From positions 1,315-65,314 of the forward strand of contig JAGAUJ010000012.1 of NCBI GenBank assembly GCA_017620845.1: a stretch of 64,000 bases of DNA, read 5' to 3'. The translations under genes were made by a program, and so were the position numbers. Under the pieces are notes generated by a model. That model did no database searches. It worked only from the letters and a program-made list of their open reading frames with translations, and was not told the DNA's origin. Of the stretch, positions 1 through 64,000 are shown piece after piece. This DNA is from Rickettsiales bacterium (GTDB lineage Bacteria > Pseudomonadota > Alphaproteobacteria > Rickettsiales > UBA1997). Each line of letters begins with the position of its first letter. Position 1 is the stretch's first letter.

Positions 1-31
1 ATTATCATGATTAAAAATAACCAAAACTTAT

Positions 32-640
32 ATGAAAAGTTTTACAAAAACAATGATTTTAATAACAACATTTATTTTATATATGACAATAAGTAATATC
101 TCTGCAAAGGAAATTAAATTAGAGCAACCAAATTTGGATGATTCTTTTTTAAAGATCTTAAATAATAGAGTTTCAACAAGAGATTATGATAACACGCGAA
201 AAATTGATAACAAAACTTTAAGCGAAATATTATGGTCTGCTTTTGGTATTACAAGATTAGAAGAAACAAAAAGAACAATTCCAACTGCTCTAAATAAGCA
301 AGATTTAGAGATTTATGTTATTAAAAAAGATGGAACTTGGTTATATGATGCCAAAAAATTAATATTAAAATTAATAACAAATAAAGATTTAACAAGTTAT
401 TTTAATACACAGGATTATATGCCAGATGTAGATATAATATTATTATATATAACAAAAGAAGAAAATGATTATTCTTTAATGCATGCTGGTTCTGCTTATC
501 AAAATGTTGCTCTTTATTGTGCTAAAAACGGAATTGGAAATATAGTAAGGGGTTATTTTGATAAAGAAGGAATTGCAAAAGAATTACAAATTGATAATGA
601 TAATGTTATAATTTCACAAGCAATTGGATATAAAAAATAA
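32..640 (+). CDS. Nitroreductase family protein (SagB/ThcOx-like) with N-terminal signal peptide
   Basis: NRVSTRDY FMN-binding motif, LWSAFG...RTIPTALN, HAGSAYQNVALYC; hydrophobic N-terminus ending ISA-K. Confidence 0.85.
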   Translation: MKSFTKTMILITTFILYMTISNISAKEIKLEQPNLDDSFLKILNNRVSTRDYDNTRKIDNKTLSEILWSAFGITRLEETKRTIPTALNKQDLEIYVIKKDGTWLYDAKKLILKLITNKDLTSYFNTQDYMPDVDIILLYITKEENDYSLMHAGSAYQNVALYCAKNGIGNIVRGYFDKEGIAKELQIDNDNVIISQAIGYKK

Positions 641-641
641 T

Positions 642-1340
642 ATGTTTAAGATTATAAAAATAGAAGAAACAACAACAGTAATGGACTATATAAAACAATT
701 TAATATAAATACTGTTGTTATTGCAAATAAACAAACAAAAGGTAGAGGTAAGGGAAATAGAACTTGGATTTCGCAGAAATCTAATAATCTATATATGGCA
801 ATAAGTATGGATTCTTCAAATAAAAATATTAACTATTTTAACTATTGTTTTATATCTGCTATTGTTATGGTGGAAAGTTTAAAAGAGTTAATTAATGTAG
901 ATGTTAATTTAAAAATAAAATGGCCAAATGATATTTTATTAAATAATAAAAAAATTTGTGGTATTTTATTAGAAAACGATTTACAAAGAAATGTTTTAAT
1001 AATTGGAATTGGTGTAAATATTGATTATTCACCAGTATTTGATAATAAGATGTTATTTCCGCCAACTAATGTAAAAAGAGAGGGATTTATAGTAAATAAA
1101 GATGAATTAATTGATATTTTTTTGAAGAAGTTTAAAGAATTTGATGCAAATAATTTTACTTTAATAAAAGATAAATTAGTAAAATATTTTTATAATTTTG
1201 GTAAAGAAATTGTTGTAAAAAATGATGATAGAGAAATTGTTGGGGTATTTAAAGATATTGATAATGATGGAAGTTTAATTTTAGAATGCGATAGTGTAGA
1301 AAAAAAATTTTTTTCAGGCGATGTATTTGAATTAAATTGA
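642..1340 (+). CDS. birA: Biotin--[acetyl-CoA-carboxylase] ligase, group I (no HTH)
   Basis: QTKGRGKGNRTW, KWPND, KKICGILLE, GIGVN motifs. ATG at 642, directly after the upstream stop, is a more plausible start than 624. Confidence 0.93.
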   Translation: MFKIIKIEETTTVMDYIKQFNINTVVIANKQTKGRGKGNRTWISQKSNNLYMAISMDSSNKNINYFNYCFISAIVMVESLKELINVDVNLKIKWPNDILLNNKKICGILLENDLQRNVLIIGIGVNIDYSPVFDNKMLFPPTNVKREGFIVNKDELIDIFLKKFKEFDANNFTLIKDKLVKYFYNFGKEIVVKNDDREIVGVFKDIDNDGSLILECDSVEKKFFSGDVFELN

Positions 1341-1460
1341 TGTCACTAATAAATTTTTAATTTATGTTGCTATTAGGTGTTTTTTTAAACTACATGAATT
1401 AATTTTTTGTTTCATAATAGGTAATTTTGTAACGCATTTTGGTATTTTATTAAAAAAATG

Positions 1461-1488
1461 TTGCTATTTGTTAAAAAATAGTTATAAT
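1461..1488 (+). promoter_or_regulatory. Putative sigma70 promoter of the TacA-like regulator/transglutaminase operon
   Basis: TTGCTA-16 nt-TATAAT; would place the start codon at ATG 1520 rather than 1493. Confidence 0.45.
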
Positions 1489-1519
1489 AAAAATGTATAT
1501 TAAAAAAATAAATAAACTT

Positions 1520-2842
1520 ATGGAGACAAAAATAGCATTGTTTAATGTATCTAAGAAAATAATAGATCTTATTGATACAAAAAAATTTCAAGTTATGGAA
1601 TTTAATAATTTTGAAAAAATGACACTTTCACTAAAAAATATAAAAGTTCTTATTGTGGATTTGGAACAAAAAATGAATTTTAAGGAATTTTTTAAGAGTG
1701 TTAAAAGCATAAATGAAAATATATTAATTTTAGGTCTTATAAGTTTTAATAGATTAAGAATTGCAACAAAACTTTTAAAAGATGACCTAACTGATTATAT
1801 GATACAAGATAATATTGAAAATTTGAGTGATATAAATACAAGGCTTGAACAAATCATAAATAATTCACAAAAAAAGACTGACAAAATGAAAAATATATCA
1901 ATGTTTGAATTTGTAAATTTGAATACTGAAATCAAAAAAACAATGAATAACATTATAAAAATTTCAAATGCTAATATACCAATATTAATACAAGGAGAAC
2001 AGGGTTGCGAACATGAAATGTATGCTGAAATTATACATCAAGTGAGCGACAGAAAAGACAAACCTTTCTTAAACGTTTTCTGCCCAAGTCTTAATCAAGA
2101 AAATATGGAAAGAGTGCTTTATGGTGATAAAGAAATGATTGGAAAACTTGAACAAGCAAGCAATGGAACTATATTTTTTGAAAATATAGATTTATTGGAT
2201 ACAAATATGCAAAATATTTTAACAAGAATTCTTGAAAGAAGAGAAGTTGATGGAATAGGTGGAACTAAAAAGACTTTTAATTTAAGAATGATAGCAAGTT
2301 CAACTAAAAATTTAGAAGAAGAAGCGAGAAAAGGAAGATTTAATGAGGATTTATATTTTATGATTAATGGTTATACCTTAAATATTCCACCATTAAGGGA
2401 AATGAGAAATGTTATTCCTTTACTTGTTAAAAATCTTTATAAACATTATTCAATGGAACAAGGAAAATTAATAAAAGGTATAACAAATAAAGCATTAAAA
2501 ATTTTAGAAACTTATGACTGGCCTGGTAATATTAAAGAAATAAAAAATGTAATTCATAGGGCAGTTATATTAAACAATACTTCTTTGTTGGATGAAAAAG
2601 ATTTCTTGAATTTAAAAGGTAAAAATGCAATTGAAGATAAAAATAATTTTGATATTAAAGATGATTTATATTCAATAAGTTTATTTAATGCTGATGGTAG
2701 TTTGAAGGATATGAAAACATTAGAATATGAAATAGTTGATAAATATATGAATATTAATGATGGAAATATTACAGAAACTGCTAAGGCTTTAAAATTAGGA
2801 AGAACAACTTTATATAGAAAATTAGAAAGAAATGAAGAATAA
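1520..2842 (+). CDS. Degenerate NtrC/TacA-like enhancer-binding protein (receiver-AAA+-Fis HTH)
   Basis: ILIQGEQG, RMIASS...GRFNEDLYF, YDWPGNIKEIKNVIHRAVIL, C-terminal TAKALKLGRTTLYRKL; Walker A/B degenerate and GAFTGA absent. Confidence 0.85.
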   Translation: METKIALFNVSKKIIDLIDTKKFQVMEFNNFEKMTLSLKNIKVLIVDLEQKMNFKEFFKSVKSINENILILGLISFNRLRIATKLLKDDLTDYMIQDNIENLSDINTRLEQIINNSQKKTDKMKNISMFEFVNLNTEIKKTMNNIIKISNANIPILIQGEQGCEHEMYAEIIHQVSDRKDKPFLNVFCPSLNQENMERVLYGDKEMIGKLEQASNGTIFFENIDLLDTNMQNILTRILERREVDGIGGTKKTFNLRMIASSTKNLEEEARKGRFNEDLYFMINGYTLNIPPLREMRNVIPLLVKNLYKHYSMEQGKLIKGITNKALKILETYDWPGNIKEIKNVIHRAVILNNTSLLDEKDFLNLKGKNAIEDKNNFDIKDDLYSISLFNADGSLKDMKTLEYEIVDKYMNINDGNITETAKALKLGRTTLYRKLERNEE

Positions 2843-4214
2843 GGGTTCATTTTTTATATATTGTATATTTTATTTTACATTTATTATAATTTTTTTGACT
2901 TTTAGATCTGCTTTTGCAGATTTAAAAGTTGAGGAATGGCGACAAAGAAATACATTTACAAAATTTGGACAAGAGGTTGAAGTTAAAGTAAAATTAAAAG
3001 CTGTAAATCTTAAACCTAATTATTATCACGATTATTGGGGTTATATTTTTGATGATAATAGTAGAATAAATGTTTTAGAAGCAAGAGTTGTTAATTCGCA
3101 TAAATATAAGAGCACATTTGGGGATAATACTTTAAAAATACAATTTGATAAATTGTATAACAATAGGACTGTTACTTTGTATTTTAAATATGAAGTTTTA
3201 AATAAAGAAATAGATAATATAAAGTATATTAGAAGAGAGTGGGTGCAAATACCAAAATTTGCTGGTGGTGCAAAAGGTGAACTGATTGTTAAAACTCTTG
3301 AAAATATGGATGTTTATTCTACACACGATATATTTAAAAATACTTATGATGCTTATTATTGGATTGGTATAATTAGTAAAAATGGGATTACTGAATTGTT
3401 CCAAATGACTTTAAAAGAGGCTGAATGGAGAGTATCAACTGTTGTGGATATAAAAAATACCGCTGGTTCTTTGAATAATTTAAAAGTTGTTGTTCCACTT
3501 AATTTTATTGGTGGGAATAATGACATTATTAATTATAATATATCAAATAATCAAATAAATTATATTGATAATAAAATTATTAAGAAAAATAAAGAGGATG
3601 CAGAAGTTAGATTTTTAAAATATCATCAAAATAATGGTTTTGTTAAAATAGATGCAAGAATAAGAAATAATTATAATAATTTTTATTGGTTAAATGATTT
3701 TGATATACAAGATACTTTAAAAATAAACCAAAATTATGTAAGTGATTATAATAGTTTAATAAATAAAATTGAAAGTGAGGATGGAACAAATTTGCCAACT
3801 CATGTAAAAATTGCAAAGTGGGTAAATAAAAATATTAAGTATAATTTGCATTATATTGGAAGAAAAATGACGTCAAAGGAAATACTTAATTTGGGGCAGG
3901 GTGTTTGTGAACATTATTCAGTTTTATATCAAGATTTGTTGCGAAGTATAGGTATTCCAGCAAAAACTATTAGTGGCATAAGTTATGATTTTGATAAACA
4001 AAAGTTTGAAAATCATGCTTGGGTTATGGTAAATTATAATAGTCAATGGTTGCCGATAGATCCTACTTGGGGCATATATTCTGGAAAATTGCCAATTTCG
4101 CATATATTTTTGTATAATGATATAAGAAATCCGGTTAAGTATTCTATGTATGATAGTCTTGATGGTGTAAGTGTGAGTATTGTGAATGGGGCGGAGTTTG
4201 TTGGTGGGATGTAG
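2832..4214 (+). CDS. Exported transglutaminase-like (papain-fold) protein
   Basis: Signal peptide; catalytic triad motifs GVCEHYS, NHAW, IDPTW. Confidence 0.85.
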   Translation: MKNKGSFFIYCIFYFTFIIIFLTFRSAFADLKVEEWRQRNTFTKFGQEVEVKVKLKAVNLKPNYYHDYWGYIFDDNSRINVLEARVVNSHKYKSTFGDNTLKIQFDKLYNNRTVTLYFKYEVLNKEIDNIKYIRREWVQIPKFAGGAKGELIVKTLENMDVYSTHDIFKNTYDAYYWIGIISKNGITELFQMTLKEAEWRVSTVVDIKNTAGSLNNLKVVVPLNFIGGNNDIINYNISNNQINYIDNKIIKKNKEDAEVRFLKYHQNNGFVKIDARIRNNYNNFYWLNDFDIQDTLKINQNYVSDYNSLINKIESEDGTNLPTHVKIAKWVNKNIKYNLHYIGRKMTSKEILNLGQGVCEHYSVLYQDLLRSIGIPAKTISGISYDFDKQKFENHAWVMVNYNSQWLPIDPTWGIYSGKLPISHIFLYNDIRNPVKYSMYDSLDGVSVSIVNGAEFVGGM

Positions 4215-4259
4215 AAATTTACATTACTTTTTTATAAATAAATATATTCATACTTGTTA

Positions 4260-5387
4260 TTATGCATTATAATATTTCTCAATTTCCTCATCCAACCGCC
4301 TCAAGCCTTTTTCAAGTGTCAATCTAAATCTTTCTTCTTCCAACTTTAAAGTATCCATTATTAAAGTCTCATACTCTTTTAACTCTGGGTAGGATTCACC
4401 CATCAAATCAACCAAACAAGGCACAAGTTTATACATAGAAACAGATTTACAACCTAACTTATGTATTTGCAGCATTGCTCGTCGCATTATTCTTCTTAAA
4501 ACATAACCTCTTCCTTCATTTGATGGCAAAACTCCATCTGCTATCAAAAAACTTGAACTTCTTAAATGATCTGCAATTATTCTATGACAAAAAATATCGC
4601 CATCACCAATTATATTTTTGGAATTATTAATTAATTTTTGGAATAAATCAATATCGTAATTATTATGAACGCCTTGTAAAACTGCTGATATCCTTTCAAG
4701 TCCCATACCTGTATCAATGTTTTTACTTGGTAATTCATCTAATTCGCCTTTTTCATTCCTATTAAATTGTGTAAATACAATATTCCATACTTCAATATAT
4801 CTATCTCCATCTTCTTCTGGCGTTCCAGGTAGACCACCAGTAACTTCTTCTCCATGGTCATAAAATATTTCACTACAAGGACCACAAGGGCCGGTATCTC
4901 CCATTTCCCAAAAATTATCTTTTGTAGATATTTTTATTATTTTATCTTCTGGTAAACCAACAGTATTTTTCCAAATATTATATGCTTCATCATCGGTATG
5001 ATATACTGTTACGACTAATTTTTCTTGTGGTATTAATAATTCTTTTGTTAGAAACTCCCAAGCCCAAGTTATCGCTTCTTTTTTAAAATAATCTCCAAAA
5101 GAAAAATTGCCTAACATTTCAAAAAAAGTATGATGTCTTGCTGTGTAACCTACGTTATCAAGATCATTATGTTTACCACCTGCTCTAACACATTTTTGAA
5201 CTGATACTGCTTTGTTAAATTTTGGTTTTTCTACGCCTTTGAAGTAATTTTTAAATTGCACCATCCCTGCATTTGTGAATAACAACGTTGGGTCTTCTGG
5301 AACTAAACTTGATGATTTTATGATTTTACAACCTTTTTTTTCAAAAAATTTTAAATATTTTTCTCTAATTTCACTAACTGTAAACAT
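4260..5387 (-). CDS. alaS: Alanine--tRNA ligase, N-terminal 375 aa only (no editing or C-Ala domain)
   Basis: [50 protein letters not shown]; stops after [11 protein letters not shown] with no continuation in any frame. Confidence 0.93.
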
Positions 5388-5492
5388 TTTTTCAGTAAAA
5401 ATAATAACTAAACTGATTATACAACCTATTTTTTTATTTTAAAGAAAAAAATAAGTTGTATACAAATATATAACAATATACAGTTGTTTTAT

Positions 5493-5891
5493 TTATAATT
5501 TTTTGCCCCACATACCATGAAGATTACAATAAGCAAATACTGAAAGTATTTCGCTTGATGTTTTAAAAATAACTTCTGCCTTTTCATTTTTATTTAAAAA
5601 AAATGTTAATCTTTCATTTTTATTTGTTGAAACTTCTATATATTCTATATAATGCTCTTCCGTCATTGGGTGTGGAATTGCACCGACGATTATTTTGTAT
5701 GTTTCATTATCAATTTTTTGTAATACTGGAACGTGTTTTTCACCAGAACCACTTTCATCGTAATTTACTTTTAACAAGTCCATATTTTTGTTACAACAAA
5801 CTAGTTTACCACTTGATTCGTGATTTAATGTTATTATGTTGCCACATATACTACATTTATAGGTTTTGTTATTTCTCATAAAATGAAACAT
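5493..5891 (-). CDS. dfx: Desulfoferrodoxin (2Fe superoxide reductase)
   Basis: YKCSICGN...LVCC desulforedoxin centre; EKHVP, HPMTEEHYI, CNLHG catalytic centre. Confidence 0.93.
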   Translation of the reverse strand: MFHFMRNNKTYKCSICGNIITLNHESSGKLVCCNKNMDLLKVNYDESGSGEKHVPVLQKIDNETYKIIVGAIPHPMTEEHYIEYIEVSTNKNERLTFFLNKNEKAEVIFKTSSEILSVFAYCNLHGMWGKKL

Positions 5892-5946
5892 TTGTTTATG
5901 TATTTTTATAATACATTAAAAATTATAAAAGTAAATAAATGTATTT

Positions 5947-6777
5947 TTATATTTCAATTTCTGGTAGATTATTTTTAGCATATATTAAATATTGTTCTTC
6001 TACATATTTCCACATTTTGTTTCTACTTTTTATTTTATTTATATTAATTTTTGTATTACTGATTAATTCGTATTTTTGTAGAATTTTATATAAAAACTCT
6101 TCGTTTACTCTACAAGAAATTCTTGATAAATCACAGTAAATATCGGATAGACCAGTAAAAGCAAAATCAATAAAGGCACAAATGTTATTGTTGTTATCTA
6201 ATAAAATATTGCCAATATTTAAATCTCCATGAACAAAAACTAAATTGTTTTTTTCGTCTGCTTCTAATTCTAAAAGGCCGGAATAATCATATTCATTATC
6301 GTCGATTTGTGCTAAATTGATAAGAAAATTTGATAGTGTATTTTTGCACTCTTGTGGTATTGAATTGATGTTAATGCTGTGAATTTTATAAAAAAACTCT
6401 GCTATTTCTGTGGTTATTTTGTCTATTTCTTGTGTTGTTAATGTTGATAGTTTGTTGGTTAATGGTGTCCCTGTAATTTTTTTGTGCATTGAAAATGGTC
6501 TGCTACTATCATAACATATTTGCATATCAACAGTTTTTAGATTTATTGTTTGTTTTAAAAAATTGTTTGCAATAACATCTTTTTCCATAACTTGTGAAAA
6601 AAAGTCATTTCTTGGAAATCTAAAAATGTAGTCTTCGTTGGTTGTCCCAACATCTATAACTATATTTGTCCAACCGGTTGATATTTTGTTGATATTTATT
6701 ATTTTTTTGTTTGGAAGGTGGTTTTTTATGATTGCCTCCAAATTTTCTTTTTCTGTAAAAAATGTTAAGTTTTTCAC
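5947..6777 (-). CDS. Aminoglycoside phosphotransferase/choline kinase-like family protein
   Basis: STGWTN glycine loop, YIFRFPR, Brenner motif HGDLNIGNIL, IDF. Confidence 0.8.
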   Translation of the reverse strand: MKNLTFFTEKENLEAIIKNHLPNKKIININKISTGWTNIVIDVGTTNEDYIFRFPRNDFFSQVMEKDVIANNFLKQTINLKTVDMQICYDSSRPFSMHKKITGTPLTNKLSTLTTQEIDKITTEIAEFFYKIHSININSIPQECKNTLSNFLINLAQIDDNEYDYSGLLELEADEKNNLVFVHGDLNIGNILLDNNNNICAFIDFAFTGLSDIYCDLSRISCRVNEEFLYKILQKYELISNTKININKIKSRNKMWKYVEEQYLIYAKNNLPEIEI

Positions 6778-6939
6778 TGTTTTGTTAATTTGTTGAATGT
6801 GTTTGAGATTTTAGTATTTTAAAAATTAAAATCTATTATTTTTTTTAATTATTTCTTGATATATTTAAAAATATAATATAACGTGTTTGTTTAATTATAA
6901 GTGTTAATTTGTGATGTTTATTTGTTCTAGTGTTTAATT

Positions 6940-6975
6940 AAAAAAAATACCCCAAAATAAAACTGGGGTATTTTT
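6940..6975 (-). terminator. Intrinsic terminator after kdsA (possibly bidirectional)
   Basis: AAAAATACCCCA / TGGGGTATTTTT stem with A/T tracts on both sides. Confidence 0.8.
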
Positions 6976-6998
6976 AATTATTTAATAAAAATATTTCT

Positions 6999-7835
6999 TT
7001 ATTTCTTTTTCTTCTTTACAACATCATCAATAGCAACCAAAGTTTTTAAAATTTCTTCCAGTTTATCAAGCCTAACCATATTTGGACCATCACAAGGTGC
7101 AGTATCGGGATCTTGATGAACTTCCATAAACAAAGCGCCAACTCCAACTGCAACCGCAGCCCTTGCTATAACTTGTGCCATTTCCCTATTTCCAATGGTA
7201 CAACCATTGCCGGCACCCGGTCTTTGAACTGAGTGTGTTGCATCACAACAAACGGGGCAACCAGTCTCTGCCATTATTGGATAACAAGTCATATCATTTA
7301 TTAATGTGTTATAACCAAACATTGTTCCCCTATCACAAAGTATAATATTTTTATTTCCAAAAGTATCAAGTTTTTCAACTATATTGTGTGTTTCTTTTGG
7401 TGATAAGAATTGTCCTTTTTTAACATTTATAACTTTGCCAGTTTCTGCTGCTGCTTTTAATAAATCTGTTTGTCTACACAAAAAAGCAGGGATTTGCACA
7501 ACATCTACATAATTAATAATTTCATGTTTAAATTGTTCTGGAGAGTGAAAATCTGTAAGTATTGGACAGCCAACTTTTTCTTTAACTGTTTTAAATACTT
7601 TCACTGCTTTATCAATACCAAGTCCTCTTTTGGCGTTTACGCTGCTTCTATTTGCTTTATCAAAAGATGTTTTAAATATATAATTAATTTTTAATTTATC
7701 ACAGATTTTTTTAATTTCTGTTGCCATCATTACTGCATGTTCCAATGATTCTAACTGACAAGGTCCAGCCATCAAAGTAAATCTTTGACTGTTTGAAATT
7801 TTGAAATTTCCAACTTTTAAAACTCTATTTTTCAT
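6999..7835 (-). CDS. kdsA: Kdo 8-phosphate synthase
   Basis: AGPCQLES, KTSFDKANRSS, QIPAFLCRQTDL, NVKKGQF, DATHSVQRPG. Confidence 0.97.
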   Translation of the reverse strand: MKNRVLKVGNFKISNSQRFTLMAGPCQLESLEHAVMMATEIKKICDKLKINYIFKTSFDKANRSSVNAKRGLGIDKAVKVFKTVKEKVGCPILTDFHSPEQFKHEIINYVDVVQIPAFLCRQTDLLKAAAETGKVINVKKGQFLSPKETHNIVEKLDTFGNKNIILCDRGTMFGYNTLINDMTCYPIMAETGCPVCCDATHSVQRPGAGNGCTIGNREMAQVIARAAVAVGVGALFMEVHQDPDTAPCDGPNMVRLDKLEEILKTLVAIDDVVKKKKK

Positions 7836-7942
7836 AATATTACCATTTTTGTTAATAAATACAACTCTAAATCAATAACACTGTAAAGAGTTATAATAAT
7901 ATGATATATGTATAGTTTTTAAAGTCAATTGTTTTTAATTTA

Positions 7943-8608
7943 TTACAAACAAAACAAATAACCTTTGTGTCTTATTGTTTTTAAGAACTTTGGGTTTTTT
8001 GGGTCAGTTTCAATTTTTTTTCTTAATCTTGTTATTTGAACATCAATACTTCTTTCATCTATGCCATTTAACATTTTACACAAATCTTCTCTTGTTAGAA
8101 CAATGTTTAAGTTGCTAAAAAATATATTTAAAATTTTTATTTCAGTATCTGTTAATTTAATCAAAATATTACTATTATACAATTCGTTTTTATCCAAATT
8201 AAAACTAAAATCATCAAAATTTATTACATTATTATCGCTTGTTCTACTTATTCTTTTTAAAATATTATTTATTCTTAAAACTAATTCTTTTGGTTCAAAT
8301 GGTTTGGATAAATAATCATCAGCACCAGCATATAATCCTTCAATTCTATTTTCTATCTCTCCAAGTGCAGTAAGCATTATTGCTGGTGTGTTGTTATTAT
8401 TTTGTCTTATATTAGTTAAAAATTCAATACCACTTTCATTTGGCATCATATTATCAACAATCATTAAATCAAAAATGTATTTTTGCATTGCACCTCTTGC
8501 CTCTTCTGTATTTGAGGCAGTTGAGACAATAAAATTATTTTTTATTAAGTATTTTTCTAATAACTTTCTAATTCTATCATCATCATCAATAATTAAAATA
8601 TGATACAT
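7943..8608 (-). CDS. OmpR/PhoB family response regulator
   Basis: ILIIDDD, D..MP, GADDYLSKPF, wHTH RSIDVQITRLRKKIETDPKNP. Confidence 0.95.
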   Translation of the reverse strand: MYHILIIDDDDRIRKLLEKYLIKNNFIVSTASNTEEARGAMQKYIFDLMIVDNMMPNESGIEFLTNIRQNNNNTPAIMLTALGEIENRIEGLYAGADDYLSKPFEPKELVLRINNILKRISRTSDNNVINFDDFSFNLDKNELYNSNILIKLTDTEIKILNIFFSNLNIVLTREDLCKMLNGIDERSIDVQITRLRKKIETDPKNPKFLKTIRHKGYLFCL

Positions 8609-8622
8609 AAAAATACTAAATG

Positions 8623-9933
8623 TTAGTAACTTTCAATTAAAGATAAAACATCTCCACAAAAATACAAGGATCCACATATTAAAATTCGTAATTTTTTATT
8701 GTTTTGTATTTCTTTTGTTTTTTGTAGGGCTTCAATTATATTGTTACAGCCATAAAATACATCAATATTAAATTCTTTAAATTCATTTGTAAAGTCTTCT
8801 ATTGATTTGTATTTATCTGTTCCATTATTGTTTGATACAACAATTATTTTGTCAAAAGTATTTTTTATAATATTGATAAATGATTTTGTATCTTTTCTTT
8901 CTAGCATTGAAATAATTAAAATATTTTCTCTATCTTCTTGTTTATTTCTATCTTCAACCCAATTTTTAATTGTTAGAGCACCACCTTCATTATGTCCACC
9001 ATCAAGATATAACTCACTATTATGTTTTATAAATTCTTTTAATTTTGTATTTGTTAAGTTTTGTAGTCTACCTTTCCAAAAAGTTTTACTTATTCCATTA
9101 GATATTTTATTAATATCAATTTTTAATTTATTTTGACATAAAATACTTGCTATTGCAGTTCCAGCATTTATTATTTGATGTTCGCCTTCTAAACCTGGTA
9201 ATGTAGTTTTAAATTGTTGAGAAAAACCAGTAAACTCACACTCAAAATCATTAATTTTTTTAAAAGTATAATCTTTATCAAAAAAATAAATAGGGCAATG
9301 TTTATTATTATCTTGTAAATATTTTGTAATTGTTTCATTCACAATTTCTTCTTGTTTAGATACAACAATAGGGCAGTTATTTTTTGCTATTGAAATTTTT
9401 TCTATGGCAATTTTATCAAGTGTATCACCGAGTATTCTTGTATGATCTAATGAAATCGGTGTTATTATACTAATTGCGCTATTTTCTATTATATTTGAAG
9501 CATCTAATCTACCACCCAAACCAACTTCAAGTATTGTTGCATCTGCTTTGTTTCTTGAAAACGCCATAAAAGCAATCGCTGTTATTATTTCAAAATAACT
9601 TACTTCAAGGTTATATTTCTCTATAATAAATTTACACTCTTCTGCCAATTCATAGTAATAATCATCTGTTATTTCTTTTCCGCAAACTTCAATTCTTTCG
9701 TTAAATCTAACAAGGTGAGGTGAGGTGTTTCTATGAACTGTATAACCTTGCTCTTCAAGTATGTATTTTATAAAAGCACTTGTTGAGCCCTTGCCATTTG
9801 TTCCTGCTATATGAAAAATTGGAGGCATTTTTCTGTGTGGATTATCTAATTTTTGTAATAAGTGTTCTATTCTATCTAAGCCTAATTTTACTGAGTTCAT
9901 TTCTTTTGGATGTGGCCAAGTTGGAAATTGCAT
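8623..9933 (-). CDS. folC: Folylpolyglutamate synthase/dihydrofolate synthase
   Basis: HIAGTNGKGST, TSPHLVRFNERI, LEVGLGGRLDASN, LDGGHN, ICGSLY. Confidence 0.96.
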   Translation of the reverse strand: MQFPTWPHPKEMNSVKLGLDRIEHLLQKLDNPHRKMPPIFHIAGTNGKGSTSAFIKYILEEQGYTVHRNTSPHLVRFNERIEVCGKEITDDYYYELAEECKFIIEKYNLEVSYFEIITAIAFMAFSRNKADATILEVGLGGRLDASNIIENSAISIITPISLDHTRILGDTLDKIAIEKISIAKNNCPIVVSKQEEIVNETITKYLQDNNKHCPIYFFDKDYTFKKINDFECEFTGFSQQFKTTLPGLEGEHQIINAGTAIASILCQNKLKIDINKISNGISKTFWKGRLQNLTNTKLKEFIKHNSELYLDGGHNEGGALTIKNWVEDRNKQEDRENILIISMLERKDTKSFINIIKNTFDKIIVVSNNNGTDKYKSIEDFTNEFKEFNIDVFYGCNNIIEALQKTKEIQNNKKLRILICGSLYFCGDVLSLIESY

Positions 9934-10056
9934 TGTTTATTTTAATATTAGTTGTTAATTTTATTGTAATTATTAATTTTTGTTTTGCAATTTATATTGT
10001 TGCCAATTAGTTTGTAACTATTAAAATTATATTAGTTATATATAAAAAATAAAAAT

Positions 10057-10506
10057 ATGAAAATATTACTTTATCAGCCAGATATAGCAGGAAATGTTGG
10101 GACTATAATGAGAATGGCAGTTTGTTTTGATTTGGAATTAAATATAATTGAGCCTTGTGGTTTTCCATTTGATGAAGATAAAATTTTAAAAAGATCTGCT
10201 ATGGATTATATAAAAAGTGTAAAGTTAAAAAGATACAGTAGTTTTGAAGAGTTTAAAGAACATAATAAAGATTGCAGAATAGTTTTATTAACAACTCAAT
10301 CATTAATACCTTATTATGAGTTTAATTTTAATGAAAATGATGTTTTAATGGTGGGTAGAGAAAGTGCTGGCGTTCCTGATGAAATTCATAATGCTGTAAA
10401 TAATAGATTGTTAATTCCAATGAAAAACGGTGCTCGTTGCTTAAATGTGGCAATAAGTCTATCCATTGTGGTTGGTGAGGCCTTGAGACAGTGTAAGTTG
10501 TATTAA
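10057..10506 (+). CDS. trmL: tRNA (cytidine(34)-2'-O)-methyltransferase
   Basis: LYQPDIAGNVG, KRSAMDY, GRESAG, IPM...RCLNVA SPOUT motifs. Confidence 0.93.
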   Translation: MKILLYQPDIAGNVGTIMRMAVCFDLELNIIEPCGFPFDEDKILKRSAMDYIKSVKLKRYSSFEEFKEHNKDCRIVLLTTQSLIPYYEFNFNENDVLMVGRESAGVPDEIHNAVNNRLLIPMKNGARCLNVAISLSIVVGEALRQCKLY

Positions 10507-10581
10507 TATTAATATACAACTTATAAAATCAATTTATAATTATATTAAATAATGATGTTAACAATATAATTTAATTTTTAA

Positions 10582-11220
10582 TTATTTTTTTATAAATTGT
10601 TTCAGTATGTTGGTTATATCATTAATATTTTTAACTAAAATATTATTCATACCGACTTTTTTACAAATTTTAGACAAATTTTTTGAATTATCAATCAATA
10701 CACATTCATTATAAGTAAGATTATTTGTTTTTATATAATCTTCAAAAAATAACAATTTTTTATCACAAATATCCTTTTTTAAAAAACCCAATCTATATGA
10801 CACAAGTATATCATCAAATAATTTGTTTAATTTCAAAGATGATATTGTAAAATCAAAAACATCCATATTATCACTGGATAAAATAACATTTATTTCATTA
10901 TTTTGTATTTGTTTAATAATACTTGGTATTTCATTATTTACAAAACATCCATTTTTCGAACTTAATATTAATTCATTTTTTAATATTGCTTTTTTAATTT
11001 TAGTATCTTTATGCACCACATCAATTATATCATTAAAATCTAATTTGCCAAGCATCCAAAAATCTAACAAATTTTTATTTGTTTCAAACAAACTATAATC
11101 AATCTTATCAAACATATATTTAGTTTTTGGTTGTCTTAAACTTTCCCAAAAAACATTATTACTTAATGTGCCATCCCAATCCAAAAATATTGTTTTTATA
11201 TTATCCATAAATTTAACCAA
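10582..11220 (-). CDS. HAD-superfamily hydrolase
   Basis: Motif I FLDWDGTL, motif II SSDN, motif IV LIDN; overlaps the waaA stop. Confidence 0.8.
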   Translation of the reverse strand: MVKFMDNIKTIFLDWDGTLSNNVFWESLRQPKTKYMFDKIDYSLFETNKNLLDFWMLGKLDFNDIIDVVHKDTKIKKAILKNELILSSKNGCFVNNEIPSIIKQIQNNEINVILSSDNMDVFDFTISSLKLNKLFDDILVSYRLGFLKKDICDKKLLFFEDYIKTNNLTYNECVLIDNSKNLSKICKKVGMNNILVKNINDITNILKQFIKK

Positions 11221-12490
11221 TTTTATTTTTTACAATATCTATAATTTGATTTAGAACAACACCACTTTGTAAGCCTTTTCTATAAGAATTATTTATAATA
11301 TTTTTTGTTTTTACATTATCTTGTAATAACTCATTTACAGTTTCAAACAACGTTTCTGCCTTATTATCTTTTATCATAATACAACCTTTTTCATTCAAAA
11401 GATCTTTAAATAACATATAATTATTTTCCACATAAGGACCAGTAACAACACAACAATTATGTTTTATTGCCTCAGCAGGAGTATGACCACCTATATTCCT
11501 TTGTAAAGATCCAGCAATAAACACTATATCATTTAAGTCAAAAAACGTGCCTAATCCACCAAACATATTATATACATAAAAATCTACATCTTCTGTTAAT
11601 TCTTCGCCAGAGGTTGTTGTTATAGATTTTAAATTATGTTTTTTTAACAATTTTAAAACTTCTTCTGTCCTATCTGGATGTCTTATAATAAGCATTGTTA
11701 GTAAATTATTATGTTTATTTTTTAGCAATTTATGTGTTTCAATAATAATTTCTTCTTCACCCTTATGTGTGCAATTTACAAGCCATTTTTTTCTATTTTT
11801 TGTTTTTTCCAATAATTTTTCATATAAATTAATGTCAACATGGCATTTATCTACAAAGAATTTTATATTTCCAATAAATTGAACATTTTGAACACCAAGC
11901 ATGATAAATCTTTTATAATCATTTCTTGACTGTGCTAAACAAATATCTATACTATCAAAAATAGTCTCTTTTAACTTTTTATTTCTATACCAAAATCTAA
12001 AAGATTTTTTAGACATTTTACCATTTAAAACTATTATTGGGCAGAATTTTTTTGTAAGTGTAAATAAATTTGGCCAAAACTCAGACTCAACATTTATTAA
12101 AACATCAGGTTTCCAGTGGTTCAAAAATCTTTTTATAGACCAATAAGTATCTACTGGTGCAAATTGGTGTATCACTTTATTGAGATTTGGAAGTTGTTTA
12201 ATTTTATTTTTAACAGTTTCTGCACTTGTCACACTTGTTGTAGTGATAAGTATATTGTAATTATCATCTTCGTTTAATCTTTTTATAATAGTCCAAGCAG
12301 AATTTATTTCGCCAACACTAACTGCGTTAATCCATATTAATTTACCACTCGGTCTTTTAATTTTTGTTTTACCAAATCTTTCATAAAACCTACTTTTATG
12401 TTCTTTACCTTTTAATTTTCTTATAAATAAATACAAGTGTATTATTGGTGTTAAAATAAATATTAATATTCTGTATATTATTAAATTCAT
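11213..12490 (-). CDS. waaA: 3-deoxy-D-manno-octulosonic acid transferase
   Basis: WINAVSVGE, ESEFWPN, GNIKF, THKGEE, RHPDR, GGHTPAEA. Confidence 0.93.
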   Translation of the reverse strand: MNLIIYRILIFILTPIIHLYLFIRKLKGKEHKSRFYERFGKTKIKRPSGKLIWINAVSVGEINSAWTIIKRLNEDDNYNILITTTSVTSAETVKNKIKQLPNLNKVIHQFAPVDTYWSIKRFLNHWKPDVLINVESEFWPNLFTLTKKFCPIIVLNGKMSKKSFRFWYRNKKLKETIFDSIDICLAQSRNDYKRFIMLGVQNVQFIGNIKFFVDKCHVDINLYEKLLEKTKNRKKWLVNCTHKGEEEIIIETHKLLKNKHNNLLTMLIIRHPDRTEEVLKLLKKHNLKSITTTSGEELTEDVDFYVYNMFGGLGTFFDLNDIVFIAGSLQRNIGGHTPAEAIKHNCCVVTGPYVENNYMLFKDLLNEKGCIMIKDNKAETLFETVNELLQDNVKTKNIINNSYRKGLQSGVVLNQIIDIVKNKIG

Positions 12491-13482
12491 TGTTCAATCC
12501 TTTTTAAAATTTCATTTTTAACATATTCCAATTCATTTGGTTTTTCAAATTGAAAAACATTAATATTATTCATATTATCTGTAATTTTTACTTCTTTTAC
12601 AATATTTTTATCTATTAATAAATTGCAAAATTTAATGTGTTTGTTTTCTAATGATTCATCTGGTTTGTAGACATAAACTGGTTTGCCAGTTGTCGTAATT
12701 TCGGCTATCATTGAAATTGAGTCGGCAGTTAAAAATATTACATCGCTTAAAGCAATAAATGCATAATATGGGTTTAAAGCACTGCTTTTGCCCCATTTAT
12801 ATAAATAATAATCACAATTTATATTTGTATCATTTAGTAAATTAATGCACTCATTTGATGTTCTTCTACTTGTAGATATTAGCAATGTTCCATTTTGTTT
12901 TTTTACAAAATTAGAAATTAATTTTAATATCTTTGTAAAATCTTCTAAATTATATTTCTTTTTTCTCGTATTTCCACCAATCATGAAAGCATAAAATGGT
13001 CTTTTATGATTTTCTAATTGCTTATTCCAAAAGTTTATATCTTCTTGTTTTTCACTTAAATTATCTACACATAATGAGCCGTCAAAAGTAATAATATTTC
13101 TATATTTATTATTTTTTATATTATCATGTGTTGGTAATATAACAAAATCAAAATACCTAAAAGAGTAGTCTGGATTTAATATACTTACAATTTTTATTAT
13201 TTTTTTAGTTTTTTTATAAATATATTTTTTCAAATAAATAGCCAAACCAGCCAATCTTCTTCCTGAAAAAATAATCATATCAGGATAATTTATATCATTT
13301 AATACATCGTCACTTTCTTCAAAATCAATTCCCATTTTAAATGGTTTTATTATATTTGGTATTATAATGTATTTTGTATATTCTATATTTTTTATAACAA
13401 CATCATTACTCAAAGATCTTGCCAAGAATTCACTTTGTTTACTACTTCCAATTTTAAAGTCTTTTAATATCCAAATTTTCAT
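12487..13482 (-). CDS. ELM1/GtrOC1 (DUF1022) family putative glycosyltransferase
   Basis: FDFVILPTHD, MIGG, ISTSRRT, NPYY, TADSISMIAE...TGKPVYV. Confidence 0.85.
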   Translation of the reverse strand: MKIWILKDFKIGSSKQSEFLARSLSNDVVIKNIEYTKYIIIPNIIKPFKMGIDFEESDDVLNDINYPDMIIFSGRRLAGLAIYLKKYIYKKTKKIIKIVSILNPDYSFRYFDFVILPTHDNIKNNKYRNIITFDGSLCVDNLSEKQEDINFWNKQLENHKRPFYAFMIGGNTRKKKYNLEDFTKILKLISNFVKKQNGTLLISTSRRTSNECINLLNDTNINCDYYLYKWGKSSALNPYYAFIALSDVIFLTADSISMIAEITTTGKPVYVYKPDESLENKHIKFCNLLIDKNIVKEVKITDNMNNINVFQFEKPNELEYVKNEILKRIEQ

Positions 13483-13558
13483 TAATTTTATAATTATTGA
13501 ATTTTATTTTAAGTAAATTATTATTTTATTAGTTTAAAAGTCAACAAATAAAACATTT

Positions 13559-14536
13559 ATGATATTTAACAAACAAAAAATTATAGATGCGGGAAGAGAA
13601 TCTATAAAAATAGAAATTAATGGAATAAATACCATAGTTGACAAGTCAATTGATGATAAGTTTGTAAAACTTGTGGAATTGATTTTGAATACAAAGGGAA
13701 GAGTGTTTTTAAGTGCTGTTGGTAAACCAAGTTATATAGCACACAAAACCGCTGCTACATTTGCATCAACTGGAACGCCTGCTTTTTTTATACACCCAGA
13801 TGAAGCAAGTCATGGAGATCTTGGTATGATAACAAAAGATGATATGGTAATATTATTATCAAATTCTGGCGGTTCCGCTGAACTAAATGATATCATTGCT
13901 TATTGCAAAAGATTTTCTATACATTTGGTTGGTATAACAAGAAAAGAAGATTCATTTTTAGCAAAATCTGCTGATTTACCAATAATTTTAGAAAATATGC
14001 CACAAACTAATCTTGTTAATTCTCCCACTACTGATATTATTATGTTTTTGGCTTATCTTGATGCTGTTGCAACAGTATTAATAGATTTAAAAGGTTTTAG
14101 TAATGAAAAATTTAAAATATTTCATCCAGGTGGAAAACTTGGTGCTTCACTTGTAAAAACAAGAGATATAATGAGGACAGGACATAATATTCCAACTATT
14201 AATATAGATGATACAGTTGAAAATGCTATAAATGAAATGACAAATAAAGGTATTGGTGCGGTATGTGTTATAGATAATGATAAGTTAATAGGTATTATTT
14301 CTGATGGAGATTTAAGAAGAAAAACAATAGAATATAAAACAATAATTAATAAAACAATAGAAGAAATAATGACTAAAAATCCAATTTCTATAAATGAAGA
14401 TAGTTTAGCAGTTGAAGCGGTTAATATAATGACTGAAAATAGTAGATATATACAAGTTGTGCCAGTTGTGAATAATGAAGATAATATTGTTGGTATGCTT
14501 CATATTCAAGATTTATTTAAAGCAAAAATTATATAA
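13559..14536 (+). CDS. kdsD: Arabinose-5-phosphate isomerase (KpsF/GutQ, SIS+CBS)
   Basis: KTAATFASTGTPAFFIHPDEASHGDLG, FHPGGKLG, DGDLRR. Confidence 0.94.
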   Translation: MIFNKQKIIDAGRESIKIEINGINTIVDKSIDDKFVKLVELILNTKGRVFLSAVGKPSYIAHKTAATFASTGTPAFFIHPDEASHGDLGMITKDDMVILLSNSGGSAELNDIIAYCKRFSIHLVGITRKEDSFLAKSADLPIILENMPQTNLVNSPTTDIIMFLAYLDAVATVLIDLKGFSNEKFKIFHPGGKLGASLVKTRDIMRTGHNIPTINIDDTVENAINEMTNKGIGAVCVIDNDKLIGIISDGDLRRKTIEYKTIINKTIEEIMTKNPISINEDSLAVEAVNIMTENSRYIQVVPVVNNEDNIVGMLHIQDLFKAKII

Positions 14537-14545
14537 GAGGTTGTT

Positions 14546-15466
14546 ATGTTTAAATTTATGAATACTATAAGTAAAAATGATAAAGAATTAATTAATTCTT
14601 CAAGTAAAATAAAAAGTGGTTTATCTGCACTCTTTAATGGTAAAAAGTTAGATGAAAACATTTTAGAAGAATTGGAAAATTTGATGATTACTGCTGATAT
14701 AAATATTAATATTGTTAATGATATTATTGAATTTTTAAGAAAGAATAAATTTGATAAAAGTATAACAGCAGATGAAGTTAAAGATATTATTTTTAAAAAA
14801 ATAAAAAATATTTTTAATGGAATTATAAATAAAAATATAACACTTGATAAAAAACCTTATGTGATGATGTTTTTGGGTGTTAATGGTTCCGGAAAGACCA
14901 CAATTATTGGAAAGTTGGCACATCAATTAAAACAAGATGGTAAAAAAGTTTTACTTGCTGGTTGTGATACTTTTAGAGTTGGAGCAACTGAACAGTTAAG
15001 TATTTGGAAAGATAGAGCGGGTGTTGATATTGTTTCTGCTGAAAAAGAAGGGGAAGATCCAGCATCTGTTGCTTATAAGGCAATTACAAAAGCAAAACAA
15101 GAAGATTATGATGTTTTATTGATAGATACTGCTGGTAGATTACAAAATAATACAAATTTGATGAATGAATTATCTAAAATTGAAAAAGTTGTTAAAAAAA
15201 TTGATGAAACTGCGCCACATAATAGTGTTATTGTTTTAGATGGAACTACTGGACAAAATGCTATTAAACAAGTTGAATTGTTCCAAAAATATGTAAATAT
15301 TGACAATATTATTATAAATAAGATGGATGGAACTTCAAAAGGTGGTATTTTAGTTTCAATAGTTGATAAGTTTAAAAAACCAATTTTGGCTGTTGGTGTT
15401 GGTGAAAAGATAGAGGATATTAAGAATTTTGATGCAGATGAGTTTATTAATAACTTGTTGTATTAA
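14546..15466 (+). CDS. ftsY: Signal recognition particle receptor (NG domain only)
   Basis: GVNGSGKTT, DTFR, DTAGRLQN, DGTTGQNA, KMDGTSKGG. Confidence 0.96.
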   Translation: MFKFMNTISKNDKELINSSSKIKSGLSALFNGKKLDENILEELENLMITADININIVNDIIEFLRKNKFDKSITADEVKDIIFKKIKNIFNGIINKNITLDKKPYVMMFLGVNGSGKTTIIGKLAHQLKQDGKKVLLAGCDTFRVGATEQLSIWKDRAGVDIVSAEKEGEDPASVAYKAITKAKQEDYDVLLIDTAGRLQNNTNLMNELSKIEKVVKKIDETAPHNSVIVLDGTTGQNAIKQVELFQKYVNIDNIIINKMDGTSKGGILVSIVDKFKKPILAVGVGEKIEDIKNFDADEFINNLLY

Positions 15467-15487
15467 GTTGTAATATTTGTATAAAAA

Positions 15488-16510
15488 ATGAAAATAGAAT
15501 TTAAAAATGTTGAATCTACAATTAATACAATAACAAAACAAAATGATTTTAAGGCTGTGTTATTGTATGGCGAAGATAGTTCTTCCGTAAATAAGAAATT
15601 TAAAACAATACTTAACTTATTTACACAAAAAGGTTATGAGGTCAATGATTTAGCGCAAGAAAGTTTAAAAGAAAATAATACTTTATTAGTGGAAGAGTTT
15701 TTTTCAATTTCAATGTTTGCCACAAATACAATTTATACTTTACGATTATTGGAAAAAGAAAATACTTTTACAAAATATATAGAAGATTTATTTGAAAAAA
15801 ATGATGTTAGCAATATAAATAATTTTTTATTAATTACTGCAAATGGTCTTGATACAAGTTCTTCATTGAGAAAATATGCAGAAAAATCAAAATGGATTGC
15901 TTGTATTGGTTGTTATGAAGAGGATAGCAGAAATATAAGTGTTTTAATTAATACAAAACTAAAAGATAGGGGTTTTGTATATAATCAAGAAGTTGTAAGT
16001 TATATACTTAATGCAGTTGGAAATAATGCTTCTATTATAGAAAATGAAATTGAAAAATTATCACTATATAAAAATAATGATAAAAATTTGTCTATTGTTG
16101 ATGTAAAAAATTGTATTGTTGATATTGCAGAAACAAATTTGGAGGATTTTTGTAATAATTTTTGTGTGTTTAATAAGAGTGAAACATTTAGGATTTTGCA
16201 TAAGATATTTGAGGAAAATATTGATTTATTGGTTATAATTAGGATGTTGGCAAAATACTTTATGCAGTTACAAAAGATAAAATTTTTGGTTGATACTGGT
16301 GAAAATATAGATGTTGTTTTTAAGAGTGAAAGAATATTTTGGAAACAACAAAATAGTATGAAAGTTCATTTGCAAAAATGGTCTTTACAAAAAATAAATA
16401 GATTTTTGGAAATGTTATTAAATATAGAAAAAACTGTAAAGTTTAGTCAAAATAAAAATGTGGAATTTGAGAATTTTGTTGTAAAAAGTATACTTGTTTT
16501 TGAAAAATAA
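15488..16510 (+). CDS. holA: DNA polymerase III subunit delta
   Basis: AVLLYGED, SSLRK, CYEED, NEIEKLSLY; 340 aa. Confidence 0.85.
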   Translation: MKIEFKNVESTINTITKQNDFKAVLLYGEDSSSVNKKFKTILNLFTQKGYEVNDLAQESLKENNTLLVEEFFSISMFATNTIYTLRLLEKENTFTKYIEDLFEKNDVSNINNFLLITANGLDTSSSLRKYAEKSKWIACIGCYEEDSRNISVLINTKLKDRGFVYNQEVVSYILNAVGNNASIIENEIEKLSLYKNNDKNLSIVDVKNCIVDIAETNLEDFCNNFCVFNKSETFRILHKIFEENIDLLVIIRMLAKYFMQLQKIKFLVDTGENIDVVFKSERIFWKQQNSMKVHLQKWSLQKINRFLEMLLNIEKTVKFSQNKNVEFENFVVKSILVFEK

Positions 16511-16582
16511 TATATATTTTTAATATTGATTTTAAAAAAATATATACTAATATTATACATATAACAAAATCATTACCAACTT

Positions 16583-16906
16583 ATGGAGAAAGAAATAAAT
16601 AAAACTATTGGTTTGGCATTGAGGCAATTAAGAAAAGATAAAATTATAACAAAGTGTGACATGCTAAAAATATTAGGTGTATCATCCCAACAATTAAATA
16701 AATATGAAAATGGAACGAATAGAATATCAGCATCAAAACTATTGGTTTTGTTAAATGAATTAAAAATTAGTTTTGATGCTTTTTGTTCAAGAAGCGAAGA
16801 AGCAAATGTAAAAAAACTTACGAAATACTATAATAAAATAGTTAATAGGGAAGCTAAAAATAATATACTAACTTTAATTATAGCGATAGCCAATTCTGAA
16901 AAATAA
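16583..16906 (+). CDS. XRE-family helix-turn-helix regulator
   Basis: IG..LRQLR...LGVSSQQLNKYENGTNRISASKL, typical alphaproteobacterial XRE. Confidence 0.88.
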   Translation: MEKEINKTIGLALRQLRKDKIITKCDMLKILGVSSQQLNKYENGTNRISASKLLVLLNELKISFDAFCSRSEEANVKKLTKYYNKIVNREAKNNILTLIIAIANSEK

Positions 16907-16910
16907 TTAA

Positions 16911-17399
16911 TTATCTTTTACCAATCTCAGTATCTATAAACATTATTGCAGAAATTGAGTCTTTGTTTACTTTTAATTTATTTAGTATTGAATTAGCGGT
17001 TGCTTCTTCTTCAATTTGTTCATTTAAATACCATTGTAAAAATGTCATTGTTGTGTAATCATTTTCTTCTTGTGCAATCCTATATAATTCATAAATGTTT
17101 TTTGTTGTTTCTTCTTCTTTTTTGATTATATATTCAAATACTTCTATTATGTTTGACCATTGATTTTGTGGTTGTTTGACATTCATTATTTTAACTGTTC
17201 CTTGTCTTTCAAATACATAGTTGTAAAATTTCATTGCATGTTCTTGTTCTTCTTTAAATTGTGCCAAGTTCCATTTTGCAAAACCTGATAAATTATTGTT
17301 TTCGCACCAAGTTGCTATTGATAAGTATAAAAATGCATTATCAAATTCGTTTTTAATTTGATTATTGATTGCGCTATTGACTTTTTGCGATAATTTCAT
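16911..17399 (-). CDS. ftnA: Non-heme ferritin
   Basis: NNQIKNE..YLS, EEQEHAMKF, FLQWYLNEQIEEE ferroxidase motifs. Confidence 0.93.
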   Translation of the reverse strand: MKLSQKVNSAINNQIKNEFDNAFLYLSIATWCENNNLSGFAKWNLAQFKEEQEHAMKFYNYVFERQGTVKIMNVKQPQNQWSNIIEVFEYIIKKEEETTKNIYELYRIAQEENDYTTMTFLQWYLNEQIEEEATANSILNKLKVNKDSISAIMFIDTEIGKR

Positions 17400-17545
17400 G
17401 ACAGACTCCTTGTAGAATTATTGATAAAATATCACATGTAGTGTAATAAGTTATTTTACAATGTTCAATAAAAATATCCTTGTTAAATAATGATATTTAT
17501 ATAATAATTGTGTGTGTGAATTAATATGTATTAATTTAATACGTA

Positions 17546-20500
17546 TTAATTATCACCATCCCTATTTACAGTGTTGCTATTATCATCAATTTTTGCACCA
17601 TGTTCAATGTTCCATTTTGTGTTTTCTCGTTCATAATATTCAGCTTCGTCAATATTGTCTATGTATTGTGCCTTTTTATCATTTATACCTTTTTGTCTGT
17701 GTTCTAGTTGTTTTTCATATATAAATTTCTTTATGTTTGAAATTTTAGATTGACCAGATGCTTCAATTTCTTTTTCCAAGTCAAGTATTTTCTTATTTAA
17801 ATTAATTACATCTTCTTCTAATTTATTAATACCATCACGATTTAATAAGTGTTTAAAGAACCAAGCTTTTTTATCTTGTAGTTTTTCATTTTCTTTTTTT
17901 AATAGTCGTGCTTCACCATTTTCTCCAAATAGGTTGCTACCAAGATTATAGATGCCTCTAGCCAATTTATTATTTGTAAGTTTATTTTTGTGTTTAAACT
18001 TATTTTTTAACTTTTCTTTTTGTGTATTTAACCAAACATTATTGTTATTTTTGAAAAATCCAACAAATTTGTTTTCAAATTTTTCCAATCTAAAACCTCT
18101 GTTGAGGAAATTATTCATCTGTTGAGCAATGTTGCCAGCACCGCTTTTTCCGTCTCCAATACCAAGTCTATCTTTCCTTCTTGCTATTCTTGGCTCAGTT
18201 CTATCTCTTCTTTCTTGTAATTTTTGTTCTGTTTTTTCTTTTTCTTTTTGTAATTTGTCTAATTCTTCTTGTTTTTCCCTCATAATGTTTCCTTGACTTA
18301 TGCCATCAGTTTGTTGTCCATTACTTGATAATGTATTTGCTTGTGTATCTGCTATTTCTATTTCTTGTTTTAAAGTAGCAATTCTATTATTTATATTGTT
18401 AAGTTTTTCTTCTTGTCTGTTTATTCCGCCAACAAAGCCAAAACCACGTTTTCCATTTGCATCTTTATAGAAAGATAAATAACCCCTGCCATTTTTTTGT
18501 GCTTTGTTTAGTTTATACTCATTAAAATTAGATCTTATGGTTGCAACTTTTTGTGCAATACTATCTACATTGTTGCTTATATTTCCAGCAATACCAAGTG
18601 CTACATTTCCTATATAATTTTGTCTAAATTCGTCTCCAAGTTTTTTACCAGTACTCATGGCTTGATTTACACTATCGTTAATTTTATCTTGTTGGATACT
18701 ATCTTTTCCGGATAATTTAGATGCGCTTCCAATTTTGAATATATTTTCTATTATATTATTTAAATCATCTAAAAATGAATCTGATAATTTAAAAAATAAG
18801 AATACAATAACTATATTCACTAATAAATCAAATAAATGTTCACTAAATATGAGTGGAAGAATTGTTCCTATTGTTGTAGTAATATTTTGATTAACTAAAC
18901 AGAAAAATGATAAAGTTCCTTCTAAACATTCTACATTTGGTCCTCTACCGATTTTACTATGTTTATTAAATTCAACACCATCACCGATTAAGACTATATC
19001 CATTAAATTAACATATAATATTAATAAAGCCAATCCAAATGATGGTTTTATTACAGTTCCTAAAATATATTCAAACCATTTTTCATAATAACTCTTTGTT
19101 TTATCAAAAAACATCATCGGCAAAATTATTGGTGATAAAAATATTAATATTGATAATATAAAAAATGATGATGTAAATAAGTAAACTGCCTTTAATAAAA
19201 CATTAAACATCATAAACATAAATGTCATCATTAAACCAAATATCATAGAACCCAATCCGCCTACAATTTTACTTATAGCGCTATTTGAATTTGGAAAAAT
19301 TAATTGTGGTAACAACATTACTGCACTATATATTAGTAAATTTGGTACAGCTGAATCTGTTGAATAACCAAGATATCTTATCATTTTACAATCTAATGTA
19401 TCAAAGAAAGATAAATAACTTTTGCTATATTCATATTCTGTTGTATCAAAGTAACAACCATCATAATCTTTATTCCATAATCCACCAGTAGTTTCCAAAT
19501 CTGTCCAAGTTGAGCTTGATAGTGAAGTGCATTGATTAATATTTTTATTTAATAAACTGTCTATATCATTGGTATTTGTGATTTTAATTTTTAGTTTATT
19601 TGTGTTTTTTTTATTATATTGATCTATATAATAAAGTAATTTTGATATTTCTTGATTATTTGAAATAATTTGTCTACAGGCATTCGTTTGTTTTGGGAAA
19701 TTATTATTTTTTGTTACAAGAATTTCTGTTAATGGTTTTTTTCTATATCCATTATCACAACGTCCTAAAAGGTCGTTTTTTATTTTAAAGTCAATATTAT
19801 TAAACATATCATATCTGTAACATATAAATGTATCTGTTTCTGTGTTGGTTGCACCATCAACTTGAACAATTTTTATTATTTTACCGCTTCCATTATTAAT
19901 TTCTAATATTTGATTTTTTGGATTTTTAACAACTTTAACAAATAATCTATTAACAAAATCATATGTTGCAGTTGAAAAATTAACAATATAATCATAAATT
20001 CCATTTCTCCAACCATTACTAAATACTAAATATGCAACGAGACTAAATTTTGATGTTTGAAGAACTAAATTTGGCATATGTTTTGATATAAAATCTTTTT
20101 CAAAAATATTATAATCTCCAACTATTAATTTTTTATATGATGAAACAACTAAAAATAGGCACAGTGTTATTTTTATAATGTTTACAAAGTATTTTTGTAT
20201 TTTTAAAAATGGGTTATAGTCTGCCGGCAATTCTATACCTTTAATCATATAAACATCATTAACTTTGTTATATTTACCTTCAAAAAATTTTGTGTTACTA
20301 TGTTTTAAATTGTATTCAACATCTTCTTTGGTGTCAAATTCACAGTAACCATCTTCATTTAAATCAACACCTTCGGCGCAAGAGCTTATACCAGCAATAC
20401 CATTAACAAGATTTTTTAAACTTTCATATACACATTCAACAATCGGAACAGATAATTGCCTTGGAATTCCACCTCTATCAGTTTGTAATATATTTCTTGA

Positions 20501-23176
20501 ATTTGAACTTGAACCATTACAAGATGAATCTAAAAACAGTGCCGTTATTGAAAAATCTTCTGGATATTCTGCTTCTTTATCTACTTCAACACAATGTGCT
20601 CTGTATTGGCAGAAATTTTTTATTTGTCCATAAGCGCTAGTTTTTAATCTTTCTGCATATGCATATGGTAAATCATACATTGTTATATTACCGTCAATAT
20701 TACTAAATCCTTGTTTTCTAATGTAATTAAGTTGTTCATTTGTATAATTTTTACCGACACCATCAAGTGTATTTATATTATTAAATTTAGTAACATTACT
20801 TTCTTCGCTAATTGGAAGATCAAAACCATAAATTGTTTCAAAATCTTTATCATTATAGTTAAAACTTTTCATATCTTGCATAACTTTTTTATAAGTGTAT
20901 GCAGAAAATGTCTTGCCAGCAGTATGTAATTCTTTATATTTTTCTCTCATTTTGGCACTAAAAAGTCCTTCCTTGCAATCTGCCGCGTTATATTGTGTTG
21001 CTTCTCTTTGTAAAACTCCACTTTTATCTTTATAATCAGTAAAATAATCTGCATCGCAATAACTTGCTCTATAATTTAATCCAGCATTTAATTTGAAATT
21101 GTATGGGCATAAGTTGTCACTAAAAACACATATGTGGTCTGTACCACTTTTTTTACTTGCTTCAAATTTATAATCGTCTATTTCACATGTTATTTTTTCA
21201 GCATCTGTATCTCTGCTTGCTATATAGTTAAATAAATTTGTTTTTTCTACTGCGTCTGTTCCATATTTATGAACTACATTAGAAAAACAAAATTTGCTAT
21301 TATGACTACTTTTATTTTCTAAACACACAAAATGTCTACTTCTATATTTACAACATTTTCTTGCCTCAGTAAAGGCATTTTTACATTTTATGCTATATTT
21401 GTCAAGTTTGCCACTGTTTTTATCAATTATGTAATATTTTGTGCCATTTTCTTGAAATGATTTTAAATTTCTTTTATCCTCGTTTCCTATATCTTTTTCT
21501 GGTAAGATACATCCATCATTAGAATTATAAAAAAATCTACTACAAGCAAAATTAGCTTTTTCATTACCTTTCATATAATATCTTTGTGCAACAGATCTAA
21601 AACCTTTATATTCTGGTAATCTTGGATCTATACAATAATCTGGTTCATATTCTATTGAGCCTTGTCTATTGTCTTCAATATTTTTAACATCATTTTCAGC
21701 TTTGTTGGCCACATATTCTTTACCGCCATAAGTATATTCTCTAAAAAATTTATTTTTTATATTTTTTGTGTTGGCTTGAATTTTATTACACCAGTTGCTT
21801 TCATTGTTTATACTGTCACAAGCTTCACTATTACTTAGGGAGCAATTATTGGTATTTATACAATCACTAACTGCTTTATATCTGGAATTATCAAACATAC
21901 CTTTTTCATAGTATTTTCCATCCTCTGTTGGTCTATAACTTAACCAATTATAACCACAGAATGTGATGTTTTTTAAAGCATCTTTTGCATCATCATATTT
22001 AATTGCATTTGTTATAGCAATTGTAGATTTTATTACATAATCAAGAGTTGAGACGCTAATTATTTTTGCTATAAGACAGGCTCCGTCTCCACTTAATATA
22101 TCAATTGCTAAATTAATCATAAAATCCAAGGTAAATTCTATTTGTAAAAGTGCCGACATTAATATTGGCTCATAGGCTAGTTTTGGGTCAAAAAATAATT
22201 CTATGCCAGTTTTTGTTGCAATAGTTGCAATAGTTGCTGTCACCTCAATTATTTCTTTTGATTTGTATTTTTTCGCAGTTTTTTCTGCTGCTTCTTTACT
22301 GGCTTTTTCTGCTGCTTCTTTAGCAGCTTTTTCTGCCATCTCCTTAGCAACATCGTCTGCTACTTCTTCACCTACCTCCTTCATAACCTTTTCTGCTGCT
22401 TCTTTAGCAGCTTTTTCTGCTGCCTCTTTTGCTGCTTTTTCTGCTGCCTCTTTTGCTGCTTTGCCAAGATTTTTTAAGGCACTTTTTAAACATACTACTT
22501 CAACAATTGATTGTTGTGCTAAATATTCACTATAAATTGGAACAGTAAGTTCAACTATACACTGGTCTCTTGTTGCTGAGTATGAATAAGCGCACTTGCT
22601 GTCAATTGGTTCTAAATCTTCTTTTATAAAATATTTTTCAATTACATTATCATTAAGTGAACATTGGTTGTTTTCAATGGGTATGTCCATTGGGTAGACT
22701 GGAAATACTGGATAACCACCACCTGGTGTAGATTTTTGCCTACTAACATATTCATTTTCTTCAACATAAACAAGTTGATGCTGACAGTATAAATTTGTTT
22801 TGTATATTTGCTGTAATGATATTGCTGATAAACCTTCTGTTGTTGAGATGTTAATTATATCTACAATATTGCCAAGTGTGGTAATAATCTCAGTTATCCC
22901 ATCAGCATCTGGACTACCTTCTGTACTAACAACACTAACAACACCAGCTTGAATTAAATATGCTATTGGTCTAGCTAAGACATTGGAACCAGGTATAAAA
23001 CTTAAAACATCCATGGATACATTTAGTTCCTCATTGTCATTGATACCATCTAATGCTGGATCATTTTTTAATTTTCTTGATGTTTCACTGTAGTTATAGT
23101 AATCTTTATTTGCAGAATAAAGATTGTTATTAAATAAGTTAAATAAAATAAAAGATAAATATATAATTTTAAACAT
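17546..23176 (-). CDS. virB6: Giant VirB6-family type IV secretion protein (1876 aa)
   Basis: In virB3-virB4 operon; GCYFD...LSFFDTLDCK..YLG followed by a multi-TM core (ILIFLSPIILPMMFF..TK.Y..W); Cys-rich N-region and coiled-coil C-tail. Confidence 0.8.
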   Translation of the reverse strand: MFKIIYLSFILFNLFNNNLYSANKDYYNYSETSRKLKNDPALDGINDNEELNVSMDVLSFIPGSNVLARPIAYLIQAGVVSVVSTEGSPDADGITEIITTLGNIVDIINISTTEGLSAISLQQIYKTNLYCQHQLVYVEENEYVSRQKSTPGGGYPVFPVYPMDIPIENNQCSLNDNVIEKYFIKEDLEPIDSKCAYSYSATRDQCIVELTVPIYSEYLAQQSIVEVVCLKSALKNLGKAAKEAAEKAAKEAAEKAAKEAAEKVMKEVGEEVADDVAKEMAEKAAKEAAEKASKEAAEKTAKKYKSKEIIEVTATIATIATKTGIELFFDPKLAYEPILMSALLQIEFTLDFMINLAIDILSGDGACLIAKIISVSTLDYVIKSTIAITNAIKYDDAKDALKNITFCGYNWLSYRPTEDGKYYEKGMFDNSRYKAVSDCINTNNCSLSNSEACDSINNESNWCNKIQANTKNIKNKFFREYTYGGKEYVANKAENDVKNIEDNRQGSIEYEPDYCIDPRLPEYKGFRSVAQRYYMKGNEKANFACSRFFYNSNDGCILPEKDIGNEDKRNLKSFQENGTKYYIIDKNSGKLDKYSIKCKNAFTEARKCCKYRSRHFVCLENKSSHNSKFCFSNVVHKYGTDAVEKTNLFNYIASRDTDAEKITCEIDDYKFEASKKSGTDHICVFSDNLCPYNFKLNAGLNYRASYCDADYFTDYKDKSGVLQREATQYNAADCKEGLFSAKMREKYKELHTAGKTFSAYTYKKVMQDMKSFNYNDKDFETIYGFDLPISEESNVTKFNNINTLDGVGKNYTNEQLNYIRKQGFSNIDGNITMYDLPYAYAERLKTSAYGQIKNFCQYRAHCVEVDKEAEYPEDFSITALFLDSSCNGSSSNSRNILQTDRGGIPRQLSVPIVECVYESLKNLVNGIAGISSCAEGVDLNEDGYCEFDTKEDVEYNLKHSNTKFFEGKYNKVNDVYMIKGIELPADYNPFLKIQKYFVNIIKITLCLFLVVSSYKKLIVGDYNIFEKDFISKHMPNLVLQTSKFSLVAYLVFSNGWRNGIYDYIVNFSTATYDFVNRLFVKVVKNPKNQILEINNGSGKIIKIVQVDGATNTETDTFICYRYDMFNNIDFKIKNDLLGRCDNGYRKKPLTEILVTKNNNFPKQTNACRQIISNNQEISKLLYYIDQYNKKNTNKLKIKITNTNDIDSLLNKNINQCTSLSSSTWTDLETTGGLWNKDYDGCYFDTTEYEYSKSYLSFFDTLDCKMIRYLGYSTDSAVPNLLIYSAVMLLPQLIFPNSNSAISKIVGGLGSMIFGLMMTFMFMMFNVLLKAVYLFTSSFFILSILIFLSPIILPMMFFDKTKSYYEKWFEYILGTVIKPSFGLALLILYVNLMDIVLIGDGVEFNKHSKIGRGPNVECLEGTLSFFCLVNQNITTTIGTILPLIFSEHLFDLLVNIVIVFLFFKLSDSFLDDLNNIIENIFKIGSASKLSGKDSIQQDKINDSVNQAMSTGKKLGDEFRQNYIGNVALGIAGNISNNVDSIAQKVATIRSNFNEYKLNKAQKNGRGYLSFYKDANGKRGFGFVGGINRQEEKLNNINNRIATLKQEIEIADTQANTLSSNGQQTDGISQGNIMREKQEELDKLQKEKEKTEQKLQERRDRTEPRIARRKDRLGIGDGKSGAGNIAQQMNNFLNRGFRLEKFENKFVGFFKNNNNVWLNTQKEKLKNKFKHKNKLTNNKLARGIYNLGSNLFGENGEARLLKKENEKLQDKKAWFFKHLLNRDGINKLEEDVINLNKKILDLEKEIEASGQSKISNIKKFIYEKQLEHRQKGINDKKAQYIDNIDEAEYYERENTKWNIEHGAKIDDNSNTVNRDGDN
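22270..22463 (-). repeat. Imperfect 24-bp tandem repeat encoding (KAAKEAAE)n
   Basis: Repeated ttttctgctgcttctttagcagc-like units; about six peptide repeats. Confidence 0.9.
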
Positions 23177-23197
23177 AACTACGTCCTTATTAATTAT

Positions 23198-26100
23198 TTA
23201 TGTGTCAATATTGGTATTACTATCACTATTAGTTGTTTCATTTTTATTATTACCATCATTATTGATTTCGTTTTTTTTATTCATTTCATTATATCTTTTT
23301 ATCTTATCTTCTTTTTCTACTGCATTATTTCTATTGGCAGTTTCTTTGATTGTGCCAGTTCCTTTTCTTTTTTGATATTGATTTATGGCAGTATTGCCAA
23401 CAATTTTTAAACCTTCCATAGATTTATTTGATATTTTAGCAAAAATTGATGCTGTACCACCTAAAATAGTTTTTAGGTCTGGTATTCCATCTGTTTTTGG
23501 AACACTACTTCCAAATATTGTGCTTGACATTTCGCCTATATAAGAGGTAAATTGATCGAATATAAATATTATTACCAATAGAAACATCATTGATAAAAAT
23601 AAATCAAATATATCTGTTGCACCTTCAAATACGGCTGGGAAACCAGTAAAACCTTCTATAATAAAATCAAATAATGTAGATCCCGAATTATTTGTTGCAT
23701 TTCTAAACATTGATGCACAAATTGGTGCTTCTTGTGATAAATTAATTACTTTTCCTTTTGCATTATTTGTGCACTCATTTATTTTATTCGTCATTTCAGC
23801 ATCATCATTACTATCTGTTATATAATAAAAATTACTTTCAGATATTTTACAAATTTTTCCACAATATACATCTCTTATTGGCTCTCTGGTTCCGTAAAAT
23901 ACAGCATCACCAATAAAATATTTATCAAAAATTAATATAAATAAAGATAAAGACATTATTATGAATAGTGGAGTAAATATACAAGAAAATATTTTTTTAA
24001 TCCAAGAACTAAAAAAACCTTTTGTTTTTTTCAATAAATACATTGGAATCATTATTGGAGATATAAATAATAGTAGTGTTAAAGTTAAAGAATTAAATAT
24101 AAATTGGTAGGCTATTTTAATTGCAAAAAATATTAAAGATAACATAACAAGTATAAAGGGAAGTATCAATATCAATGTAAAACCAAATGATAATATACCA
24201 GATATAAAATAACTTAATATTGGTGGTGCAGTAATATATTCTGTACTAAAACCAAAATACCTGTATAATTTACAATCTAATGTATCAAAAACCGCTAAAT
24301 ATTGTCTATCTCCATAGTTTTGATAATTATTTGCTATTTCATCATGTTTAAAGAAATAACAGCCAGAATATTTACTATTATCATATCCAACATTTTGTCT
24401 ATCGCTGATTGATATATTTATAGCAAAACTTGAAACTGCATTCATTGCCGAGTATATTCCATTAAATACATAAGAAATCCAATTATTGTTCAATGTAAAA
24501 TAAGATACAGTCACAATTGTAAATATAGTTTTTAATACTTCTTCTGAACTAAAACCTTTTTTATATAAAACCATATTAAAACCATATAGAACAACAAATA
24601 TAGCTAATAAAACTTTTATTATAGCACTGAAATATTTTTTTAACGTTTTAAAAGGACTTGGATATTCATTTTCATTTAAATCTTCTCCTTTTTTATATAC
24701 TTCACCGCTTGGACATGTATTATTTTCATCGGCTTGTTCATTACCCAAAACACATCTTGTGTGTCCGGCTTTATTTAATAATAAATTTTTAAATGTTTCA
24801 ACAAAACATTCAATAAATGGTGCGGTAAATAACTTTGTATTTTTTGCATTTAACGGTGTTGTGTAATTCATGAAATTATGTGATGAGCCAACAAAATCCA
24901 TACATGCTTTATCTATATATGGCGTTGAATTTATTGGTTCTGGTTCAATTAAGTCCGGAATTAATACACAATGTCTATCTAACTGACAAAAATTTGCTGG
25001 TTTGTTGTAACATGCAGTTGTTTCTTCTCCATCAAAACATGGCCCAGTACATCTCTTATTACCATCTGCATCAAAAGTGCAATTATTTTCAGTATTTAAT
25101 GCTTGTATTTCATTTGATGCATCTTCAATATATATTTCTTCGTTTCCTTCTTTTAGTTTTACTTTATAGCCGCCCTCATAGGTTTGTGTAAATTGTTTAC
25201 TAGCTTCTTCTGACCCGCCTAAAATCCTAAAATTATAAGGACATAAATTATATGTTTCAACACAATATTTATTTTGATTATATGAAGATTGTCTTATTTT
25301 AAATGTTATTGTATTTGCATCCTCATGAGCGTTAGAGTTATTTGTTGTTATTGCTGAACTTCCAACTATATCATTTTTTACATTTCCTTGTTCATCGCAA
25401 TATGTATTATATTGTGCTTCTATTTCAGTGAGATCAAAAGGATTATCCTCTGAATTTATAGATGTATTAGTTTTTAGTTTTTCTATTTGATTTTTTAAAT
25501 CTGTACATACATTGTCAGAATTACTATTTTCTGTGTTTAATGTATAATCACTCTGTATACTACAATCACCAGTAGAGGCGTCTTTGCTACACATAGTATA
25601 ATATTCTGTTGCTTTTGGATCATTTCTATTTTTATTACTTATACATATCAAATGTTGACTTGCTTCCAGACAACATTTATATGCTTCCATATATTCTGTT
25701 TTACTAGATCCTAAAAATCTGTCGCAAGCAAAATTAGCAGCATCAGTTCCTTTAAAATAGTATAATTGACTTGTTTTATCTATTGTGCCAAGATAATATT
25801 TTCTTTCTGGTCGTGGATCTTTACAGCCAGTATAGGCATATTCCATACCATCATATATGAATTCCCTATACTGTTTATTTGTTGTGCTTGATAAGTTATC
25901 AATAGTGTTAATGTTTTCTATATTGGTACTATTACCAAACAATTTTTTACATGTATCAACATTTTTACTTTGGAAACAATCCTGTAGGGTATATTTGTAT
26001 GAACCAAAAAAGTCTCCTTTTGTCGGAAAATATGCTTTTATATAATTAAAATTTATGTCAGTATTGCTTGTAAAGGCGCCAGATTTGTCTAATTCTTGTT

Positions 26101-26815
26101 TTAAATTATTATTTCCATATGTTAACCAATTATCCCCACATAAAGATAATCTATTATATACTTCTTTTGCATCATCATACCTAGTTTTACCAATTCCTCT
26201 TTTAACACTATAAATTACCGTAGCAATTACAACAATAATAATAACTTTTATCCAAAATTGTATTTTTAATTTCATAACAACAACCATTACCAAACACGAT
26301 ATTATCATACCAATATATATATCTTGACAACTTGGATTTGTTGGATCAAGATTATAATCATCTTCTGCAAATATTAATTCTTCCAATCTTTCTAAACCAC
26401 TACTTGCAAAAGCAACTAAAATTAATCCCAAACTACCCATTAAACTTTTTCCATTTGAAGAAGATACAGAAGAAGATATTGCTGACAAAGTTCCCAAACA
26501 CAAAAATGGAGCCAAAAATATGTTAACAAAAATATCCCATGTCCATACTCCAATATTTTCACCTATACTTAATAATTTACTATCGCTGAAATATTTCAAA
26601 TTATCAGGATAACAAGAAAAACCATCTGTTGTGTTATATTTATATTCTATGACACTTCTTTGTCCTTCTCGTGTTGATGGAACATTATAATGTCTTATTC
26701 TATCTCTTGGTCCTGCAACTTGTGGTTTAAAATTTGCAAATACATCTTGCACAGTTCCAAAAAGACAATTAAAGAAAATCACAAACATTATAAAATATTT
26801 CACATATTTATTCAT
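23198..26815 (-). CDS. virB6: Large VirB6-family type IV secretion protein (1205 aa)
   Basis: Directly downstream of virB4; YLAVFDTLDCKL.RYFG, LLFISPIMIPMYLLKKTKGFFSSW core; paralogous to 17546-23176. Confidence 0.82.
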   Translation of the reverse strand: MNKYVKYFIMFVIFFNCLFGTVQDVFANFKPQVAGPRDRIRHYNVPSTREGQRSVIEYKYNTTDGFSCYPDNLKYFSDSKLLSIGENIGVWTWDIFVNIFLAPFLCLGTLSAISSSVSSSNGKSLMGSLGLILVAFASSGLERLEELIFAEDDYNLDPTNPSCQDIYIGMIISCLVMVVVMKLKIQFWIKVIIIVVIATVIYSVKRGIGKTRYDDAKEVYNRLSLCGDNWLTYGNNNLKQELDKSGAFTSNTDINFNYIKAYFPTKGDFFGSYKYTLQDCFQSKNVDTCKKLFGNSTNIENINTIDNLSSTTNKQYREFIYDGMEYAYTGCKDPRPERKYYLGTIDKTSQLYYFKGTDAANFACDRFLGSSKTEYMEAYKCCLEASQHLICISNKNRNDPKATEYYTMCSKDASTGDCSIQSDYTLNTENSNSDNVCTDLKNQIEKLKTNTSINSEDNPFDLTEIEAQYNTYCDEQGNVKNDIVGSSAITTNNSNAHEDANTITFKIRQSSYNQNKYCVETYNLCPYNFRILGGSEEASKQFTQTYEGGYKVKLKEGNEEIYIEDASNEIQALNTENNCTFDADGNKRCTGPCFDGEETTACYNKPANFCQLDRHCVLIPDLIEPEPINSTPYIDKACMDFVGSSHNFMNYTTPLNAKNTKLFTAPFIECFVETFKNLLLNKAGHTRCVLGNEQADENNTCPSGEVYKKGEDLNENEYPSPFKTLKKYFSAIIKVLLAIFVVLYGFNMVLYKKGFSSEEVLKTIFTIVTVSYFTLNNNWISYVFNGIYSAMNAVSSFAINISISDRQNVGYDNSKYSGCYFFKHDEIANNYQNYGDRQYLAVFDTLDCKLYRYFGFSTEYITAPPILSYFISGILSFGFTLILILPFILVMLSLIFFAIKIAYQFIFNSLTLTLLLFISPIMIPMYLLKKTKGFFSSWIKKIFSCIFTPLFIIMSLSLFILIFDKYFIGDAVFYGTREPIRDVYCGKICKISESNFYYITDSNDDAEMTNKINECTNNAKGKVINLSQEAPICASMFRNATNNSGSTLFDFIIEGFTGFPAVFEGATDIFDLFLSMMFLLVIIFIFDQFTSYIGEMSSTIFGSSVPKTDGIPDLKTILGGTASIFAKISNKSMEGLKIVGNTAINQYQKRKGTGTIKETANRNNAVEKEDKIKRYNEMNKKNEINNDGNNKNETTNSDSNTNIDT

Positions 26816-26822
26816 ACACTAC

Positions 26823-29216
26823 CTACAACTTTCTTGATCTTTCATAATAAATCTCTAACCAATCTTCTGGTTTATCACTACCAATTTCTTTTATTATTTC
26901 ATTTAACAAAATAACTGTTTCGGCTCTACCAGACAAAACTCTAACAACATCGCCCATGCCATTTAAATCTATTCTTGCAATTACACCACCCTGATCTTGT
27001 TTAATTAAAAAATACCTACTACTTGGATCGGTTGTTTTTATCAATTGGAACTCTCTTTCACTCAGCATAAATGCAGTCTTATAAACCTCTGTTGCTTTCA
27101 AATTTGGTAAATATATTTGTGTTGCAGTTTGTTGAACCAAAGTATCTGAAATACTACTTTTTGTTGCATCTTCAACAGATTGTGTAGCAAACACAACAAA
27201 AGCATTTAATTTTCTAAATACTTTTAGCCAATCTTTTATTTTTGGTGCAAATACTGGATTGTCAATTAAAGCCCAAGCCTCATCAAGAATAATCATTGTT
27301 GGTGTTCCATCAAGTGAACTTTGTATTCTATGAAATAAATATAACAATACTGGACTCATACTTTTTTTATCTTTTAATATTTCACCCATTTCAAAACCAA
27401 AAGCATAAGCGGAAAAAAAATCTATTATATCCTCATCATTATCAAACAATCTTGCATGTGAACCATCACTATGCCACATTTCAAGTCTTCCAGCCAAAGA
27501 GCCTGGACCACCCATTCCTAAAAATGGCGCTATATTTCTTAATACTCTTTTTTCATAAGGTAATTTATAATTACCATTAACGGCTTCGCTTACTCTTGCC
27601 ATATCTTCTGCTGTTAATGATTCACCATTAACTGTAAGCATAACGCATAACCACTCAATCAAAAATGCTTTATTTTCAGCATTTTCTGGAAGTTTTAAGG
27701 GATTGAAGCCAGAACATCTACTTGATTCTAAAACTGAATAAGTGCCTCCAAGTGCTCTTATAAATATTTCTGCACCTCTATCTTTATCAAAAAAGAACAT
27801 TCTACAATTAAATTTTTGTGCTTGTGCACACAAAAAGTTCATCATAACAGTTTTACCGGCACCAGTAGGTCCTATAATCATTGTATGTCCAACATCTCTA
27901 ACATGAAAACTAAAAAAGAATGGAGTTCCTGAAACAGTATTTACAACAGTGCAAGCATCTCCCCAATGATTTCCAACTCTTTTTCCAGACGGATAATTAT
28001 GAAATGAAGCGAAACTTGCCAAATTTAAAGTATTAATTGTTGATTTTCTTACTATATATTTAATATTTCCAGGCAATTGAGACCAAAAACAAGCCTCCAT
28101 ATTCATTCTTTCTCTAACTGCTGTTATACCAACATTTGAAAATTCAACAATTGACATTGATATTGCATTTTCAATATTTCTTACGCTATCTTCAAAACAG
28201 CAAATAGTTAAATGATGACTTCCAAAAGCAAACTTACCACCCATAGCAGCATCAAGAGCCTCGTCAATTTCTCTAATCTGTGAAACAGCAACATCTTCTG
28301 ATTGAATCATACGTCTTTGTTGTAGTTGCATACTACTAATAGCAACCATTCTATTAATATATACATACGATTGACAAATTATAAACTCAAATGGCATTTG
28401 TAAAAATCCATCCAAAATACCAGCATTTGTAGATGGTCTATATTCTTTTATTGAGGCAATAGCACCAAATTTAGTTCCTGTTGGTGTCATGACTTCAAAA
28501 ACTTTTTGACCAAAATATAATCTATTTGTTTGAATATAATGATCTAATGGTATTGGAGATAATCTATAATCTTGTATTTGTCCACAATTAACTATAACAC
28601 CTAAAAATTTTAATATATCTGAATAAACACCATCAACAGTTTCTCTTAAACATAATAATTCAGCTCTGTAATTACTAAAACCGTTTAAAACTCTTTCAGT
28701 AATTTCGTCTAGTTCAGCAACAGCATCTTTAAATGCTTTATTTTTTGCACTTTTATCAGCTTTTGATCTTAGTTTGGAAATAAAGTGTCCAATTTTAGCC
28801 ATACCAGCTGTATCTTCTTTTCTAACTATTGTTATATAATGTTCATTAATAAAACATCTATCGCCAGTATGCCTGTCTTTCCATTCTTTATTTAATCTTT
28901 TTGTAAAAACATTTGAATAATCGCCACCTGGGTAAGCTTCTTCTCTTCTTCTAATTGTATGAAACCATAAAGCAAAGTTTCCAGAAGCCATACCTTTTAA
29001 TAAGTTATTTCTTGCATTTTTCTTAATATCTATATCATCATCATCTGCTGTTTCAAATGAAAAGCCACTAACTTTTATAACTTTTATCAAACTATTATCT
29101 TTTAATAAAATAGTATCATCTTTGCAATGTAAATAATATGGTATAAAATCCGCCGAAGTTCTTTCGCCGGAAAGATATTTTTGTTTTTCTGCTAAATTAT
29201 TTCCAATATTAAACAT
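26823..29216 (-). CDS. virB4: Type IV secretion ATPase VirB4
   Basis: GFSFETAD, DVGHTMIIGPTGAGKT, FDKDRG, IILDEAW, FATQS. Confidence 0.96.
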   Translation of the reverse strand: MFNIGNNLAEKQKYLSGERTSADFIPYYLHCKDDTILLKDNSLIKVIKVSGFSFETADDDDIDIKKNARNNLLKGMASGNFALWFHTIRRREEAYPGGDYSNVFTKRLNKEWKDRHTGDRCFINEHYITIVRKEDTAGMAKIGHFISKLRSKADKSAKNKAFKDAVAELDEITERVLNGFSNYRAELLCLRETVDGVYSDILKFLGVIVNCGQIQDYRLSPIPLDHYIQTNRLYFGQKVFEVMTPTGTKFGAIASIKEYRPSTNAGILDGFLQMPFEFIICQSYVYINRMVAISSMQLQQRRMIQSEDVAVSQIREIDEALDAAMGGKFAFGSHHLTICCFEDSVRNIENAISMSIVEFSNVGITAVRERMNMEACFWSQLPGNIKYIVRKSTINTLNLASFASFHNYPSGKRVGNHWGDACTVVNTVSGTPFFFSFHVRDVGHTMIIGPTGAGKTVMMNFLCAQAQKFNCRMFFFDKDRGAEIFIRALGGTYSVLESSRCSGFNPLKLPENAENKAFLIEWLCVMLTVNGESLTAEDMARVSEAVNGNYKLPYEKRVLRNIAPFLGMGGPGSLAGRLEMWHSDGSHARLFDNDEDIIDFFSAYAFGFEMGEILKDKKSMSPVLLYLFHRIQSSLDGTPTMIILDEAWALIDNPVFAPKIKDWLKVFRKLNAFVVFATQSVEDATKSSISDTLVQQTATQIYLPNLKATEVYKTAFMLSEREFQLIKTTDPSSRYFLIKQDQGGVIARIDLNGMGDVVRVLSGRAETVILLNEIIKEIGSDKPEDWLEIYYERSRKL

Positions 29217-29230
29217 ACTTTACAACCATA

Positions 29231-29530
29231 TTAATAAACATCATAAGAGTTAACACCTCCATGAAAAGTCTTATTTGGACACATATTAAAATTACTTGTC
29301 TTCATAATAACAAGTTCTAACATTAAAGGTTCTTTTAAACATATAAAGTAAGCAATTCCATGTAGTCCTGGTAATAATACTAACAAATATATAAAATTAC
29401 TTGTTATAATAAACGCCATAACGGAACCCATAGCATTAAGAGCAGCGTAAATATATGTAACACCCAATATCATACTGGGTCTTGTTAGACCTAAAAATAA
29501 AGGATCGGCTTCTATTCTTCCGTTGGCCAC
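29231..29530 (-). CDS. virB3: Type IV secretion protein VirB3
   Basis: DPLFLGLTRPSMILGV, two TM segments, C-terminal NSY; upstream of virB4. Confidence 0.93.
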   Translation of the reverse strand: MANGRIEADPLFLGLTRPSMILGVTYIYAALNAMGSVMAFIITSNFIYLLVLLPGLHGIAYFICLKEPLMLELVIMKTSNFNMCPNKTFHGGVNSYDVY

Positions 29531-29747
29531 AGTAAAAAATAATAAGTATACTTGTTTTCCAGTATATCTTTAAAAAAGAAAAAATCAAGATAAATATTAA
29601 AACTTATGTCAATTTGTATATATTTTATTTTAATTAGTTTAATTTATTAATAATGATTATAATAATTGACTCAAATTATTGGTTTAACTATTGATTATTA
29701 AAATACAAATTTTACAATTTAAATGCTCTCAATAAATAATTAATATT

Positions 29748-30458
29748 ATGATAAATAAAATAAAAAATTACTTAAAAAATATTACAATAAATCACATAAT
29801 AGTTTTATGTTTAGTATTTATATTGTTATTATTATTTATTCAAAATAGACAATTAAACAAAATCATACATAAACAAATTACAATTAATAATGTTACAAGA
29901 CATTTTAATAAAGATAATTTTGATAGATACTATAATAATAGAATAGATAGAGAATTTGAGCGAGAATTAATTAATATGAAAAAAGAATTAGAGAGAAATA
30001 TAAGAGATTTTAGTGATATAGAGAGAAGATTTTATAAAGATTTTATAGATGCTGGTGATATTAAAATTTTTGAAGAATTTAAAGATAGAGATTTTGATTA
30101 TAAACAACACAAAAGACATAATAATTTTGACAAAATAAAAAATATGAATAGACAAAATGGATTTGTTTATCGCCCAAAAATTGAACAGAATGAAAGTGAG
30201 TTTAAATTACAAATGAAATTACCAAAAAATATAAATATGGAAAATGTAAAGATTGATTTGCAAAATAACAACTTAATTTTACATATAGAAAAAAATATAA
30301 ATATTCAAGATGATAATAAGAATTATCAGTCTTATTCACATTCATCTTTTTTTGAAAGTTTTTTATTGCCAGAAACAAAATCCACAGTTTCAAATGTAAA
30401 GGTTGATTTGAATAAAAATAATAATGAATTAACAATTATTGTTCCAATTATAAAGTAA
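29748..30458 (+). CDS. Hsp20/alpha-crystallin-domain protein with N-terminal membrane anchor
   Basis: TM IIVLCLVFILLLLFI; C-terminal LP....NVKIDLQNNNL...SF.ESFLLP...LTIIVP. Confidence 0.72.
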   Translation: MINKIKNYLKNITINHIIVLCLVFILLLLFIQNRQLNKIIHKQITINNVTRHFNKDNFDRYYNNRIDREFERELINMKKELERNIRDFSDIERRFYKDFIDAGDIKIFEEFKDRDFDYKQHKRHNNFDKIKNMNRQNGFVYRPKIEQNESEFKLQMKLPKNINMENVKIDLQNNNLILHIEKNINIQDDNKNYQSYSHSSFFESFLLPETKSTVSNVKVDLNKNNNELTIIVPIIK

Positions 30459-30459
30459 T

Positions 30460-31068
30460 ATGCCAACATTTGATATAGAAAATAGTTTAAGTGGTGTAGT
30501 TGCTGGTATAGATGAGGCAGGTAGGGGACCTTTGTGTGGACCGGTGTTTGCCAGTTGTGTTATATTGGATAGAAATAATTTTCCAAATAATTTGGATGAC
30601 TCTAAAAAAATTACAGAAAAAAATAGGGAAAAGATTTTTAAGGAAATATTGAATTTTGAAGAAAAAGGTTTGCTGCATTATGGTGTTGCAAGCGTTAATG
30701 CTGATATAATAGATCGAATAAATATTAGAGAAGCAACAAAACTTGCAATGAAAAAGTCTTATGAAAATCTTGTGAAAAAGTATAATGTGCAAGTTGATAA
30801 TGTTATTGTGGATGGTAATTTTGTTCCTGATATTGATACAAATGCAATTTCGGTAATTAAGGGCGATCAAAAAAGTTTTTCTATATCTTGTGCTTCAATA
30901 ATAGCAAAGGTGTTGAGAGATAGGGAGTTAATAGAAATGGATAAATTGTATCCAATGTATTGTTGGGTTAAAAATAAGGGTTATGGAACAAAAAATCATA
31001 TTGAGGCAATACAAAGGTATGGACTTGTTGCTGGCTATCATAGGAAGAGTTTTTGTAAAAGATTTTGA
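30460..31068 (+). CDS. rnhB: Ribonuclease HII
   Basis: AGIDEAGRGPLCGPV, DSKK, VDGN, KGD..S..CASIIAKV.RD, NKGYGT, HRKSF. Confidence 0.97.
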   Translation: MPTFDIENSLSGVVAGIDEAGRGPLCGPVFASCVILDRNNFPNNLDDSKKITEKNREKIFKEILNFEEKGLLHYGVASVNADIIDRINIREATKLAMKKSYENLVKKYNVQVDNVIVDGNFVPDIDTNAISVIKGDQKSFSISCASIIAKVLRDRELIEMDKLYPMYCWVKNKGYGTKNHIEAIQRYGLVAGYHRKSFCKRF

Positions 31069-31255
31069 GTTAGTGCGTAAAAATTGGTAAACAAATGAAT
31101 GAATAAATAGAAATAAGTGGGCAAATAAAGTGAATAGACAAATAAAATAATAAACAGGTAAATAAATGGATAACACTAATTAAAAAGTATTTAATTTTGT
31201 GGTAGGTGGTGTGCTGAATATATATAATAAATTTGTTTACTAATTGTAATTTGAA

Positions 31256-31290
31256 CAACTCCATCTTTTTTGATGGAGTTGGTTTTATTT
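31256..31290. terminator. Hairpin terminator between convergent rnhB and ankyrin gene
   Basis: CAACTCCATC-T6-GATGGAGTTG followed by gttttattt. Confidence 0.65.
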
Positions 31291-31310
31291 GTATTTTATT
31301 GTTATAGGTT

Positions 31311-32150
31311 TTAAAAATCATCAAAAGAAGAACTTTGGTTTATGTTGTATGTTTTTTGTGGGATTTTTTTGTCAAATTCATCACTTGCACTATTTAAATT
31401 TGATAATTCATTATTTGAAAGTTTATTTGTTGTTTGTAGTATATCTTCTTCTTCATGTATGTTTATATCTTCATCTTCAACTTTTGGTAGGTTACCTTCT
31501 TCTATAAATAAAGGAATAGAAGAACTATTTAATTCTTCTTTATATATATATTTTTCCCATTCATTTGTTTTTGCGTAGTCTACAGGAGTAAGTCCAAAAT
31601 TATCTTCTATTGTTTTATCTGCTCCTCTTTCTAACAATTTAGCAATAATATTGCCATAAGCATTGTTTTCTTTACAACTGTATTCTTCTTCATACTCCTC
31701 TTCTTCATACTCCTCTTCTTCATACTTATTTTTCTGTATTTCTGGATTCGGCATTGATGTTGCTAAATGTAATGGGGTTTTTCCATCTGTATTTTGTATA
31801 TTTGGATCTACTTCATAAAAGCACAATATTCTAACAGTATTTAGATTTCCTCCTGTTACTGCATAATGTAATGGAGTGTTGCCTTCTTTATCTTGCACAT
31901 TGATATCTATATTTTTATACTCTTCTAATAAGTCATTAATAATTTTTAAATGGCTATCTTCTTTATTATTATAGTATGTTGCTAAATGTAATGGGGTTTT
32001 TCCTTCTTTATCTTGTGCGTTGATATCTGCACCCGACTCAATTGCTTTTAGTACACCATTAATATCAGCATTATAACAAGCATTAAATAATAATTCTGTT
32101 GGATTAATTTGTGTTTGTTTCTTCTTTTTTCCTCTTTTATTTGCTTCCAT
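31311..32150 (-). CDS. Ankyrin-repeat protein, candidate T4SS effector
   Basis: GADINAQDKEGKTPLHLA, DKEGNTPLHYA, DGKTPLHLA, GLTPVDYA; acidic low-complexity insert and tail. Confidence 0.9.
   Translation of the reverse strand: MEANKRGKKKKQTQINPTELLFNACYNADINGVLKAIESGADINAQDKEGKTPLHLATYYNNKEDSHLKIINDLLEEYKNIDINVQDKEGNTPLHYAVTGGNLNTVRILCFYEVDPNIQNTDGKTPLHLATSMPNPEIQKNKYEEEEYEEEEYEEEYSCKENNAYGNIIAKLLERGADKTIEDNFGLTPVDYAKTNEWEKYIYKEELNSSSIPLFIEEGNLPKVEDEDINIHEEEDILQTTNKLSNNELSNLNSASDEFDKKIPQKTYNINQSSSFDDF
31681..31726 (-). repeat. 15-bp tandem repeat (about x3) encoding EEEEY
   Basis: tcttcttcatactcc repeated. Confidence 0.9.
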
Positions 32151-32573
32151 ATTTTCCTATTTATAAAAATTAATATAAAAACATTATATCATATTTTTTA
32201 CTTTATGTCAAGAAAAAATAATAAATATTTATATTTAAAATATCTTTGCATTTTTTTATAACGTATGTAATCTATTTTATTAACAATGTTTTTAATGGGG
32301 ATCAATATAAATATTGAAAACAAGGACAATTTTTATATTAATTAAAAAACAAAATTATACAGTGGTAAATATAATTAAATAAAAAATAATAATTAAATAG
32401 CAATAAATATATATTAAACAATGGTGCCGGTATTAATCAATAATATTGTTGTGTAGATATGATATATTAAAAACAGAACAATAAAAACAAATTAATAAAA
32501 TATTACAAAGATGGTATTGATTAAAAATATAAAATAATATTGAAATTTAAAATAGATAAAAAACTGTGGTTAG

Positions 32574-32648
32574 TGGCTCCACAAGTAGGGCTCGAACCTA
32601 CGACCGATCGGTTAACAGCCGATTGCTCTACCACTGAGCTATTGTGGA
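32574..32648 (-). tRNA. tRNA-Asn (GTT)
   Basis: TCCACAATAGCTCAGTGGTAGAGCAATCGGCTGTTAACCGATCGGTCGTAGGTTCGAGCCCTACTTGTGGAGCCA; cloverleaf with encoded CCA. Confidence 0.97.
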
Positions 32649-32838
32649 ACAACTAAAACAATTATAATTATGTATTTTTAAAAAGTCAAGAAAAAAATTA
32701 AATATTTTGAACAAATATTATAAATTTATCAAATAAATAAATTAATACAATTTTATTTATAACTATTAATAAGATAAATTATTGATTTTTCAAATAATAT
32801 TTATATAATTTATTTAGTAAATAATTTTTACAATAATT

Positions 32839-33597
32839 GTGTTATTAATATTTGAAAGTGGAAACACAACAACTAATGTTATTGTTAGAGATGATAATGA
32901 AATTAAATTATTTCATAAATTACTTGACTCACAAATAAAAACAGAAGATGATTTAAATGATATATTAAAACATCTTTTTGAATTAAATAATATTGATATA
33001 AAAGATATAAAAGAGGTTGTAATATCTTCTGTTGTTACAAAATTAGAAAAACTTGAAGAAGACTATTGTAAAATGAATAATCTTCCATTTTTCAACATAA
33101 AAAATGAAAATGTAAAACTTAATTTCAAGAAAAGACAAGGTCTTGGTTCTGATTTGACTGCAAATATATTTAATGCCATTGATATTTATAAACAGAATAT
33201 AATCGTAATAGATATGGGAACTGCAACTACTTTTAGTGTTATTAATGAAAAAGGTGAGGCGGTTGGTTGCTCTTTTATTGCTGGTGTAAAAACAACATTG
33301 GAAGCGTTATCTTCAAAATGCGATTTATTGCCAGAAATAGATATAGAAGAACCAAAGAGTGTTATGGGTAACACAACTATTGAAGCAATGCAGTCAGGTT
33401 TATATTTTGGTTATATTGGTATTTTAAAAGAAATAGTCCAAACTATAAAAAATGAATTGAATAACCAAGATATGCAAGTTATAATGACTGGTGGTTATTC
33501 AAAGAAATTTATTGATAAATTGGATTTTGTAACACAATATGTGCCAGATTTAACAACAGAAGGGATATATAAAATATATAAATTTAATACAAAATAA
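32839..33597 (+). CDS. coaX: Type III pantothenate kinase
   Basis: LLIFESGNT, ISSVV, LGSD, IVIDMGTATT, AMQSG, TGG. Confidence 0.9.
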   Translation: MLLIFESGNTTTNVIVRDDNEIKLFHKLLDSQIKTEDDLNDILKHLFELNNIDIKDIKEVVISSVVTKLEKLEEDYCKMNNLPFFNIKNENVKLNFKKRQGLGSDLTANIFNAIDIYKQNIIVIDMGTATTFSVINEKGEAVGCSFIAGVKTTLEALSSKCDLLPEIDIEEPKSVMGNTTIEAMQSGLYFGYIGILKEIVQTIKNELNNQDMQVIMTGGYSKKFIDKLDFVTQYVPDLTTEGIYKIYKFNTK

Positions 33598-33605
33598 CAG
33601 AAACT

Positions 33606-34865
33606 ATGTTTTCAAGTTTAGAGTTTTTTATTGCTTTTAGATATTTAAAAGCGAAAAGGAGGGAAAAATTTATATCAATAACTGCTTTGTTTTCTTTTAT
33701 TGGAATACTGTTGGGTGTTGCAACTTTGATAGTTGTAATGTCTGTAATGAATGGTTTTAGAGAGGAATTAGTAAGCAAAATAATTGGTATAAATGCACAT
33801 ATAAGTATTTTTCCAAAATATGATAGTAAATATCAATATAATGAAATAATACAAGATCTGCAAAAAATTAATAATATCCAAACCTCAAATCCACTTGTTG
33901 AAAATCAAGTTATGATTACAAATGGAGAAAAGGCCATTGGCGGGGTGGCAAGAGGTTTATATTTTAATGATTTACAAAATAAGATTGAAATATATAACAA
34001 TTTACAAACATATAAAGATTTTAATATAAATGATTTTGATATTGGTGCTAATGTTATTATAGGTAGTCAAATGGCCATAAGTTTAAATCTTGTTTTAGGA
34101 GATGAAATAAAAATTATTTCGCCAGAAGTTAATTCTACAATTATTGGAGTTATACCAAAAATGAAAACATATAAAATTGTTGGTATATTTTCAAGTGGCG
34201 CCTATGAATATGATTCTATGATTACTTTTATCCCTTTTGAAATGGCACAAAAACAATTTAACTATAAAGATTCTGCTGGTTCAATAGAAATATTTTTAAA
34301 AGACGCATCACAGGCACAAAATACAATGTTTGAAATAGAGCAAACTTTGGGTGATAAATATAATTTTAATATTATTGATTGGAAAGGTGCGAATTCTGGT
34401 TTAATATCTGCTTTAAATGTAGAAAGAAATGTTATGTTTTTAATTTTAACTTTAATTATAATAATTGCGGTTTTTAATATTATATCAAGTTTAATTATGC
34501 TTGTTATGGATAAAAATAAACAAATAGCAATTTTGAAGACTATTGGTGTTAGTAATTTTAGTATAATGAAGATATTTTTTATATGTGGAACGACGATAGG
34601 TGTAGTTGGAACAGCACTTGGAACTGCATTAGGAACACTTTTTGCTTATAATATTGAGAATATAAGGCATTTTTTGGAAAATGTTTTTGGTTTAAATTTG
34701 TTTAATCCAACCGTGTATTTTCTGTCTCAATTACCATCAAGGGTTTTTGTGGGTGATGTTATTGTTGTATCTTTGATGTCAATTTTATTGTCGTTTTTAG
34801 CAACAATCTATCCGGCATATAAGGCAAGTAAGACAAATCCGGCAGAGATTTTGAGATATGAATAA
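33606..34865 (+). CDS. lolC: Lipoprotein-releasing ABC transporter permease LolC/E
   Basis: IAFRYL, GILLGVATLIVVMSVMNGF, IAILKTIG, ATIYPAYKASKTNPAEILRYE. Confidence 0.95.
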   Translation: MFSSLEFFIAFRYLKAKRREKFISITALFSFIGILLGVATLIVVMSVMNGFREELVSKIIGINAHISIFPKYDSKYQYNEIIQDLQKINNIQTSNPLVENQVMITNGEKAIGGVARGLYFNDLQNKIEIYNNLQTYKDFNINDFDIGANVIIGSQMAISLNLVLGDEIKIISPEVNSTIIGVIPKMKTYKIVGIFSSGAYEYDSMITFIPFEMAQKQFNYKDSAGSIEIFLKDASQAQNTMFEIEQTLGDKYNFNIIDWKGANSGLISALNVERNVMFLILTLIIIIAVFNIISSLIMLVMDKNKQIAILKTIGVSNFSIMKIFFICGTTIGVVGTALGTALGTLFAYNIENIRHFLENVFGLNLFNPTVYFLSQLPSRVFVGDVIVVSLMSILLSFLATIYPAYKASKTNPAEILRYE

Positions 34866-35070
34866 TTATTTAATGTGTGTTGATAATTAAAATTAATTTT
34901 TGTGTTCTTTTTTATTAATGGGCACATGGTTGGTTTATTGAATGTGATTTGTTGTTGTGCTTAATAATATTTGTGTTGTTGACATTATTTGTGTGTTAAA
35001 AAAATCTTGAAAATATATAAATTTGTTGTATTATAATAATAATTATTATAATAATATGTGAGGTGGTGCA

Positions 35071-36890
35071 ATGAGTAATGGAACAACTAATAGTGGCATA
35101 CATACACCGAAAGGGGGTGCTAGGTCTAGAACAAAAAATGGAGAACCTGCAGAGAGATCTTCAACAAATAGCAATAAGCCAGTACATCCACCAGTGACTG
35201 GTGCTAAGATTAGGTCTGGACAAAATTTACAGACTAAGGTATCTGGCGGTCTTAGTCTTGAGAAGTTTAAAAAACAACAGGAACAGAAAAAAAAGTAGAT
35301 GAAGAAAAAAAAAGAAAAGCAGAACAAGAGAAAAAGCGATTACAGGAGGAGGAAAATAATAGGCCATTGAATAGGTGTATCGATAAAATTTATAATGATT
35401 GTTTAACTGGAGATAAAAATGTAAATAATAATAAAACAAATAGAGATATTGTTGCTACCTATGATATGACTATGTATAAACTTAGTAATTTTAAAAAGGA
35501 TAAACAAAATAAGGAATTAACAGATGAAGAAATACTTAAACTAAAAAAACAAATTATTGATGAATTAAAATATAGCACATTTAATGATAGATGTTTTGAT
35601 GCTATAATTGGTATATACAATGAAGCAAATGGTGGATCAGAAAAATTTTTGAAAGATATAGAAACAGTAAGAAATAGTAATTTTGTTGGTGAAATGTCAA
35701 AAAGGTGTTACGGTAGTGAAACTGCAATACAGTTTACTAGGACTGTAAAAAATAATACACCTGCGGTTGAGCCAAAACCAGAACCAGAACCAGAACCATC
35801 AAAATCAGAACCAGAACCAGAACCATCACAACCAGAACCATCAAAATCAGAACCATCAAAATCAGAACCAGAACAACCGCACGAATTCACGGTTACATCT
35901 GTTGCAATAAGACAGCCAGCAAGGGCTCAAGAACAAACACAAGAGCAAGAACAAGACCCAATATTACCGCATCTACAAAATATTGCCAAATTTGATCGTA
36001 GCAATGAAAATACACTAAATGGAACTATTGGTGAAGTTGGAGAAATTAACACAATATTAAATAATATGAATATTGTAGATTCCAATGATCGTATGAGCAG
36101 AATTCTTCAAAGTGCTGATGTTTTAAGAGAACAAAATAGAAATAATCCAGAACTTGTTGAAAATTTTGATCAAAATTTACGTTCATCTATAACACATTTT
36201 GGCAATATTGAAGAAGCGCAACAAAATAACACAATTGCAGAATTGGAAACATTAAGAATAGTTGCCAATCCAGAAAGTGGAATTACAAAAGAAAATATAC
36301 AAAATATTAGACCGGACCAACTGTCAGATGAATACAAACACACATTACAAAATGGTGGTTGTGGTGTTAAAATTGGTAATATGAAAATAGTAAAGGATGA
36401 AAATGGAGTTGAATACTATGAACTTACTGGTTTAGATTCTGCTACGGGAGATAGTTTAGATGGTGCAACCATTAGAATTCCCGTGATGGATGGTGATAAA
36501 AGAAGGAATGCTGTTGATGTTGTTGAAACGTTTAGAAGAGGTGAAATTGGGCAGAGAATTGAGAATGGATTAGTTCAAATGTTTGATAAAGATAATAAGC
36601 CCGTAAAAGAACTTAGTGAAGAACAAAAAGATGCTTTTAAACGTAAAAGTATTGCTGATATAAATAAATTAAGAGCAGAAAAAGAAGAAAAAAAGAAAAA
36701 AGAAACACAACAAAAGCAAACACAAAATATACCACCAATAGAGATACAAGAAGCTGTAAATAAAGGACTACCTGGATTTAGTGGAGCTGTTGCTACACAG
36801 AGCGAAGAAAAATTACCAACAGACCAACCACCAATACAGGGACAAGGTCAGAAAAAAAATAAAAAAGTTGAATTGAGTGGCGGTATGTAG
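35071..36890 (+). CDS. Hypothetical low-complexity protein (about 606 aa) split by a -1 frameshift at an A8 run; effector-like
   Basis: Strong SD GAGGTG before ATG 35071. Adding one A at 35287-35294 joins ORF 35071-35298 to ORF 35367-36890 via KKKVDEEKKRKAEQEKKRLQEEENNRPL. Confidence 0.7.
35772..35879 (+). repeat. GAACCA / GAACCATCAAAATCA tandem repeats encoding PEPEPEPSKSEP
   Basis: Directly visible 6- and 15-bp units. Confidence 0.9.
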
Positions 36891-37168
36891 GTTAATATAA
36901 AAATGTTAATATAGAATCTATCAATAGATGTTGATATATTCTAGTGTATACTAATTAAACAATTTAATTATAGATAATAAAGTTAATTTGTAATAAATGA
37001 TTTATTAAATTAAAAACTATTAATAGTTTTTATTATTTTAATATTAAAAATTATAGTTTTGTTTAGAATTAATTTTAATAACATAAATAAAAACATATGA
37101 TTTAACCACTCAATTGACTTTTATTTTTACATAAATACAATAATCAGCAAGTAATGTTATTTTTTTAA

Positions 37169-38281
37169 ATGTGTATTATTTATAGCATTAACAACAATAC
37201 ATTAAACATAAATTTTAGCCAAAAATTTATATCATATAGTGATACACAAAAGAAAAATGAACTATTTAATATAATTAATACAAACAGTATTAGAAAGATA
37301 GTTATAACAACAAAAGATTTACAAGAATATGATTCAAGTTTAACAATAATTTTATACAAAATCATAAAGATAAGCAAAATACAAAATATAGATATTAATA
37401 TAGATAATATTGAAAATAATTTAAAAGAACTTATAAAATTAGCATTTTCAGTAAACAGACGACCGAATTGCAACAAAGAACAAAAACAAACATTTTTTGA
37501 AAAATTGGGAGAAAAAACAGTAAATTATCACAGTAGTTTTAAAAGAGGATTGTTTTTCATTTATGAAACCATTAAATCATTAAAAAGATTTTGTTTATCA
37601 AAAGCAGTTTATAGAAAAGTTGATTTATATTTTGCATTAGAAGATTGCACTTTTAAAGCCTTGCCAATAGTTGGTTTAATTAATTTTATGGTTGGTGTTA
37701 TCCTTGCTTTTGTTGGAGCTATTGAATTAAAATTATTTGGTGCAGAAATATATGTGGCGAGTCTTGTTTCAATTTCGATGGTCAGAATTATGGGGGCAAT
37801 TATGGTTGGAATTATAATGTCCGGAAGAACTGGTGCTTCTTATTCTGCTACAATAGGAACAATGCAAGTAAACGATGAAATTGATGCTTTGAAAACTATG
37901 GGTTTTTCTGTTATAGATTTTTTATTGTTACCAAGAATTATTGCGCTTGTAATTACAATGCCAGTATTAACAATGTTTGCTGAAATTATAGGTATTTTAG
38001 GTGGTGCTTTTGTTGGAATATTTGCTTTAAATTTGCCAGCCCAAGAATATATAAAAATGTCTATTGATATTTTGTCTTTAAATCATTTTTTGGTTGGACT
38101 TCTTCATAGTTTTGTGTTTGGAATTGTAATATCAATATGTGGTTGTTATTATGGTATTAATTGTGGAAAAGATGCTGATAGTGTTGGTAAATCTACAACA
38201 ATGGCAGTTGTATCATCAATAATTTGGATAATTATTTCTACTGGAATAATAACTATTTTGTGTGAGGTATTTAAGATATGA
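37169..38281 (+). CDS. MlaE-family ABC permease with N-terminal STAS-like domain
   Basis: SGRTGASYSATIGTMQVNDEIDALKTMG, LLPRIIAL, SVGKSTT.AVV. Confidence 0.9.
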   Translation: MCIIYSINNNTLNINFSQKFISYSDTQKKNELFNIINTNSIRKIVITTKDLQEYDSSLTIILYKIIKISKIQNIDINIDNIENNLKELIKLAFSVNRRPNCNKEQKQTFFEKLGEKTVNYHSSFKRGLFFIYETIKSLKRFCLSKAVYRKVDLYFALEDCTFKALPIVGLINFMVGVILAFVGAIELKLFGAEIYVASLVSISMVRIMGAIMVGIIMSGRTGASYSATIGTMQVNDEIDALKTMGFSVIDFLLLPRIIALVITMPVLTMFAEIIGILGGAFVGIFALNLPAQEYIKMSIDILSLNHFLVGLLHSFVFGIVISICGCYYGINCGKDADSVGKSTTMAVVSSIIWIIISTGIITILCEVFKI

Positions 38282-39033
38282 TTGAAAAAGAAGCACAAAT
38301 TTTAGTTAAAGATTTGGATATATCTTATGAAGATTTTGTTTTGATGGAGAACTTAAATTTTTCAATAAATAAAAAAGATATATTTGTAATAATGGGTGGT
38401 AGTGGTTGTGGTAAAAGTAGTTTATTGAAAATATTGGTTGGTTTAAAAAAACCAGATGTTGGAGAGGTTATTATTGATGGAGTAAATTTTTGGAAAACAG
38501 ATGATAAAATAAAAAATAGAATTATGCAAAGATGTGGTATTTTGTATCAAAGTGGCGCCCTGTTTAGTTCTATGACATTAGCAGAAAATATTGCTTTGCC
38601 TTTGCAACAGCATACAAATTATAGTAAAAGTGATATAGAAGATATAGTATCTTTAAAATTGTCACTTGTTGGACTTGCTGGTTTTGAAAATTTTTATCCA
38701 TTTGAAATAAGTGGCGGTATGAAAAAGAGGGCTGGACTGGCTCGCGCATTGGCACTTGATCCAAAAATAGTTTATTTTGACGAACCATCGGCTGGACTCG
38801 ATCCAGTAAGTTCTAAACTGTTAGATGATTTGATTGTGAAAATTAATGAAAGTTTAAATACTACAATAGTTGTTATAACACATGAATTGAGTTCAATTTT
38901 TAATATTGCCACAAATTCAATATTTCTTGATGCAAATACAAAAGGTATTTTAGAAAGAGGAAACCCAAAAGAAATATTAGATACAACAAAAAATGAAACT
39001 GTTTTAAAATTTTTAACAAGAGGTGAAAAATGA
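38278..39033 (+). CDS. MlaF/Mkl-family ABC ATPase
   Basis: GGSGCGKS, ISGGMKKRAGLARALALDP, FDEPSAGLDP, THEL. Confidence 0.93.
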   Translation: MIEKEAQILVKDLDISYEDFVLMENLNFSINKKDIFVIMGGSGCGKSSLLKILVGLKKPDVGEVIIDGVNFWKTDDKIKNRIMQRCGILYQSGALFSSMTLAENIALPLQQHTNYSKSDIEDIVSLKLSLVGLAGFENFYPFEISGGMKKRAGLARALALDPKIVYFDEPSAGLDPVSSKLLDDLIVKINESLNTTIVVITHELSSIFNIATNSIFLDANTKGILERGNPKEILDTTKNETVLKFLTRGEK

Positions 39034-39788
39034 TTAAAAGAAAACCAAATACAAAAATGATAGGTATTTTTACATTTTGTGGGATAATGTTATTTTTGTT
39101 CATATTTTCATTTTTTTTACATAATAAATTATCAGTAAGTAAAAATGATTTAATGGTTATGTTTTTTAGGGAATCAATACAGGGTTTAAAGGTTGGTTCG
39201 CCGGTAGTTTTTAGAGGTGTTGAGGTTGGTAAGGTTGTAAAAATAGATTTGGAATTTAATAAGGAAAATTATAATTTTGATATACCAGTTTATATAACTA
39301 TAAATAAAGGTAATAATAAAATAAAATTTGCTGATGTAATATTAAAGAAACAAGTTAAAGCAAGATTAGTAACATATAGTGTTATAACTGGTCAATTAAT
39401 GATAGAATTGGAATCTTTACCAGAAGCAAAAACTATTTTGGTTAATAAATATAAAGATAAAATTGTGGAGATTCCAACAGTTTTATCATCAAAAGGTGAG
39501 TTATCACAAGGGATAAAGGATTTACCGTTGAAAAGTATAATTGAAAATTTTGATAAAACATTAACTTCTTTAAATAAGCATACTCCAATTTTATTGGCAG
39601 AACTTAATAGATTTATGACTAATATTAATGGGATTATAGAGGTAGATAATAATAAGACAGACAGTATTGCTCATAATATAAACTCCACTATTGTTAATGT
39701 TAATGAATTATTAAAGTCTGCAAGAAATCTTGTTGATTATCTTGAAAGACACCCAGAGTCTTTATTAAAAGGAAAAGGAGGATATTAA
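39030..39788 (+). CDS. MlaD/MCE-domain protein
   Basis: N-terminal TM, GLKVGSPVVFRGVEVGKV, C-terminal DYLERHPESLLKGK. Confidence 0.9.
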   Translation: MIKRKPNTKMIGIFTFCGIMLFLFIFSFFLHNKLSVSKNDLMVMFFRESIQGLKVGSPVVFRGVEVGKVVKIDLEFNKENYNFDIPVYITINKGNNKIKFADVILKKQVKARLVTYSVITGQLMIELESLPEAKTILVNKYKDKIVEIPTVLSSKGELSQGIKDLPLKSIIENFDKTLTSLNKHTPILLAELNRFMTNINGIIEVDNNKTDSIAHNINSTIVNVNELLKSARNLVDYLERHPESLLKGKGGY

Positions 39789-39789
39789 A

Positions 39790-40371
39790 ATGAAAAAAAT
39801 TTTAGTAATTATTTTATCTTGTTGTTTATTACAAAGTTGTATAAGTAGTAGAAGTAAACCATCAAGTTTTTATGGTTTGAGAAGTATTGAAATTGAGGTT
39901 GGTGGTGTTTTTACTAGTATTAATAAGAAGATTTTAATTAATACTGTAAATATTCCAAGTTATATTGATAGACCGCAAATTGTTACTGTTAAAAATAATA
40001 AGATTGAATATGTTATAGATGAAACAAATAGGTGGATTGAGCCACTTGGTATATTGATGCAAAATGTGATTGCTGAAAATATGCAAAATTATCTCATTAA
40101 TTCAACAGTTAGGACTTTTGGAGTAAATGAAAGAAGTTATGATTATCTTGTTAATGTAGATGTGAAAAGAATAGATGCTGTTTTTGGTGATGCTGTTTAT
40201 TTTGAGTGTATGTATAATGTTGTGAATAATAGACAGAATGTTATGGTAAGTAAGAAATTTGTTAACAATGTGAAACTTGATACTGATTATGTTGGTTTAG
40301 TAAATGGTATTAGTGAAGTTGTGAGTAATTTGGCTTTGGATATTATAAAAAGTATTAAAAATGGTAGGTAG
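39790..40371 (+). CDS. PqiC/ABC auxiliary lipoprotein
   Basis: Lipobox LQSC, IPSYIDRPQIV, RWIEPL. Confidence 0.85.
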   Translation: MKKILVIILSCCLLQSCISSRSKPSSFYGLRSIEIEVGGVFTSINKKILINTVNIPSYIDRPQIVTVKNNKIEYVIDETNRWIEPLGILMQNVIAENMQNYLINSTVRTFGVNERSYDYLVNVDVKRIDAVFGDAVYFECMYNVVNNRQNVMVSKKFVNNVKLDTDYVGLVNGISEVVSNLALDIIKSIKNGR

Positions 40372-40498
40372 TAATTTTTAATTTGTTGTTTATCGTAAAA
40401 TATTGATATTGGTGAATGTAATGCAGTGAAAAAAGTATTGAAAAATATATATTTTTATTTATAATTACAAACAATTATTGTTTATTATACATTAGATT

Positions 40499-43400
40499 AT
40501 GTCATTTTTTAAATCTAAATTATTTAAAGTATCATGTTGTTTATTGTTTGCTGTGTGTATTAGCTCTTGTGATGAAATGGAATTGTGTTTTTATAATGAT
40601 GATTTTGGCGAGAGTTCGAATAAAGATAGTTTTTATGTGTATACATCTGAAACTAATTGTTATTTTAATCAATCCGTGGCACATAATGATCCTGGACAAA
40701 GTTATACTGTTCAAAAATGTATTATAGAAACGGATTTAAATACTATGGCAACAGCAATAGATGGTATTTATGGAACCGATTTAGTCAATGATATTAACAA
40801 AGTAAGTTTTAAAGGAAATACTTGTAGTTATGCAGATCCAAATAATACAGGTAATGAAGTAACTCCGCAGGGCACAACCACAGAGAGTGAAGCAAATACA
40901 ATAATGACAGCCGTATATGATAAATGTGTTACATATTGTACCGACAAGTGTGAGTCTGCTGGTTCATCTATTGATTCACAATGGACTAAGGCGTCACTTA
41001 AAACAAGTAAGTCATATCTTGGTATAAAATTGACAACTAACTCATATGTATATGTGACTGTATCTGGAACAATCATACTTACAGCAGAAAATAATAGTTC
41101 GTCTGCTACATATAGTAAAATTGGTATAAATGATGTTAGTTATGATAAACAAATAGCTGGTGGCGATTATTTACAATTGGCATTAGATTATAATAAAAGC
41201 ACCCTTAGTAATTTTAGTAATGATATAAATAATTTAAAAAACAGAACGGTTGTTTTTTTGGAATCAGTGAAGAGTGATTTAGTTTTGTCTGATGCTAGTA
41301 GTGCATATAATTATCAACAACCAAAGTATAAATTATTAAAATGTGATTATTTTGAAAAAGATGTAAATACTAAAATGAATAATAAAAATTGTTATTTTGA
41401 TTTTAGTAAAAGTGATATTGAAGATAATATAAAAGATACATTAAGTAGTTACTACAATAAGAATTATTTAATGTCAATTTTTGGTATTGATTATTATATA
41501 TATGCAAATAATTTTATAGATAATATTTATTATACTGGCGATGATGGTAATGTGATTAGCACAAATGAGAAATTAGTATCAGTTCGTAGTGGTAAAGAAA
41601 TTATATTAGAATCAAACAATCAATATGTTGATGGTTATATATTAAATGGTAGTTCTATTTCGTTTAATATTAGTAATGCTTCAAAAATTGCAATAAAATA
41701 TATTGGAACAGCAACAAGTAATGTTAATTGTAAATTGTCTGCTTTAACTACAAATAACTATAAAATTGTAAAAGAGGGAGATGTTAATAATGTTGCTCTT
41801 GAAGAAAAAGTATATGATAATATAATATACAATGCTACACCAATAATTACAAGTAGCACTGATGTTACAAATAATAATGTTTGGAAAACATTGAAAACCA
41901 GTGTTGGAACCGATGGTGAACAAAAAGAAATAGTTTTTAATCAATTTTCTACTCCATATAAACAAATAACTTCTAAAATAACACTTACTTTAAGTGAAGA
42001 TAGCGATAGCACTTGTAATGGTGGATTATTGATAAAAATAATTCCGTTGAAAGATTATGAAGTAACAAAAAGTGGTTTATTGTTTTTTGATTTTGTTGAT
42101 ATGGGTTCTGGTGATAATGTGAGTTACAATATTATAAATCCAGAGGTTTTATATAAAAATAGTTTGGATGATTTAAGTATAAAAGTTAATGATTTTTATG
42201 AATATACTGAGGCTGGTTCAACACTTAATAAAACACTTAATTTTGGTGAGTGGCAGAGTTTGCCAGTTGTTGATTCTGGTGATTTGGATAGAATTGATTC
42301 AAATATTTTTCCAAGTGATTCTGTGTTACATAAGAAATATGTTTTTGTTAGAAAAGGTCAATATATAAGGTTTGATTATACGAATTGGTTTGAAATTGAT
42401 GATAAAAATAATATAGAATTGAAAATAACTTCGGTCGATAGTATTGATATTGATAAAATAGTTGGTATTCATGCATTAATAAAAGAAAGACCATCATATA
42501 TTTGTGCTGGTAATTATAAGGAGTCTCTCGATGTTAAGACGGAGTGTTCCTCAATGGGTGGTGATTATGAAAGTTTTTATACAAGTGCTGATAATACTAA
42601 AATAGAAAATAGATGTTATATTACGGCTGGCGAATGTACTGCGAGTAAAGAATTAGTAAGTGAGTTTCAAAATATTAATAAATATGCTCAAGACTGTAAA
42701 TATACAACAGCTAAATCTAATGAATTTATAAATGAAATGAAATTATCTGAGTTTTGGAGTAATGTTTATACATCCTATAGTAGTAAATGTAGTGATAAAG
42801 ATGGTAAAGAAATAACTTGTTATAAACAATGTTATCATAATTTAATAGAAAAAATATTAAATCAAACAAAAAAGTGTCAGAATGTTTTAAATAGTGAAAA
42901 TTATACAGTTTACAAAGGTAACGTTGTATGTAATGATGGCGTTTGTAATGAAAGCCATAGAGAAAGTTTTAATATTGATATTGATTTAAAAAATGTTATA
43001 AAAGCAGGCGATGGTGTTATTACAGATGTTACAGGTTCTGTTAATAGTTTAAATGATTTTTTTGTAATATCCAGTGCTAATGGTGGTAACATTCGTTCTG
43101 CTTTATATTACTATAAAAATATATGTAGTATTGATAATACTACTGGTTTATGCTACACAAATGCAATACCAATGTGTTATGATTTGACAAACTATATTGG
43201 TTCAACATTAAATTTTTTAAAAAGAACATTAGAACACTCTAAGGGAACTATTTCTGCTGGAACTATAAATACTTATGGAACTATGACTAATAACGATGTT
43301 CAACTTGGCGCTGAAAGAATAAGTTATTTTAATGGAAATAGTGGTTTAATAAAAAATTTTGCTGAAGATAGTAATGCTAATGCTAGTGATAATTATGTTA

Positions 43401-46153
43401 GATTAAAATATACTAATTCTATTTATGTTAATAATACTGCTTTTTTGGGTGTTTATATTTTAAATGTTTTGAATGATGTTTCTAAATTTAATGAATATTT
43501 TATTTATACTGATGTTAAAGATACAATATTAAAATTACAGAGTGATGCTAAAAAAACATATAAAAATGGTGCAAATTTGGCTGTTATGATTGGTGAAAAC
43601 AGTAAAAAATATTATAGTAATGAAGCAAATAATTCTATTTATTATTATGATTCTGGTAATGAAGTATCAGTCACATCAACTATAAATGGTAGTGATAATA
43701 TTGGTAAACACATTGTTGAACTTGTAAAATATAAAAAAAGTAATAGTGAAACTATTTTTGATAATTTATCTCCATATAAGTTTAATGATAAGGGTGAATT
43801 GGTTACAGTAAATGGTAGTATGACTGGAATAGATTTTGCAAATTTTGATTTGGGAAAAGCATATATTGAAAGTAATAAATCAGATGGTGTTAATCCAAGT
43901 GATAAAAATTTGTTTTTTAAAATAATTGATGCTGATGCTAATATTGGTAATAATGAAGGTAGATATAGAGTTGTGGTTAAAGAGTATAATAATTCTGAAA
44001 GCGGTATAATAACATATTTTAGGGATTTTTTTAATAATATTCTTCAATTTATAGATGGGGCATATATAAAGTTATATAAGAATACTGCAACTAACACACT
44101 TGTTAGTTGTTCTAGCAATAACAGCGATGCTGGTAAATGTTATATATATAATGAGGACGATGTAAGTAATAATGGTAGTGCGTGTTCTGTTGATGATGAT
44201 AATTGTTATGAAGGTTGTGATGGTATTGGTTCTAATGATATAAATAGAAAATGTATATCTGTATATGATGGTAAGGGTTTTGTAAAGGGAATTTATGAAA
44301 CTTTTATAAATGATCCATTATATATATTTGTAGCAAAGATATTGTTGGTATTATCTATAACTTGGTATGGTTTTGGGTATTTTCTTGGAATGAGTGAATT
44401 TAAGCAATCTGAAATAATTCCAAAAATAATAAAAGTGTCATTTATTTATTTTATGATTAGTCCAAGCGGATGGAATTTTTTTAATAATTATATTATAAAG
44501 TTCTTTAAAGAGTGTATTGATAATGTATTATTTCTTATTGCTGGTTCTTTTGAAAGTGATCTTGGATCTGAATTAACACAAGCGATACAACAAAATAATT
44601 ATACTGATAAAACAGTTTTATTTAGTGGTTGTTTTACTAATTTAGAGATGATATTTTCAGATGCTGTGTTTAATAAAATATTAGGACTTGCATTTTCTGG
44701 ATGGGTAGGATTAATATATTTATATCTTGTTTTTTCTGCTGTTATAAACTATGTTATTGCCTCATTAAGTGCAATGATAATGTATTTGTCGGCACAAGTT
44801 TATATGTCGTTAATATTTTGTTTCTTTCCATTGGTTGTTTTATTTATGTTTTTCAAAAAAACCGAAAAGACATTTGATAATTGGTTGGGTTTATTAATAG
44901 GATTTGCTGGGCAACAAGTGTTTTTAATTATGACATTGTCTTTCTTTAATTTACTTATTTATAACTTTATAAGAACTACATTTAGTTATACTGTTTGCTG
45001 GTTGTCTATATTTAATATAAATGTTGGTGGTATTCCTTTAGCGGCAATAATGTTTTGGAAAATACCTGGAACTACAATGTCATCTACTGGTATAAATACT
45101 GGAAATGAAGCAATGCCAAGTTTTTATAGTATAATTACATTTTATATGGTTGGTGTATTAATGGGTAAATTTATAACTGAAATGGCAAGTATTGGAAATA
45201 GTATATTTGGTGGTATGAGTATGTCTGGTGGTATAGCAAGCACACTTACTGATGGTTTGAATAAAGCTGGTGCAAAACTTACACAAAGCATGAAACAAAT
45301 TGGTAGCACGTTTGCATCTGGTGTAGCCAATAGACTTGGCGGTAAGGCGATTAAGGAATTTGGAGATAAACAAAGACAGGAAATTGTTGATAGAAGACAA
45401 AAAAGAAATGAACATTTTAAGGATGTAAAAAAACAAACTAGTAAAGATATGGATAATTTTAAAAAAGATGCTATTGATGAGAATAAAAGGAAGGAGGATA
45501 AAACCAAAAAAGAAGAAAATGATAAAACCATAAAAGAATTAGAGGGAAAAAAGAATAATGGAGATAAATTAACAGAAGAAGAACAAAAGAAATATGACGA
45601 AGCCGTTAAAAGCAATAAAGAAATTAAAGATAGAGAAGAATATTATAAAAATTACAAAATTATAGAAAACGGTAATTCTAAAAATGCTACAAAAGAAGAA
45701 AAAAAGGCCGCAAAAGAAGCAGAAGAACGTAATAGTAAACTTTTAGCCAGAAAACAAAAAGAATTTGCATATAATAATGAGGTGGATAGTGTTATGAAAA
45801 AATATGGAGAAGATATGAAAGATGCCTATATTGCCAATGGTGGATCTGAAGAACAGTGGAATAATATAGATGAAGACGATAAAAGACAAATGGCAATAGA
45901 ATATGGAACTTCGCGTGGTTTAATTGGTGATAAACCAGAAGAAGTTAATAAACCAAAAAATGATACACCAAGATCTGAGGCTAGTGGTGGACAGCAAGGT
46001 GATAATCCACCAAGTAATGAACAAAATGATGGATCTGGCAATGATGGTGGAGATGGTGACACTTCGTCAAGTGGTGAACAAAGTGATGGATCTGGTAATG
46101 GTGATGGAAGTAATAATAACGATGAAGAACAAACAAATTCTATTGATGCATAA
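40499..46153 (+). CDS. virB6: Third giant VirB6-family protein (1884 aa), possible lipoprotein
   Basis: Lipobox-like ISSC; LFFKI.D....NN.G.Y.V motif; TM core with SP.GWNFF, FFPLVVLFMFFKKTEKTFDNW; charged low-complexity tail. Confidence 0.78.
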   Translation: MSFFKSKLFKVSCCLLFAVCISSCDEMELCFYNDDFGESSNKDSFYVYTSETNCYFNQSVAHNDPGQSYTVQKCIIETDLNTMATAIDGIYGTDLVNDINKVSFKGNTCSYADPNNTGNEVTPQGTTTESEANTIMTAVYDKCVTYCTDKCESAGSSIDSQWTKASLKTSKSYLGIKLTTNSYVYVTVSGTIILTAENNSSSATYSKIGINDVSYDKQIAGGDYLQLALDYNKSTLSNFSNDINNLKNRTVVFLESVKSDLVLSDASSAYNYQQPKYKLLKCDYFEKDVNTKMNNKNCYFDFSKSDIEDNIKDTLSSYYNKNYLMSIFGIDYYIYANNFIDNIYYTGDDGNVISTNEKLVSVRSGKEIILESNNQYVDGYILNGSSISFNISNASKIAIKYIGTATSNVNCKLSALTTNNYKIVKEGDVNNVALEEKVYDNIIYNATPIITSSTDVTNNNVWKTLKTSVGTDGEQKEIVFNQFSTPYKQITSKITLTLSEDSDSTCNGGLLIKIIPLKDYEVTKSGLLFFDFVDMGSGDNVSYNIINPEVLYKNSLDDLSIKVNDFYEYTEAGSTLNKTLNFGEWQSLPVVDSGDLDRIDSNIFPSDSVLHKKYVFVRKGQYIRFDYTNWFEIDDKNNIELKITSVDSIDIDKIVGIHALIKERPSYICAGNYKESLDVKTECSSMGGDYESFYTSADNTKIENRCYITAGECTASKELVSEFQNINKYAQDCKYTTAKSNEFINEMKLSEFWSNVYTSYSSKCSDKDGKEITCYKQCYHNLIEKILNQTKKCQNVLNSENYTVYKGNVVCNDGVCNESHRESFNIDIDLKNVIKAGDGVITDVTGSVNSLNDFFVISSANGGNIRSALYYYKNICSIDNTTGLCYTNAIPMCYDLTNYIGSTLNFLKRTLEHSKGTISAGTINTYGTMTNNDVQLGAERISYFNGNSGLIKNFAEDSNANASDNYVRLKYTNSIYVNNTAFLGVYILNVLNDVSKFNEYFIYTDVKDTILKLQSDAKKTYKNGANLAVMIGENSKKYYSNEANNSIYYYDSGNEVSVTSTINGSDNIGKHIVELVKYKKSNSETIFDNLSPYKFNDKGELVTVNGSMTGIDFANFDLGKAYIESNKSDGVNPSDKNLFFKIIDADANIGNNEGRYRVVVKEYNNSESGIITYFRDFFNNILQFIDGAYIKLYKNTATNTLVSCSSNNSDAGKCYIYNEDDVSNNGSACSVDDDNCYEGCDGIGSNDINRKCISVYDGKGFVKGIYETFINDPLYIFVAKILLVLSITWYGFGYFLGMSEFKQSEIIPKIIKVSFIYFMISPSGWNFFNNYIIKFFKECIDNVLFLIAGSFESDLGSELTQAIQQNNYTDKTVLFSGCFTNLEMIFSDAVFNKILGLAFSGWVGLIYLYLVFSAVINYVIASLSAMIMYLSAQVYMSLIFCFFPLVVLFMFFKKTEKTFDNWLGLLIGFAGQQVFLIMTLSFFNLLIYNFIRTTFSYTVCWLSIFNINVGGIPLAAIMFWKIPGTTMSSTGINTGNEAMPSFYSIITFYMVGVLMGKFITEMASIGNSIFGGMSMSGGIASTLTDGLNKAGAKLTQSMKQIGSTFASGVANRLGGKAIKEFGDKQRQEIVDRRQKRNEHFKDVKKQTSKDMDNFKKDAIDENKRKEDKTKKEENDKTIKELEGKKNNGDKLTEEEQKKYDEAVKSNKEIKDREEYYKNYKIIENGNSKNATKEEKKAAKEAEERNSKLLARKQKEFAYNNEVDSVMKKYGEDMKDAYIANGGSEEQWNNIDEDDKRQMAIEYGTSRGLIGDKPEEVNKPKNDTPRSEASGGQQGDNPPSNEQNDGSGNDGGDGDTSSSGEQSDGSGNGDGSNNNDEEQTNSIDA

Positions 46154-46283
46154 ATTATCCAAGTAATATATATTTGTTATTAAAATACAAACATATATTA
46201 AGACATATTTTTACTAAAATATTGATAATTATATTTTTGGAATTACCTTATTATAGTAAATTATTTATGCATTAAAATAAGCA

Positions 46284-47339
46284 ATGTTATCCAAATGGAA
46301 ATTTTTTCTTAAATACTTAAACAAATACAAACTATCTATAATTACTTTTGTTATTTCATTTTTTATAGTTGATAATATTTGTTATTCGTATTTTGCAAAT
46401 TCAATATATGTAAAAGTAGTAAATAATATAAGCACGCTTACACTAAAAGATTCAATTATTTTAATAATAATATATTCATTACTTTTACCAATATACAACA
46501 TTTTTTTCCCAATTATTTCAAAATTTAATTTCAGTTTAACAACAAAAGCAAGAAAAGACATAGAAATAGATTTATTTAAAAAAACAATAGGACAGAATAT
46601 TGGCTATTTTAATAATAATTTAAGTGGCAGTTTATCAAATAAAATAAGTACCGTCGCAAGAACGACTGTATACTTAATACCTTTTGGACATCTTAACACA
46701 ATATTTTTATTTATATGGTTTTTATTTATATTATGTAAAATTAATATTTATTTAGCTATTTTTTCTGCAACGTGGTTTATAAGTTTTGTTTATACTTCAT
46801 TAAAATTACACACTAATTTATCAAAAGTATCAAAACAAATAAGTGAGGAAACAAGTAAATCAAATGGTGTTATTGTGGATTGTTTTTCAAATATTGGAAA
46901 TATAAAAAGTTTTTCAACTGAACTAGTAGAGTTTAGATGCCTAAAAAAACAAAGCAACAATATTTTAAGAAATCAATTAAAATATACAAAAGTATTAAAT
47001 AATTTACAGATTATTTCAGTTTGTTTTATCACAACTTTTGTACTTGTTTCTTATTTGTTTTTTTATTATGAATACAAAAATCAAAATCTTTCACTTGGTA
47101 TGTTTATTTTTTTGGCACAATTAGTTAGCCAACTTGCTGTATGGATAAGATTTACAGGAAGAAGAATTGAGCAAATAATGGAAGGTATTGGTAAAATTAA
47201 TAATGGTCTGGAACTTTTATTAAAAGAACCGGAAGTTGTTGATAATACTTCCAACGTTTTACAAAATATTTCAGGAAAAATAGTTTTTAAAAATGTAAAT
47301 TTTTCACATAAAAAAATGGAGATGAAGAATGAAAAATAA
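46284..47339 (+). CDS. Type IV ABC exporter TMD subunit 1 (TMD plus first NBD strand)
   Basis: Six TM helices, YFNNNLSGSLSNKIS, DCFSNIGNIKSFS, tail ISGKIVFKNVNFSH. Confidence 0.85.
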   Translation: MLSKWKFFLKYLNKYKLSIITFVISFFIVDNICYSYFANSIYVKVVNNISTLTLKDSIILIIIYSLLLPIYNIFFPIISKFNFSLTTKARKDIEIDLFKKTIGQNIGYFNNNLSGSLSNKISTVARTTVYLIPFGHLNTIFLFIWFLFILCKINIYLAIFSATWFISFVYTSLKLHTNLSKVSKQISEETSKSNGVIVDCFSNIGNIKSFSTELVEFRCLKKQSNNILRNQLKYTKVLNNLQIISVCFITTFVLVSYLFFYYEYKNQNLSLGMFIFLAQLVSQLAVWIRFTGRRIEQIMEGIGKINNGLELLLKEPEVVDNTSNVLQNISGKIVFKNVNFSHKKMEMKNEK

Positions 47340-48396
47340 AGAATTACCGAGTAAAGTTTTGCCATTATTATTTTATTTTATAAAAAAAGACACATTTAAT
47401 TCTATTGGACTTTTATTTTTTCATATTGTATGGTATATTCCCAGCATTATATTGGTTCCATATTTATCAAAATACTTAATAGATAATATAGTAACAATAA
47501 ATTTTTGGTTTGGTGTTGCTATAATATGTTTATATGCTATTGCAGAATCATTGCCTTATATAACAAATATTTTTCTTGTTCGTTTTAGATATTTATTTTC
47601 TGCCAAAACAACAGAAAAGTTGAGATGTTATATTTTTAATTATATGATTAGGCAAAATAATAATTATTTTAACAACAATTTTAGTGGTTCTATTGCTAAA
47701 AAAGTTAGCAATATAACAGATAATTTTGTTGCTTTTATATCATCTTTGTTTGATTTTATGGCAGTTTGTCTCACTTTATTGATTGCTTTGATTATGTTAA
47801 TTGTAGTAAATTACAAAATACTATTTATTGTTATTGTATGGTTGCCATTGTATATAATTGGTTCATATTATTTACTAAAAAATTTAAATAAAAAAACCAT
47901 TATTGTTGAAGAAAGTGACAGTGAATTTTATGGTTTAATTAATGATGATTTTGTTAATATTATAAATATAAAAAATTTTTCTCAAGAGGAACATGAATTT
48001 AATAAATTAAATCAAAGTGGTAAAAAAGTATTGAAAAACAGATGGAAGGAAATAGTTGCAAGAAATTATGTTTCCAGTTTTAATTATATAAATCTTGTAT
48101 TTTTTAGTGTTTCTACGTTAATTATGTGTGTTTTAAGTTATTTTTCTGGAAATATAACAGTTGGAACATTTGTATCTTTGATGATTCTTGTAAAAGTTGT
48201 AGTAAGTTTTCAGGCACAATTAGTTATTGGTTTAGAACAATTAACTGAAATGTATGGAACAATAAACAATGGATTATCCTTATTAGAACATAGTAATGAA
48301 ATAGAAGATTGTGCAACTGCAAAAAATATACAAAATATTTCAGGAAGAATAGAGTTTAAAAATGTTAATTTTACATATAATAATAATTTAAATTAG
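47329..48396 (+). CDS. Type IV ABC exporter TMD subunit 2 (TMD plus first NBD strand and A-loop Tyr)
   Basis: YFNNNFSGSIAKKVS, DDFVNIINIKNFS, ITVGTFV, tail ISGRIEFKNVNFTY; GGAG SD before ATG. Confidence 0.85.
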   Translation: MKNKELPSKVLPLLFYFIKKDTFNSIGLLFFHIVWYIPSIILVPYLSKYLIDNIVTINFWFGVAIICLYAIAESLPYITNIFLVRFRYLFSAKTTEKLRCYIFNYMIRQNNNYFNNNFSGSIAKKVSNITDNFVAFISSLFDFMAVCLTLLIALIMLIVVNYKILFIVIVWLPLYIIGSYYLLKNLNKKTIIVEESDSEFYGLINDDFVNIINIKNFSQEEHEFNKLNQSGKKVLKNRWKEIVARNYVSSFNYINLVFFSVSTLIMCVLSYFSGNITVGTFVSLMILVKVVVSFQAQLVIGLEQLTEMYGTINNGLSLLEHSNEIEDCATAKNIQNISGRIEFKNVNFTYNNNLN

Positions 48397-48404
48397 GAAA
48401 AATT

Positions 48405-49115
48405 ATGGAAAATAAAGTATTTGATGATTTTAATTTAACAATAGAACCAAACCAAAAACTTGGTATCATGGGTCCATCAGGTGCAGGCAAATCTACATTA
48501 ATAAATTTATTATTAAGATTCTTTGATGTAGATAATGGAGAAATATTAATAGATGGGTATAATATAAAAAATGACATAACACAAAAATCATTAAGAGAGA
48601 ATATATCATATATACCACAAGACCCAGTATTATTTCATAGGACAATAAGAGAGAATATAATATATGGTAAATTAGATGCCACAGAAGAAGAATTAATAGA
48701 AGCAACAAAAATGGCTTGCTGTTATGACTTTATAATAAATCTTGAAAATGGATTTGACACTATTGTTGGAGAAAGAGGTGTTAAATTATCAGGAGGACAA
48801 AGACAAAGAATAGCAATAGCAAGAGCAATATTAAAGAATAGTAAAATATTAATACTTGATGAAGCAACTTCTGCATTAGATAGTATAACGGAAAAAGAAA
48901 TACAAAAAGCATTAGAGAATTTAATGAAAAATAAAACAGTTATAGCTATAGCTCATAGATTGTCTACTTTAAATATAATGGATAGAATAGTTGTTTTAGA
49001 TAAGGGTAAAATAGTTGAGGATGGAACAAAAGAAGAATTGCTGAATAAACAAGATGGTCTATTTAAGAAAATGTGGGATATGCAGAAGGATGGGATGGTT
49101 GGAGAGGAAATATAA
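48405..49115 (+). CDS. Stand-alone ABC exporter NBD lacking strand beta1
   Basis: GPSGAGKST, IPQD, VGERGVKLSGGQRQR, ILILDEATSALD, IAHRLST; own AGGA SD. Confidence 0.93.
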   Translation: MENKVFDDFNLTIEPNQKLGIMGPSGAGKSTLINLLLRFFDVDNGEILIDGYNIKNDITQKSLRENISYIPQDPVLFHRTIRENIIYGKLDATEEELIEATKMACCYDFIINLENGFDTIVGERGVKLSGGQRQRIAIARAILKNSKILILDEATSALDSITEKEIQKALENLMKNKTVIAIAHRLSTLNIMDRIVVLDKGKIVEDGTKEELLNKQDGLFKKMWDMQKDGMVGEEI

Positions 49116-49180
49116 ATGTTGAAAAAATAAAAATTTTTTTTATAATATAAATTATATTTTTTAATAACAAATTTATAATT

Positions 49181-49861
49181 ATGGCAAAACCAATAGTAAA
49201 AAATATTTTTTGGGATGTTGATGGAGTATTGTCAAACTTAAATCACGCCTATTATGCTTTTATAAAAAATCACCCAAAATTTAAAGATTATTTTAAAAAT
49301 TTTGAATATAAAGATCTTCCAAAGGCATTACCAATAGACACTGAAAAATTCGGTGCCATAGAATTGACATCTCACCCAACCTTAGGAACTGAATTAGATT
49401 ATGAATTTTGCCACAGTGAAGATTATTATTTTGATAGACCTTTATATCCAGGAACTGCTAAAATATTAAGAGAACTTAATGAACTTGGTTATAATCAAAT
49501 AACTATGTCTGCTGGTTTTAATATGGAAAAGAAAATGAAATTATTGCATAAAGCATTAGATGGTTTAGATTTTATTAAATTAGAAGCAGTAGAACACGAT
49601 AAAGCTGGTATGGAGGCAGGAAGCACAAAAGAAGCAAGAATGTTGCAAGTTTTAGAAAAAATGGGTGCTAAACCAGAAGAAACAATACTTGTTGATGATA
49701 GAATTTATAATATCTATTCAGCAATAAAAGCAGGAATTAGACCTATAAGATTTAGAAGTGAATTTACAACTGATTCTCCAGCAGGTTTGAAAGATGTTGT
49801 TGAAGTTGATAATATCTATCAATTGAGAGATTGGTTGTTGAATGAAACTGTTAGGGGATAA
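49181..49861 (+). CDS. HAD-superfamily hydrolase
   Basis: FWDVDGVL, LYPG, TMS, K, ILVDDR motifs. Confidence 0.82.
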   Translation: MAKPIVKNIFWDVDGVLSNLNHAYYAFIKNHPKFKDYFKNFEYKDLPKALPIDTEKFGAIELTSHPTLGTELDYEFCHSEDYYFDRPLYPGTAKILRELNELGYNQITMSAGFNMEKKMKLLHKALDGLDFIKLEAVEHDKAGMEAGSTKEARMLQVLEKMGAKPEETILVDDRIYNIYSAIKAGIRPIRFRSEFTTDSPAGLKDVVEVDNIYQLRDWLLNETVRG

Positions 49862-49888
49862 TTAAAATATATAATGTAAGGAGAATAT

Positions 49889-50755
49889 ATGGAAAAATTT
49901 TTGGAAATTTTTAATAATAAAAAGTTTAATGATTTTATTGATAGAACTTATGTCAGTATAGAACATATTGAAAATCCGAGGAATATAAAAAATATCAGTA
50001 ATGAAGTTGATACTTTAATAAAAACATTTCCAATATCTACTAAAAATTCTCCTTATGCTGGTATTTATGGTTTACCAGGATCTGGAAAAAGTACTCTTGC
50101 AAGACAAGTTTCTGAAGAGTGTAGTATTCCTGTTATTTCTACTGATAAGTTTTTAGCTGATTTAAGAGAACAAAATCCTGATTTTCCTCCAGCAAAACAT
50201 AATGATGAATTTAGAAAACATGAATATAAGGTTATTTGTTGTTTATTTTTATCTGGTTTTGCTGAAAATAAAATAATAGATTTTGGTGGTGCTGCATTGT
50301 TACAGTCTGGTTTGGGATTGATAAGTAAAAATGTGTTGGGTGATGCTCTTATAAATTTAAAAATAGATGATGAAGAGAGAATTTTTCATTTAATGCAGGA
50401 TGCAGTATTGGAGCAGGGGTATAGAACTGTAATAAAAAATCAAGTGAACGAATTAAAAGAGGAAAATAAGGAAAAATTTGGACAATTACAGCAATATTTT
50501 GTTTCTTTAATAAAAGAACATAGAAACTTAAAGAATGTGCGACAAAAATTAGAAGAATTAGTAGATGGAAAAGTATTATTATCTTTTTTTAATAATATTG
50601 AAGAAATATGCAGAAATTTTGATGCAGAAAAAAGTCAATGGAGACAACCTATTTATGATAGATATAGTAAATCAATAAATTATGAAGAGGCTGGTACAAT
50701 ATTAGAAAGAAGAGCAAATCTTGATAGAAGTGTTCGAAGTATAGGTGCTGTTTAA
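49889..50755 (+). CDS. Shikimate-kinase-like P-loop kinase with extensions
   Basis: GLPGSGKSTLA, ISTD, FR..E, IIDFGGAA, C-terminal R.PIY. Confidence 0.6.
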   Translation: MEKFLEIFNNKKFNDFIDRTYVSIEHIENPRNIKNISNEVDTLIKTFPISTKNSPYAGIYGLPGSGKSTLARQVSEECSIPVISTDKFLADLREQNPDFPPAKHNDEFRKHEYKVICCLFLSGFAENKIIDFGGAALLQSGLGLISKNVLGDALINLKIDDEERIFHLMQDAVLEQGYRTVIKNQVNELKEENKEKFGQLQQYFVSLIKEHRNLKNVRQKLEELVDGKVLLSFFNNIEEICRNFDAEKSQWRQPIYDRYSKSINYEEAGTILERRANLDRSVRSIGAV

Positions 50756-50799
50756 TATTTTTTTTATTATATAATTATTAACAACAATAATAAATAACT

Positions 50800-51582
50800 A
50801 TGTCAAAAGTAATTACATTAATTCCAGTTAGGATGAAAGCAACAAGACTACCAAACAAGCCATTGTTAGATGTTAATGGCAAGACAGTTTTACAAAGAGT
50901 TTGCGAAAATGTCAAAAAATACATACAAGGTGATGTATATGTTGCAGCAGGCGATCAAGAAATAGTTGATGCTTGCAAAGAATATGGGGTGCCAGCAGTT
51001 TTAACTGATCCGGCATTGCCATCAGGAACAGACAGAATTGCATCAGCGTTAAAACAAATAGATCCAGAAGGAAATAAATATGATATAGTTGTAAATTTCC
51101 AAGGCGATGGTCTAAATGTAGATCCAAGAGTTAATTTACCACTAATTGAAATGATAGAAAAAGGCGGTTGTGATATAGCAACTTGTGGTATGATTTTTAA
51201 AACAAAAGAAGCATCTGATAATCCAACAAATGTAAAAATTATTATGGGTTTAAGAGATGGCGAAAAAGAAGGAAGAGCACTTTATTTTACAAGAGCTGCA
51301 AATTGTCCTTTTACAAGAGATCCTGCTAAAATTAAAAATCAAGATTTATATCATCATATTGGTATTTATGTTTACACTGCGGAAGCATTGAGAAAAATGG
51401 TATCTTTGCCAGTTGGTGTTCTTGAAGAAAGAGAAAGTCTTGAACAATTAAGAGCTTTGGAAAATGGTATGACTATTAAGGCAAGAATTATAAGTCAGGA
51501 AGAAATGAAATTAAATCAAGACGCTCCTGCTGATGTAAATACACCAGAAGAATTAGAAGAAGCAAGAAAATATATAAAATAA
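50800..51582 (+). CDS. kdsB: Kdo cytidylyltransferase
   Basis: IPVRMKATRLPNKPL, SGTDRI, VNFQGD, HIGIYVY, LE.RESLEQLRALENG. Confidence 0.96.
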   Translation: MSKVITLIPVRMKATRLPNKPLLDVNGKTVLQRVCENVKKYIQGDVYVAAGDQEIVDACKEYGVPAVLTDPALPSGTDRIASALKQIDPEGNKYDIVVNFQGDGLNVDPRVNLPLIEMIEKGGCDIATCGMIFKTKEASDNPTNVKIIMGLRDGEKEGRALYFTRAANCPFTRDPAKIKNQDLYHHIGIYVYTAEALRKMVSLPVGVLEERESLEQLRALENGMTIKARIISQEEMKLNQDAPADVNTPEELEEARKYIK

Positions 51583-51610
51583 TATATTGTTATATTATTA
51601 ATACAAATAT

Positions 51611-51649
51611 AACTCCACTATTTTTTTAAAAAGATAATGTGGAGTTTTT
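51611..51649 (+). terminator. Putative intrinsic terminator after kdsB
   Basis: AACTCCAC...GTGGAGTT stem followed by ttt. Confidence 0.55.
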
Positions 51650-51921
51650 GTTTGTTATGTAGTTTATATAAAAAATGTGTTTATTTTGCTTATTGGTATT
51701 GTAAATTTTGATTTGTTATATAAATTTTGTTTGTTATAATTTAAAGTTTATATTATATATTTATATTATAATAAACTTTTATATATTAACAAAACAATAA
51801 GTTGCTACTTATTCCTTAACAAATAATATTTTTTATCTTGTTAATAATAATTAGCAATAATGCAATTAATAACAAGATAATATTAAATAAATTTATATTT
51901 TAAGATTATTAAGTTATAATT

Positions 51922-52356
51922 TTAACATTCTTTAATTTTTTTTCTTAAAATAGTAGTGCTTATATGTTTCGTATATGGAAAATAAACAACTTTTATCCCA
52001 TTTTCATTATACAATTTTTCCAATTTATTCCATTTTTCTGTTCCTTTCCAATCATCGCCCACAAAAATATAATCGGCATTATATTTTTTTAAACTTGGTA
52101 AACCATAATTATCTTTATTTATAGCAACTACCTCATCAACATATTTAATTGACTTAATTATTTCCATTCTTTCTTCCAATGGTATAATTGGCGTTTTATT
52201 TTTGTATTCCTTAATATATTCATCTGTATTTACACCAACGACCAAATAATCACAATATTCTTTGCATTTTTTTAATATATTTAAGTGTCCTATATGAAAT
52301 AAATCATAACAACCACCAGTAAAACCTATTATTTTATCTTTGTTATTATTTTGCAT
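51922..52356 (-). CDS. tagD: Glycerol-3-phosphate cytidylyltransferase (TagD-like)
   Basis: GGCYDLFHIGHLNIL, VGVNTD, VGDDWKG, PYTKHISTT. Confidence 0.85.
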   Translation of the reverse strand: MQNNNKDKIIGFTGGCYDLFHIGHLNILKKCKEYCDYLVVGVNTDEYIKEYKNKTPIIPLEERMEIIKSIKYVDEVVAINKDNYGLPSLKKYNADYIFVGDDWKGTEKWNKLEKLYNENGIKVVYFPYTKHISTTILRKKIKEC

Positions 52357-53620
52357 TTATAATATCCATTAAGTAATTAATAATATTTTCTGAAGCGTTA
52401 GTATTAAATACATCTTTATATTTTTCTAAATATTCTATTCTTATATTTTTCATATAATCATTATTATTTAAAACAACATCTTCTAAACATTTATTTAATT
52501 CACCAATGTTATAAACCTTATAATAACTATTTAAAATATCATTTGCCAAATTAGTTCTACCTTTTGAATCTTTTGAAATTGGAACTATAACTGGATTTTG
52601 TATTGGAAAATATTCTATTAAAAAAGAACCACAATCGGTAATTAAACATTTAGATTGTTTAAATAAATCAAAATAATTTCCAGAATCATAAACCAAACCG
52701 ATTTCTTCCCAATCTTTAAAATATTTATCACATTCTTCTTGTGTTAAAATGCCATTAGAGACAACAGAATATTTAAATCTTGGATGCGGTTTAAATACCC
52801 AATTTAATTCCTTGTGTTTTTTAGCAAATTCTAATATTTCTTTACCATTCCACTCAAAAGTTGCATATCTTAAACCTTCTTTTTCAAAAGAATGGTGCGG
52901 TGCATAAATTATATATTTCTTTTCATATTCTTTATTGTCAAAATAAACATCTAATTTTGGATGACCAGTAATTTTAAAATTAATTTTATTTGATATATTA
53001 TTTATAAAGTTATATTTTTCAGTTTTATTTACTATAAAATATGTATGTAAACATTCTAAAAAATACTTATAATAAGTATTTGATGAGTAATAGGTATTTG
53101 TAATAGCATATGGAATATACATACTTAAAGCAAATTTTGAAGTATTTTTTATATTTTGTTTTTTATTTATTTCCCAAGGTTGCTGATAAAACAATATATC
53201 TATATTAAAAACACTTAAATCTATATATTTATCATCTTTATAAGCCCAATCAACATTTATATTTAGATTTTTAAAAAAATCATAATTTAATTTTAACTCT
53301 TTTTCTCTTCCTTTAATATTTGTAACCAAAACCATTGGTTCAAATATATTACTTTTTTCCAATTTTTCATATAATTGTTGACAGTTCCATTTTTGTCTTT
53401 CACTTACTAAAAAAGCAACCTTTATCTTTTGATTATTTTTTACTTTTTGTTTTATTTTTTTAATTACTTGTGTGTAGTTGTTTTTTATATGTTTACATTC
53501 TATATATTCTACATATTTATTAATATGTTTTCTACATTTTTTTCTCCAACTTTTTATTGGAATAAAAAAACAAATCAATTTTATTATTAATCTAATCATA
53601 TTTTTAATATTTATTACCAA
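52346..53620 (-). CDS. CDP-glycerol:glycerophosphate transferase (TagB/TagF-like)
   Basis: YQQPW, YIPY, TGHPKLD, IIYAPH, FKPHP, LITDCGSF. Confidence 0.82.
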   Translation of the reverse strand: MVINIKNMIRLIIKLICFFIPIKSWRKKCRKHINKYVEYIECKHIKNNYTQVIKKIKQKVKNNQKIKVAFLVSERQKWNCQQLYEKLEKSNIFEPMVLVTNIKGREKELKLNYDFFKNLNINVDWAYKDDKYIDLSVFNIDILFYQQPWEINKKQNIKNTSKFALSMYIPYAITNTYYSSNTYYKYFLECLHTYFIVNKTEKYNFINNISNKINFKITGHPKLDVYFDNKEYEKKYIIYAPHHSFEKEGLRYATFEWNGKEILEFAKKHKELNWVFKPHPRFKYSVVSNGILTQEECDKYFKDWEEIGLVYDSGNYFDLFKQSKCLITDCGSFLIEYFPIQNPVIVPISKDSKGRTNLANDILNSYYKVYNIGELNKCLEDVVLNNNDYMKNIRIEYLEKYKDVFNTNASENIINYLMDIINAK

Positions 53621-54186
53621 ATAAGAAATTTTTTATTTGCTTTTAATTTTTCATAATGTTCTTTATTTCTATATTTAAATACTTTTGCCGGATTGCCACC
53701 TGCTATTGCTAACGGTGGGATTTCGCCGTGAACCACCGCACCGGCCTGTATAATAGCGCCTTCGCCAATTTTTGTTCCAGGTAAAATAGTTACTCTGCTA
53801 CCAATCCAAACACAATCACCAATTTCAATATCTTTGTATATATAATCATTGGATGAATATGGAATATGTTGTCCACCATCATAATTGTGATTTTGTGCAA
53901 TTATTAATAATTCTATTCCGCTGTGAAAATAATTTCCAATTAAAACCTTACCACTACCATGTATTTCACAGCCATTAAATCTACAATAATCTCCAACATA
54001 TGTATTTTTATTTAAAATAGTTTTATCTCCACATCGTAATTTTTTGCCAACATGCGAATTCCTATATGCTCTTTGTGTCCATTCATTATTATCAACAACA
54101 AATTTTATCATAAATTTTTCTCTAACTTTATGTCTTAATTGCTTATTTGGAATAAACCAACAAATGATTCTAACAAAAAATTTCAT
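53614..54186 (-). CDS. Hexapeptide-repeat sugar O-acetyltransferase
   Basis: NHNY, IGDCVWIGSRVTILPGTKIGEGAIIQAGAVV, GGNPAK. Confidence 0.9.
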   Translation of the reverse strand: MKFFVRIICWFIPNKQLRHKVREKFMIKFVVDNNEWTQRAYRNSHVGKKLRCGDKTILNKNTYVGDYCRFNGCEIHGSGKVLIGNYFHSGIELLIIAQNHNYDGGQHIPYSSNDYIYKDIEIGDCVWIGSRVTILPGTKIGEGAIIQAGAVVHGEIPPLAIAGGNPAKVFKYRNKEHYEKLKANKKFLIW

Positions 54187-54200
54187 AATATATCCTCCAT

Positions 54201-55337
54201 TTATTTTATAACATCAATAATACTTATAACTGGAATACTAAACAACTTAATATATTTTTTATTTGCCTTAATTCTAATTCCAAATATTTCTATACAATTA
54301 AACAATCTAACCGAAGTTTTTAATCTATTTTTAACTATTGTTAACAATTTAATTTTACTAAAAATACTAACATAATTATTTGTTGTAACACCAAATTGCC
54401 TTAAATCGCTTACATTATTTATTTTGAACAATTCAATATACATAAACTTATTTGTTAATAAATTGTAATTAAAATTATCTTTTATATATTGTATTGTTTC
54501 ATATAAACTATTTAATAAAATATTATTGTCATATATTTTATACAGTATAGAATAATAAAATATAGAATTTACCAAATCATTAAAATATTTATCTAATATT
54601 TCATTATTCATTTTATGGCCGTAAACATTTAATAAATTTATTCTCATTTTTACCGATTCTAAAAAACCAGTAAATTTATCTTCAATATTGTTTATAATAT
54701 TTGTTGTAGCAGAATTTTTTCTTAATATATAATAATAACAAGATTTTTTATTTTTATCTAATATTACTGTTTTATTTGATTTTAACAATACTTCTAATTC
54801 AAAAGTAGTATCTTCTGCTATTTTAATACCAATTGGAAATTGTATATTATTATCTTTTATAAATTGTCTTCTGTAAATATTAAAACAAAAGTTATAATAT
54901 GTATAAATACCACTTCTATTAATTAATTTTTGTGAATTATTTTTTAATTTTTTAATCTTATAATATTTTGCTTCTACAATATCTGCATCTTCTTTTTTTG
55001 CCTTATTATACAAATTCTCAAAAAAATCCAAATCAACATAATCATCACTATCTACAAAACCTATATATTCACCCTGTGATGCTTCAATACCGTTATTTCT
55101 TGCAACAGAAACTCCTTGATTTTCTTGATCTATTATTTTAATTCTTTTATCCTTTTCTGCATATTGTTTTAATATACTTAAAGAATTGTCCATTGAACCA
55201 TCATTTATACAAATTATTTCTATATTTTGTAATGTTTGATTTATTAAACTATTTAAACATCTTTCTAAATATTGTTCTACATTGTAAACAGGAACAATAA
55301 TTGAAACTGAAATATTACTTTTTTTATCTATTGTCAT
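54201..55337 (-). CDS. GT2 family glycosyltransferase
   Basis: VSIIVPVYNVEQYL, INDGS.D, NQGVSVARN, FVDSDD, AED; ATG 55337 has an AAAGGTGG SD. Confidence 0.93.
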   Translation of the reverse strand: MTIDKKSNISVSIIVPVYNVEQYLERCLNSLINQTLQNIEIICINDGSMDNSLSILKQYAEKDKRIKIIDQENQGVSVARNNGIEASQGEYIGFVDSDDYVDLDFFENLYNKAKKEDADIVEAKYYKIKKLKNNSQKLINRSGIYTYYNFCFNIYRRQFIKDNNIQFPIGIKIAEDTTFELEVLLKSNKTVILDKNKKSCYYYILRKNSATTNIINNIEDKFTGFLESVKMRINLLNVYGHKMNNEILDKYFNDLVNSIFYYSILYKIYDNNILLNSLYETIQYIKDNFNYNLLTNKFMYIELFKINNVSDLRQFGVTTNNYVSIFSKIKLLTIVKNRLKTSVRLFNCIEIFGIRIKANKKYIKLFSIPVISIIDVIK

Positions 55338-55365
55338 TTTGCCACCTTTACATAACTTACTCAAA

Positions 55366-55479
55366 TTAATAAATAGTCTTATACATTAGTATTTTTTTGA
55401 TACTACAAATAACAGCAAACAACAAAGTATTTATTCGTTGTAAAATTATTTTGTTATTACTTTTTAATCTTATAAACAT
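55366..55479 (-). CDS. Putative 37-aa leader peptide/small ORF
   Basis: AGGAG SD 6 nt before ATG; MFIRLKSNNKIILQRINTLLFAVICSIKKILMYKTIY. Confidence 0.4.
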   Translation of the reverse strand: MFIRLKSNNKIILQRINTLLFAVICSIKKILMYKTIY

Positions 55480-55500
55480 CCTAACTCCTATATAAATTGA

Positions 55501-55536
55501 CCTAATGCACCAAAATACACATTTTGGTGCATTAGG
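55501..55536. repeat. Left recombination site (IRL) of invertible switch
   Basis: CCTAATGCACCAAAAT-ACAC-ATTTTGGTGCATTAGG palindrome; core 55505-55532. Confidence 0.9.
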
Positions 55537-55678
55537 ACAGCAGAGATACAATATTAGATTATTTTACAAATAATAAAAATTAGAGGATTTATTAATTTAT
55601 GCACCGTATTGACTTTAAAAAAATCTTTATTTATCATAATTATTAGAGTTATGCACCAAAATGTGTATTTTGGTGCAT
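55505..55678. mobile_element. Putative invertible promoter segment (phase-variation switch)
   Basis: 28-bp perfect inverted repeats with asymmetric spacer flank a sigma70-like promoter; tyrosine recombinase 0.7 kb away. Confidence 0.8.
55609..55637 (+). promoter_or_regulatory. sigma70-like promoter inside the invertible segment, facing away from the polysaccharide operon
   Basis: TTGACT-17 nt-TATCAT. Confidence 0.7.
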
Positions 55679-55680
55679 AA
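55649..55680. repeat. Right recombination site (IRR) of invertible switch
   Basis: TTATGCACCAAAAT-GTGT-ATTTTGGTGCATAA; core 55651-55678 is the exact reverse complement of 55505-55532. Confidence 0.9.
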
Positions 55681-55810
55681 AAAACGGTGCATAAATTATA
55701 AATATTATTATTTTATTTTTTTATATTGGAAATGTATTAAAAAGTTTTAAAATTTTTTGAAAATTAGTATATTTTTATGTCTGTCTTATGTAAATAAATA
55801 ATTACAACTA

Positions 55811-56080
55811 TTAATTCTTATAAACTTCTGCTCTATGTCCTATATCTATAACTAATATAAGTAATATGTCATCTTCTATACTACAAATTATTCTGTAATC
55901 ACCAACTCTATATCTCCATAATCCACTCATATTTGCTAAAAGTGGTTTGCCAAATGATTTGGGGTTAGTATTAGAATTAACAATTTTATGAAGATATTTT
56001 AATATTTGTGTTTCTGTATTTTTATCAAGTTTTTTTAAAAATTTTCTTGGTTTATCTTCAAATTTAATCTGCCAAATCAA
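55811..56080 (-). CDS. relE: RelE/StbE-family type II toxin
   Basis: LKKLD, NPKSFGKPL, LWRYRVGDYRIIC.I, IGHR.EVY. Confidence 0.93.
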   Translation of the reverse strand: MIWQIKFEDKPRKFLKKLDKNTETQILKYLHKIVNSNTNPKSFGKPLLANMSGLWRYRVGDYRIICSIEDDILLILVIDIGHRAEVYKN

Positions 56081-56300
56081 TTTTATCCTCCATTAATATT
56101 TCTTCAAATGAAACTGATTTTTTGCCATTTTTTAACCATCTGTTATATGCTTCTTCGCCAATTTTAGCATCATATAAATCTTCTAAATATTCTTGTAGGG
56201 CAATTCTTACAAGAGAACTTTTACTTCTATCTTCTTCTTTTGAAAATCTTGTAAGTAAATTATTTAATTCTGTTGGAATTTTAATTGTTATTGTTTCCAT
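56064..56300 (-). CDS. Ribbon-helix-helix antitoxin (RelB/DUF6290-like)
   Basis: TITIKIP...RSKSSLVRIALQEYLEDLYD; overlaps the toxin start. Confidence 0.88.
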   Translation of the reverse strand: METITIKIPTELNNLLTRFSKEEDRSKSSLVRIALQEYLEDLYDAKIGEEAYNRWLKNGKKSVSFEEILMEDKIDLAD

Positions 56301-56363
56301 AATATTCTGTATTATTTAGTATTACTTTATAATATAATATAATATTTTTTATTGTCAATAAAA

Positions 56364-56912
56364 TTATAACTCAAAATTCATATAAGTTTTATTAATATCT
56401 TCTTGTGTTATGCCTATGTATCTTAAAGTAATATCTTGTGATGAGTGGTTAAATATTTTTTGTAGCATTACAACATCGTTAAATTGTTTATAGTGGTGTA
56501 ATCCAAATGTTTTTCTCATTGTATGTGTTCCAATGTTGCTTTTTATACCACAAATTTTACAGGCTTCGTTTAAAAATCTATATACTTGTGATCTTGAAAG
56601 TCGTTTGCCTTTTTTACCCATAAATAATGGTTTAGTTGTGTCTTTTTTGTTTTGTGTGTATAAAAATAGTTCTTGTTGTAATTTTTTGTTTAATGGAAAA
56701 TGTTTTGTTTTTTGGGTTTTTTGTTCTGTTATTATTATGTGATCTTTGTTTTTTATGTCTTGTATGTTTAATGAAAGTATGTCGCTTACTCTTAAACCGG
56801 AGTTAATACCTAAAATAAAGATTATGTAGTTTCGGGTGTTTGTTTGTTTTAAGTATTGTTGTATTTTGATAATGTCCTCTTTGTTGTAGAGTGGTTCTGT
56901 TGTTTTTTGCAT
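56364..56912 (-). CDS. Minimal (catalytic-domain-only) tyrosine recombinase, likely invertase
   Basis: GLRVSD (R), EQKT (K), HTMRKT (HxxR), FNHSS (H), TLRYIG (Y); 182 aa. Confidence 0.92.
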   Translation of the reverse strand: MQKTTEPLYNKEDIIKIQQYLKQTNTRNYIIFILGINSGLRVSDILSLNIQDIKNKDHIIITEQKTQKTKHFPLNKKLQQELFLYTQNKKDTTKPLFMGKKGKRLSRSQVYRFLNEACKICGIKSNIGTHTMRKTFGLHHYKQFNDVVMLQKIFNHSSQDITLRYIGITQEDINKTYMNFEL

Positions 56913-57091
56913 GATTTTTGTTTGGTTGTTTGTTGTTATTAGTATATTGGTTTTTTAAAAGTGGGAGTAGTTGTTTGTGAAATATTGATATATTATTGTT
57001 TAATTTTGTGAATATATTTGTTGCATAAAAGGAATTAATTAAGTTAATTAATATGATTTATTATTATAATTAATTTATTTGAAAATACTAT

Positions 57092-58462
57092 TTACAACAG
57101 TAACACGGTTGCTAACTGTAAAATTAACAAAAATGTTAATGAATCAATTGTAGTTGTTATAAAAGAACCGGAACTAACCGCTGGATCAAACTTTAATTTA
57201 TTTAATATTAATGGAACTATACTTGCTATAAATCCACCTAAAACAAGCACAAATACTAAAGTTAAGAAAAATATAAATGCTAACATAAAATTATGTTTCC
57301 ATATATAAACACCAGCACCACCAATTAAACCAATTCCAATACCATTTAATAAGCCAGTAAATGTTTCTTTACAAATAACTTTACCTATACTCATGTTATT
57401 AAATTTTCGTCCAGCAAGATTTCTAACCATAACGGTTAAAGTTTGTGTTCCAGCAATTCCACCAATACCAGATGCCAAGGGCATTAAAGCTGACAAAACA
57501 ACAAGTTTTTCAACAGTGCCAGAGAAACAACTAATAACTGCACTACTTATTGAGGTTGCTAATATTGTAATTACTAACCAAGGAAACCTATTTTTTGCAG
57601 ATTTAAAAATATTTGAATATGTATCATCTTCCGAAACATTACCCATTAACAATAAATCTTCTCCGGATTCTTCTTGCATAATATCTACCATATCTGCTAA
57701 ATATAACATACCAACTAAAACACCATTGTCGTTTACAACAGGTGCAGATCTTAAATTATATTTATTAAATAAAAGTGCTGCTTCTTCTTGATTCATATCG
57801 CATCTTAATATTTTAAGATCTTCAACATCTCTCATAATTCTTGATATTTTTTTGTTTGATTCAGATCTTAAAATTTGTCCGGCAGATATTGTTGAAACTG
57901 GTCTATAATATTCATCAACAACAACTATTTCAGAAAATTCACCAGTTAAACTTCTGTTTTTTTGCATATATTTTATAACTTCTTCAACAGTCCAGTCTTT
58001 TGGGACTGCGGTATATTCTTTTGAACCAATCAAACGACCAACACTATCTTCTGGGTATGATAAAGATTCTTCAATTAATTCTTTTTTGGATTTTAATTTT
58101 GTTTCTTCTATAATTTCTTTTACAAAATCAGTATCTTCCATTCCTTCTAAAATATATACAACATCATCAACGTTTAATTTTGATAATATGTTAACCAAAT
58201 TATCCCTTTGTATTAATAGTATGATTTCGTTTCTTAAATCATCTTGTAATTCAAGTAATACTTCTGGATCAAATTGTGAACCCAATATGTCAATTAATTC
58301 TATTCTTTCATTTTTGTTTAAACAACCAATTAAGTCTGCTTGATCGGCAGGGTGTAGGTCTGGCACTATTTTTTTGATTTGTGTTTTTAAGTTTAATTCT
58401 AATGCATTTTTTATTCTTTCTGTAAGACTTCCAGATATACCATAATTTATACTTTTTTCCAC
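57092..58462 (-). CDS. mgtE: Magnesium transporter MgtE
   Basis: LHPADQAD, YPEDSVGRL, CBS pair, RFPWL, GGIAGTQ, DPAVSSG.FITT..D. Confidence 0.95.
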   Translation of the reverse strand: MEKSINYGISGSLTERIKNALELNLKTQIKKIVPDLHPADQADLIGCLNKNERIELIDILGSQFDPEVLLELQDDLRNEIILLIQRDNLVNILSKLNVDDVVYILEGMEDTDFVKEIIEETKLKSKKELIEESLSYPEDSVGRLIGSKEYTAVPKDWTVEEVIKYMQKNRSLTGEFSEIVVVDEYYRPVSTISAGQILRSESNKKISRIMRDVEDLKILRCDMNQEEAALLFNKYNLRSAPVVNDNGVLVGMLYLADMVDIMQEESGEDLLLMGNVSEDDTYSNIFKSAKNRFPWLVITILATSISSAVISCFSGTVEKLVVLSALMPLASGIGGIAGTQTLTVMVRNLAGRKFNNMSIGKVICKETFTGLLNGIGIGLIGGAGVYIWKHNFMLAFIFFLTLVFVLVLGGFIASIVPLILNKLKFDPAVSSGSFITTTIDSLTFLLILQLATVLLL

Positions 58463-58623
58463 CGCCTCTCCTTATTATTCATATTTATTAAATTGTAGTG
58501 TATTATATTTTTTTCAAAAAACAAGATTTATTTTATAATAAATGTTGTAAATGTTTAATAATATTGTTGTTTTTAAAAAAGATAAAACTATTATTTACTT
58601 ATAAGTAATAAAATAATGAATTA

Positions 58624-59198
58624 ATGAAAAAAGCATTATTATCAATGGTATTGGGAATTTCAGTAATATCTTGTTCTAATATAAAAAAAGATTATATAAT
58701 TACAGATGCATCATATTTACCAGCACCAAAATGGGTAAAGAAAGGAAAATATGAAACATCTAAAAAGATGAATATAAATATTTTATATCAAAAGGTGAAA
58801 ATGTTAATCAACGATTATGTGAAAAAACTGCTAAAACAAGGGCAAATTTAGTTGTTGCAAGTGAGATATCAAGTAATATTGAAGATGTTTATAAAAATAT
58901 TATAAATAGCAATGGGGATGAATCCAGTGAAATTACAAGTGAAAAATTACAACAAAATATAAAATTGAATTTGGCAGGTATAGAAAATGAAGAAACTTAT
59001 TGGGAAAAGAGACAATATCAAACAAAACTCGGTGCAAGTAAGGATGTAACAAAATATCAATGTTATTCGCTTGTTAAAATGAATAAAGAAAATTATAATA
59101 AGGCGGTTAATTTGTCAGTAGAGAAAATGTTATCTTCTATTTCAAATGAAGTTAAACAAGAAGTAATTAATACAGTAATTGAAAATGAAAATAATTAA
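58624..59198 (+). CDS. LPP20-like lipoprotein (about 191 aa) split by a -1 frameshift at 58762-58766
   Basis: Lipobox VISC, APKWV. Adding one A gives SKKDEYKYFISKGENVNQRLCEKTAKTRANLVVASEISS..., in frame with 58965-59198. Confidence 0.72.
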
Positions 59199-60108
59199 TT
59201 TTTATTTATATACACTATTGATTAATGTGTTTTTGATTGGTAGTGTATATGCTTTGCCAAAATGGGTTAATGATCCAAAGTTAGAGTGTAAGGAAGAGAA
59301 TATTTGCGCTGTTGGAATTGGAAATAATTATAATCTTGCAATAAGTGATGCTAAAAATAATATACAAAAGTATTTTGAAACAAAAATAAGTAGTAGTTTT
59401 AGAAATGAATTAATAAATAATAATGATAATGTTAAAGAATATTCAAGTGAATTTATTAATGAAGAAACTTTGGGTGTTTTGAAAGGTGTTGAGGTTGTAA
59501 AAACTTTTAATAACAATAAAATTTTTTATGTTTTGGCTTCATTGGATAAAACTAAAATGATTAATGAAGTTAAGACAGATATACAATCTATTGATGAAAA
59601 AATGTTAGTTTTAGTTAATGAAGCAACAGTATCATCAATAAAAAAACTTGAAAAAATGTTTTCTCAAAGAGAGGAGTTAAATAAAAAATATTTATTTTTG
59701 ACAAATACAAAAATCCCAGAAATTGTAAAATATGAAGATATTATTGATAAAAAGAATAAAAATAAAAAAAATTCTGTAAATTATTATGTTGATGTAGATA
59801 ATAGTGATGTGAGGGTGCTGTTGAATAATCTTATTACTGAAAACGCTGGAAGTATTGTAAATAATAGTATAAATGCAAATATTGTAATAAAAGGAAAAAT
59901 AACTACTAAAAAAGAATTTTTACAAGTTAGTGGATTTGAAAAACATTCTATAACTGTGGAAATTTCTTCTATAAGGGATGGAAAAATTATTAATACATTA
60001 ACTAAAAAGGAAACTGATACAGGTGTAAGTTATGAACAAGTGTATTCTAAATGTATAAATAGAATTTCTAATTATATAACTGAAAATTTTATTAATTTAA
60101 TTGAATAG
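59179..60108 (+). CDS. Exported LPP20-domain protein
   Basis: Signal peptide, LPKWV, AVGIG...A..DAK..I...FETKISS, YVLASLDK. Confidence 0.65.
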   Translation: MKMKIINFYLYTLLINVFLIGSVYALPKWVNDPKLECKEENICAVGIGNNYNLAISDAKNNIQKYFETKISSSFRNELINNNDNVKEYSSEFINEETLGVLKGVEVVKTFNNNKIFYVLASLDKTKMINEVKTDIQSIDEKMLVLVNEATVSSIKKLEKMFSQREELNKKYLFLTNTKIPEIVKYEDIIDKKNKNKKNSVNYYVDVDNSDVRVLLNNLITENAGSIVNNSINANIVIKGKITTKKEFLQVSGFEKHSITVEISSIRDGKIINTLTKKETDTGVSYEQVYSKCINRISNYITENFINLIE

Positions 60109-60115
60109 GTAAGAT

Positions 60116-60727
60116 ATGAAAAAAATATTATTGTTAGGTGTTATTGTTTTAATTTCTTCTTGTGCTCCAAGTTTAAAAACACAAAGGATGACTACATTTG
60201 AAGGAGATGAAAAAGCAATGACAATTACGGATGATTGGGTTGCTGTAGATACTGATTTGGCAACAAAATATATTATTGATAAATTGACCAATCATGTAAG
60301 ATATCAAAGATATTTAAGAGAACATAATTATAAAATTCCAAAATTGTTTATAGGAGAGGTGGAGAATCAAACAAGTGAGGATAATTTTCCAGTGCAAGCA
60401 TTAAATAATAAAATATTAAATGAATTTTTTGATAGTGGTAATTTTGACTTAATATCTATAAAAGATAGAGATAGGATATTGAAAGAAATTAAATATCAAA
60501 ATAGTGGTATGGTGAAAGAAAGTGATATTAAAAGTATAGGCAAAGCATCTGGTGCGGATCTTATTTTATCTGGTGAAGTTGTAATGGAAGAAAAAAGATT
60601 AGGCGGTAAAACACTAAAAGAATACTCTTTGAGTATGAGACTTGTTGATATTGAAAGTGGTGAAGAGGTATCAAGAGCATTGTATGAAACTACAAAATAT
60701 TCTAAACAAAAAAAGTTTAGTTGGTAG
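60116..60727 (+). CDS. LpoB/CsgG-HfaB-like lipoprotein
   Basis: Lipobox ISSC, V.NQTSE, EIKYQNSG.V, GKASGADLILSG, MRLVDIESGE. Confidence 0.75.
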   Translation: MKKILLLGVIVLISSCAPSLKTQRMTTFEGDEKAMTITDDWVAVDTDLATKYIIDKLTNHVRYQRYLREHNYKIPKLFIGEVENQTSEDNFPVQALNNKILNEFFDSGNFDLISIKDRDRILKEIKYQNSGMVKESDIKSIGKASGADLILSGEVVMEEKRLGGKTLKEYSLSMRLVDIESGEEVSRALYETTKYSKQKKFSW

Positions 60728-60744
60728 AAAAATAGTGTAATGAA

Positions 60745-62253
60745 ATGAAGGTAAAATATAGTATAGTCATAATTTGTTGTTTTTTAACATCTTGCATAAG
60801 TTATGACTATGTTAAAATTAGAGAAGATATAAGAACAAATTTAAAGGCAAATAATCATATAAAAGCAATACAAAATGTAAATGATAAGGATTATTATTCA
60901 AAAGATAATTCTGTTTTGTTAAAAAAATTAGAACAAGGAACGGTTCATTTTAATGTTGGAAATTATTATCAATCATTACAGTATTTTGATGAGGCAGAAA
61001 AAATAGCAGAATCTTTGTATACTGTAAAAATATCTTCAAAATTAAAAGGCATGATAAATGATAATTTGGATGACTATTCCGGCGAAAGATATGAAATATC
61101 TTTGTTGTATTTTTATAAATCGTTGGCAAATTACAATCTCTATTTAATTGGAAAATATGAGTCTTATACTGCCGAAGTTGATGGTAAAAAAACACTTAAA
61201 AAAGAGAAAATACTTACATTAGAAGAAAAAATAAATCATTTGAGAAAAGCAAGAAGTAATATTATGAAGTGGGATAGTTTGTTGAATTCATATAAAAATG
61301 AAAGTAAAAAAATTACGGATTATAATTTGGATTTATTACAAAAAATTTGGGGTGCATTTATTTTTGAAGAAAATGGTGGAGGTGCCGATATACAAAGAGC
61401 AAAAGCAATGTATAAAAGTGCACAAAAAATATTGAATAGTAATTATTTAATTTACCCAACATTTAATGTGAGGTATGATAAGTTTATTAAAAATAAGGAA
61501 GTAAAAACGGCAGAATATACAGATTTTTATGTAAATATGAATAATTTTATTAATGAAAAAATAAAACAGTTGGAGTCTTACGATAAAAATAATCTTGTGG
61601 TTTTAATAAATGAAAATTATGTTCCATTTAAAAAAGTAAAAATTGTTCCAGTTCCAATGGATATGGCATTATTTATGGGACAATCAATAGATTTTTTTAC
61701 TTTCATGAGAAGTATTGTTGTATTTAGTTCTTTGGATGGTTTGCCTTACTTTAAAATTCAGTTACCATATGTGGAGGAATATAAAATAGATGATGATTTT
61801 ATTGCTGAAATTTATAAAAATAATGAAAAAGTTAAAGAATTTTCAGTTAATTTGGTGGAACCAATTGCTGATATTTTGAATAATGATTTTGAGGTTGAAA
61901 AAAGTGCTTTATATACAAAAATAACTACAAGCACATTGTTGCAGTATGCAACTGCTATTAAGGCATCATATGAACTTTATAAATCTATGTTAGAAAACAA
62001 TGGAAATCATACACTTGCTTTATCTCTTGCAACTATGTCCTATATGGCATCAGTAAAATCAATAGAAAATCTTAATAGACCGGATTTGAGACAGTGGAGT
62101 ACTTTGCCGAAGGCGGTTAGATTTGGTGGTGTAAAATTGGAGAATGGCAACTATACATTGAAAATAAAATCTATAAATAAAAATGTTTATATTTATAATA
62201 AAAATATAGAAATCAAAGACGATAAAAGTGAATTTGTAAATTTTAGGTATTAA
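60745..62253 (+). CDS. COG3014-like TPR lipoprotein
   Basis: Lipobox LTSC, LEQG, Y.GERYE, C-terminal DLRQWSTLP. Confidence 0.7.
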   Translation: MKVKYSIVIICCFLTSCISYDYVKIREDIRTNLKANNHIKAIQNVNDKDYYSKDNSVLLKKLEQGTVHFNVGNYYQSLQYFDEAEKIAESLYTVKISSKLKGMINDNLDDYSGERYEISLLYFYKSLANYNLYLIGKYESYTAEVDGKKTLKKEKILTLEEKINHLRKARSNIMKWDSLLNSYKNESKKITDYNLDLLQKIWGAFIFEENGGGADIQRAKAMYKSAQKILNSNYLIYPTFNVRYDKFIKNKEVKTAEYTDFYVNMNNFINEKIKQLESYDKNNLVVLINENYVPFKKVKIVPVPMDMALFMGQSIDFFTFMRSIVVFSSLDGLPYFKIQLPYVEEYKIDDDFIAEIYKNNEKVKEFSVNLVEPIADILNNDFEVEKSALYTKITTSTLLQYATAIKASYELYKSMLENNGNHTLALSLATMSYMASVKSIENLNRPDLRQWSTLPKAVRFGGVKLENGNYTLKIKSINKNVYIYNKNIEIKDDKSEFVNFRY

Positions 62254-62271
62254 TAGTAATATATTATTTTC

Positions 62272-62299
62272 TTGACAATACTAAACAAAAAAATACAAT
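62272..62299 (+). promoter_or_regulatory. Putative sigma70 promoter of metK
   Basis: TTGACA-16 nt-TACAAT. Confidence 0.55.
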
Positions 62300-62376
62300 A
62301 AGCTTAATAAATGGTAGAAGACCTCAATTATACCGTTGTTATTTATTTTCTTATCAATAATTATGTGGTAATTGTA

Positions 62377-63546
62377 ATGAAAAATTACATATTTACAAGT
62401 GAGGCTGTGTCAGAAGGGCATCCAGATAAAATTTGTGACCAAATTTCAGATTCAATATTAGATTTGTTTTTAAGCAAAGATCCGTATTCAAGAGTTGCTT
62501 GTGAAACATTGGCAACAACAAATACTGTAAAAATAGCAGGTGAATTTAGATGTTCTAAGGAAGTTTTAAATAAAGAAATTGAAGATACTGTTAGAAATAC
62601 GATTAAAGAAATTGGTTATGAACAAGAAGGTTTTAGTTGGAAAACTGTGAAAATTGAAAACTTAATGCATTGTCAATCTATGGACATTGCGGTTGGTGTT
62701 GATGAGACTCAAAATAAAGAAGAGGGGGCTGGTGATCAAGGTATAATGTTTGGTTATGCTTGTAATGAAACAGAAGATTTTATGCCATCGGCAATTTATT
62801 ATTCTAATAGATTATTGGAAGAAATATTAAAAGATATTAAGAGTGGTAAAATTCTTGATTTAGGACCAGATGCAAAAGCACAAATTACATTAAAATATGT
62901 AAACGATTTTCCGGTAAAAGCAGATACTGTGCTTATTTCTATACAACATAGGCAAAGTGTAAGTTTAGATAAAATTAAAGAAATAGTTGTTCCATATATT
63001 AAAAAGGTTTTACCAGAAAATTTTATTGATGAAGAAACAAAGATTTTAGTAAATCCAACTGGTAGATTTGTTATAGGTGGACCAGATGGAGATACTGGTT
63101 TAACTGGTAGAAAAATTATAGTTGATACTTACGGTGGTTATGCTCCACATGGTGGTGGTGCTTTTAGTGGAAAAGATCCTACAAAAGTTGATAGAAGTGC
63201 TGCTTATGTAGCAAGATATTTAGCAAAAAATGTTGTTGCAAGTGGTGTAGCAGATAAATGTTTAATACAATTGTCTTATGCTATTGGTGTTGCAGAACCA
63301 ATATCTGTTTATGTTGATACTTATGGGACAAATAAAGTTGATGAAGAGGAAATACAAAAAGTTTTATTAACTCTTGTTGATTTAAAACCAAGAAGTATAA
63401 GGGAGATTTTACAGTTAAATAAACCATTTTATAAAAAAACTGCTGCTTATGGACATTTTGGTAGAAAACCTGAGGCTGATGGCTGCTTCTCTTGGGAAAA
63501 AACTGATTTGGTTAATAGTATTAAAAAATATTTTGGAATGAATTAA
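62377..63546 (+). CDS. metK: S-adenosylmethionine synthetase
   Basis: [56 protein letters not shown]; start at MKNYIF. Confidence 0.98.
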
Positions 63547-63617
63547 ATAATTTGTAGTAAAATATTATTTGAGTATTTTATAATAGGTTGAAGATATGTT
63601 TAATTTATTGATATTTT

Positions 63618-63648
63618 ACCACCAGTAAAGGCTGGTGGTTTTTATTTT
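63618..63648 (+). terminator. Intrinsic terminator after metK
   Basis: ACCACCAG-taaagg-CTGGTGGT followed by T tract. Confidence 0.8.
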
Positions 63649-63783
63649 GTATTGTTTGTTGTTACATTAAGATTGATTGGTATTGTAGTGCTCATGTTTT
63701 TATGGTATTAAATATTTAATATATTTTAAAATATATAATTTTTCTTGATTTATTTAAAAATAATTGCTAAAATTACATCAGTG

Positions 63784-63868
63784 GCGGTCGTGGCGGAACT
63801 GGTAGACGCGCAATGTTGAGGTCGTTGTCCTGCGAAGGGTGGAGGTTCAAGTCCTCTCGGCCGCACCA
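63784..63868 (+). tRNA. tRNA-Leu (GAG)
   Basis: GCGGTCGTGGCGGAACTGGTAGACGCGCAATGTTGAGGTCGTTG...GGTTCAAGTCCTCTCGGCCGCACCA; long variable arm, encoded CCA. Confidence 0.96.
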
Positions 63869-64000
63869 TATGATTGATGTTTAAAATTTTTATCTTTGAT
63901 ATTATATATATTGATAATTTTGGTTTTGTATATTACATTTACAACCCCACTGTTTTTTAGTAGAAATATTTATATTTTCAGTTGTCTTGTTTAATTAAAA

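Follow-up and report, generated by a model that had tools for sequence, protein, structure and literature searches.

Type IV ABC transporters, the relatives of MsbA, P-glycoprotein, TAP and CFTR, are treated as fusions of a transmembrane domain (TMD) with a nucleotide-binding domain (NBD). In the heterodimeric exporters TM287/288, BmrCD, PatAB and EfrCD, each subunit is such a fusion with its own NBD, and one of the two ATP sites is often degenerate. As far as the available extracts on these exporters go, they likewise combine two different ABC_membrane TMDs from neighbouring, often overlapping genes, and they share the fold family, the exporter-type NBD motifs and probably the coupling helices with the split system described here. 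In that system, by contrast, a third gene would supply both NBD copies, which would be identical, and NBD strand 1 and the A-loop reside on the TMD chains. MsbA and Sav1866 are fused and homodimeric. Sav1866 (2hyd_A) and MsbA chains match our family profile end to end, and PDB chain 3qf4_B is also among the profile matches, whereas the proteins studied here are split and score far under the MsbA cut-off.

Sharing of one ATPase is known among importers, and ECF group II modules are ABC importers of this shared-ATPase kind. In the portions of their descriptions that are accessible, MsiK of Streptomyces and FhuC of S. aureus likewise provide one ATPase gene for several membrane modules encoded elsewhere. 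These importers belong to types I, II and III and have complete NBDs with their own A-loop, in contrast to the type IV system here, whose NBD is incomplete without a TMD tail.

Type IV transporters are listed as homodimers, heterodimers or single chains with TMD and NBD on one polypeptide (PMC8386196, accessible part). The published precedent for separate type IV TMD and NBD genes is the YddA clade, in which the two genes share an operon in N. meningitidis NCTC8554 and S. rubidaea NCTC10036, whereas R. tibeticum has them in separate operons (PMC13316013, PMC12912959; excerpts). This clade is a distant YddA/SbmA-like branch, unlike the present family, and its examples are single strains mentioned in passing; those excerpts describe neither a cut within the NBD, nor paired TMDs as heterodimers, nor an NBD common to several pairs. 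SbmA and BacA (SLiPT) are also type IV-like TMDs encoded without an NBD; they are driven by protons, no longer possess the coupling helices and have acquired a glutamate ladder and TM0 (same excerpts), whereas the proteins here retain the coupling-helix loops and an NBD strand. A search of openly accessible article texts yielded no type IV transporter cut past the A-loop and no NBD common to type IV TMD pairs, the YddA remarks being the only near match.

Three genes cut past the A-loop

The window, a 64,000-nucleotide stretch of Rickettsiales bacterium DNA (GCA_017620845.1 JAGAUJ010000012.1:1315-65314), contains three plus-strand open reading frames encoding TMD1, TMD2 and a stand-alone NBD (Table 1). 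The frames and the two Shine-Dalgarno sites were all present as the initial annotation had described them. TMD and NBD thus occupy separate ORFs, each with its own start and ribosome-binding site, an arrangement that is conserved. The first 11 nt of TMD2 overlap the end of TMD1. The NBD is read in a different frame from TMD2, so readthrough of the TAG alone gives no fusion. The genome that contains the window has one TMD pair and one NBD in a single operon, and a separate fused exporter of 606 aa elsewhere (contig C12). A scan for promoters and terminators gave 33 promoter-like sites where 30.9 were expected, plus a single terminator-like site, which lies on the wrong strand; at 26% G+C the scan is uninformative.

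Table 1. Features of the split ABC locus. Positions are counted from the first letter of the window; conservation is the mean top-residue frequency over 12-residue windows in 28 TMD-only proteins.
Feature	Position	Strand	Basis and remarks
TMD1 gene	46284..47339	+	ORF; 351 aa; TAA stop 47337-47339; PF00664 E 3e-12
TMD1 tail GKIVFKNVNFSH, NBD strand 1 and A-loop position His342	47274..47309	+	translation; followed by KKMEMKNEK
GGAG ribosome-binding site of TMD2	47318..47321	+	read directly; within TMD1 3' end; 7 nt 5' of ATG 47329
TMD2 gene	47329..48396	+	ORF; 355 aa; TAG stop 48394-48396; PF00664 E 1e-19
TMD2 residues 109-120 QNNNYFNNNFSG, first cytoplasmic loop, TM2/TM3	47653..47688	+	conservation 0.67 vs 0.44 overall
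TMD2 residues 204-215 INDDFVNIINIK, second cytoplasmic loop, TM4/TM5	47938..47973	+	conservation 0.77, second-ranked 12-residue window
TMD2 tail GRIEFKNVNFTY, NBD strand 1 and A-loop Tyr350	48343..48378	+	translation; followed by NNNLN, TAG
AGGA ribosome-binding site of NBD	48395..48398	+	read directly; 6 nt 5' of ATG 48405
Stand-alone NBD gene	48405..49115	+	236 aa; PF00005 E 1e-35
Walker A GPSGAGKST	48471..48497	+	translation; G23, G26, G28, K29 columns invariant
X-loop-like VGERG then ABC signature LSGGQ, VGERGVKLSGGQ	48765..48800	+	translation; S129, G131 invariant
Walker B KILILDE, catalytic Glu153	48843..48863	+	translation; D152, E153 invariant
H-loop IAHRL (His184)	48948..48962	+	translation; H184 invariant

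Each TMD carries the six-helix ABC_membrane domain, with TMD1 covering positions 6-270 of the 274 in PF00664 (47 bits) and TMD2 covering 16-268 (71 bits; cut-off 28 for both), and the NBD matches ABC_tran (PF00005, 123 bits). The best-scoring named models are TIGR02204 (MsbA_rel) and TIGR02203 (MsbA). MsbA itself is the lipid A flippase (equivalogs TIGR02203 and NF008381), and all three proteins miss its cut-off of 602 bits on TIGR02203 (TMD1 36, TMD2 69, NBD 290). On the NCBIfam model TIGR02204, TMD2 covers positions 83-350 and the NBD 352-575, so no part is absent at the break between them. The NBD retains Walker A, the Q-loop (YIPQDP), LSGGQ, the Walker B Asp-Glu pair and the H-loop, and the matching columns are invariant.

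The cut lies inside the NBD fold. The NBD protein (N-terminus MENKVFDDFNL...GPSGAGKST) starts four residues ahead of strand 2 (VFDDFNLTIEP), without strand 1 and the A-loop. The A-loop position is instead on the TMD chains (H342 and Y350), not on the chain with Walker A, which begins beyond it. In the AlphaFold2 model of the nearest fused relative (pLDDT 93.8), strand 1 spans 343-350, the aromatic is Y352 and strand 2 spans 360-367; the cut maps to the loop 351-359 between these strands. The F-x-Y column of the family aligns with FSY of ABCB1, whose Tyr is the A-loop residue (PMC5984967, accessible text). Model and alignment thus bear out the initial placement of the cut, inside the NBD and after the A-loop. 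As a correction to the initial annotation, the TMD chains run on, TMD1 by nine residues past the His and TMD2 by five past the Tyr.

The TMD1 and TMD2 bodies are highly diverged, as had been noted (31% identical by BLASTP; 30% amino acid and 50% nucleotide identity over 335 aligned codons). Recounting confirmed that the tails match at 44 of 50 nt (47262-47311 vs 48331-48380), and the most similar 17-codon window of the two genes is the tail, at 86% nucleotide identity. Where the two proteins have a residue in common, the genes also agree in its codon in 11 of 12 tail columns and in 55 of 88 body columns, and 87% of third codon positions are A/T. Amino acid conservation and A/T-biased codons leave little of the tail match to be explained. 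Since the codon excess in the tail is mild, a short gene conversion as its source is possible but unnecessary.

The TMD2 tail is the most conserved 12-residue window among the 28 TMD-only proteins (0.79 against a mean of 0.44), and G331 and F340 of TMD1 are conserved columns. Next in rank are the putative coupling-helix loops. Their placement is taken from the model of the fused relative. There, TMD2 residues 109-120 correspond to a short helix at 113-118 (offset 2), the coupling helix 1 position, and residues 204-215 to the end of helix 164-211 plus a short helix at 213-218, the coupling helix 2 position. Among 68 fused relatives the same tail scores 0.60 against 0.36 and ranks second of 341. 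Conservation of tail and coupling helices is thus typical of fused exporters too and shows retained constraint, not sharing as such.

Several independent lines agree that the split is genuine. The TAG at 48394-48396 had been singled out for verification, and independent assemblies preserve both junctions. Contigs from two other studies, X5 (17.8 kb) and X7 (8.3 kb), span 46200-49200, and their listed indels all fall at 49149-49176, 3' of the NBD; X11 and X20 run gap-free across the TMD2/NBD junction. In all, the contigs of four other studies carry no indel within the genes. X7 differs at 48387 and 48390, both changes being synonymous in TMD2. TMD2 orthologues are 355 aa in 4/4 clusters at 81-97% identity, ending NN[NK]LN, and TMD1 orthologues are 351 aa in 3/3 clusters at 99, 89 and 81% identity. 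Both genes appear, from these comparisons, to be under purifying selection. The initial annotation had also suggested searching for TMD-TMD-NBD triplets with the same breakpoint. Two congeneric genomes, G001 and G002, carry them with an identical cut point, their TMDs being 24-32% identical to TMD2 of the window and their NBDs 77-81% identical to its NBD. A single TMD2-NBD frame at this locus was found in no relative examined, and TMD1, which might have been a decaying duplicate, has conserved orthologues. Because the four studies' contigs, the exact lengths in relatives at 81-99% identity and the congeneric triplets agree, the split is, as far as sequence can tell, neither artefact nor decay, and the original view of a genuine split inside the NBD fold with both TMDs cut alike is upheld.

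A family of paired TMD genes, many unlinked from the NBD gene

Not visible to the initial annotation was a family of split TMDs that occur in pairs, many of them unlinked from a single NBD gene. All 30 TMD-only ORFs in nine genomes end 0-9 residues past the aromatic. Among the best 150 matches in 1.84 billion (1.84e9) representatives, 52 are TMD-only and end 0-15 residues past the aromatic, and fused proteins appear among the full-length matches only from E ~1e-69 on. The A-loop position is Tyr in 28 of the 30 genes and in 49 of the 52 representatives from those best 150 matches. The His of TMD1 is kept in all three close orthologues (P0055, P0192, P0193). The reported His/Tyr difference between TMD1 and TMD2 is thus real but limited to a species-level lineage. 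An order-level search also returned short frames outside the family: those of G163 C88, G163 C103 and G453 C54 stem from contig ends, and that of G115 C5 from a gene in decay.

Two diverged TMD genes are retained as an adjacent pair across species and duplications. In 11 of 13 complete pairs, a member of a first-gene clade (A1 or A2) is followed by a member of a second-gene clade (B1 or B2), and 10 of the 13 overlap, by 4-50 nt. In one pair, G077 C7, a B1 member leads. Away from contig ends, full-length TMD-only genes were never seen alone. TMD1 falls in clade A1, among first-position genes. TMD2 forms a long unplaced branch in the tree, whose deep nodes are unresolved; it is B1-like by E-values only, and the genes it matches best stand second in other pairs.

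Stand-alone NBD orthologues (77-81% identity) were found at six other loci. Among 126 family genomes, stand-alone NBD frames of 242-255 aa at this identity occur only in G000, G001, G002, G074, G075 and G076, and G080 has an NBD fragment at a contig end. All seven NBD-bearing genomes have TMD-only pairs, and no stand-alone NBD of this type was found in genomes of that set without pairs. G001 has two loci, one of them on a contig of higher G+C (33.7% vs 29.6%) and with an in-frame TAG in its NBD.

Linkage between pairs and NBD varies. In G075 the pair and the NBD are parted by another gene. In G076 the NBD stands alone on C56 between unrelated genes, with pairs on C23 and C6, and G074 has two pairs and one stand-alone NBD. 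The A2/B2 pairs of G074, G075, G077 and G079 have no adjacent NBD, and the sister genus has several pairs at a distance from the only stand-alone NBD gene of their genome. NBD genes are thus fewer than TMD modules in G074 and G076, where modules are unlinked from the NBD, as counted in incomplete bins. Every one of these genomes is a metagenome bin, so a tally of one NBD in a genome hinges on how complete it is and how well it was binned. With the window-type NBD as query, no stand-alone NBD was found in G077 (92% complete, two pairs) or G079 (69% complete, three pairs); it may be absent from these assemblies, or the pairs may rely on another partner.

A different split is seen in another genus of this family. 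G015 has an NBD-TMD-TMD operon, likewise with two TMD-only genes and one NBD gene, and two further TMD-only genes on another contig. This operon is cut at the usual domain boundary: the TMDs stop at ...DAKELVI, ahead of strand 1, and FIFFRNCSFTY, including an A-loop Tyr, stays on the NBD. The NBD gene of G015 comes first, unlike that of the window.

A putative three-gene exporter and competing readings

We consider it likely that the locus encodes a type IV exporter composed of a TMD1/TMD2 heterodimer and two copies of one NBD, each tail supplying strand 1 and the A-loop in trans. An ancestral fused half-transporter would have been severed between NBD strands 1 and 2, in the loop that follows the A-loop aromatic directly, and the C-terminal tail of each TMD would therefore retain strand 1 together with the adenine-stacking residue. 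The membrane heterodimer would consist of TMD1 (A-type) and TMD2 (B-type), and two copies of the single NBD protein would dock beneath it. Each tail would insert beside strand 2 of an NBD copy and tether it, and the two coupling helices would contact the NBD in the usual way. Because the A-loop would come from the TMD, the ATP site would be complete only with the NBD docked. Since all tails are nearly alike, one NBD could serve any TMD, and in the sister genus a single NBD gene seems to power two to three or more TMD pairs to which it is not linked. The broader notion of a modular system, in which an A-loop-less NBD is common to several TMD heterodimers, a 12-residue plug completes its fold and docking licenses the ATPase, is put forward tentatively and could well fail. 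Complex prediction for TMD1, TMD2 and one NBD gave a median score of 0.46, against 0.00 and 0.00 with a partner replaced. With TMD2 replaced and the NBD kept the score was 0.60, so it is not specific to chain 2 and may reflect the kept TMD1; the prediction counts neither for nor against the assembly.

One NBD might instead serve two homodimeric exporters, TMD1 x2 with NBD x2 and TMD2 x2 with NBD x2, as the initial annotation had also considered. Both tails are equally fit for NBD docking, and homodimeric half-transporters are common in this fold (PMC8386196, accessible part). However, the genes remain together through every duplication, mostly in A-then-B order and overlapping, and lone full-length genes away from contig ends were not seen. 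Obligate partners, such as those of heterodimeric exporters with adjacent genes, show this pattern, and it makes the homodimers unlikely, though homodimers A2 and B2 are possible. Independence from any NBD, whether proton-driven as in SbmA/BacA or as a truncated exporter, with another job for the stand-alone NBD, appears more improbable still. It could draw on the NBD-less type IV TMD relatives SbmA/BacA, considered to derive from a TMD that parted from its NBD (PMC13316013, PMC12912959; excerpts), and on the pairs of G077 and G079. Yet a tail of strand 1 and A-loop would be useless without an NBD and is nevertheless the most conserved segment, followed by the coupling-helix loops, which the SLiPT transporters have lost (PMC13316013, excerpt). 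Moreover, among the 126 family genomes a stand-alone NBD without strand 1 is found only alongside such TMDs.

The remaining alternatives would restore or break a fusion. A -1 slip at TTTAAAT (48387-48393), just 5' of the TAG, could yield a fused TMD2-NBD that pairs with TMD1 or with itself; the heptamer fits X XXY YYZ in the TMD2 frame, and the -1 frame, in which the NBD is read, has no stop from 48387 onward. Against this, T48387C and A48390G in X7 destroy the heptamer while remaining synonymous in TMD2, both G001 loci have the NBD in the TMD's frame after two stops, most sister-genus pairs are unlinked from an NBD, and the NBD gene comes with an AGGA and an ATG of its own. At 26% G+C, A/T heptamers of this kind are also expected by chance, and we reject recoding as very improbable. 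Decay or artefact would mean that mutation or faulty assembly broke a fused exporter and that TMD1 is a duplicate on its way out. Reduced genomes do carry broken genes: G115 has a decayed fused exporter without Walker A, and the fused exporters of G077 C51 and G079 C45 are split into two overlapping frames. But the same cut recurs in 30/30 genes of nine genomes and in 52 representative clusters among the best 150 matches, orthologue lengths are exact at 81-99% identity, four independent assemblies agree, ribosome-binding sites and starts are in place, and TMDs only ~24-32% identical have intact frames. As far as sequence allows, decay or artefact is already refuted.

Uses of a natural cut in the NBD

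The conserved cut past the A-loop can be regarded as evolution's experiment on how far coupling depends on the covalent link, strand 1 and the A-loop. Free NBD, tail peptides and TMD pairs offer mixable parts for studying ATP-site assembly in trans and the exchange of NBDs between transporters, and the His and Tyr tails of this species provide a test of whether a TMD can set site asymmetry. The family would also show how a reduced genome can multiply transporter specificities with one motor gene. If the proposed mechanism is true, a docking-licensed ATPase would prevent futile hydrolysis by the free NBD pool, and a roughly 1-Mb genome could gain transport specificities for the cost of TMD genes alone. 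For annotation, genes of about 350 aa with ABC_membrane only and ending in G-K-I-x-F-K-N-V-x-F-x-Y should be taken as working subunits, not as fragments.

Separately, and as a lead only, 29 of 30 feature matches in a protein atlas were clusters with ABC_membrane as the sole listed Pfam; the three clusters displayed span 351-367 aa and carry little taxonomy.

Position and reality of the cut

The three genes of the exporter lie in a row on the forward strand, with two membrane subunits, TMD1 and TMD2, preceding a stand-alone ATPase, NBD. The TMD1 and TMD2 ORFs share 11 nt, and GGAG and AGGA motifs lie 7 nt 5' of the TMD2 ATG and 6 nt 5' of the NBD ATG, respectively. TMD1 ends in GKIVFKNVNFSH followed by KKMEMKNEK, TMD2 ends in GRIEFKNVNFTY followed by NNNLN, and the NBD, in a different reading frame from TMD2, begins MENK-VFDDFNLTIEP...GPSGAGKST. 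Because profile positions 83-350 of the MsbA-related family TIGR02204 (NCBIfam) are covered by TMD2 and 352-575 by the NBD, the two products abut without loss.

Exporter genes and their neighbors in the window
Feature	Position	Strand	Details
Giant VirB6-like protein gene	40499-46153	+	1884 aa; directly upstream of TMD1; TrbL/VirB6 domain at residues 1283-1490, E 5e-12
TMD1 gene	46284-47339	+	ORF, 351 aa; Pfam ABC_membrane
TMD2 gene	47329-48396	+	ORF, 355 aa; Pfam ABC_membrane
NBD gene	48405-49115	+	ORF, 236 aa; Pfam ABC_tran
HAD-family hydrolase	49181-49861		downstream of NBD
P-loop kinase-like protein	49889-50755		downstream of NBD
KdsB-like cytidylyltransferase	50800-51582		downstream of NBD
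Small cytidylyltransferase-like protein	51922-52356	-	downstream of NBD

The cut was located in the fold with an AlphaFold2 model (mean pLDDT 93.8) of the closest fused relative, a protein of 587 aa from genome G009 with an NBD 75% identical to that of the window. In this model, residues 343-350 form strand 1, the loop 351-359 contains Tyr352, and residues 360-367 form strand 2, followed by the strand leading into Walker A. Positions I343, F350 and Y352 match the I, F and Y/H residues in the C-terminal segments (tails) of the window TMDs, and the F-x-Y of the TMD family profile aligns with the FSY of ABCB1 chain 7zk4_A. The Tyr of this FSY motif, Y401/Y1044 in human ABCB1, is described as the A-loop residue responsible for holding adenine (PMC5984967). 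Both TMDs thus stop in the loop between strands 1 and 2, just past the A-loop position, and the initial annotation, which placed the cut inside the NBD fold at the same point in both subunits, read the structure correctly. Its count of matching nucleotides in the two tails, exactly 44 of 50, was reproduced; outside this match, TMD1 and TMD2 are 30-31% identical. Where residues are identical, the codon is too in 11 of the 12 tail columns versus 55 of 88 columns elsewhere. At a genomic composition of 26% G+C and 87% A/T at third positions, the nucleotide match is for the most part what amino-acid identity would produce.

The window stretch is present in public runs of 10 studies, mostly animal gut metagenomes, and contigs from four runs of four studies, none marked as a possible source, served as an independent check. 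Contigs X5 (17,764 nt) and X7 (8,267 nt) cover 46200-49200 with 40 and 43 substitutions, their sole listed indels lying at 49149-49176, 3' of the NBD, while X11 and X20 are gap-free at the TMD2/NBD junction. The TMD2 stop, TAG at 48394-48396, had been flagged for checking; it is intact in X7 despite nearby substitutions at 48387 and 48390, both synonymous changes within the final codons of TMD2. Relatives in a 5.8-billion-protein collection keep the exact TMD lengths, with all four TMD2 relatives at 81-97% identity being 355 aa and ending NN[NK]LN, and all three TMD1 relatives at 81-99% identity being 351 aa. The split is genuine; at the level of sequence, neither an assembly error nor a recent nonsense mutation can have caused it. 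All four runs show a several-fold rise in contig depth and many loose ends at 48787-48830 (LSGGQ/Walker B); this reflects conserved ABC sequences from other organisms, not copy number.

Distribution, conservation and pairing of the split genes

A search for TMD-TMD-NBD triplets with the same breakpoint was rewarded in G001 and G002, two genomes of the same genus among 41 related genomes, which have an identical gene order and an identical cut. Their TMD tails end ...GKITFKNVSFSYNS, ...GKIVFNILKFSYTKKVN, ...GKVTFKNITFSYGVDK and ...GKIVFKNITFNFNNK, and their NBDs start MRYEMDKTIEKNVFDNFSLEIEP... and MEKKQSKNVFKDFNLEIEP.... Since these TMDs are only 24-32% identical to window TMD2, and the NBDs 77-81% identical to the window NBD, the split has survived long divergence. 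Across all 126 family genomes, the sister genus (G074-G080) is rich in TMD-only genes. Thirty TMD-only ORFs were found in 9 genomes (28 full length), and every one ends 0-9 residues past the aromatic position, which is Tyr in 28, His in one (window TMD1) and Phe in one. A profile built from 26 TMD-only genes was compared with 1.84 billion representatives. Among the best 150 matches, 52 are TMD-only proteins whose chain stops 0-15 residues past the aromatic position, which holds Tyr in 49, His in two and Phe in one; TMD-only proteins occupy nearly all ranks to E ~1e-70, beyond which fused proteins of 560-620 aa follow. When 400 genomes sampled from the order were searched, the best 150 matches outside the family were fused, and the few short frames checked there were contig ends or one decayed gene.

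Conservation across the 28 full-length TMD-only proteins peaks in the tail, whose 12-residue window has a mean top-residue frequency of 0.79 versus 0.44 overall. Next come residues 204-215 and then 109-120, which in the G009 model map to short helices connecting TM4 to TM5 and TM2 to TM3, respectively. Coupling helices are described as the link between TMD and NBD in the type IV fold (PMC11267003), and these two windows are the likely coupling helices. Among 341 windows in 68 fused relatives, the tail window comes second (0.60 versus 0.36), so the tail of TMD-only proteins is under the same relative constraint as in a covalently attached NBD. Such constraint would be hard to explain unless the tail still completes an NBD.

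A maximum-likelihood TMD tree (quick search, SH-aLRT support only) contains four supported clades, A1 (92) and A2 (98) of first-position genes and B1 (97) and B2 (98) of second-position genes; fused paralogues form a clade of their own, and the deep nodes lack resolution. Window TMD1 falls in A1. Of the 13 complete pairs, 11 start with an A1 or A2 gene that is followed by its B1 or B2 counterpart. Two depart from this pattern: the window pair, where TMD2 is a long unplaced branch with B1 genes as its best HMMER matches, and one G077 pair in which a B1 member comes first. The ORFs overlap by 4-50 nt in 10 of the 13. Pairs are duplicated as whole units, as obligate partners are.

When the 126 family genomes were searched with the window NBD, stand-alone frames (242-255 aa, 77-81% identity) were found only in G000 (the genome of the window), G001, G002, G074, G075 and G076, plus a fragment at a contig end in G080. 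G001 has two such loci, one with an in-frame TAG. Every genome with a stand-alone NBD also has TMD-only pairs; in other genera the closest NBDs sit within fused frames of at least 569 aa. The same search found no stand-alone NBD in G077 (92% complete) or G079 (69% complete), both of which have pairs, flanked by unrelated neighbors. In G074, and probably also in G080, the NBD lies 5' of an A1-B1 pair, and sister-genus A2/B2 pairs are located away from it. G074 has a second pair 3.3 kb upstream, separated from the NBD by unrelated genes, and in G076 the NBD sits on contig C56 between RNase HII-like and pseudouridine synthase-like genes, with pairs on C23 and C6. In the sister genus, the counts come to two to three or more pairs per NBD gene, subject to bin completeness.

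Proposed assembly and alternatives

We propose that one TMD-A and one TMD-B would form a membrane dimer. Each tail would lie alongside strand 2 in one copy of the NBD and contribute the adenine-stacking aromatic, and the coupling helices would make their usual contacts. Two identical NBDs would then close on two ATP molecules, and one NBD could fit all pairs because the tails are nearly alike. A free NBD should bind ATP poorly because its A-loop sits on the TMD, so that docking would license the motor. In ABCB1, A-loop mutations are described, with reference to other work, as strongly affecting hydrolysis and transport (PMC5984967). The two ATP sites would differ in the window species (His342 versus Tyr350), an asymmetry suggested in the initial annotation; the difference is kept in TMD1 relatives at 81-99% identity but is not a family feature.

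Two homodimers with a common NBD fit poorly with the strict pairing of the TMDs. TMDs working without an NBD, like SbmA/BacA, would not account for conservation of the tail and the coupling loops or for co-occurrence with the NBD. A fused TMD2-NBD product could arise by a -1 slip at TTTAAAT (48387-48393), which resembles a slippery site just 5' of the TMD2 stop and would lead into the NBD frame. However, this feature is not conserved: X7 loses the heptamer through two changes synonymous in TMD2, the G001 NBD is in the TMD frame behind two stops, and most sister-genus pairs are unlinked from the NBD. Decay or artefact is refuted by conservation of the split across assemblies and relatives.

Precedents, genomic setting and aberrant loci

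Importers with shared ATPases are familiar, including those served by MsiK and FhuC and the ECF group II systems. For type IV systems, a 2020 classification describes homodimers, heterodimers or single chains (PMC8386196), and the type IV exporters listed for B. subtilis are homodimers or two-protein heterodimers (PMC11466899). The nearest precedent is the YddA clade, where the TMD and NBD of some transporters are described as encoded by separate genes, in one or different operons (PMC13316013; PMC12912959). Those descriptions mention no cut inside the NBD, heterodimer pairs or sharing. The present arrangement was not found described in the literature searched, with most subscription journals and supplements outside that search.

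The assembly, 88% complete, has 29 contigs totalling 1.02 Mb, and the window has 26% G+C; the order has many closed genomes of 1-2 Mb. Gut metagenomes from ruminants and other animals account for the runs containing the stretch, and our guess is that the organism is a Rickettsiales-like symbiont, perhaps of gut protists; a preprint reportedly concerns bacterial symbionts of rumen ciliates. The 1884-aa protein upstream, a giant VirB6-like type IV secretion component, has a lipoprotein-like N-terminus and a long C-terminal tail that is Lys/Glu-rich, then Gly/Asp/Ser-rich. No transporter partner (for example, an outer-membrane or adaptor protein) adjoins the operon.

In another genus of the family, G015 carries an operon in the order NBD-TMD-TMD that is split at the ordinary domain boundary, and two further TMD-only genes on another contig, with no NBD there (loci L029, C4, 797-3898, and L028, C11, 2631-4739). 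The TMDs of the operon end ...DAKELVI, before strand 1, and its NBD retains FIFFRNCSFTY. This is a second form of split within the family, possibly of independent origin. In G096 (C105, 2122-4865), a fused 592-aa exporter is directly followed by a 353-aa open frame with 35% identity to a G015-type TMD-only gene.

Fused paralogues of 596 aa in G075 (L041, 2182-3969) and 617 aa in G074 (L048, 1659-3509) carry NBDs whose sisters in the tree (support 98) are the stand-alone NBDs of their own genomes. The C-termini are near-identical, and this pattern suggests gene conversion between fused and free NBDs, or a re-fusion. The exporter family also includes a broken gene, a decaying fused exporter in G115 (C5, 1722-3243, L053), whose 300-aa frame ends ...FRNVNFSYHNSMPLF and overlaps a 218-aa frame that has the signature motif and lacks Walker A. 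Exporters broken within the TMD in G077 (C51, 1541-3342, L043; frames of 179 and 375 aa) and G079 (C45, 66-1822, L044; 240 and 353 aa) are frameshifts or assembly errors, separate from the tail cut. At the second split locus of G001 (C41, 2895-3620, L030), the NBD is intact except for one in-frame TAG replacing a Lys of other NBDs (EKEIQ*ALVNLM), on a contig with 33.7% G+C versus 29.6% at the other G001 locus; possible explanations are early decay of a redundant copy, strain variation or faulty binning.

Follow-up and report, generated by a model that had tools for sequence, protein, structure and literature searches.

Organization of the locus

The region described here occupies positions 51,922 to 56,912 of the window, the 64,000-nt stretch of DNA that was analysed. 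An operon and a small recombinase gene, both on the minus strand, lie on either side of a short segment bounded by two recombination sites, with a toxin-antitoxin pair between this segment and the recombinase gene.

51922..52356, minus strand: 144-aa cytidylyltransferase, TagD-like or RfaE-domain-II-like, last operon gene (Pfam CTP_transf_like, 2.1e-27)
52346..53620, minus strand: 424-aa TagF/TagB-like CDP-glycerol glycerophosphotransferase candidate (ESM Atlas)
53614..54186, minus strand: hexapeptide-repeat acyltransferase (Pfam Hexapep, 2.9e-11)
54201..55337, minus strand: family-2 glycosyltransferase, first large operon gene (Pfam Glycos_transf_2, 2.7e-41)
55479-55366, minus strand: 37-codon ORF, directly after IRL
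55489-55485, minus strand: Shine-Dalgarno AGGAG, directly after IRL
55505..55532, unstranded: target-side recombination site (IRL), core ACAC (repeat search)
55533..55650, unstranded: putatively invertible segment of 118 bp (sequence and repeat search)
55599..55607, unstranded: inner half-site ATGCACCGT, with 1 nt between it and the -35 hexamer
55609..55637, plus strand: predicted sigma-70-type promoter TTGACT-17-TATCAT (10/12 consensus matches), aimed towards IRR and the recombinase rather than the operon
55651..55678, unstranded: recombinase-side recombination site (IRR) with core GTGT, exactly the reverse complement of IRL
55684..55692, unstranded: outer half-site ACGGTGCAT, separated from IRR by 5 nt
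55811-56080, minus strand: ParE-like toxin (Pfam ParE_toxin, 1.3e-13)
56064-56300, minus strand: ribbon-helix-helix antitoxin (DUF6290/RHH_1)
56364..56912, minus strand: 182-aa tyrosine recombinase that has only the catalytic domain and is proposed to invert each of the three switches of the genome (Pfam PF00589, E 2.5e-25)

The glycosyltransferase starts at the ATG at 55337, with AAGGTGG just 5' of it. The initial annotation had read the operon as encoding a GT2 enzyme, an acetyltransferase, a TagF-like protein and TagD. The GT2, the hexapeptide acyltransferase and a cytidylyltransferase are confirmed. The cytidylyltransferase may be TagD-like or RfaE-domain-II-like, as it scores under the cut-offs of both models: 90 bits against 165 for TIGR01518 (glycerol-3-phosphate cytidylyltransferase) and 91 bits against 181 for TIGR02199 (rfaE domain II). 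The 424-aa ORF matched no Pfam family even at E 10, and so not the PF04464 model. In the ESM Atlas, 29 of its 30 feature hits were PF04464-type clusters (score 0.98, structural TM 0.85), and we treat it as a TagF/TagB-like candidate on the basis of language-model features and predicted fold.

Paired dif-like sites in three copies

The repeat search identified window positions 55505-55532 and 55651-55678 as a perfect 28-nt inverted repeat with 118 nt between the arms. This is the longest perfect inverted repeat of the window at gaps of 20-400 (runner-up, 16 nt), and the longest arm in 100 first-order Markov simulations of the window with the same gaps was 19 nt. The repeat is therefore not due to chance, and the initial annotation of a 28-nt site and its exact reverse complement around 118 bp is borne out by both the letters and the simulations. 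The sites are dif-like, with an 11-6-11 geometry and a central TGTGTA or TGTATA. While the annotated division into 11-bp arms and a 6-bp spacer is correct as written, 12-nt palindromic arms around a 4-nt asymmetric core (ACAC/GTGT) describe the sites more exactly, because the outer T and A of the spacer also pair. The outer and inner half-sites pair as an 18-nt inverted repeat (94% complementary), and their 9-mer occurs seven times genome-wide, six of them inside the three switches described below.

The 1.02-Mb genome contains three whole copies of the switch, one in this window and two others (hereafter C15 and C23). Exactly six 28-nt sites occur genome-wide, forming three inverted pairs spaced 145-146 bp start to start; the next-best matches carry 6 substitutions. 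The core of the C23 pair differs (ATAC/GTAT) and is altered on both partners, as strand exchange between partner sites requires. All three copies show the same order of outer half-site, site, promoter cassette, site, ribosome-binding site and a gene reading away, and the placement of the outer half-site is identical in all of them. When aligned, the copies have a mean column identity of 89%, the right half of the segment being near-invariant and the left half variable. Their homology takes in the outer half-site at one end and the ribosome-binding site at the other, and in C15 the homologous AAGGAG-ATG starts a mod gene.

The targets of the three copies are the glycan operon of the window, a Type III restriction-modification system (C15) and a second restriction-modification-like island. 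In C15, the gene for a Mod methyltransferase (PADLOC MTase_III, 6.3e-75; Pfam N6_N4_Mtase) precedes that for a Res helicase-nuclease (PADLOC REase_III, 2.2e-23; Pfam ResIII). A capsule or glycan switch, as initially proposed, thus fits the target in the window but is too narrow a description, since the other two copies face restriction-modification genes. A relic of the recombinase C-terminus directly adjoins the C15 copy (59% identity over residues 156-182, with 2 stop codons).

A tyrosine recombinase without a core-binding domain

The PF00589 match spans residues 12-168 of the 182-aa recombinase. The catalytic R-K-H-R-H/W-Y set of the tyrosine recombinase superfamily is present as R41, K68, H130xxR133, H156 and Y165, which are invariant in all 24 aligned family members. 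The ORF lies 686 bp from the near site, in agreement with the earlier description of an intact 182-aa tyrosine recombinase 0.7 kb away, and is the sole intact copy in the genome. Two hallmarks of an inverton are thus found together: an inverted-repeat pair (28-nt perfect arms) around a short intergenic segment (118 nt), and a site-specific recombinase encoded nearby. The toxin-antitoxin pair at 55811..56300 is a passenger that has been inserted between the recombinase gene and the switch: in contigs of runs X9 and X10, position 55706 is followed directly by 56363 and the 656 bases with this pair are missing, and in strains without the insert the recombinase directly adjoins the switch.

The recombinase had been likened to FimB/FimE in size. 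Size and domain content do correspond to the FimB/FimE type (about 200 aa, catalytic domain only), but the enzyme scores only 49.8 and 50.9 bits on the models NF007370 and NF007371 (cut-offs 221 and 222), so that it falls short of both FimB/FimE-type models; the protein is Xer-like. Its best NCBIfam matches are Xer models, all under their cut-offs (XerA, 96.5 bits against 220; XerD and XerC, 84 bits against 330 and 335). It does not qualify as an Xer recombinase by these models either: only the C-terminal part of each model is matched, the core-binding domain is lacking, and the match runs over model positions 97-263 of 263. Separate full-length XerC-like and XerD-like genes are present in the genome, indicating that chromosome dimer resolution is covered by genes other than that of the 182-aa recombinase. 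An Xer/dif system with a single dif per replicon does not match the six sites, arranged as three inverted pairs in front of operons. Nothing points to a serine invertase of the Mpi or Hin type: apart from PF00589, the protein matched just a weak archaeal integrase model, and no resolvase-type serine catalytic domain.

A predicted, conserved promoter within the segment

The TTGACT-17-TATCAT motif noted previously is present on the plus strand inside the segment. The accompanying claim that no equivalent promoter faces the operon did not hold, since a minus-strand TTTACA-17-TATACT at 55794-55766 scores equally (10/12). This operon-facing match sits outside the switch, in a stretch missing from some strains. 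The consensus match within the segment lies in DNA of 21-26% G+C, where such matches arise at chance frequency; six promoter-like matches were found in 55250-56000 against a mean of 7.6 in shuffles, no more than expected by chance. A consensus match therefore proves nothing by itself, and the promoter call is supported because the element is conserved across switch copies and relatives. It is identical in the C15 copy and has a 16-nt spacer and TATTAT in the C23 copy, and homologous cassettes of relatives carry TTGACA-17-TATnnT in the same position. The predicted promoter thus combines a 10/12 match, of a kind frequent by chance here, with retention in all three copies and in relatives, and is presumably active.

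Homologous switches and a natural inversion

Homologues of the recombinase, with about 55-62% identity, occur mostly in Gastranaerophilales/Melainabacteria genomes. Of 600 candidate stretches from species-representative genomes, 543 code for relatives. The layout next to homologous recombinases is recombinase, site, promoter cassette, site and target gene. We kept 72 loci whose downstream flank spans 300 nt or more and searched them for inverted repeats with 20-nt arms and at most 2 mismatches. Such a repeat was found in 18 loci, starting 1-96 nt after the stop codon and with 109-181 nt between the arms; no repeat was detected by these criteria in the other 54. Several of the latter have, by eye, one degenerate site, and one of the 18 repeat-bearing loci (L025) looks tRNA-derived. 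A strong promoter lies 13-27 nt from one site in 12 of the 18, facing the recombinase in 10 cases and the target in 2. The targets in relatives (a Type ISP enzyme, hsdS, an MmeI-like methylase, a PLD-SNF2 helicase, a Pmp-repeat surface protein and a cytidylyltransferase) are typical phase-variable cargo.

Two such genomes, compared at the homologous loci L050 and L052, are 100% identical over 6.4 kb (2586 and 3792 nt) except that the 195 nt from site to site are in opposite orientation, themselves at 100% identity. This exact inversion indicates that the recombinase family does flip DNA. The invertible-promoter reading of the initial annotation is thereby sustained: all its structural elements hold, the layout recurs in relatives and a homologous locus differs by an exact inversion.

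The palindromes could instead be operators, paired at each promoter for looping and bound by a regulator, with the recombinase unrelated to them. The arms are indeed perfect palindromes, a half-site abuts the -35 hexamer, and the 28-mer is single and intergenic in six of nine other metagenome contigs, none of the nine having a recombinase in the stretch covered. On the other hand, the cores of a pair are reverse complements rather than identical and co-vary, the site sequence changes together with the recombinase across relatives, the first site in relatives starts 1-96 nt from the recombinase stop codon, and inversion is seen between such sites. We give operators scarcely any credence.

Relatives with 45-49% identity are also common on Firmicutes plasmids (1226 records), and in two of three plasmids inspected the recombinase-relative gene is followed by a single palindrome. 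Together with the three near-identical copies, the dif-like geometry and the Xer-like catalytic domain, these plasmids would be compatible with mobile or Xer-mobilised modules (MITE-like, or plasmid dif modules), in which the copies arose by transposition and the recombinase moves or resolves DNA. However, the homology among the copies runs past both sites, and the sites are therefore not element ends. Moreover, every copy lies 5' of an operon in the same polarity, the paired sites are inverted and would give inversion rather than excision, and an exact inversion exists in a homologous locus. Mobility is thus a very improbable explanation of the three copies.

Orientation of the switches

In the assembly, all three copies are in a single orientation, with the promoter away from the target (OFF), and in three of four metagenome runs the listed contigs that span the recombinase-side site show the reference orientation. 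The conserved promoter, as oriented, is directed away from the operon, in line with the OFF state claimed for the window, and the present orientation presumably silences the operons. A flipped form was seen for none of the three copies, either in the assembly or in the listed metagenome contigs, in which minority variants are dropped. Both orientations are seen in the homologous locus L050/L052, and the switch in the window only in the reference orientation in contig data.

The uniform orientation, shared by contigs of runs from different studies, raises the question of whether these are fossil switches that arrived by transfer, once inverted and are now locked, with the operons constitutively expressed or silent. 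One recombinase copy has already decayed, and the toxin-antitoxin pair has inserted between the enzyme gene and the switch. Nevertheless, all six 28-nt sites are perfect with identical arms, the C23 core change is matched on both partners, and the recombinase retains a full-length frame and every catalytic residue. Since the relatives are biased 10 to 2 to the same orientation while demonstrably flipping, uniform OFF is what would be expected of a biased live switch. We therefore consider fossil switches unlikely.

Proposed mechanism

We consider it likely that the locus is a site-specific DNA inversion switch (inverton) whose trans-acting recombinase serves three copies. Judging from sequence and general knowledge of tyrosine recombinases, the 182-aa recombinase would bind as dimers to the two 28-bp dif-like sites and flip them. 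Because the two cores are in opposite orientation, recombination would invert the 118-bp segment rather than excise it. The segment would carry a single conserved sigma-70 promoter, located some 12 nt from one of its ends. As oriented at present, this promoter would fire towards the recombinase gene and leave the target OFF; once inverted, it would read across the target-side site and the conserved ribosome-binding site into the operon, and the glycosyltransferase, acyltransferase, TagF-like protein and cytidylyltransferase would be expressed. Acting in trans, the recombinase may also serve the copies before the Type III mod-res pair and the second restriction-modification-like island, so that one enzyme would phase-vary a surface glycan and two DNA-modification/defence systems. 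The arrangement suggests that promoter switching turns the surface-sugar operon and two DNA-restriction systems on and off. Against this reading, re-activating restriction in unmethylated cells could be harmful, which would be tolerable for Type III systems.

Host and origin

The DNA is found in animal gut metagenomes, mostly ruminant, and the host is an uncultured ruminant-gut alphaproteobacterium. Its description as Rickettsiales-like rests on one gene, MgtE, whose nearest named homologue (48% identity) is labelled Rickettsiales bacterium. The recombinase is absent from each of 30 genomes of the host's family that were compared, which indicates that the switch system was probably acquired by lateral transfer, and the source appears to have been gut Melainabacteria-type bacteria.

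A broader reading would treat recombinase, half-site, site, promoter cassette, site and ribosome-binding site as a portable "plug-in" unit. This unit would have moved from gut Melainabacteria-type bacteria into a reduced-genome alphaproteobacterium and been copied before three operons, all jointly phase-varied by one Xer-derived, catalytic-domain-only recombinase; the glycan and the two restriction-modification systems would then form a "phasevarion" run by promoter inversion. The OFF-state promoter might run antisense into the recombinase gene and damp the enzyme, which would explain the OFF bias of 10 of 12 oriented relatives and of all three copies here. The family may have its origin in small plasmid resolution recombinases of Firmicutes. 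Taken whole, from transfer and copying through joint phase variation and antisense damping to plasmid descent, this reading is possible but rather doubtful.

Gut bacteria owe much of their surface and epigenetic heterogeneity to promoter inversion, which has been worked out for few enzyme families. The inverton described here ties a compact recombinase family of about 180 aa, which we did not find in print, to a recognisable switch architecture in Melainabacteria, for which our literature search found no report of phase variation. It would also be a clear example of re-use after transfer, since the system appears in an unrelated alphaproteobacterium with a small genome and has been multiplied there to three operons. 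With a 182-aa enzyme, 28-bp sites and a 118-bp cassette, the system is tractable for studying dif-like site recognition without a core-binding domain. If one enzyme toggles surface glycan and restriction-modification state, as we hypothesize, this would bear on phage pressure in the rumen and hindgut.

Comparison with known systems

The fimS switch of E. coli with FimB/FimE, reportedly described by Klemm in 1986, is an invertible promoter segment of about 314 bp with 9-bp repeats. Both systems use a short tyrosine recombinase without an N-terminal core-binding domain, encoded just upstream of and co-directional with the switch, and in both an invertible promoter, here a predicted one, serves a surface structure, with extra half-sites beside the repeats and an OFF bias. 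In contrast to fimS, the enzyme here scores far below the FimB/E-type cut-offs (50-51 bits against 221-222) and better on Xer models, the sites are dif-like palindromes of 28 bp, the segment measures 118 bp, and one enzyme would act on three loci. Bacteroides fragilis Mpi and its invertible capsule promoters are said to have been described by Coyne et al. in 2003. Mpi is a global invertase of a gut bacterium, as proposed for the enzyme here, with many promoter inversions that include surface polysaccharide loci, but it is a serine recombinase, and the host phylum differs. The Xer/dif systems (XerC/D, XerA, XerH) provide the best catalytic-domain matches and share the 11-6-11 site geometry with central TGTATA/TGTGTA, whereas the enzyme here has no core-binding domain and six sites in inverted pairs replace one dif.

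The multi-switch tyrosine recombinase of Clostridioides difficile, which we take to be RecV, acts in trans on scattered invertible segments, as proposed for the present one, but it belongs to another size class and uses other sites. In "phasevarions", phase-variable mod genes of Type III systems switch by repeat-tract slippage in mod. In the available part of one report, inverting hsdS loci shuffle hsdS coding segments (PMC7672463). Both place restriction-modification under stochastic ON/OFF or specificity switching, as proposed here, where the putatively invertible element is instead a promoter cassette before mod-res. For C. difficile, the accessible portion of the source describes a single tyrosine recombinase acting in trans on several invertible regulatory segments genome-wide (PMC5386303). 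The C. difficile switches target flagella, toxin regulation and cell-wall proteins, as opposed to the glycan operon and restriction-modification systems here.

The Salmonella T1 antigen locus, according to the section of the report at hand, is a phase-variable surface polysaccharide operon in a proteobacterium (PMC11294581), as proposed for the locus here. The earlier statement that invertible capsule promoters are known mainly from Bacteroidota needs revision, since invertible promoters are by now widely reported, including in Proteobacteria, as far as the consulted part of PMC11602134 goes, and the taxonomic surprise is correspondingly smaller. The locus is a known kind of switch, in which the enzyme family and the host are new.

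Architecture of the proposed invertible promoter

Two 28-nt arms, at 55505-55532 on the target side (ATGCACCAAAATACACATTTTGGTGCAT) and at 55651-55678 on the recombinase side, are 100% complementary across a gap of 118 nt. Each site is a palindrome with 12-nt arms and a 4-nt asymmetric core (ACAC left, GTGT right), and the orientation of the core is the only difference between the two. The exact inverted pair of 11-6-11 sites proposed in the initial annotation was thus borne out, its 28 nt exceeding the longest perfect inverted repeat of 100 first-order Markov simulations (19 nt); the next-longest perfect repeat in the real window is 16 nt (gap 20-400 nt). The predicted promoter claimed within the segment, TTGACT-17-TATCAT on the + strand and facing away from the operon, was likewise located, spanning 55609-55637, with 13 nt between the end of its -10 hexamer and the right site. 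Neither scanned region showed an enrichment of promoter matches over chance or a predicted intrinsic terminator. An inner half-site, ATGCACCGT (55599-55607), lies inside the segment adjoining the -35 hexamer, and together with an outer half-site, ACGGTGCAT (55684-55692), outside the segment, it makes up an 18-nt inverted repeat that is 94% complementary.

Features around the switch of the window
56912-56364, minus strand: recombinase, 182 aa (PF00589)
56300-55811, minus strand: RHH antitoxin and ParE-like toxin, between recombinase and switch
55692-55505: switch, including the outer half-site
55479-55366, minus strand: 37-codon ORF preceded by a good Shine-Dalgarno sequence
55337-54201, minus strand: GT2 glycosyltransferase
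54186-53614, minus strand: hexapeptide acyltransferase
53620-52346, minus strand: 424-aa protein
52356-51922, minus strand: cytidylyltransferase

A catalytic-domain-only recombinase and its relatives

Residues R41, K68, H130, R133, H156, and Y165 of the recombinase are invariant in an alignment of 24 family members. Its best NCBIfam models are XerA (96.5 bits), XerD, and XerC (84 bits each), followed by the FimB/E-type invertase models (50-51 bits), all far under their cut-offs, and the solved structures closest to it in sequence are XerC-like 4a8e, XerA 5hxy, and XerH 5jjv. Since the Xer models rank first and match only over the C-terminal catalytic part, we classify the recombinase on sequence grounds as a catalytic-domain-only, Xer-like enzyme, which fits the dif-like sites with central TGTGTA or TGTATA. 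XerC-like (297 aa) and XerD-like (330 aa) proteins, both full-length, are encoded separately in the genome (G000).

A protein search returned 2214 proteins at E <= 1e-5; among the 120 matches listed, apart from the window's own cluster P0001 (98%), the proteins are about 180-230 aa long and 55-62% identical. Of 600 candidate stretches from species-representative genomes, 543 encode relatives of the recombinase. We kept 80 of these loci, 52 of which have record titles naming Gastranaerophilales, Gastranaerophilaceae, Melainabacteria, Vampirovibrio, or Cyanobacteriota; four are titled Muribaculaceae and one a Helicobacter species. The 72 loci with enough flank were searched for inverted repeats with 20-nt arms and at most 2 mismatches downstream of the recombinase stop codon, and 18 carry such a repeat, starting 1-96 nt past the stop with 109-181 nt between the arms. 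One of the 18 (L025) looks tRNA-derived, and several loci scored as lacking a repeat show by eye the same layout with one degenerate site. Twelve of the 18 have a strong promoter (score >=9.5 of 12) at a distance of 13-27 nt from one site, pointing toward the recombinase in ten and toward the target gene in two (L052 and L060). The first gene past the switch was identified in ten relatives. Two of these genes are without a family; among the rest are hsdS and genes for a Type ISP enzyme, an MmeI-like methylase, a PLD-SNF2 helicase, a Chlamydia-Pmp-repeat protein, a LuxR-type regulator, and a cytidylyltransferase.

Direct evidence of inversion within the recombinase family comes from the loci L050 and L052 of two genome bins. 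Their flanks are 100% identical over 2586 and 3792 nt, and between these flanks the 195-nt site-to-site stretch is 100% identical in reverse complement only; in the interior, 153 of 153 positions match in reverse complement versus 46 of 153 in direct orientation. The promoter, TTGACA-17-TATATT, points toward the PLD-SNF2 gene in L052 and toward the recombinase in L050.

One recombinase gene and three switches

The 28-nt pattern occurs at six places in G000 (1.02 Mb, 29 contigs), which form three inverted pairs, and a fuzzy search of the genome found no further site with fewer than six substitutions.

Switch copies in G000, by site starts
Contig C18 (the window): 55505 and 55651
Contig C15: 25146 and 25292
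Contig C23: 53317 and 53462

The three copies align with a mean column identity of 89%. Conserved among them are the promoter, the two sites, the two half-sites, and a ribosome-binding site on the far side of the target-side site; the left half of the cassette is variable. The C23 pair has a different core, ATAC/GTAT, changed in both partners. In every copy, the gene beside the target-side site is oriented away from the switch, opposite to the direction of the promoter.

The C15 target is a Type III mod-res pair according to both Pfam and PADLOC (MTase_III 6.3e-75, REase_III 2.2e-23). The C23 switch would control an unusual gene set (L010, the C23 stretch, 2743-9284, minus strand). Its members are an Eco57I-type methylase domain protein (761 aa), a protein of no family (251 aa), a methylase fragment (159 aa), a ResIII/SNF2 helicase (777 aa), and a zeta-toxin-like kinase; PADLOC assigned no system to the set as a whole. 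Only one intact recombinase gene is present in G000. Immediately next to the Type III switch (C15:25033-25113, or 8034-8114 of L009, the C15 stretch), a second recombinase copy has left a relic of its C-terminus, with 59% identity over residues 156-182 and two stop codons. Upstream of the relic, at a further 1.7 kb, there is a Type I hsdR gene, and we therefore regard the C15 locus as a defence island. Since the L050 and L052 genomes have a single such switch each, the 1:3 arrangement in G000 is special.

Genes beside the switch of the window

The initial annotation read the target genes as a glycerol-phosphate polysaccharide operon. The GT2 enzyme, the acyltransferase, the cytidylyltransferase, and a predicted TagF-like fold stand: 29 of 30 ESM Atlas feature matches of the 424-aa protein are CDP-glycerol glycerophosphotransferase clusters (score 0.98, TM 0.85). 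The glycerol-phosphate identity did not hold to the same degree. Since the 424-aa protein has no Pfam or NCBIfam match and the cytidylyltransferase scores equally on the glycerol-3-phosphate and heptose-1-phosphate models of NCBIfam, under both cut-offs, a glycerol-phosphate glycan as the product is plausible but not established.

The 37-codon ORF (MFIRLKSNN...) starts 5 nt past an AGGAG directly behind the target-side site, in the position equivalent to the mod gene start in the C15 copy. The ORF may encode a leader peptide or be left over from an earlier target gene. The toxin-antitoxin pair (55811-56300, minus strand) has a 72%-identical copy elsewhere in a genome of the same genus (G317:C11). 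In contigs of the metagenome runs X9 and X10, position 55706 is joined to 56363, which means that strains without the pair exist. In these strains, the recombinase stop codon adjoins the outer half-site, and the relatives and the C15 relic are arranged alike.

The locus in metagenomes

The window stretch is present in 20 runs from 12 studies, all of them animal, mostly ruminant, gut metagenomes. We examined four runs as Logan contigs from a k=31 graph, in which minority forms are invisible. The recombinase-side site is bridged in the reference orientation in X1 (55587-57713), in X8 (55593-55711), and by an X9 piece (55505-55706) continuing over a joint; no piece listed for X10 bridges it. No contig among those listed spans the target-side site with 31 nt of flank at each end, since sequence shared with the C15 copy breaks the k=31 graph there. 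Among the pieces listed, which are the lesser part of all rows and blind to minority forms, none shows the inverted form, and the 15 joints listed, out of 40, include none that changes strand.

Contigs end at 55532 and within 55587-55616, which could be taken as a sign of two orientations. We rejected this reading since C15 shares the target-side 30-mer and the conserved right half, and the graph breaks there anyway. In X1, the window-type left half of the cassette (55505-55616) has a depth of 3.2 and the C15-type contig 6.2, and the unique flanks have depths of 8.9 and 9.5. This drop may reflect a strain mixture, cassette exchange between the loci, or the depth noise of short contigs.

The metagenome scan also found nine contigs with the same 28-nt palindrome in a different, higher-G+C context, with no recombinase homologue in the stretch examined and no relevant Rfam family. 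Three of them (32-35% G+C) have inverted pairs of the palindrome 442-455 bp apart (L013 9119-9588, L016 5947-6416, and L014 2277-2759) around an interior rich in G+C hairpins, the L013 pair lying just upstream of a GTPase gene; six others have a single copy.

Proposed mechanism

Tyrosine recombinases such as Cre on loxP and Xer on dif act as dimers on palindromic sites, and opposed asymmetric cores dictate inversion. In the switch, recombinase dimers would bind each palindromic site, and the oppositely oriented cores would lead to inversion. The matched cores within each pair, and the core of C23 that differs from the others, are consistent with a requirement for homology across the region of strand exchange. 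The C23 core would limit recombination between loci, and C18 and C15, having the same core, could in principle recombine with each other.

With the promoter facing the target gene (ON), the transcript would start about 6-8 nt past TATCAT, carry the site as a 12-bp hairpin in its 5' leader, and extend past the conserved ribosome-binding site into the target gene. In the opposite orientation (OFF), transcripts from the promoter would be antisense to the recombinase gene and, in this strain, to the toxin-antitoxin genes too. We hypothesize that antisense transcription lowers the recombinase level and biases the switch to OFF, in line with the orientation counts of 10:2 in the relatives and 3:0 in the G000 copies.

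Host and origin of the system

Among named homologues, that of a 'Rickettsiales bacterium' is closest to the adjacent MgtE (48% identity), and the other named matches are alphaproteobacterial (about 35%). A search of 30 further genomes from the host's family, including two from its genus, found no copy of the recombinase, and a search of 300 further genomes from its order found no match to the site pattern. A DNA search of four relatives found no counterpart of, or synteny with, the KdsB-MgtE stretch, so the borders of an island cannot be drawn. On account of these three absences, genome comparison marks the switch system as accessory in this host. The hosts of the relatives point to gut Melainabacteria as the probable pool of origin.

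More distant full-length relatives (45-49% identical) are found in 1226 Firmicutes plasmid records, mostly from Enterococcus, Bacillus, and Clostridium, where they are annotated merely as 'site-specific integrase'. Two of three plasmids inspected have a single palindrome after the recombinase-like gene, which hints, speculatively, that the family descended from plasmid resolution enzymes. A Caldicellulosiruptor plasmid has a 41-nt perfect palindrome 32 nt past the gene (L112 3075-3115), which may be a single resolution site.

Comparison with known systems

Passages of PMC11602134 describe invertible promoters in many phyla, Proteobacteria included, and passages of PMC7672463 describe inverting hsdS loci with one Melainabacteria case. 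Outside the supplementary tables of these two papers, which may list Alphaproteobacteria or Melainabacteria invertons, literature searches found no report for Gastranaerophilales with phase variation, only the hsdS case for invertible promoters in Melainabacteria, and no report for Rickettsiales with invertible, phase variation, and recombinase. In its working principle the system is like fimS with FimB/FimE, but the curated models place the recombinase outside the FimB/E family. It also works like the single-recombinase multi-switch system of C. difficile, and it is not a member of Xer/dif. The principle is thus known, and what distinguishes the system is an uncharacterised recombinase family with a clean natural flip in relatives, a three-locus regulon with restriction-modification systems among its targets, and evidence for acquisition by lateral transfer.
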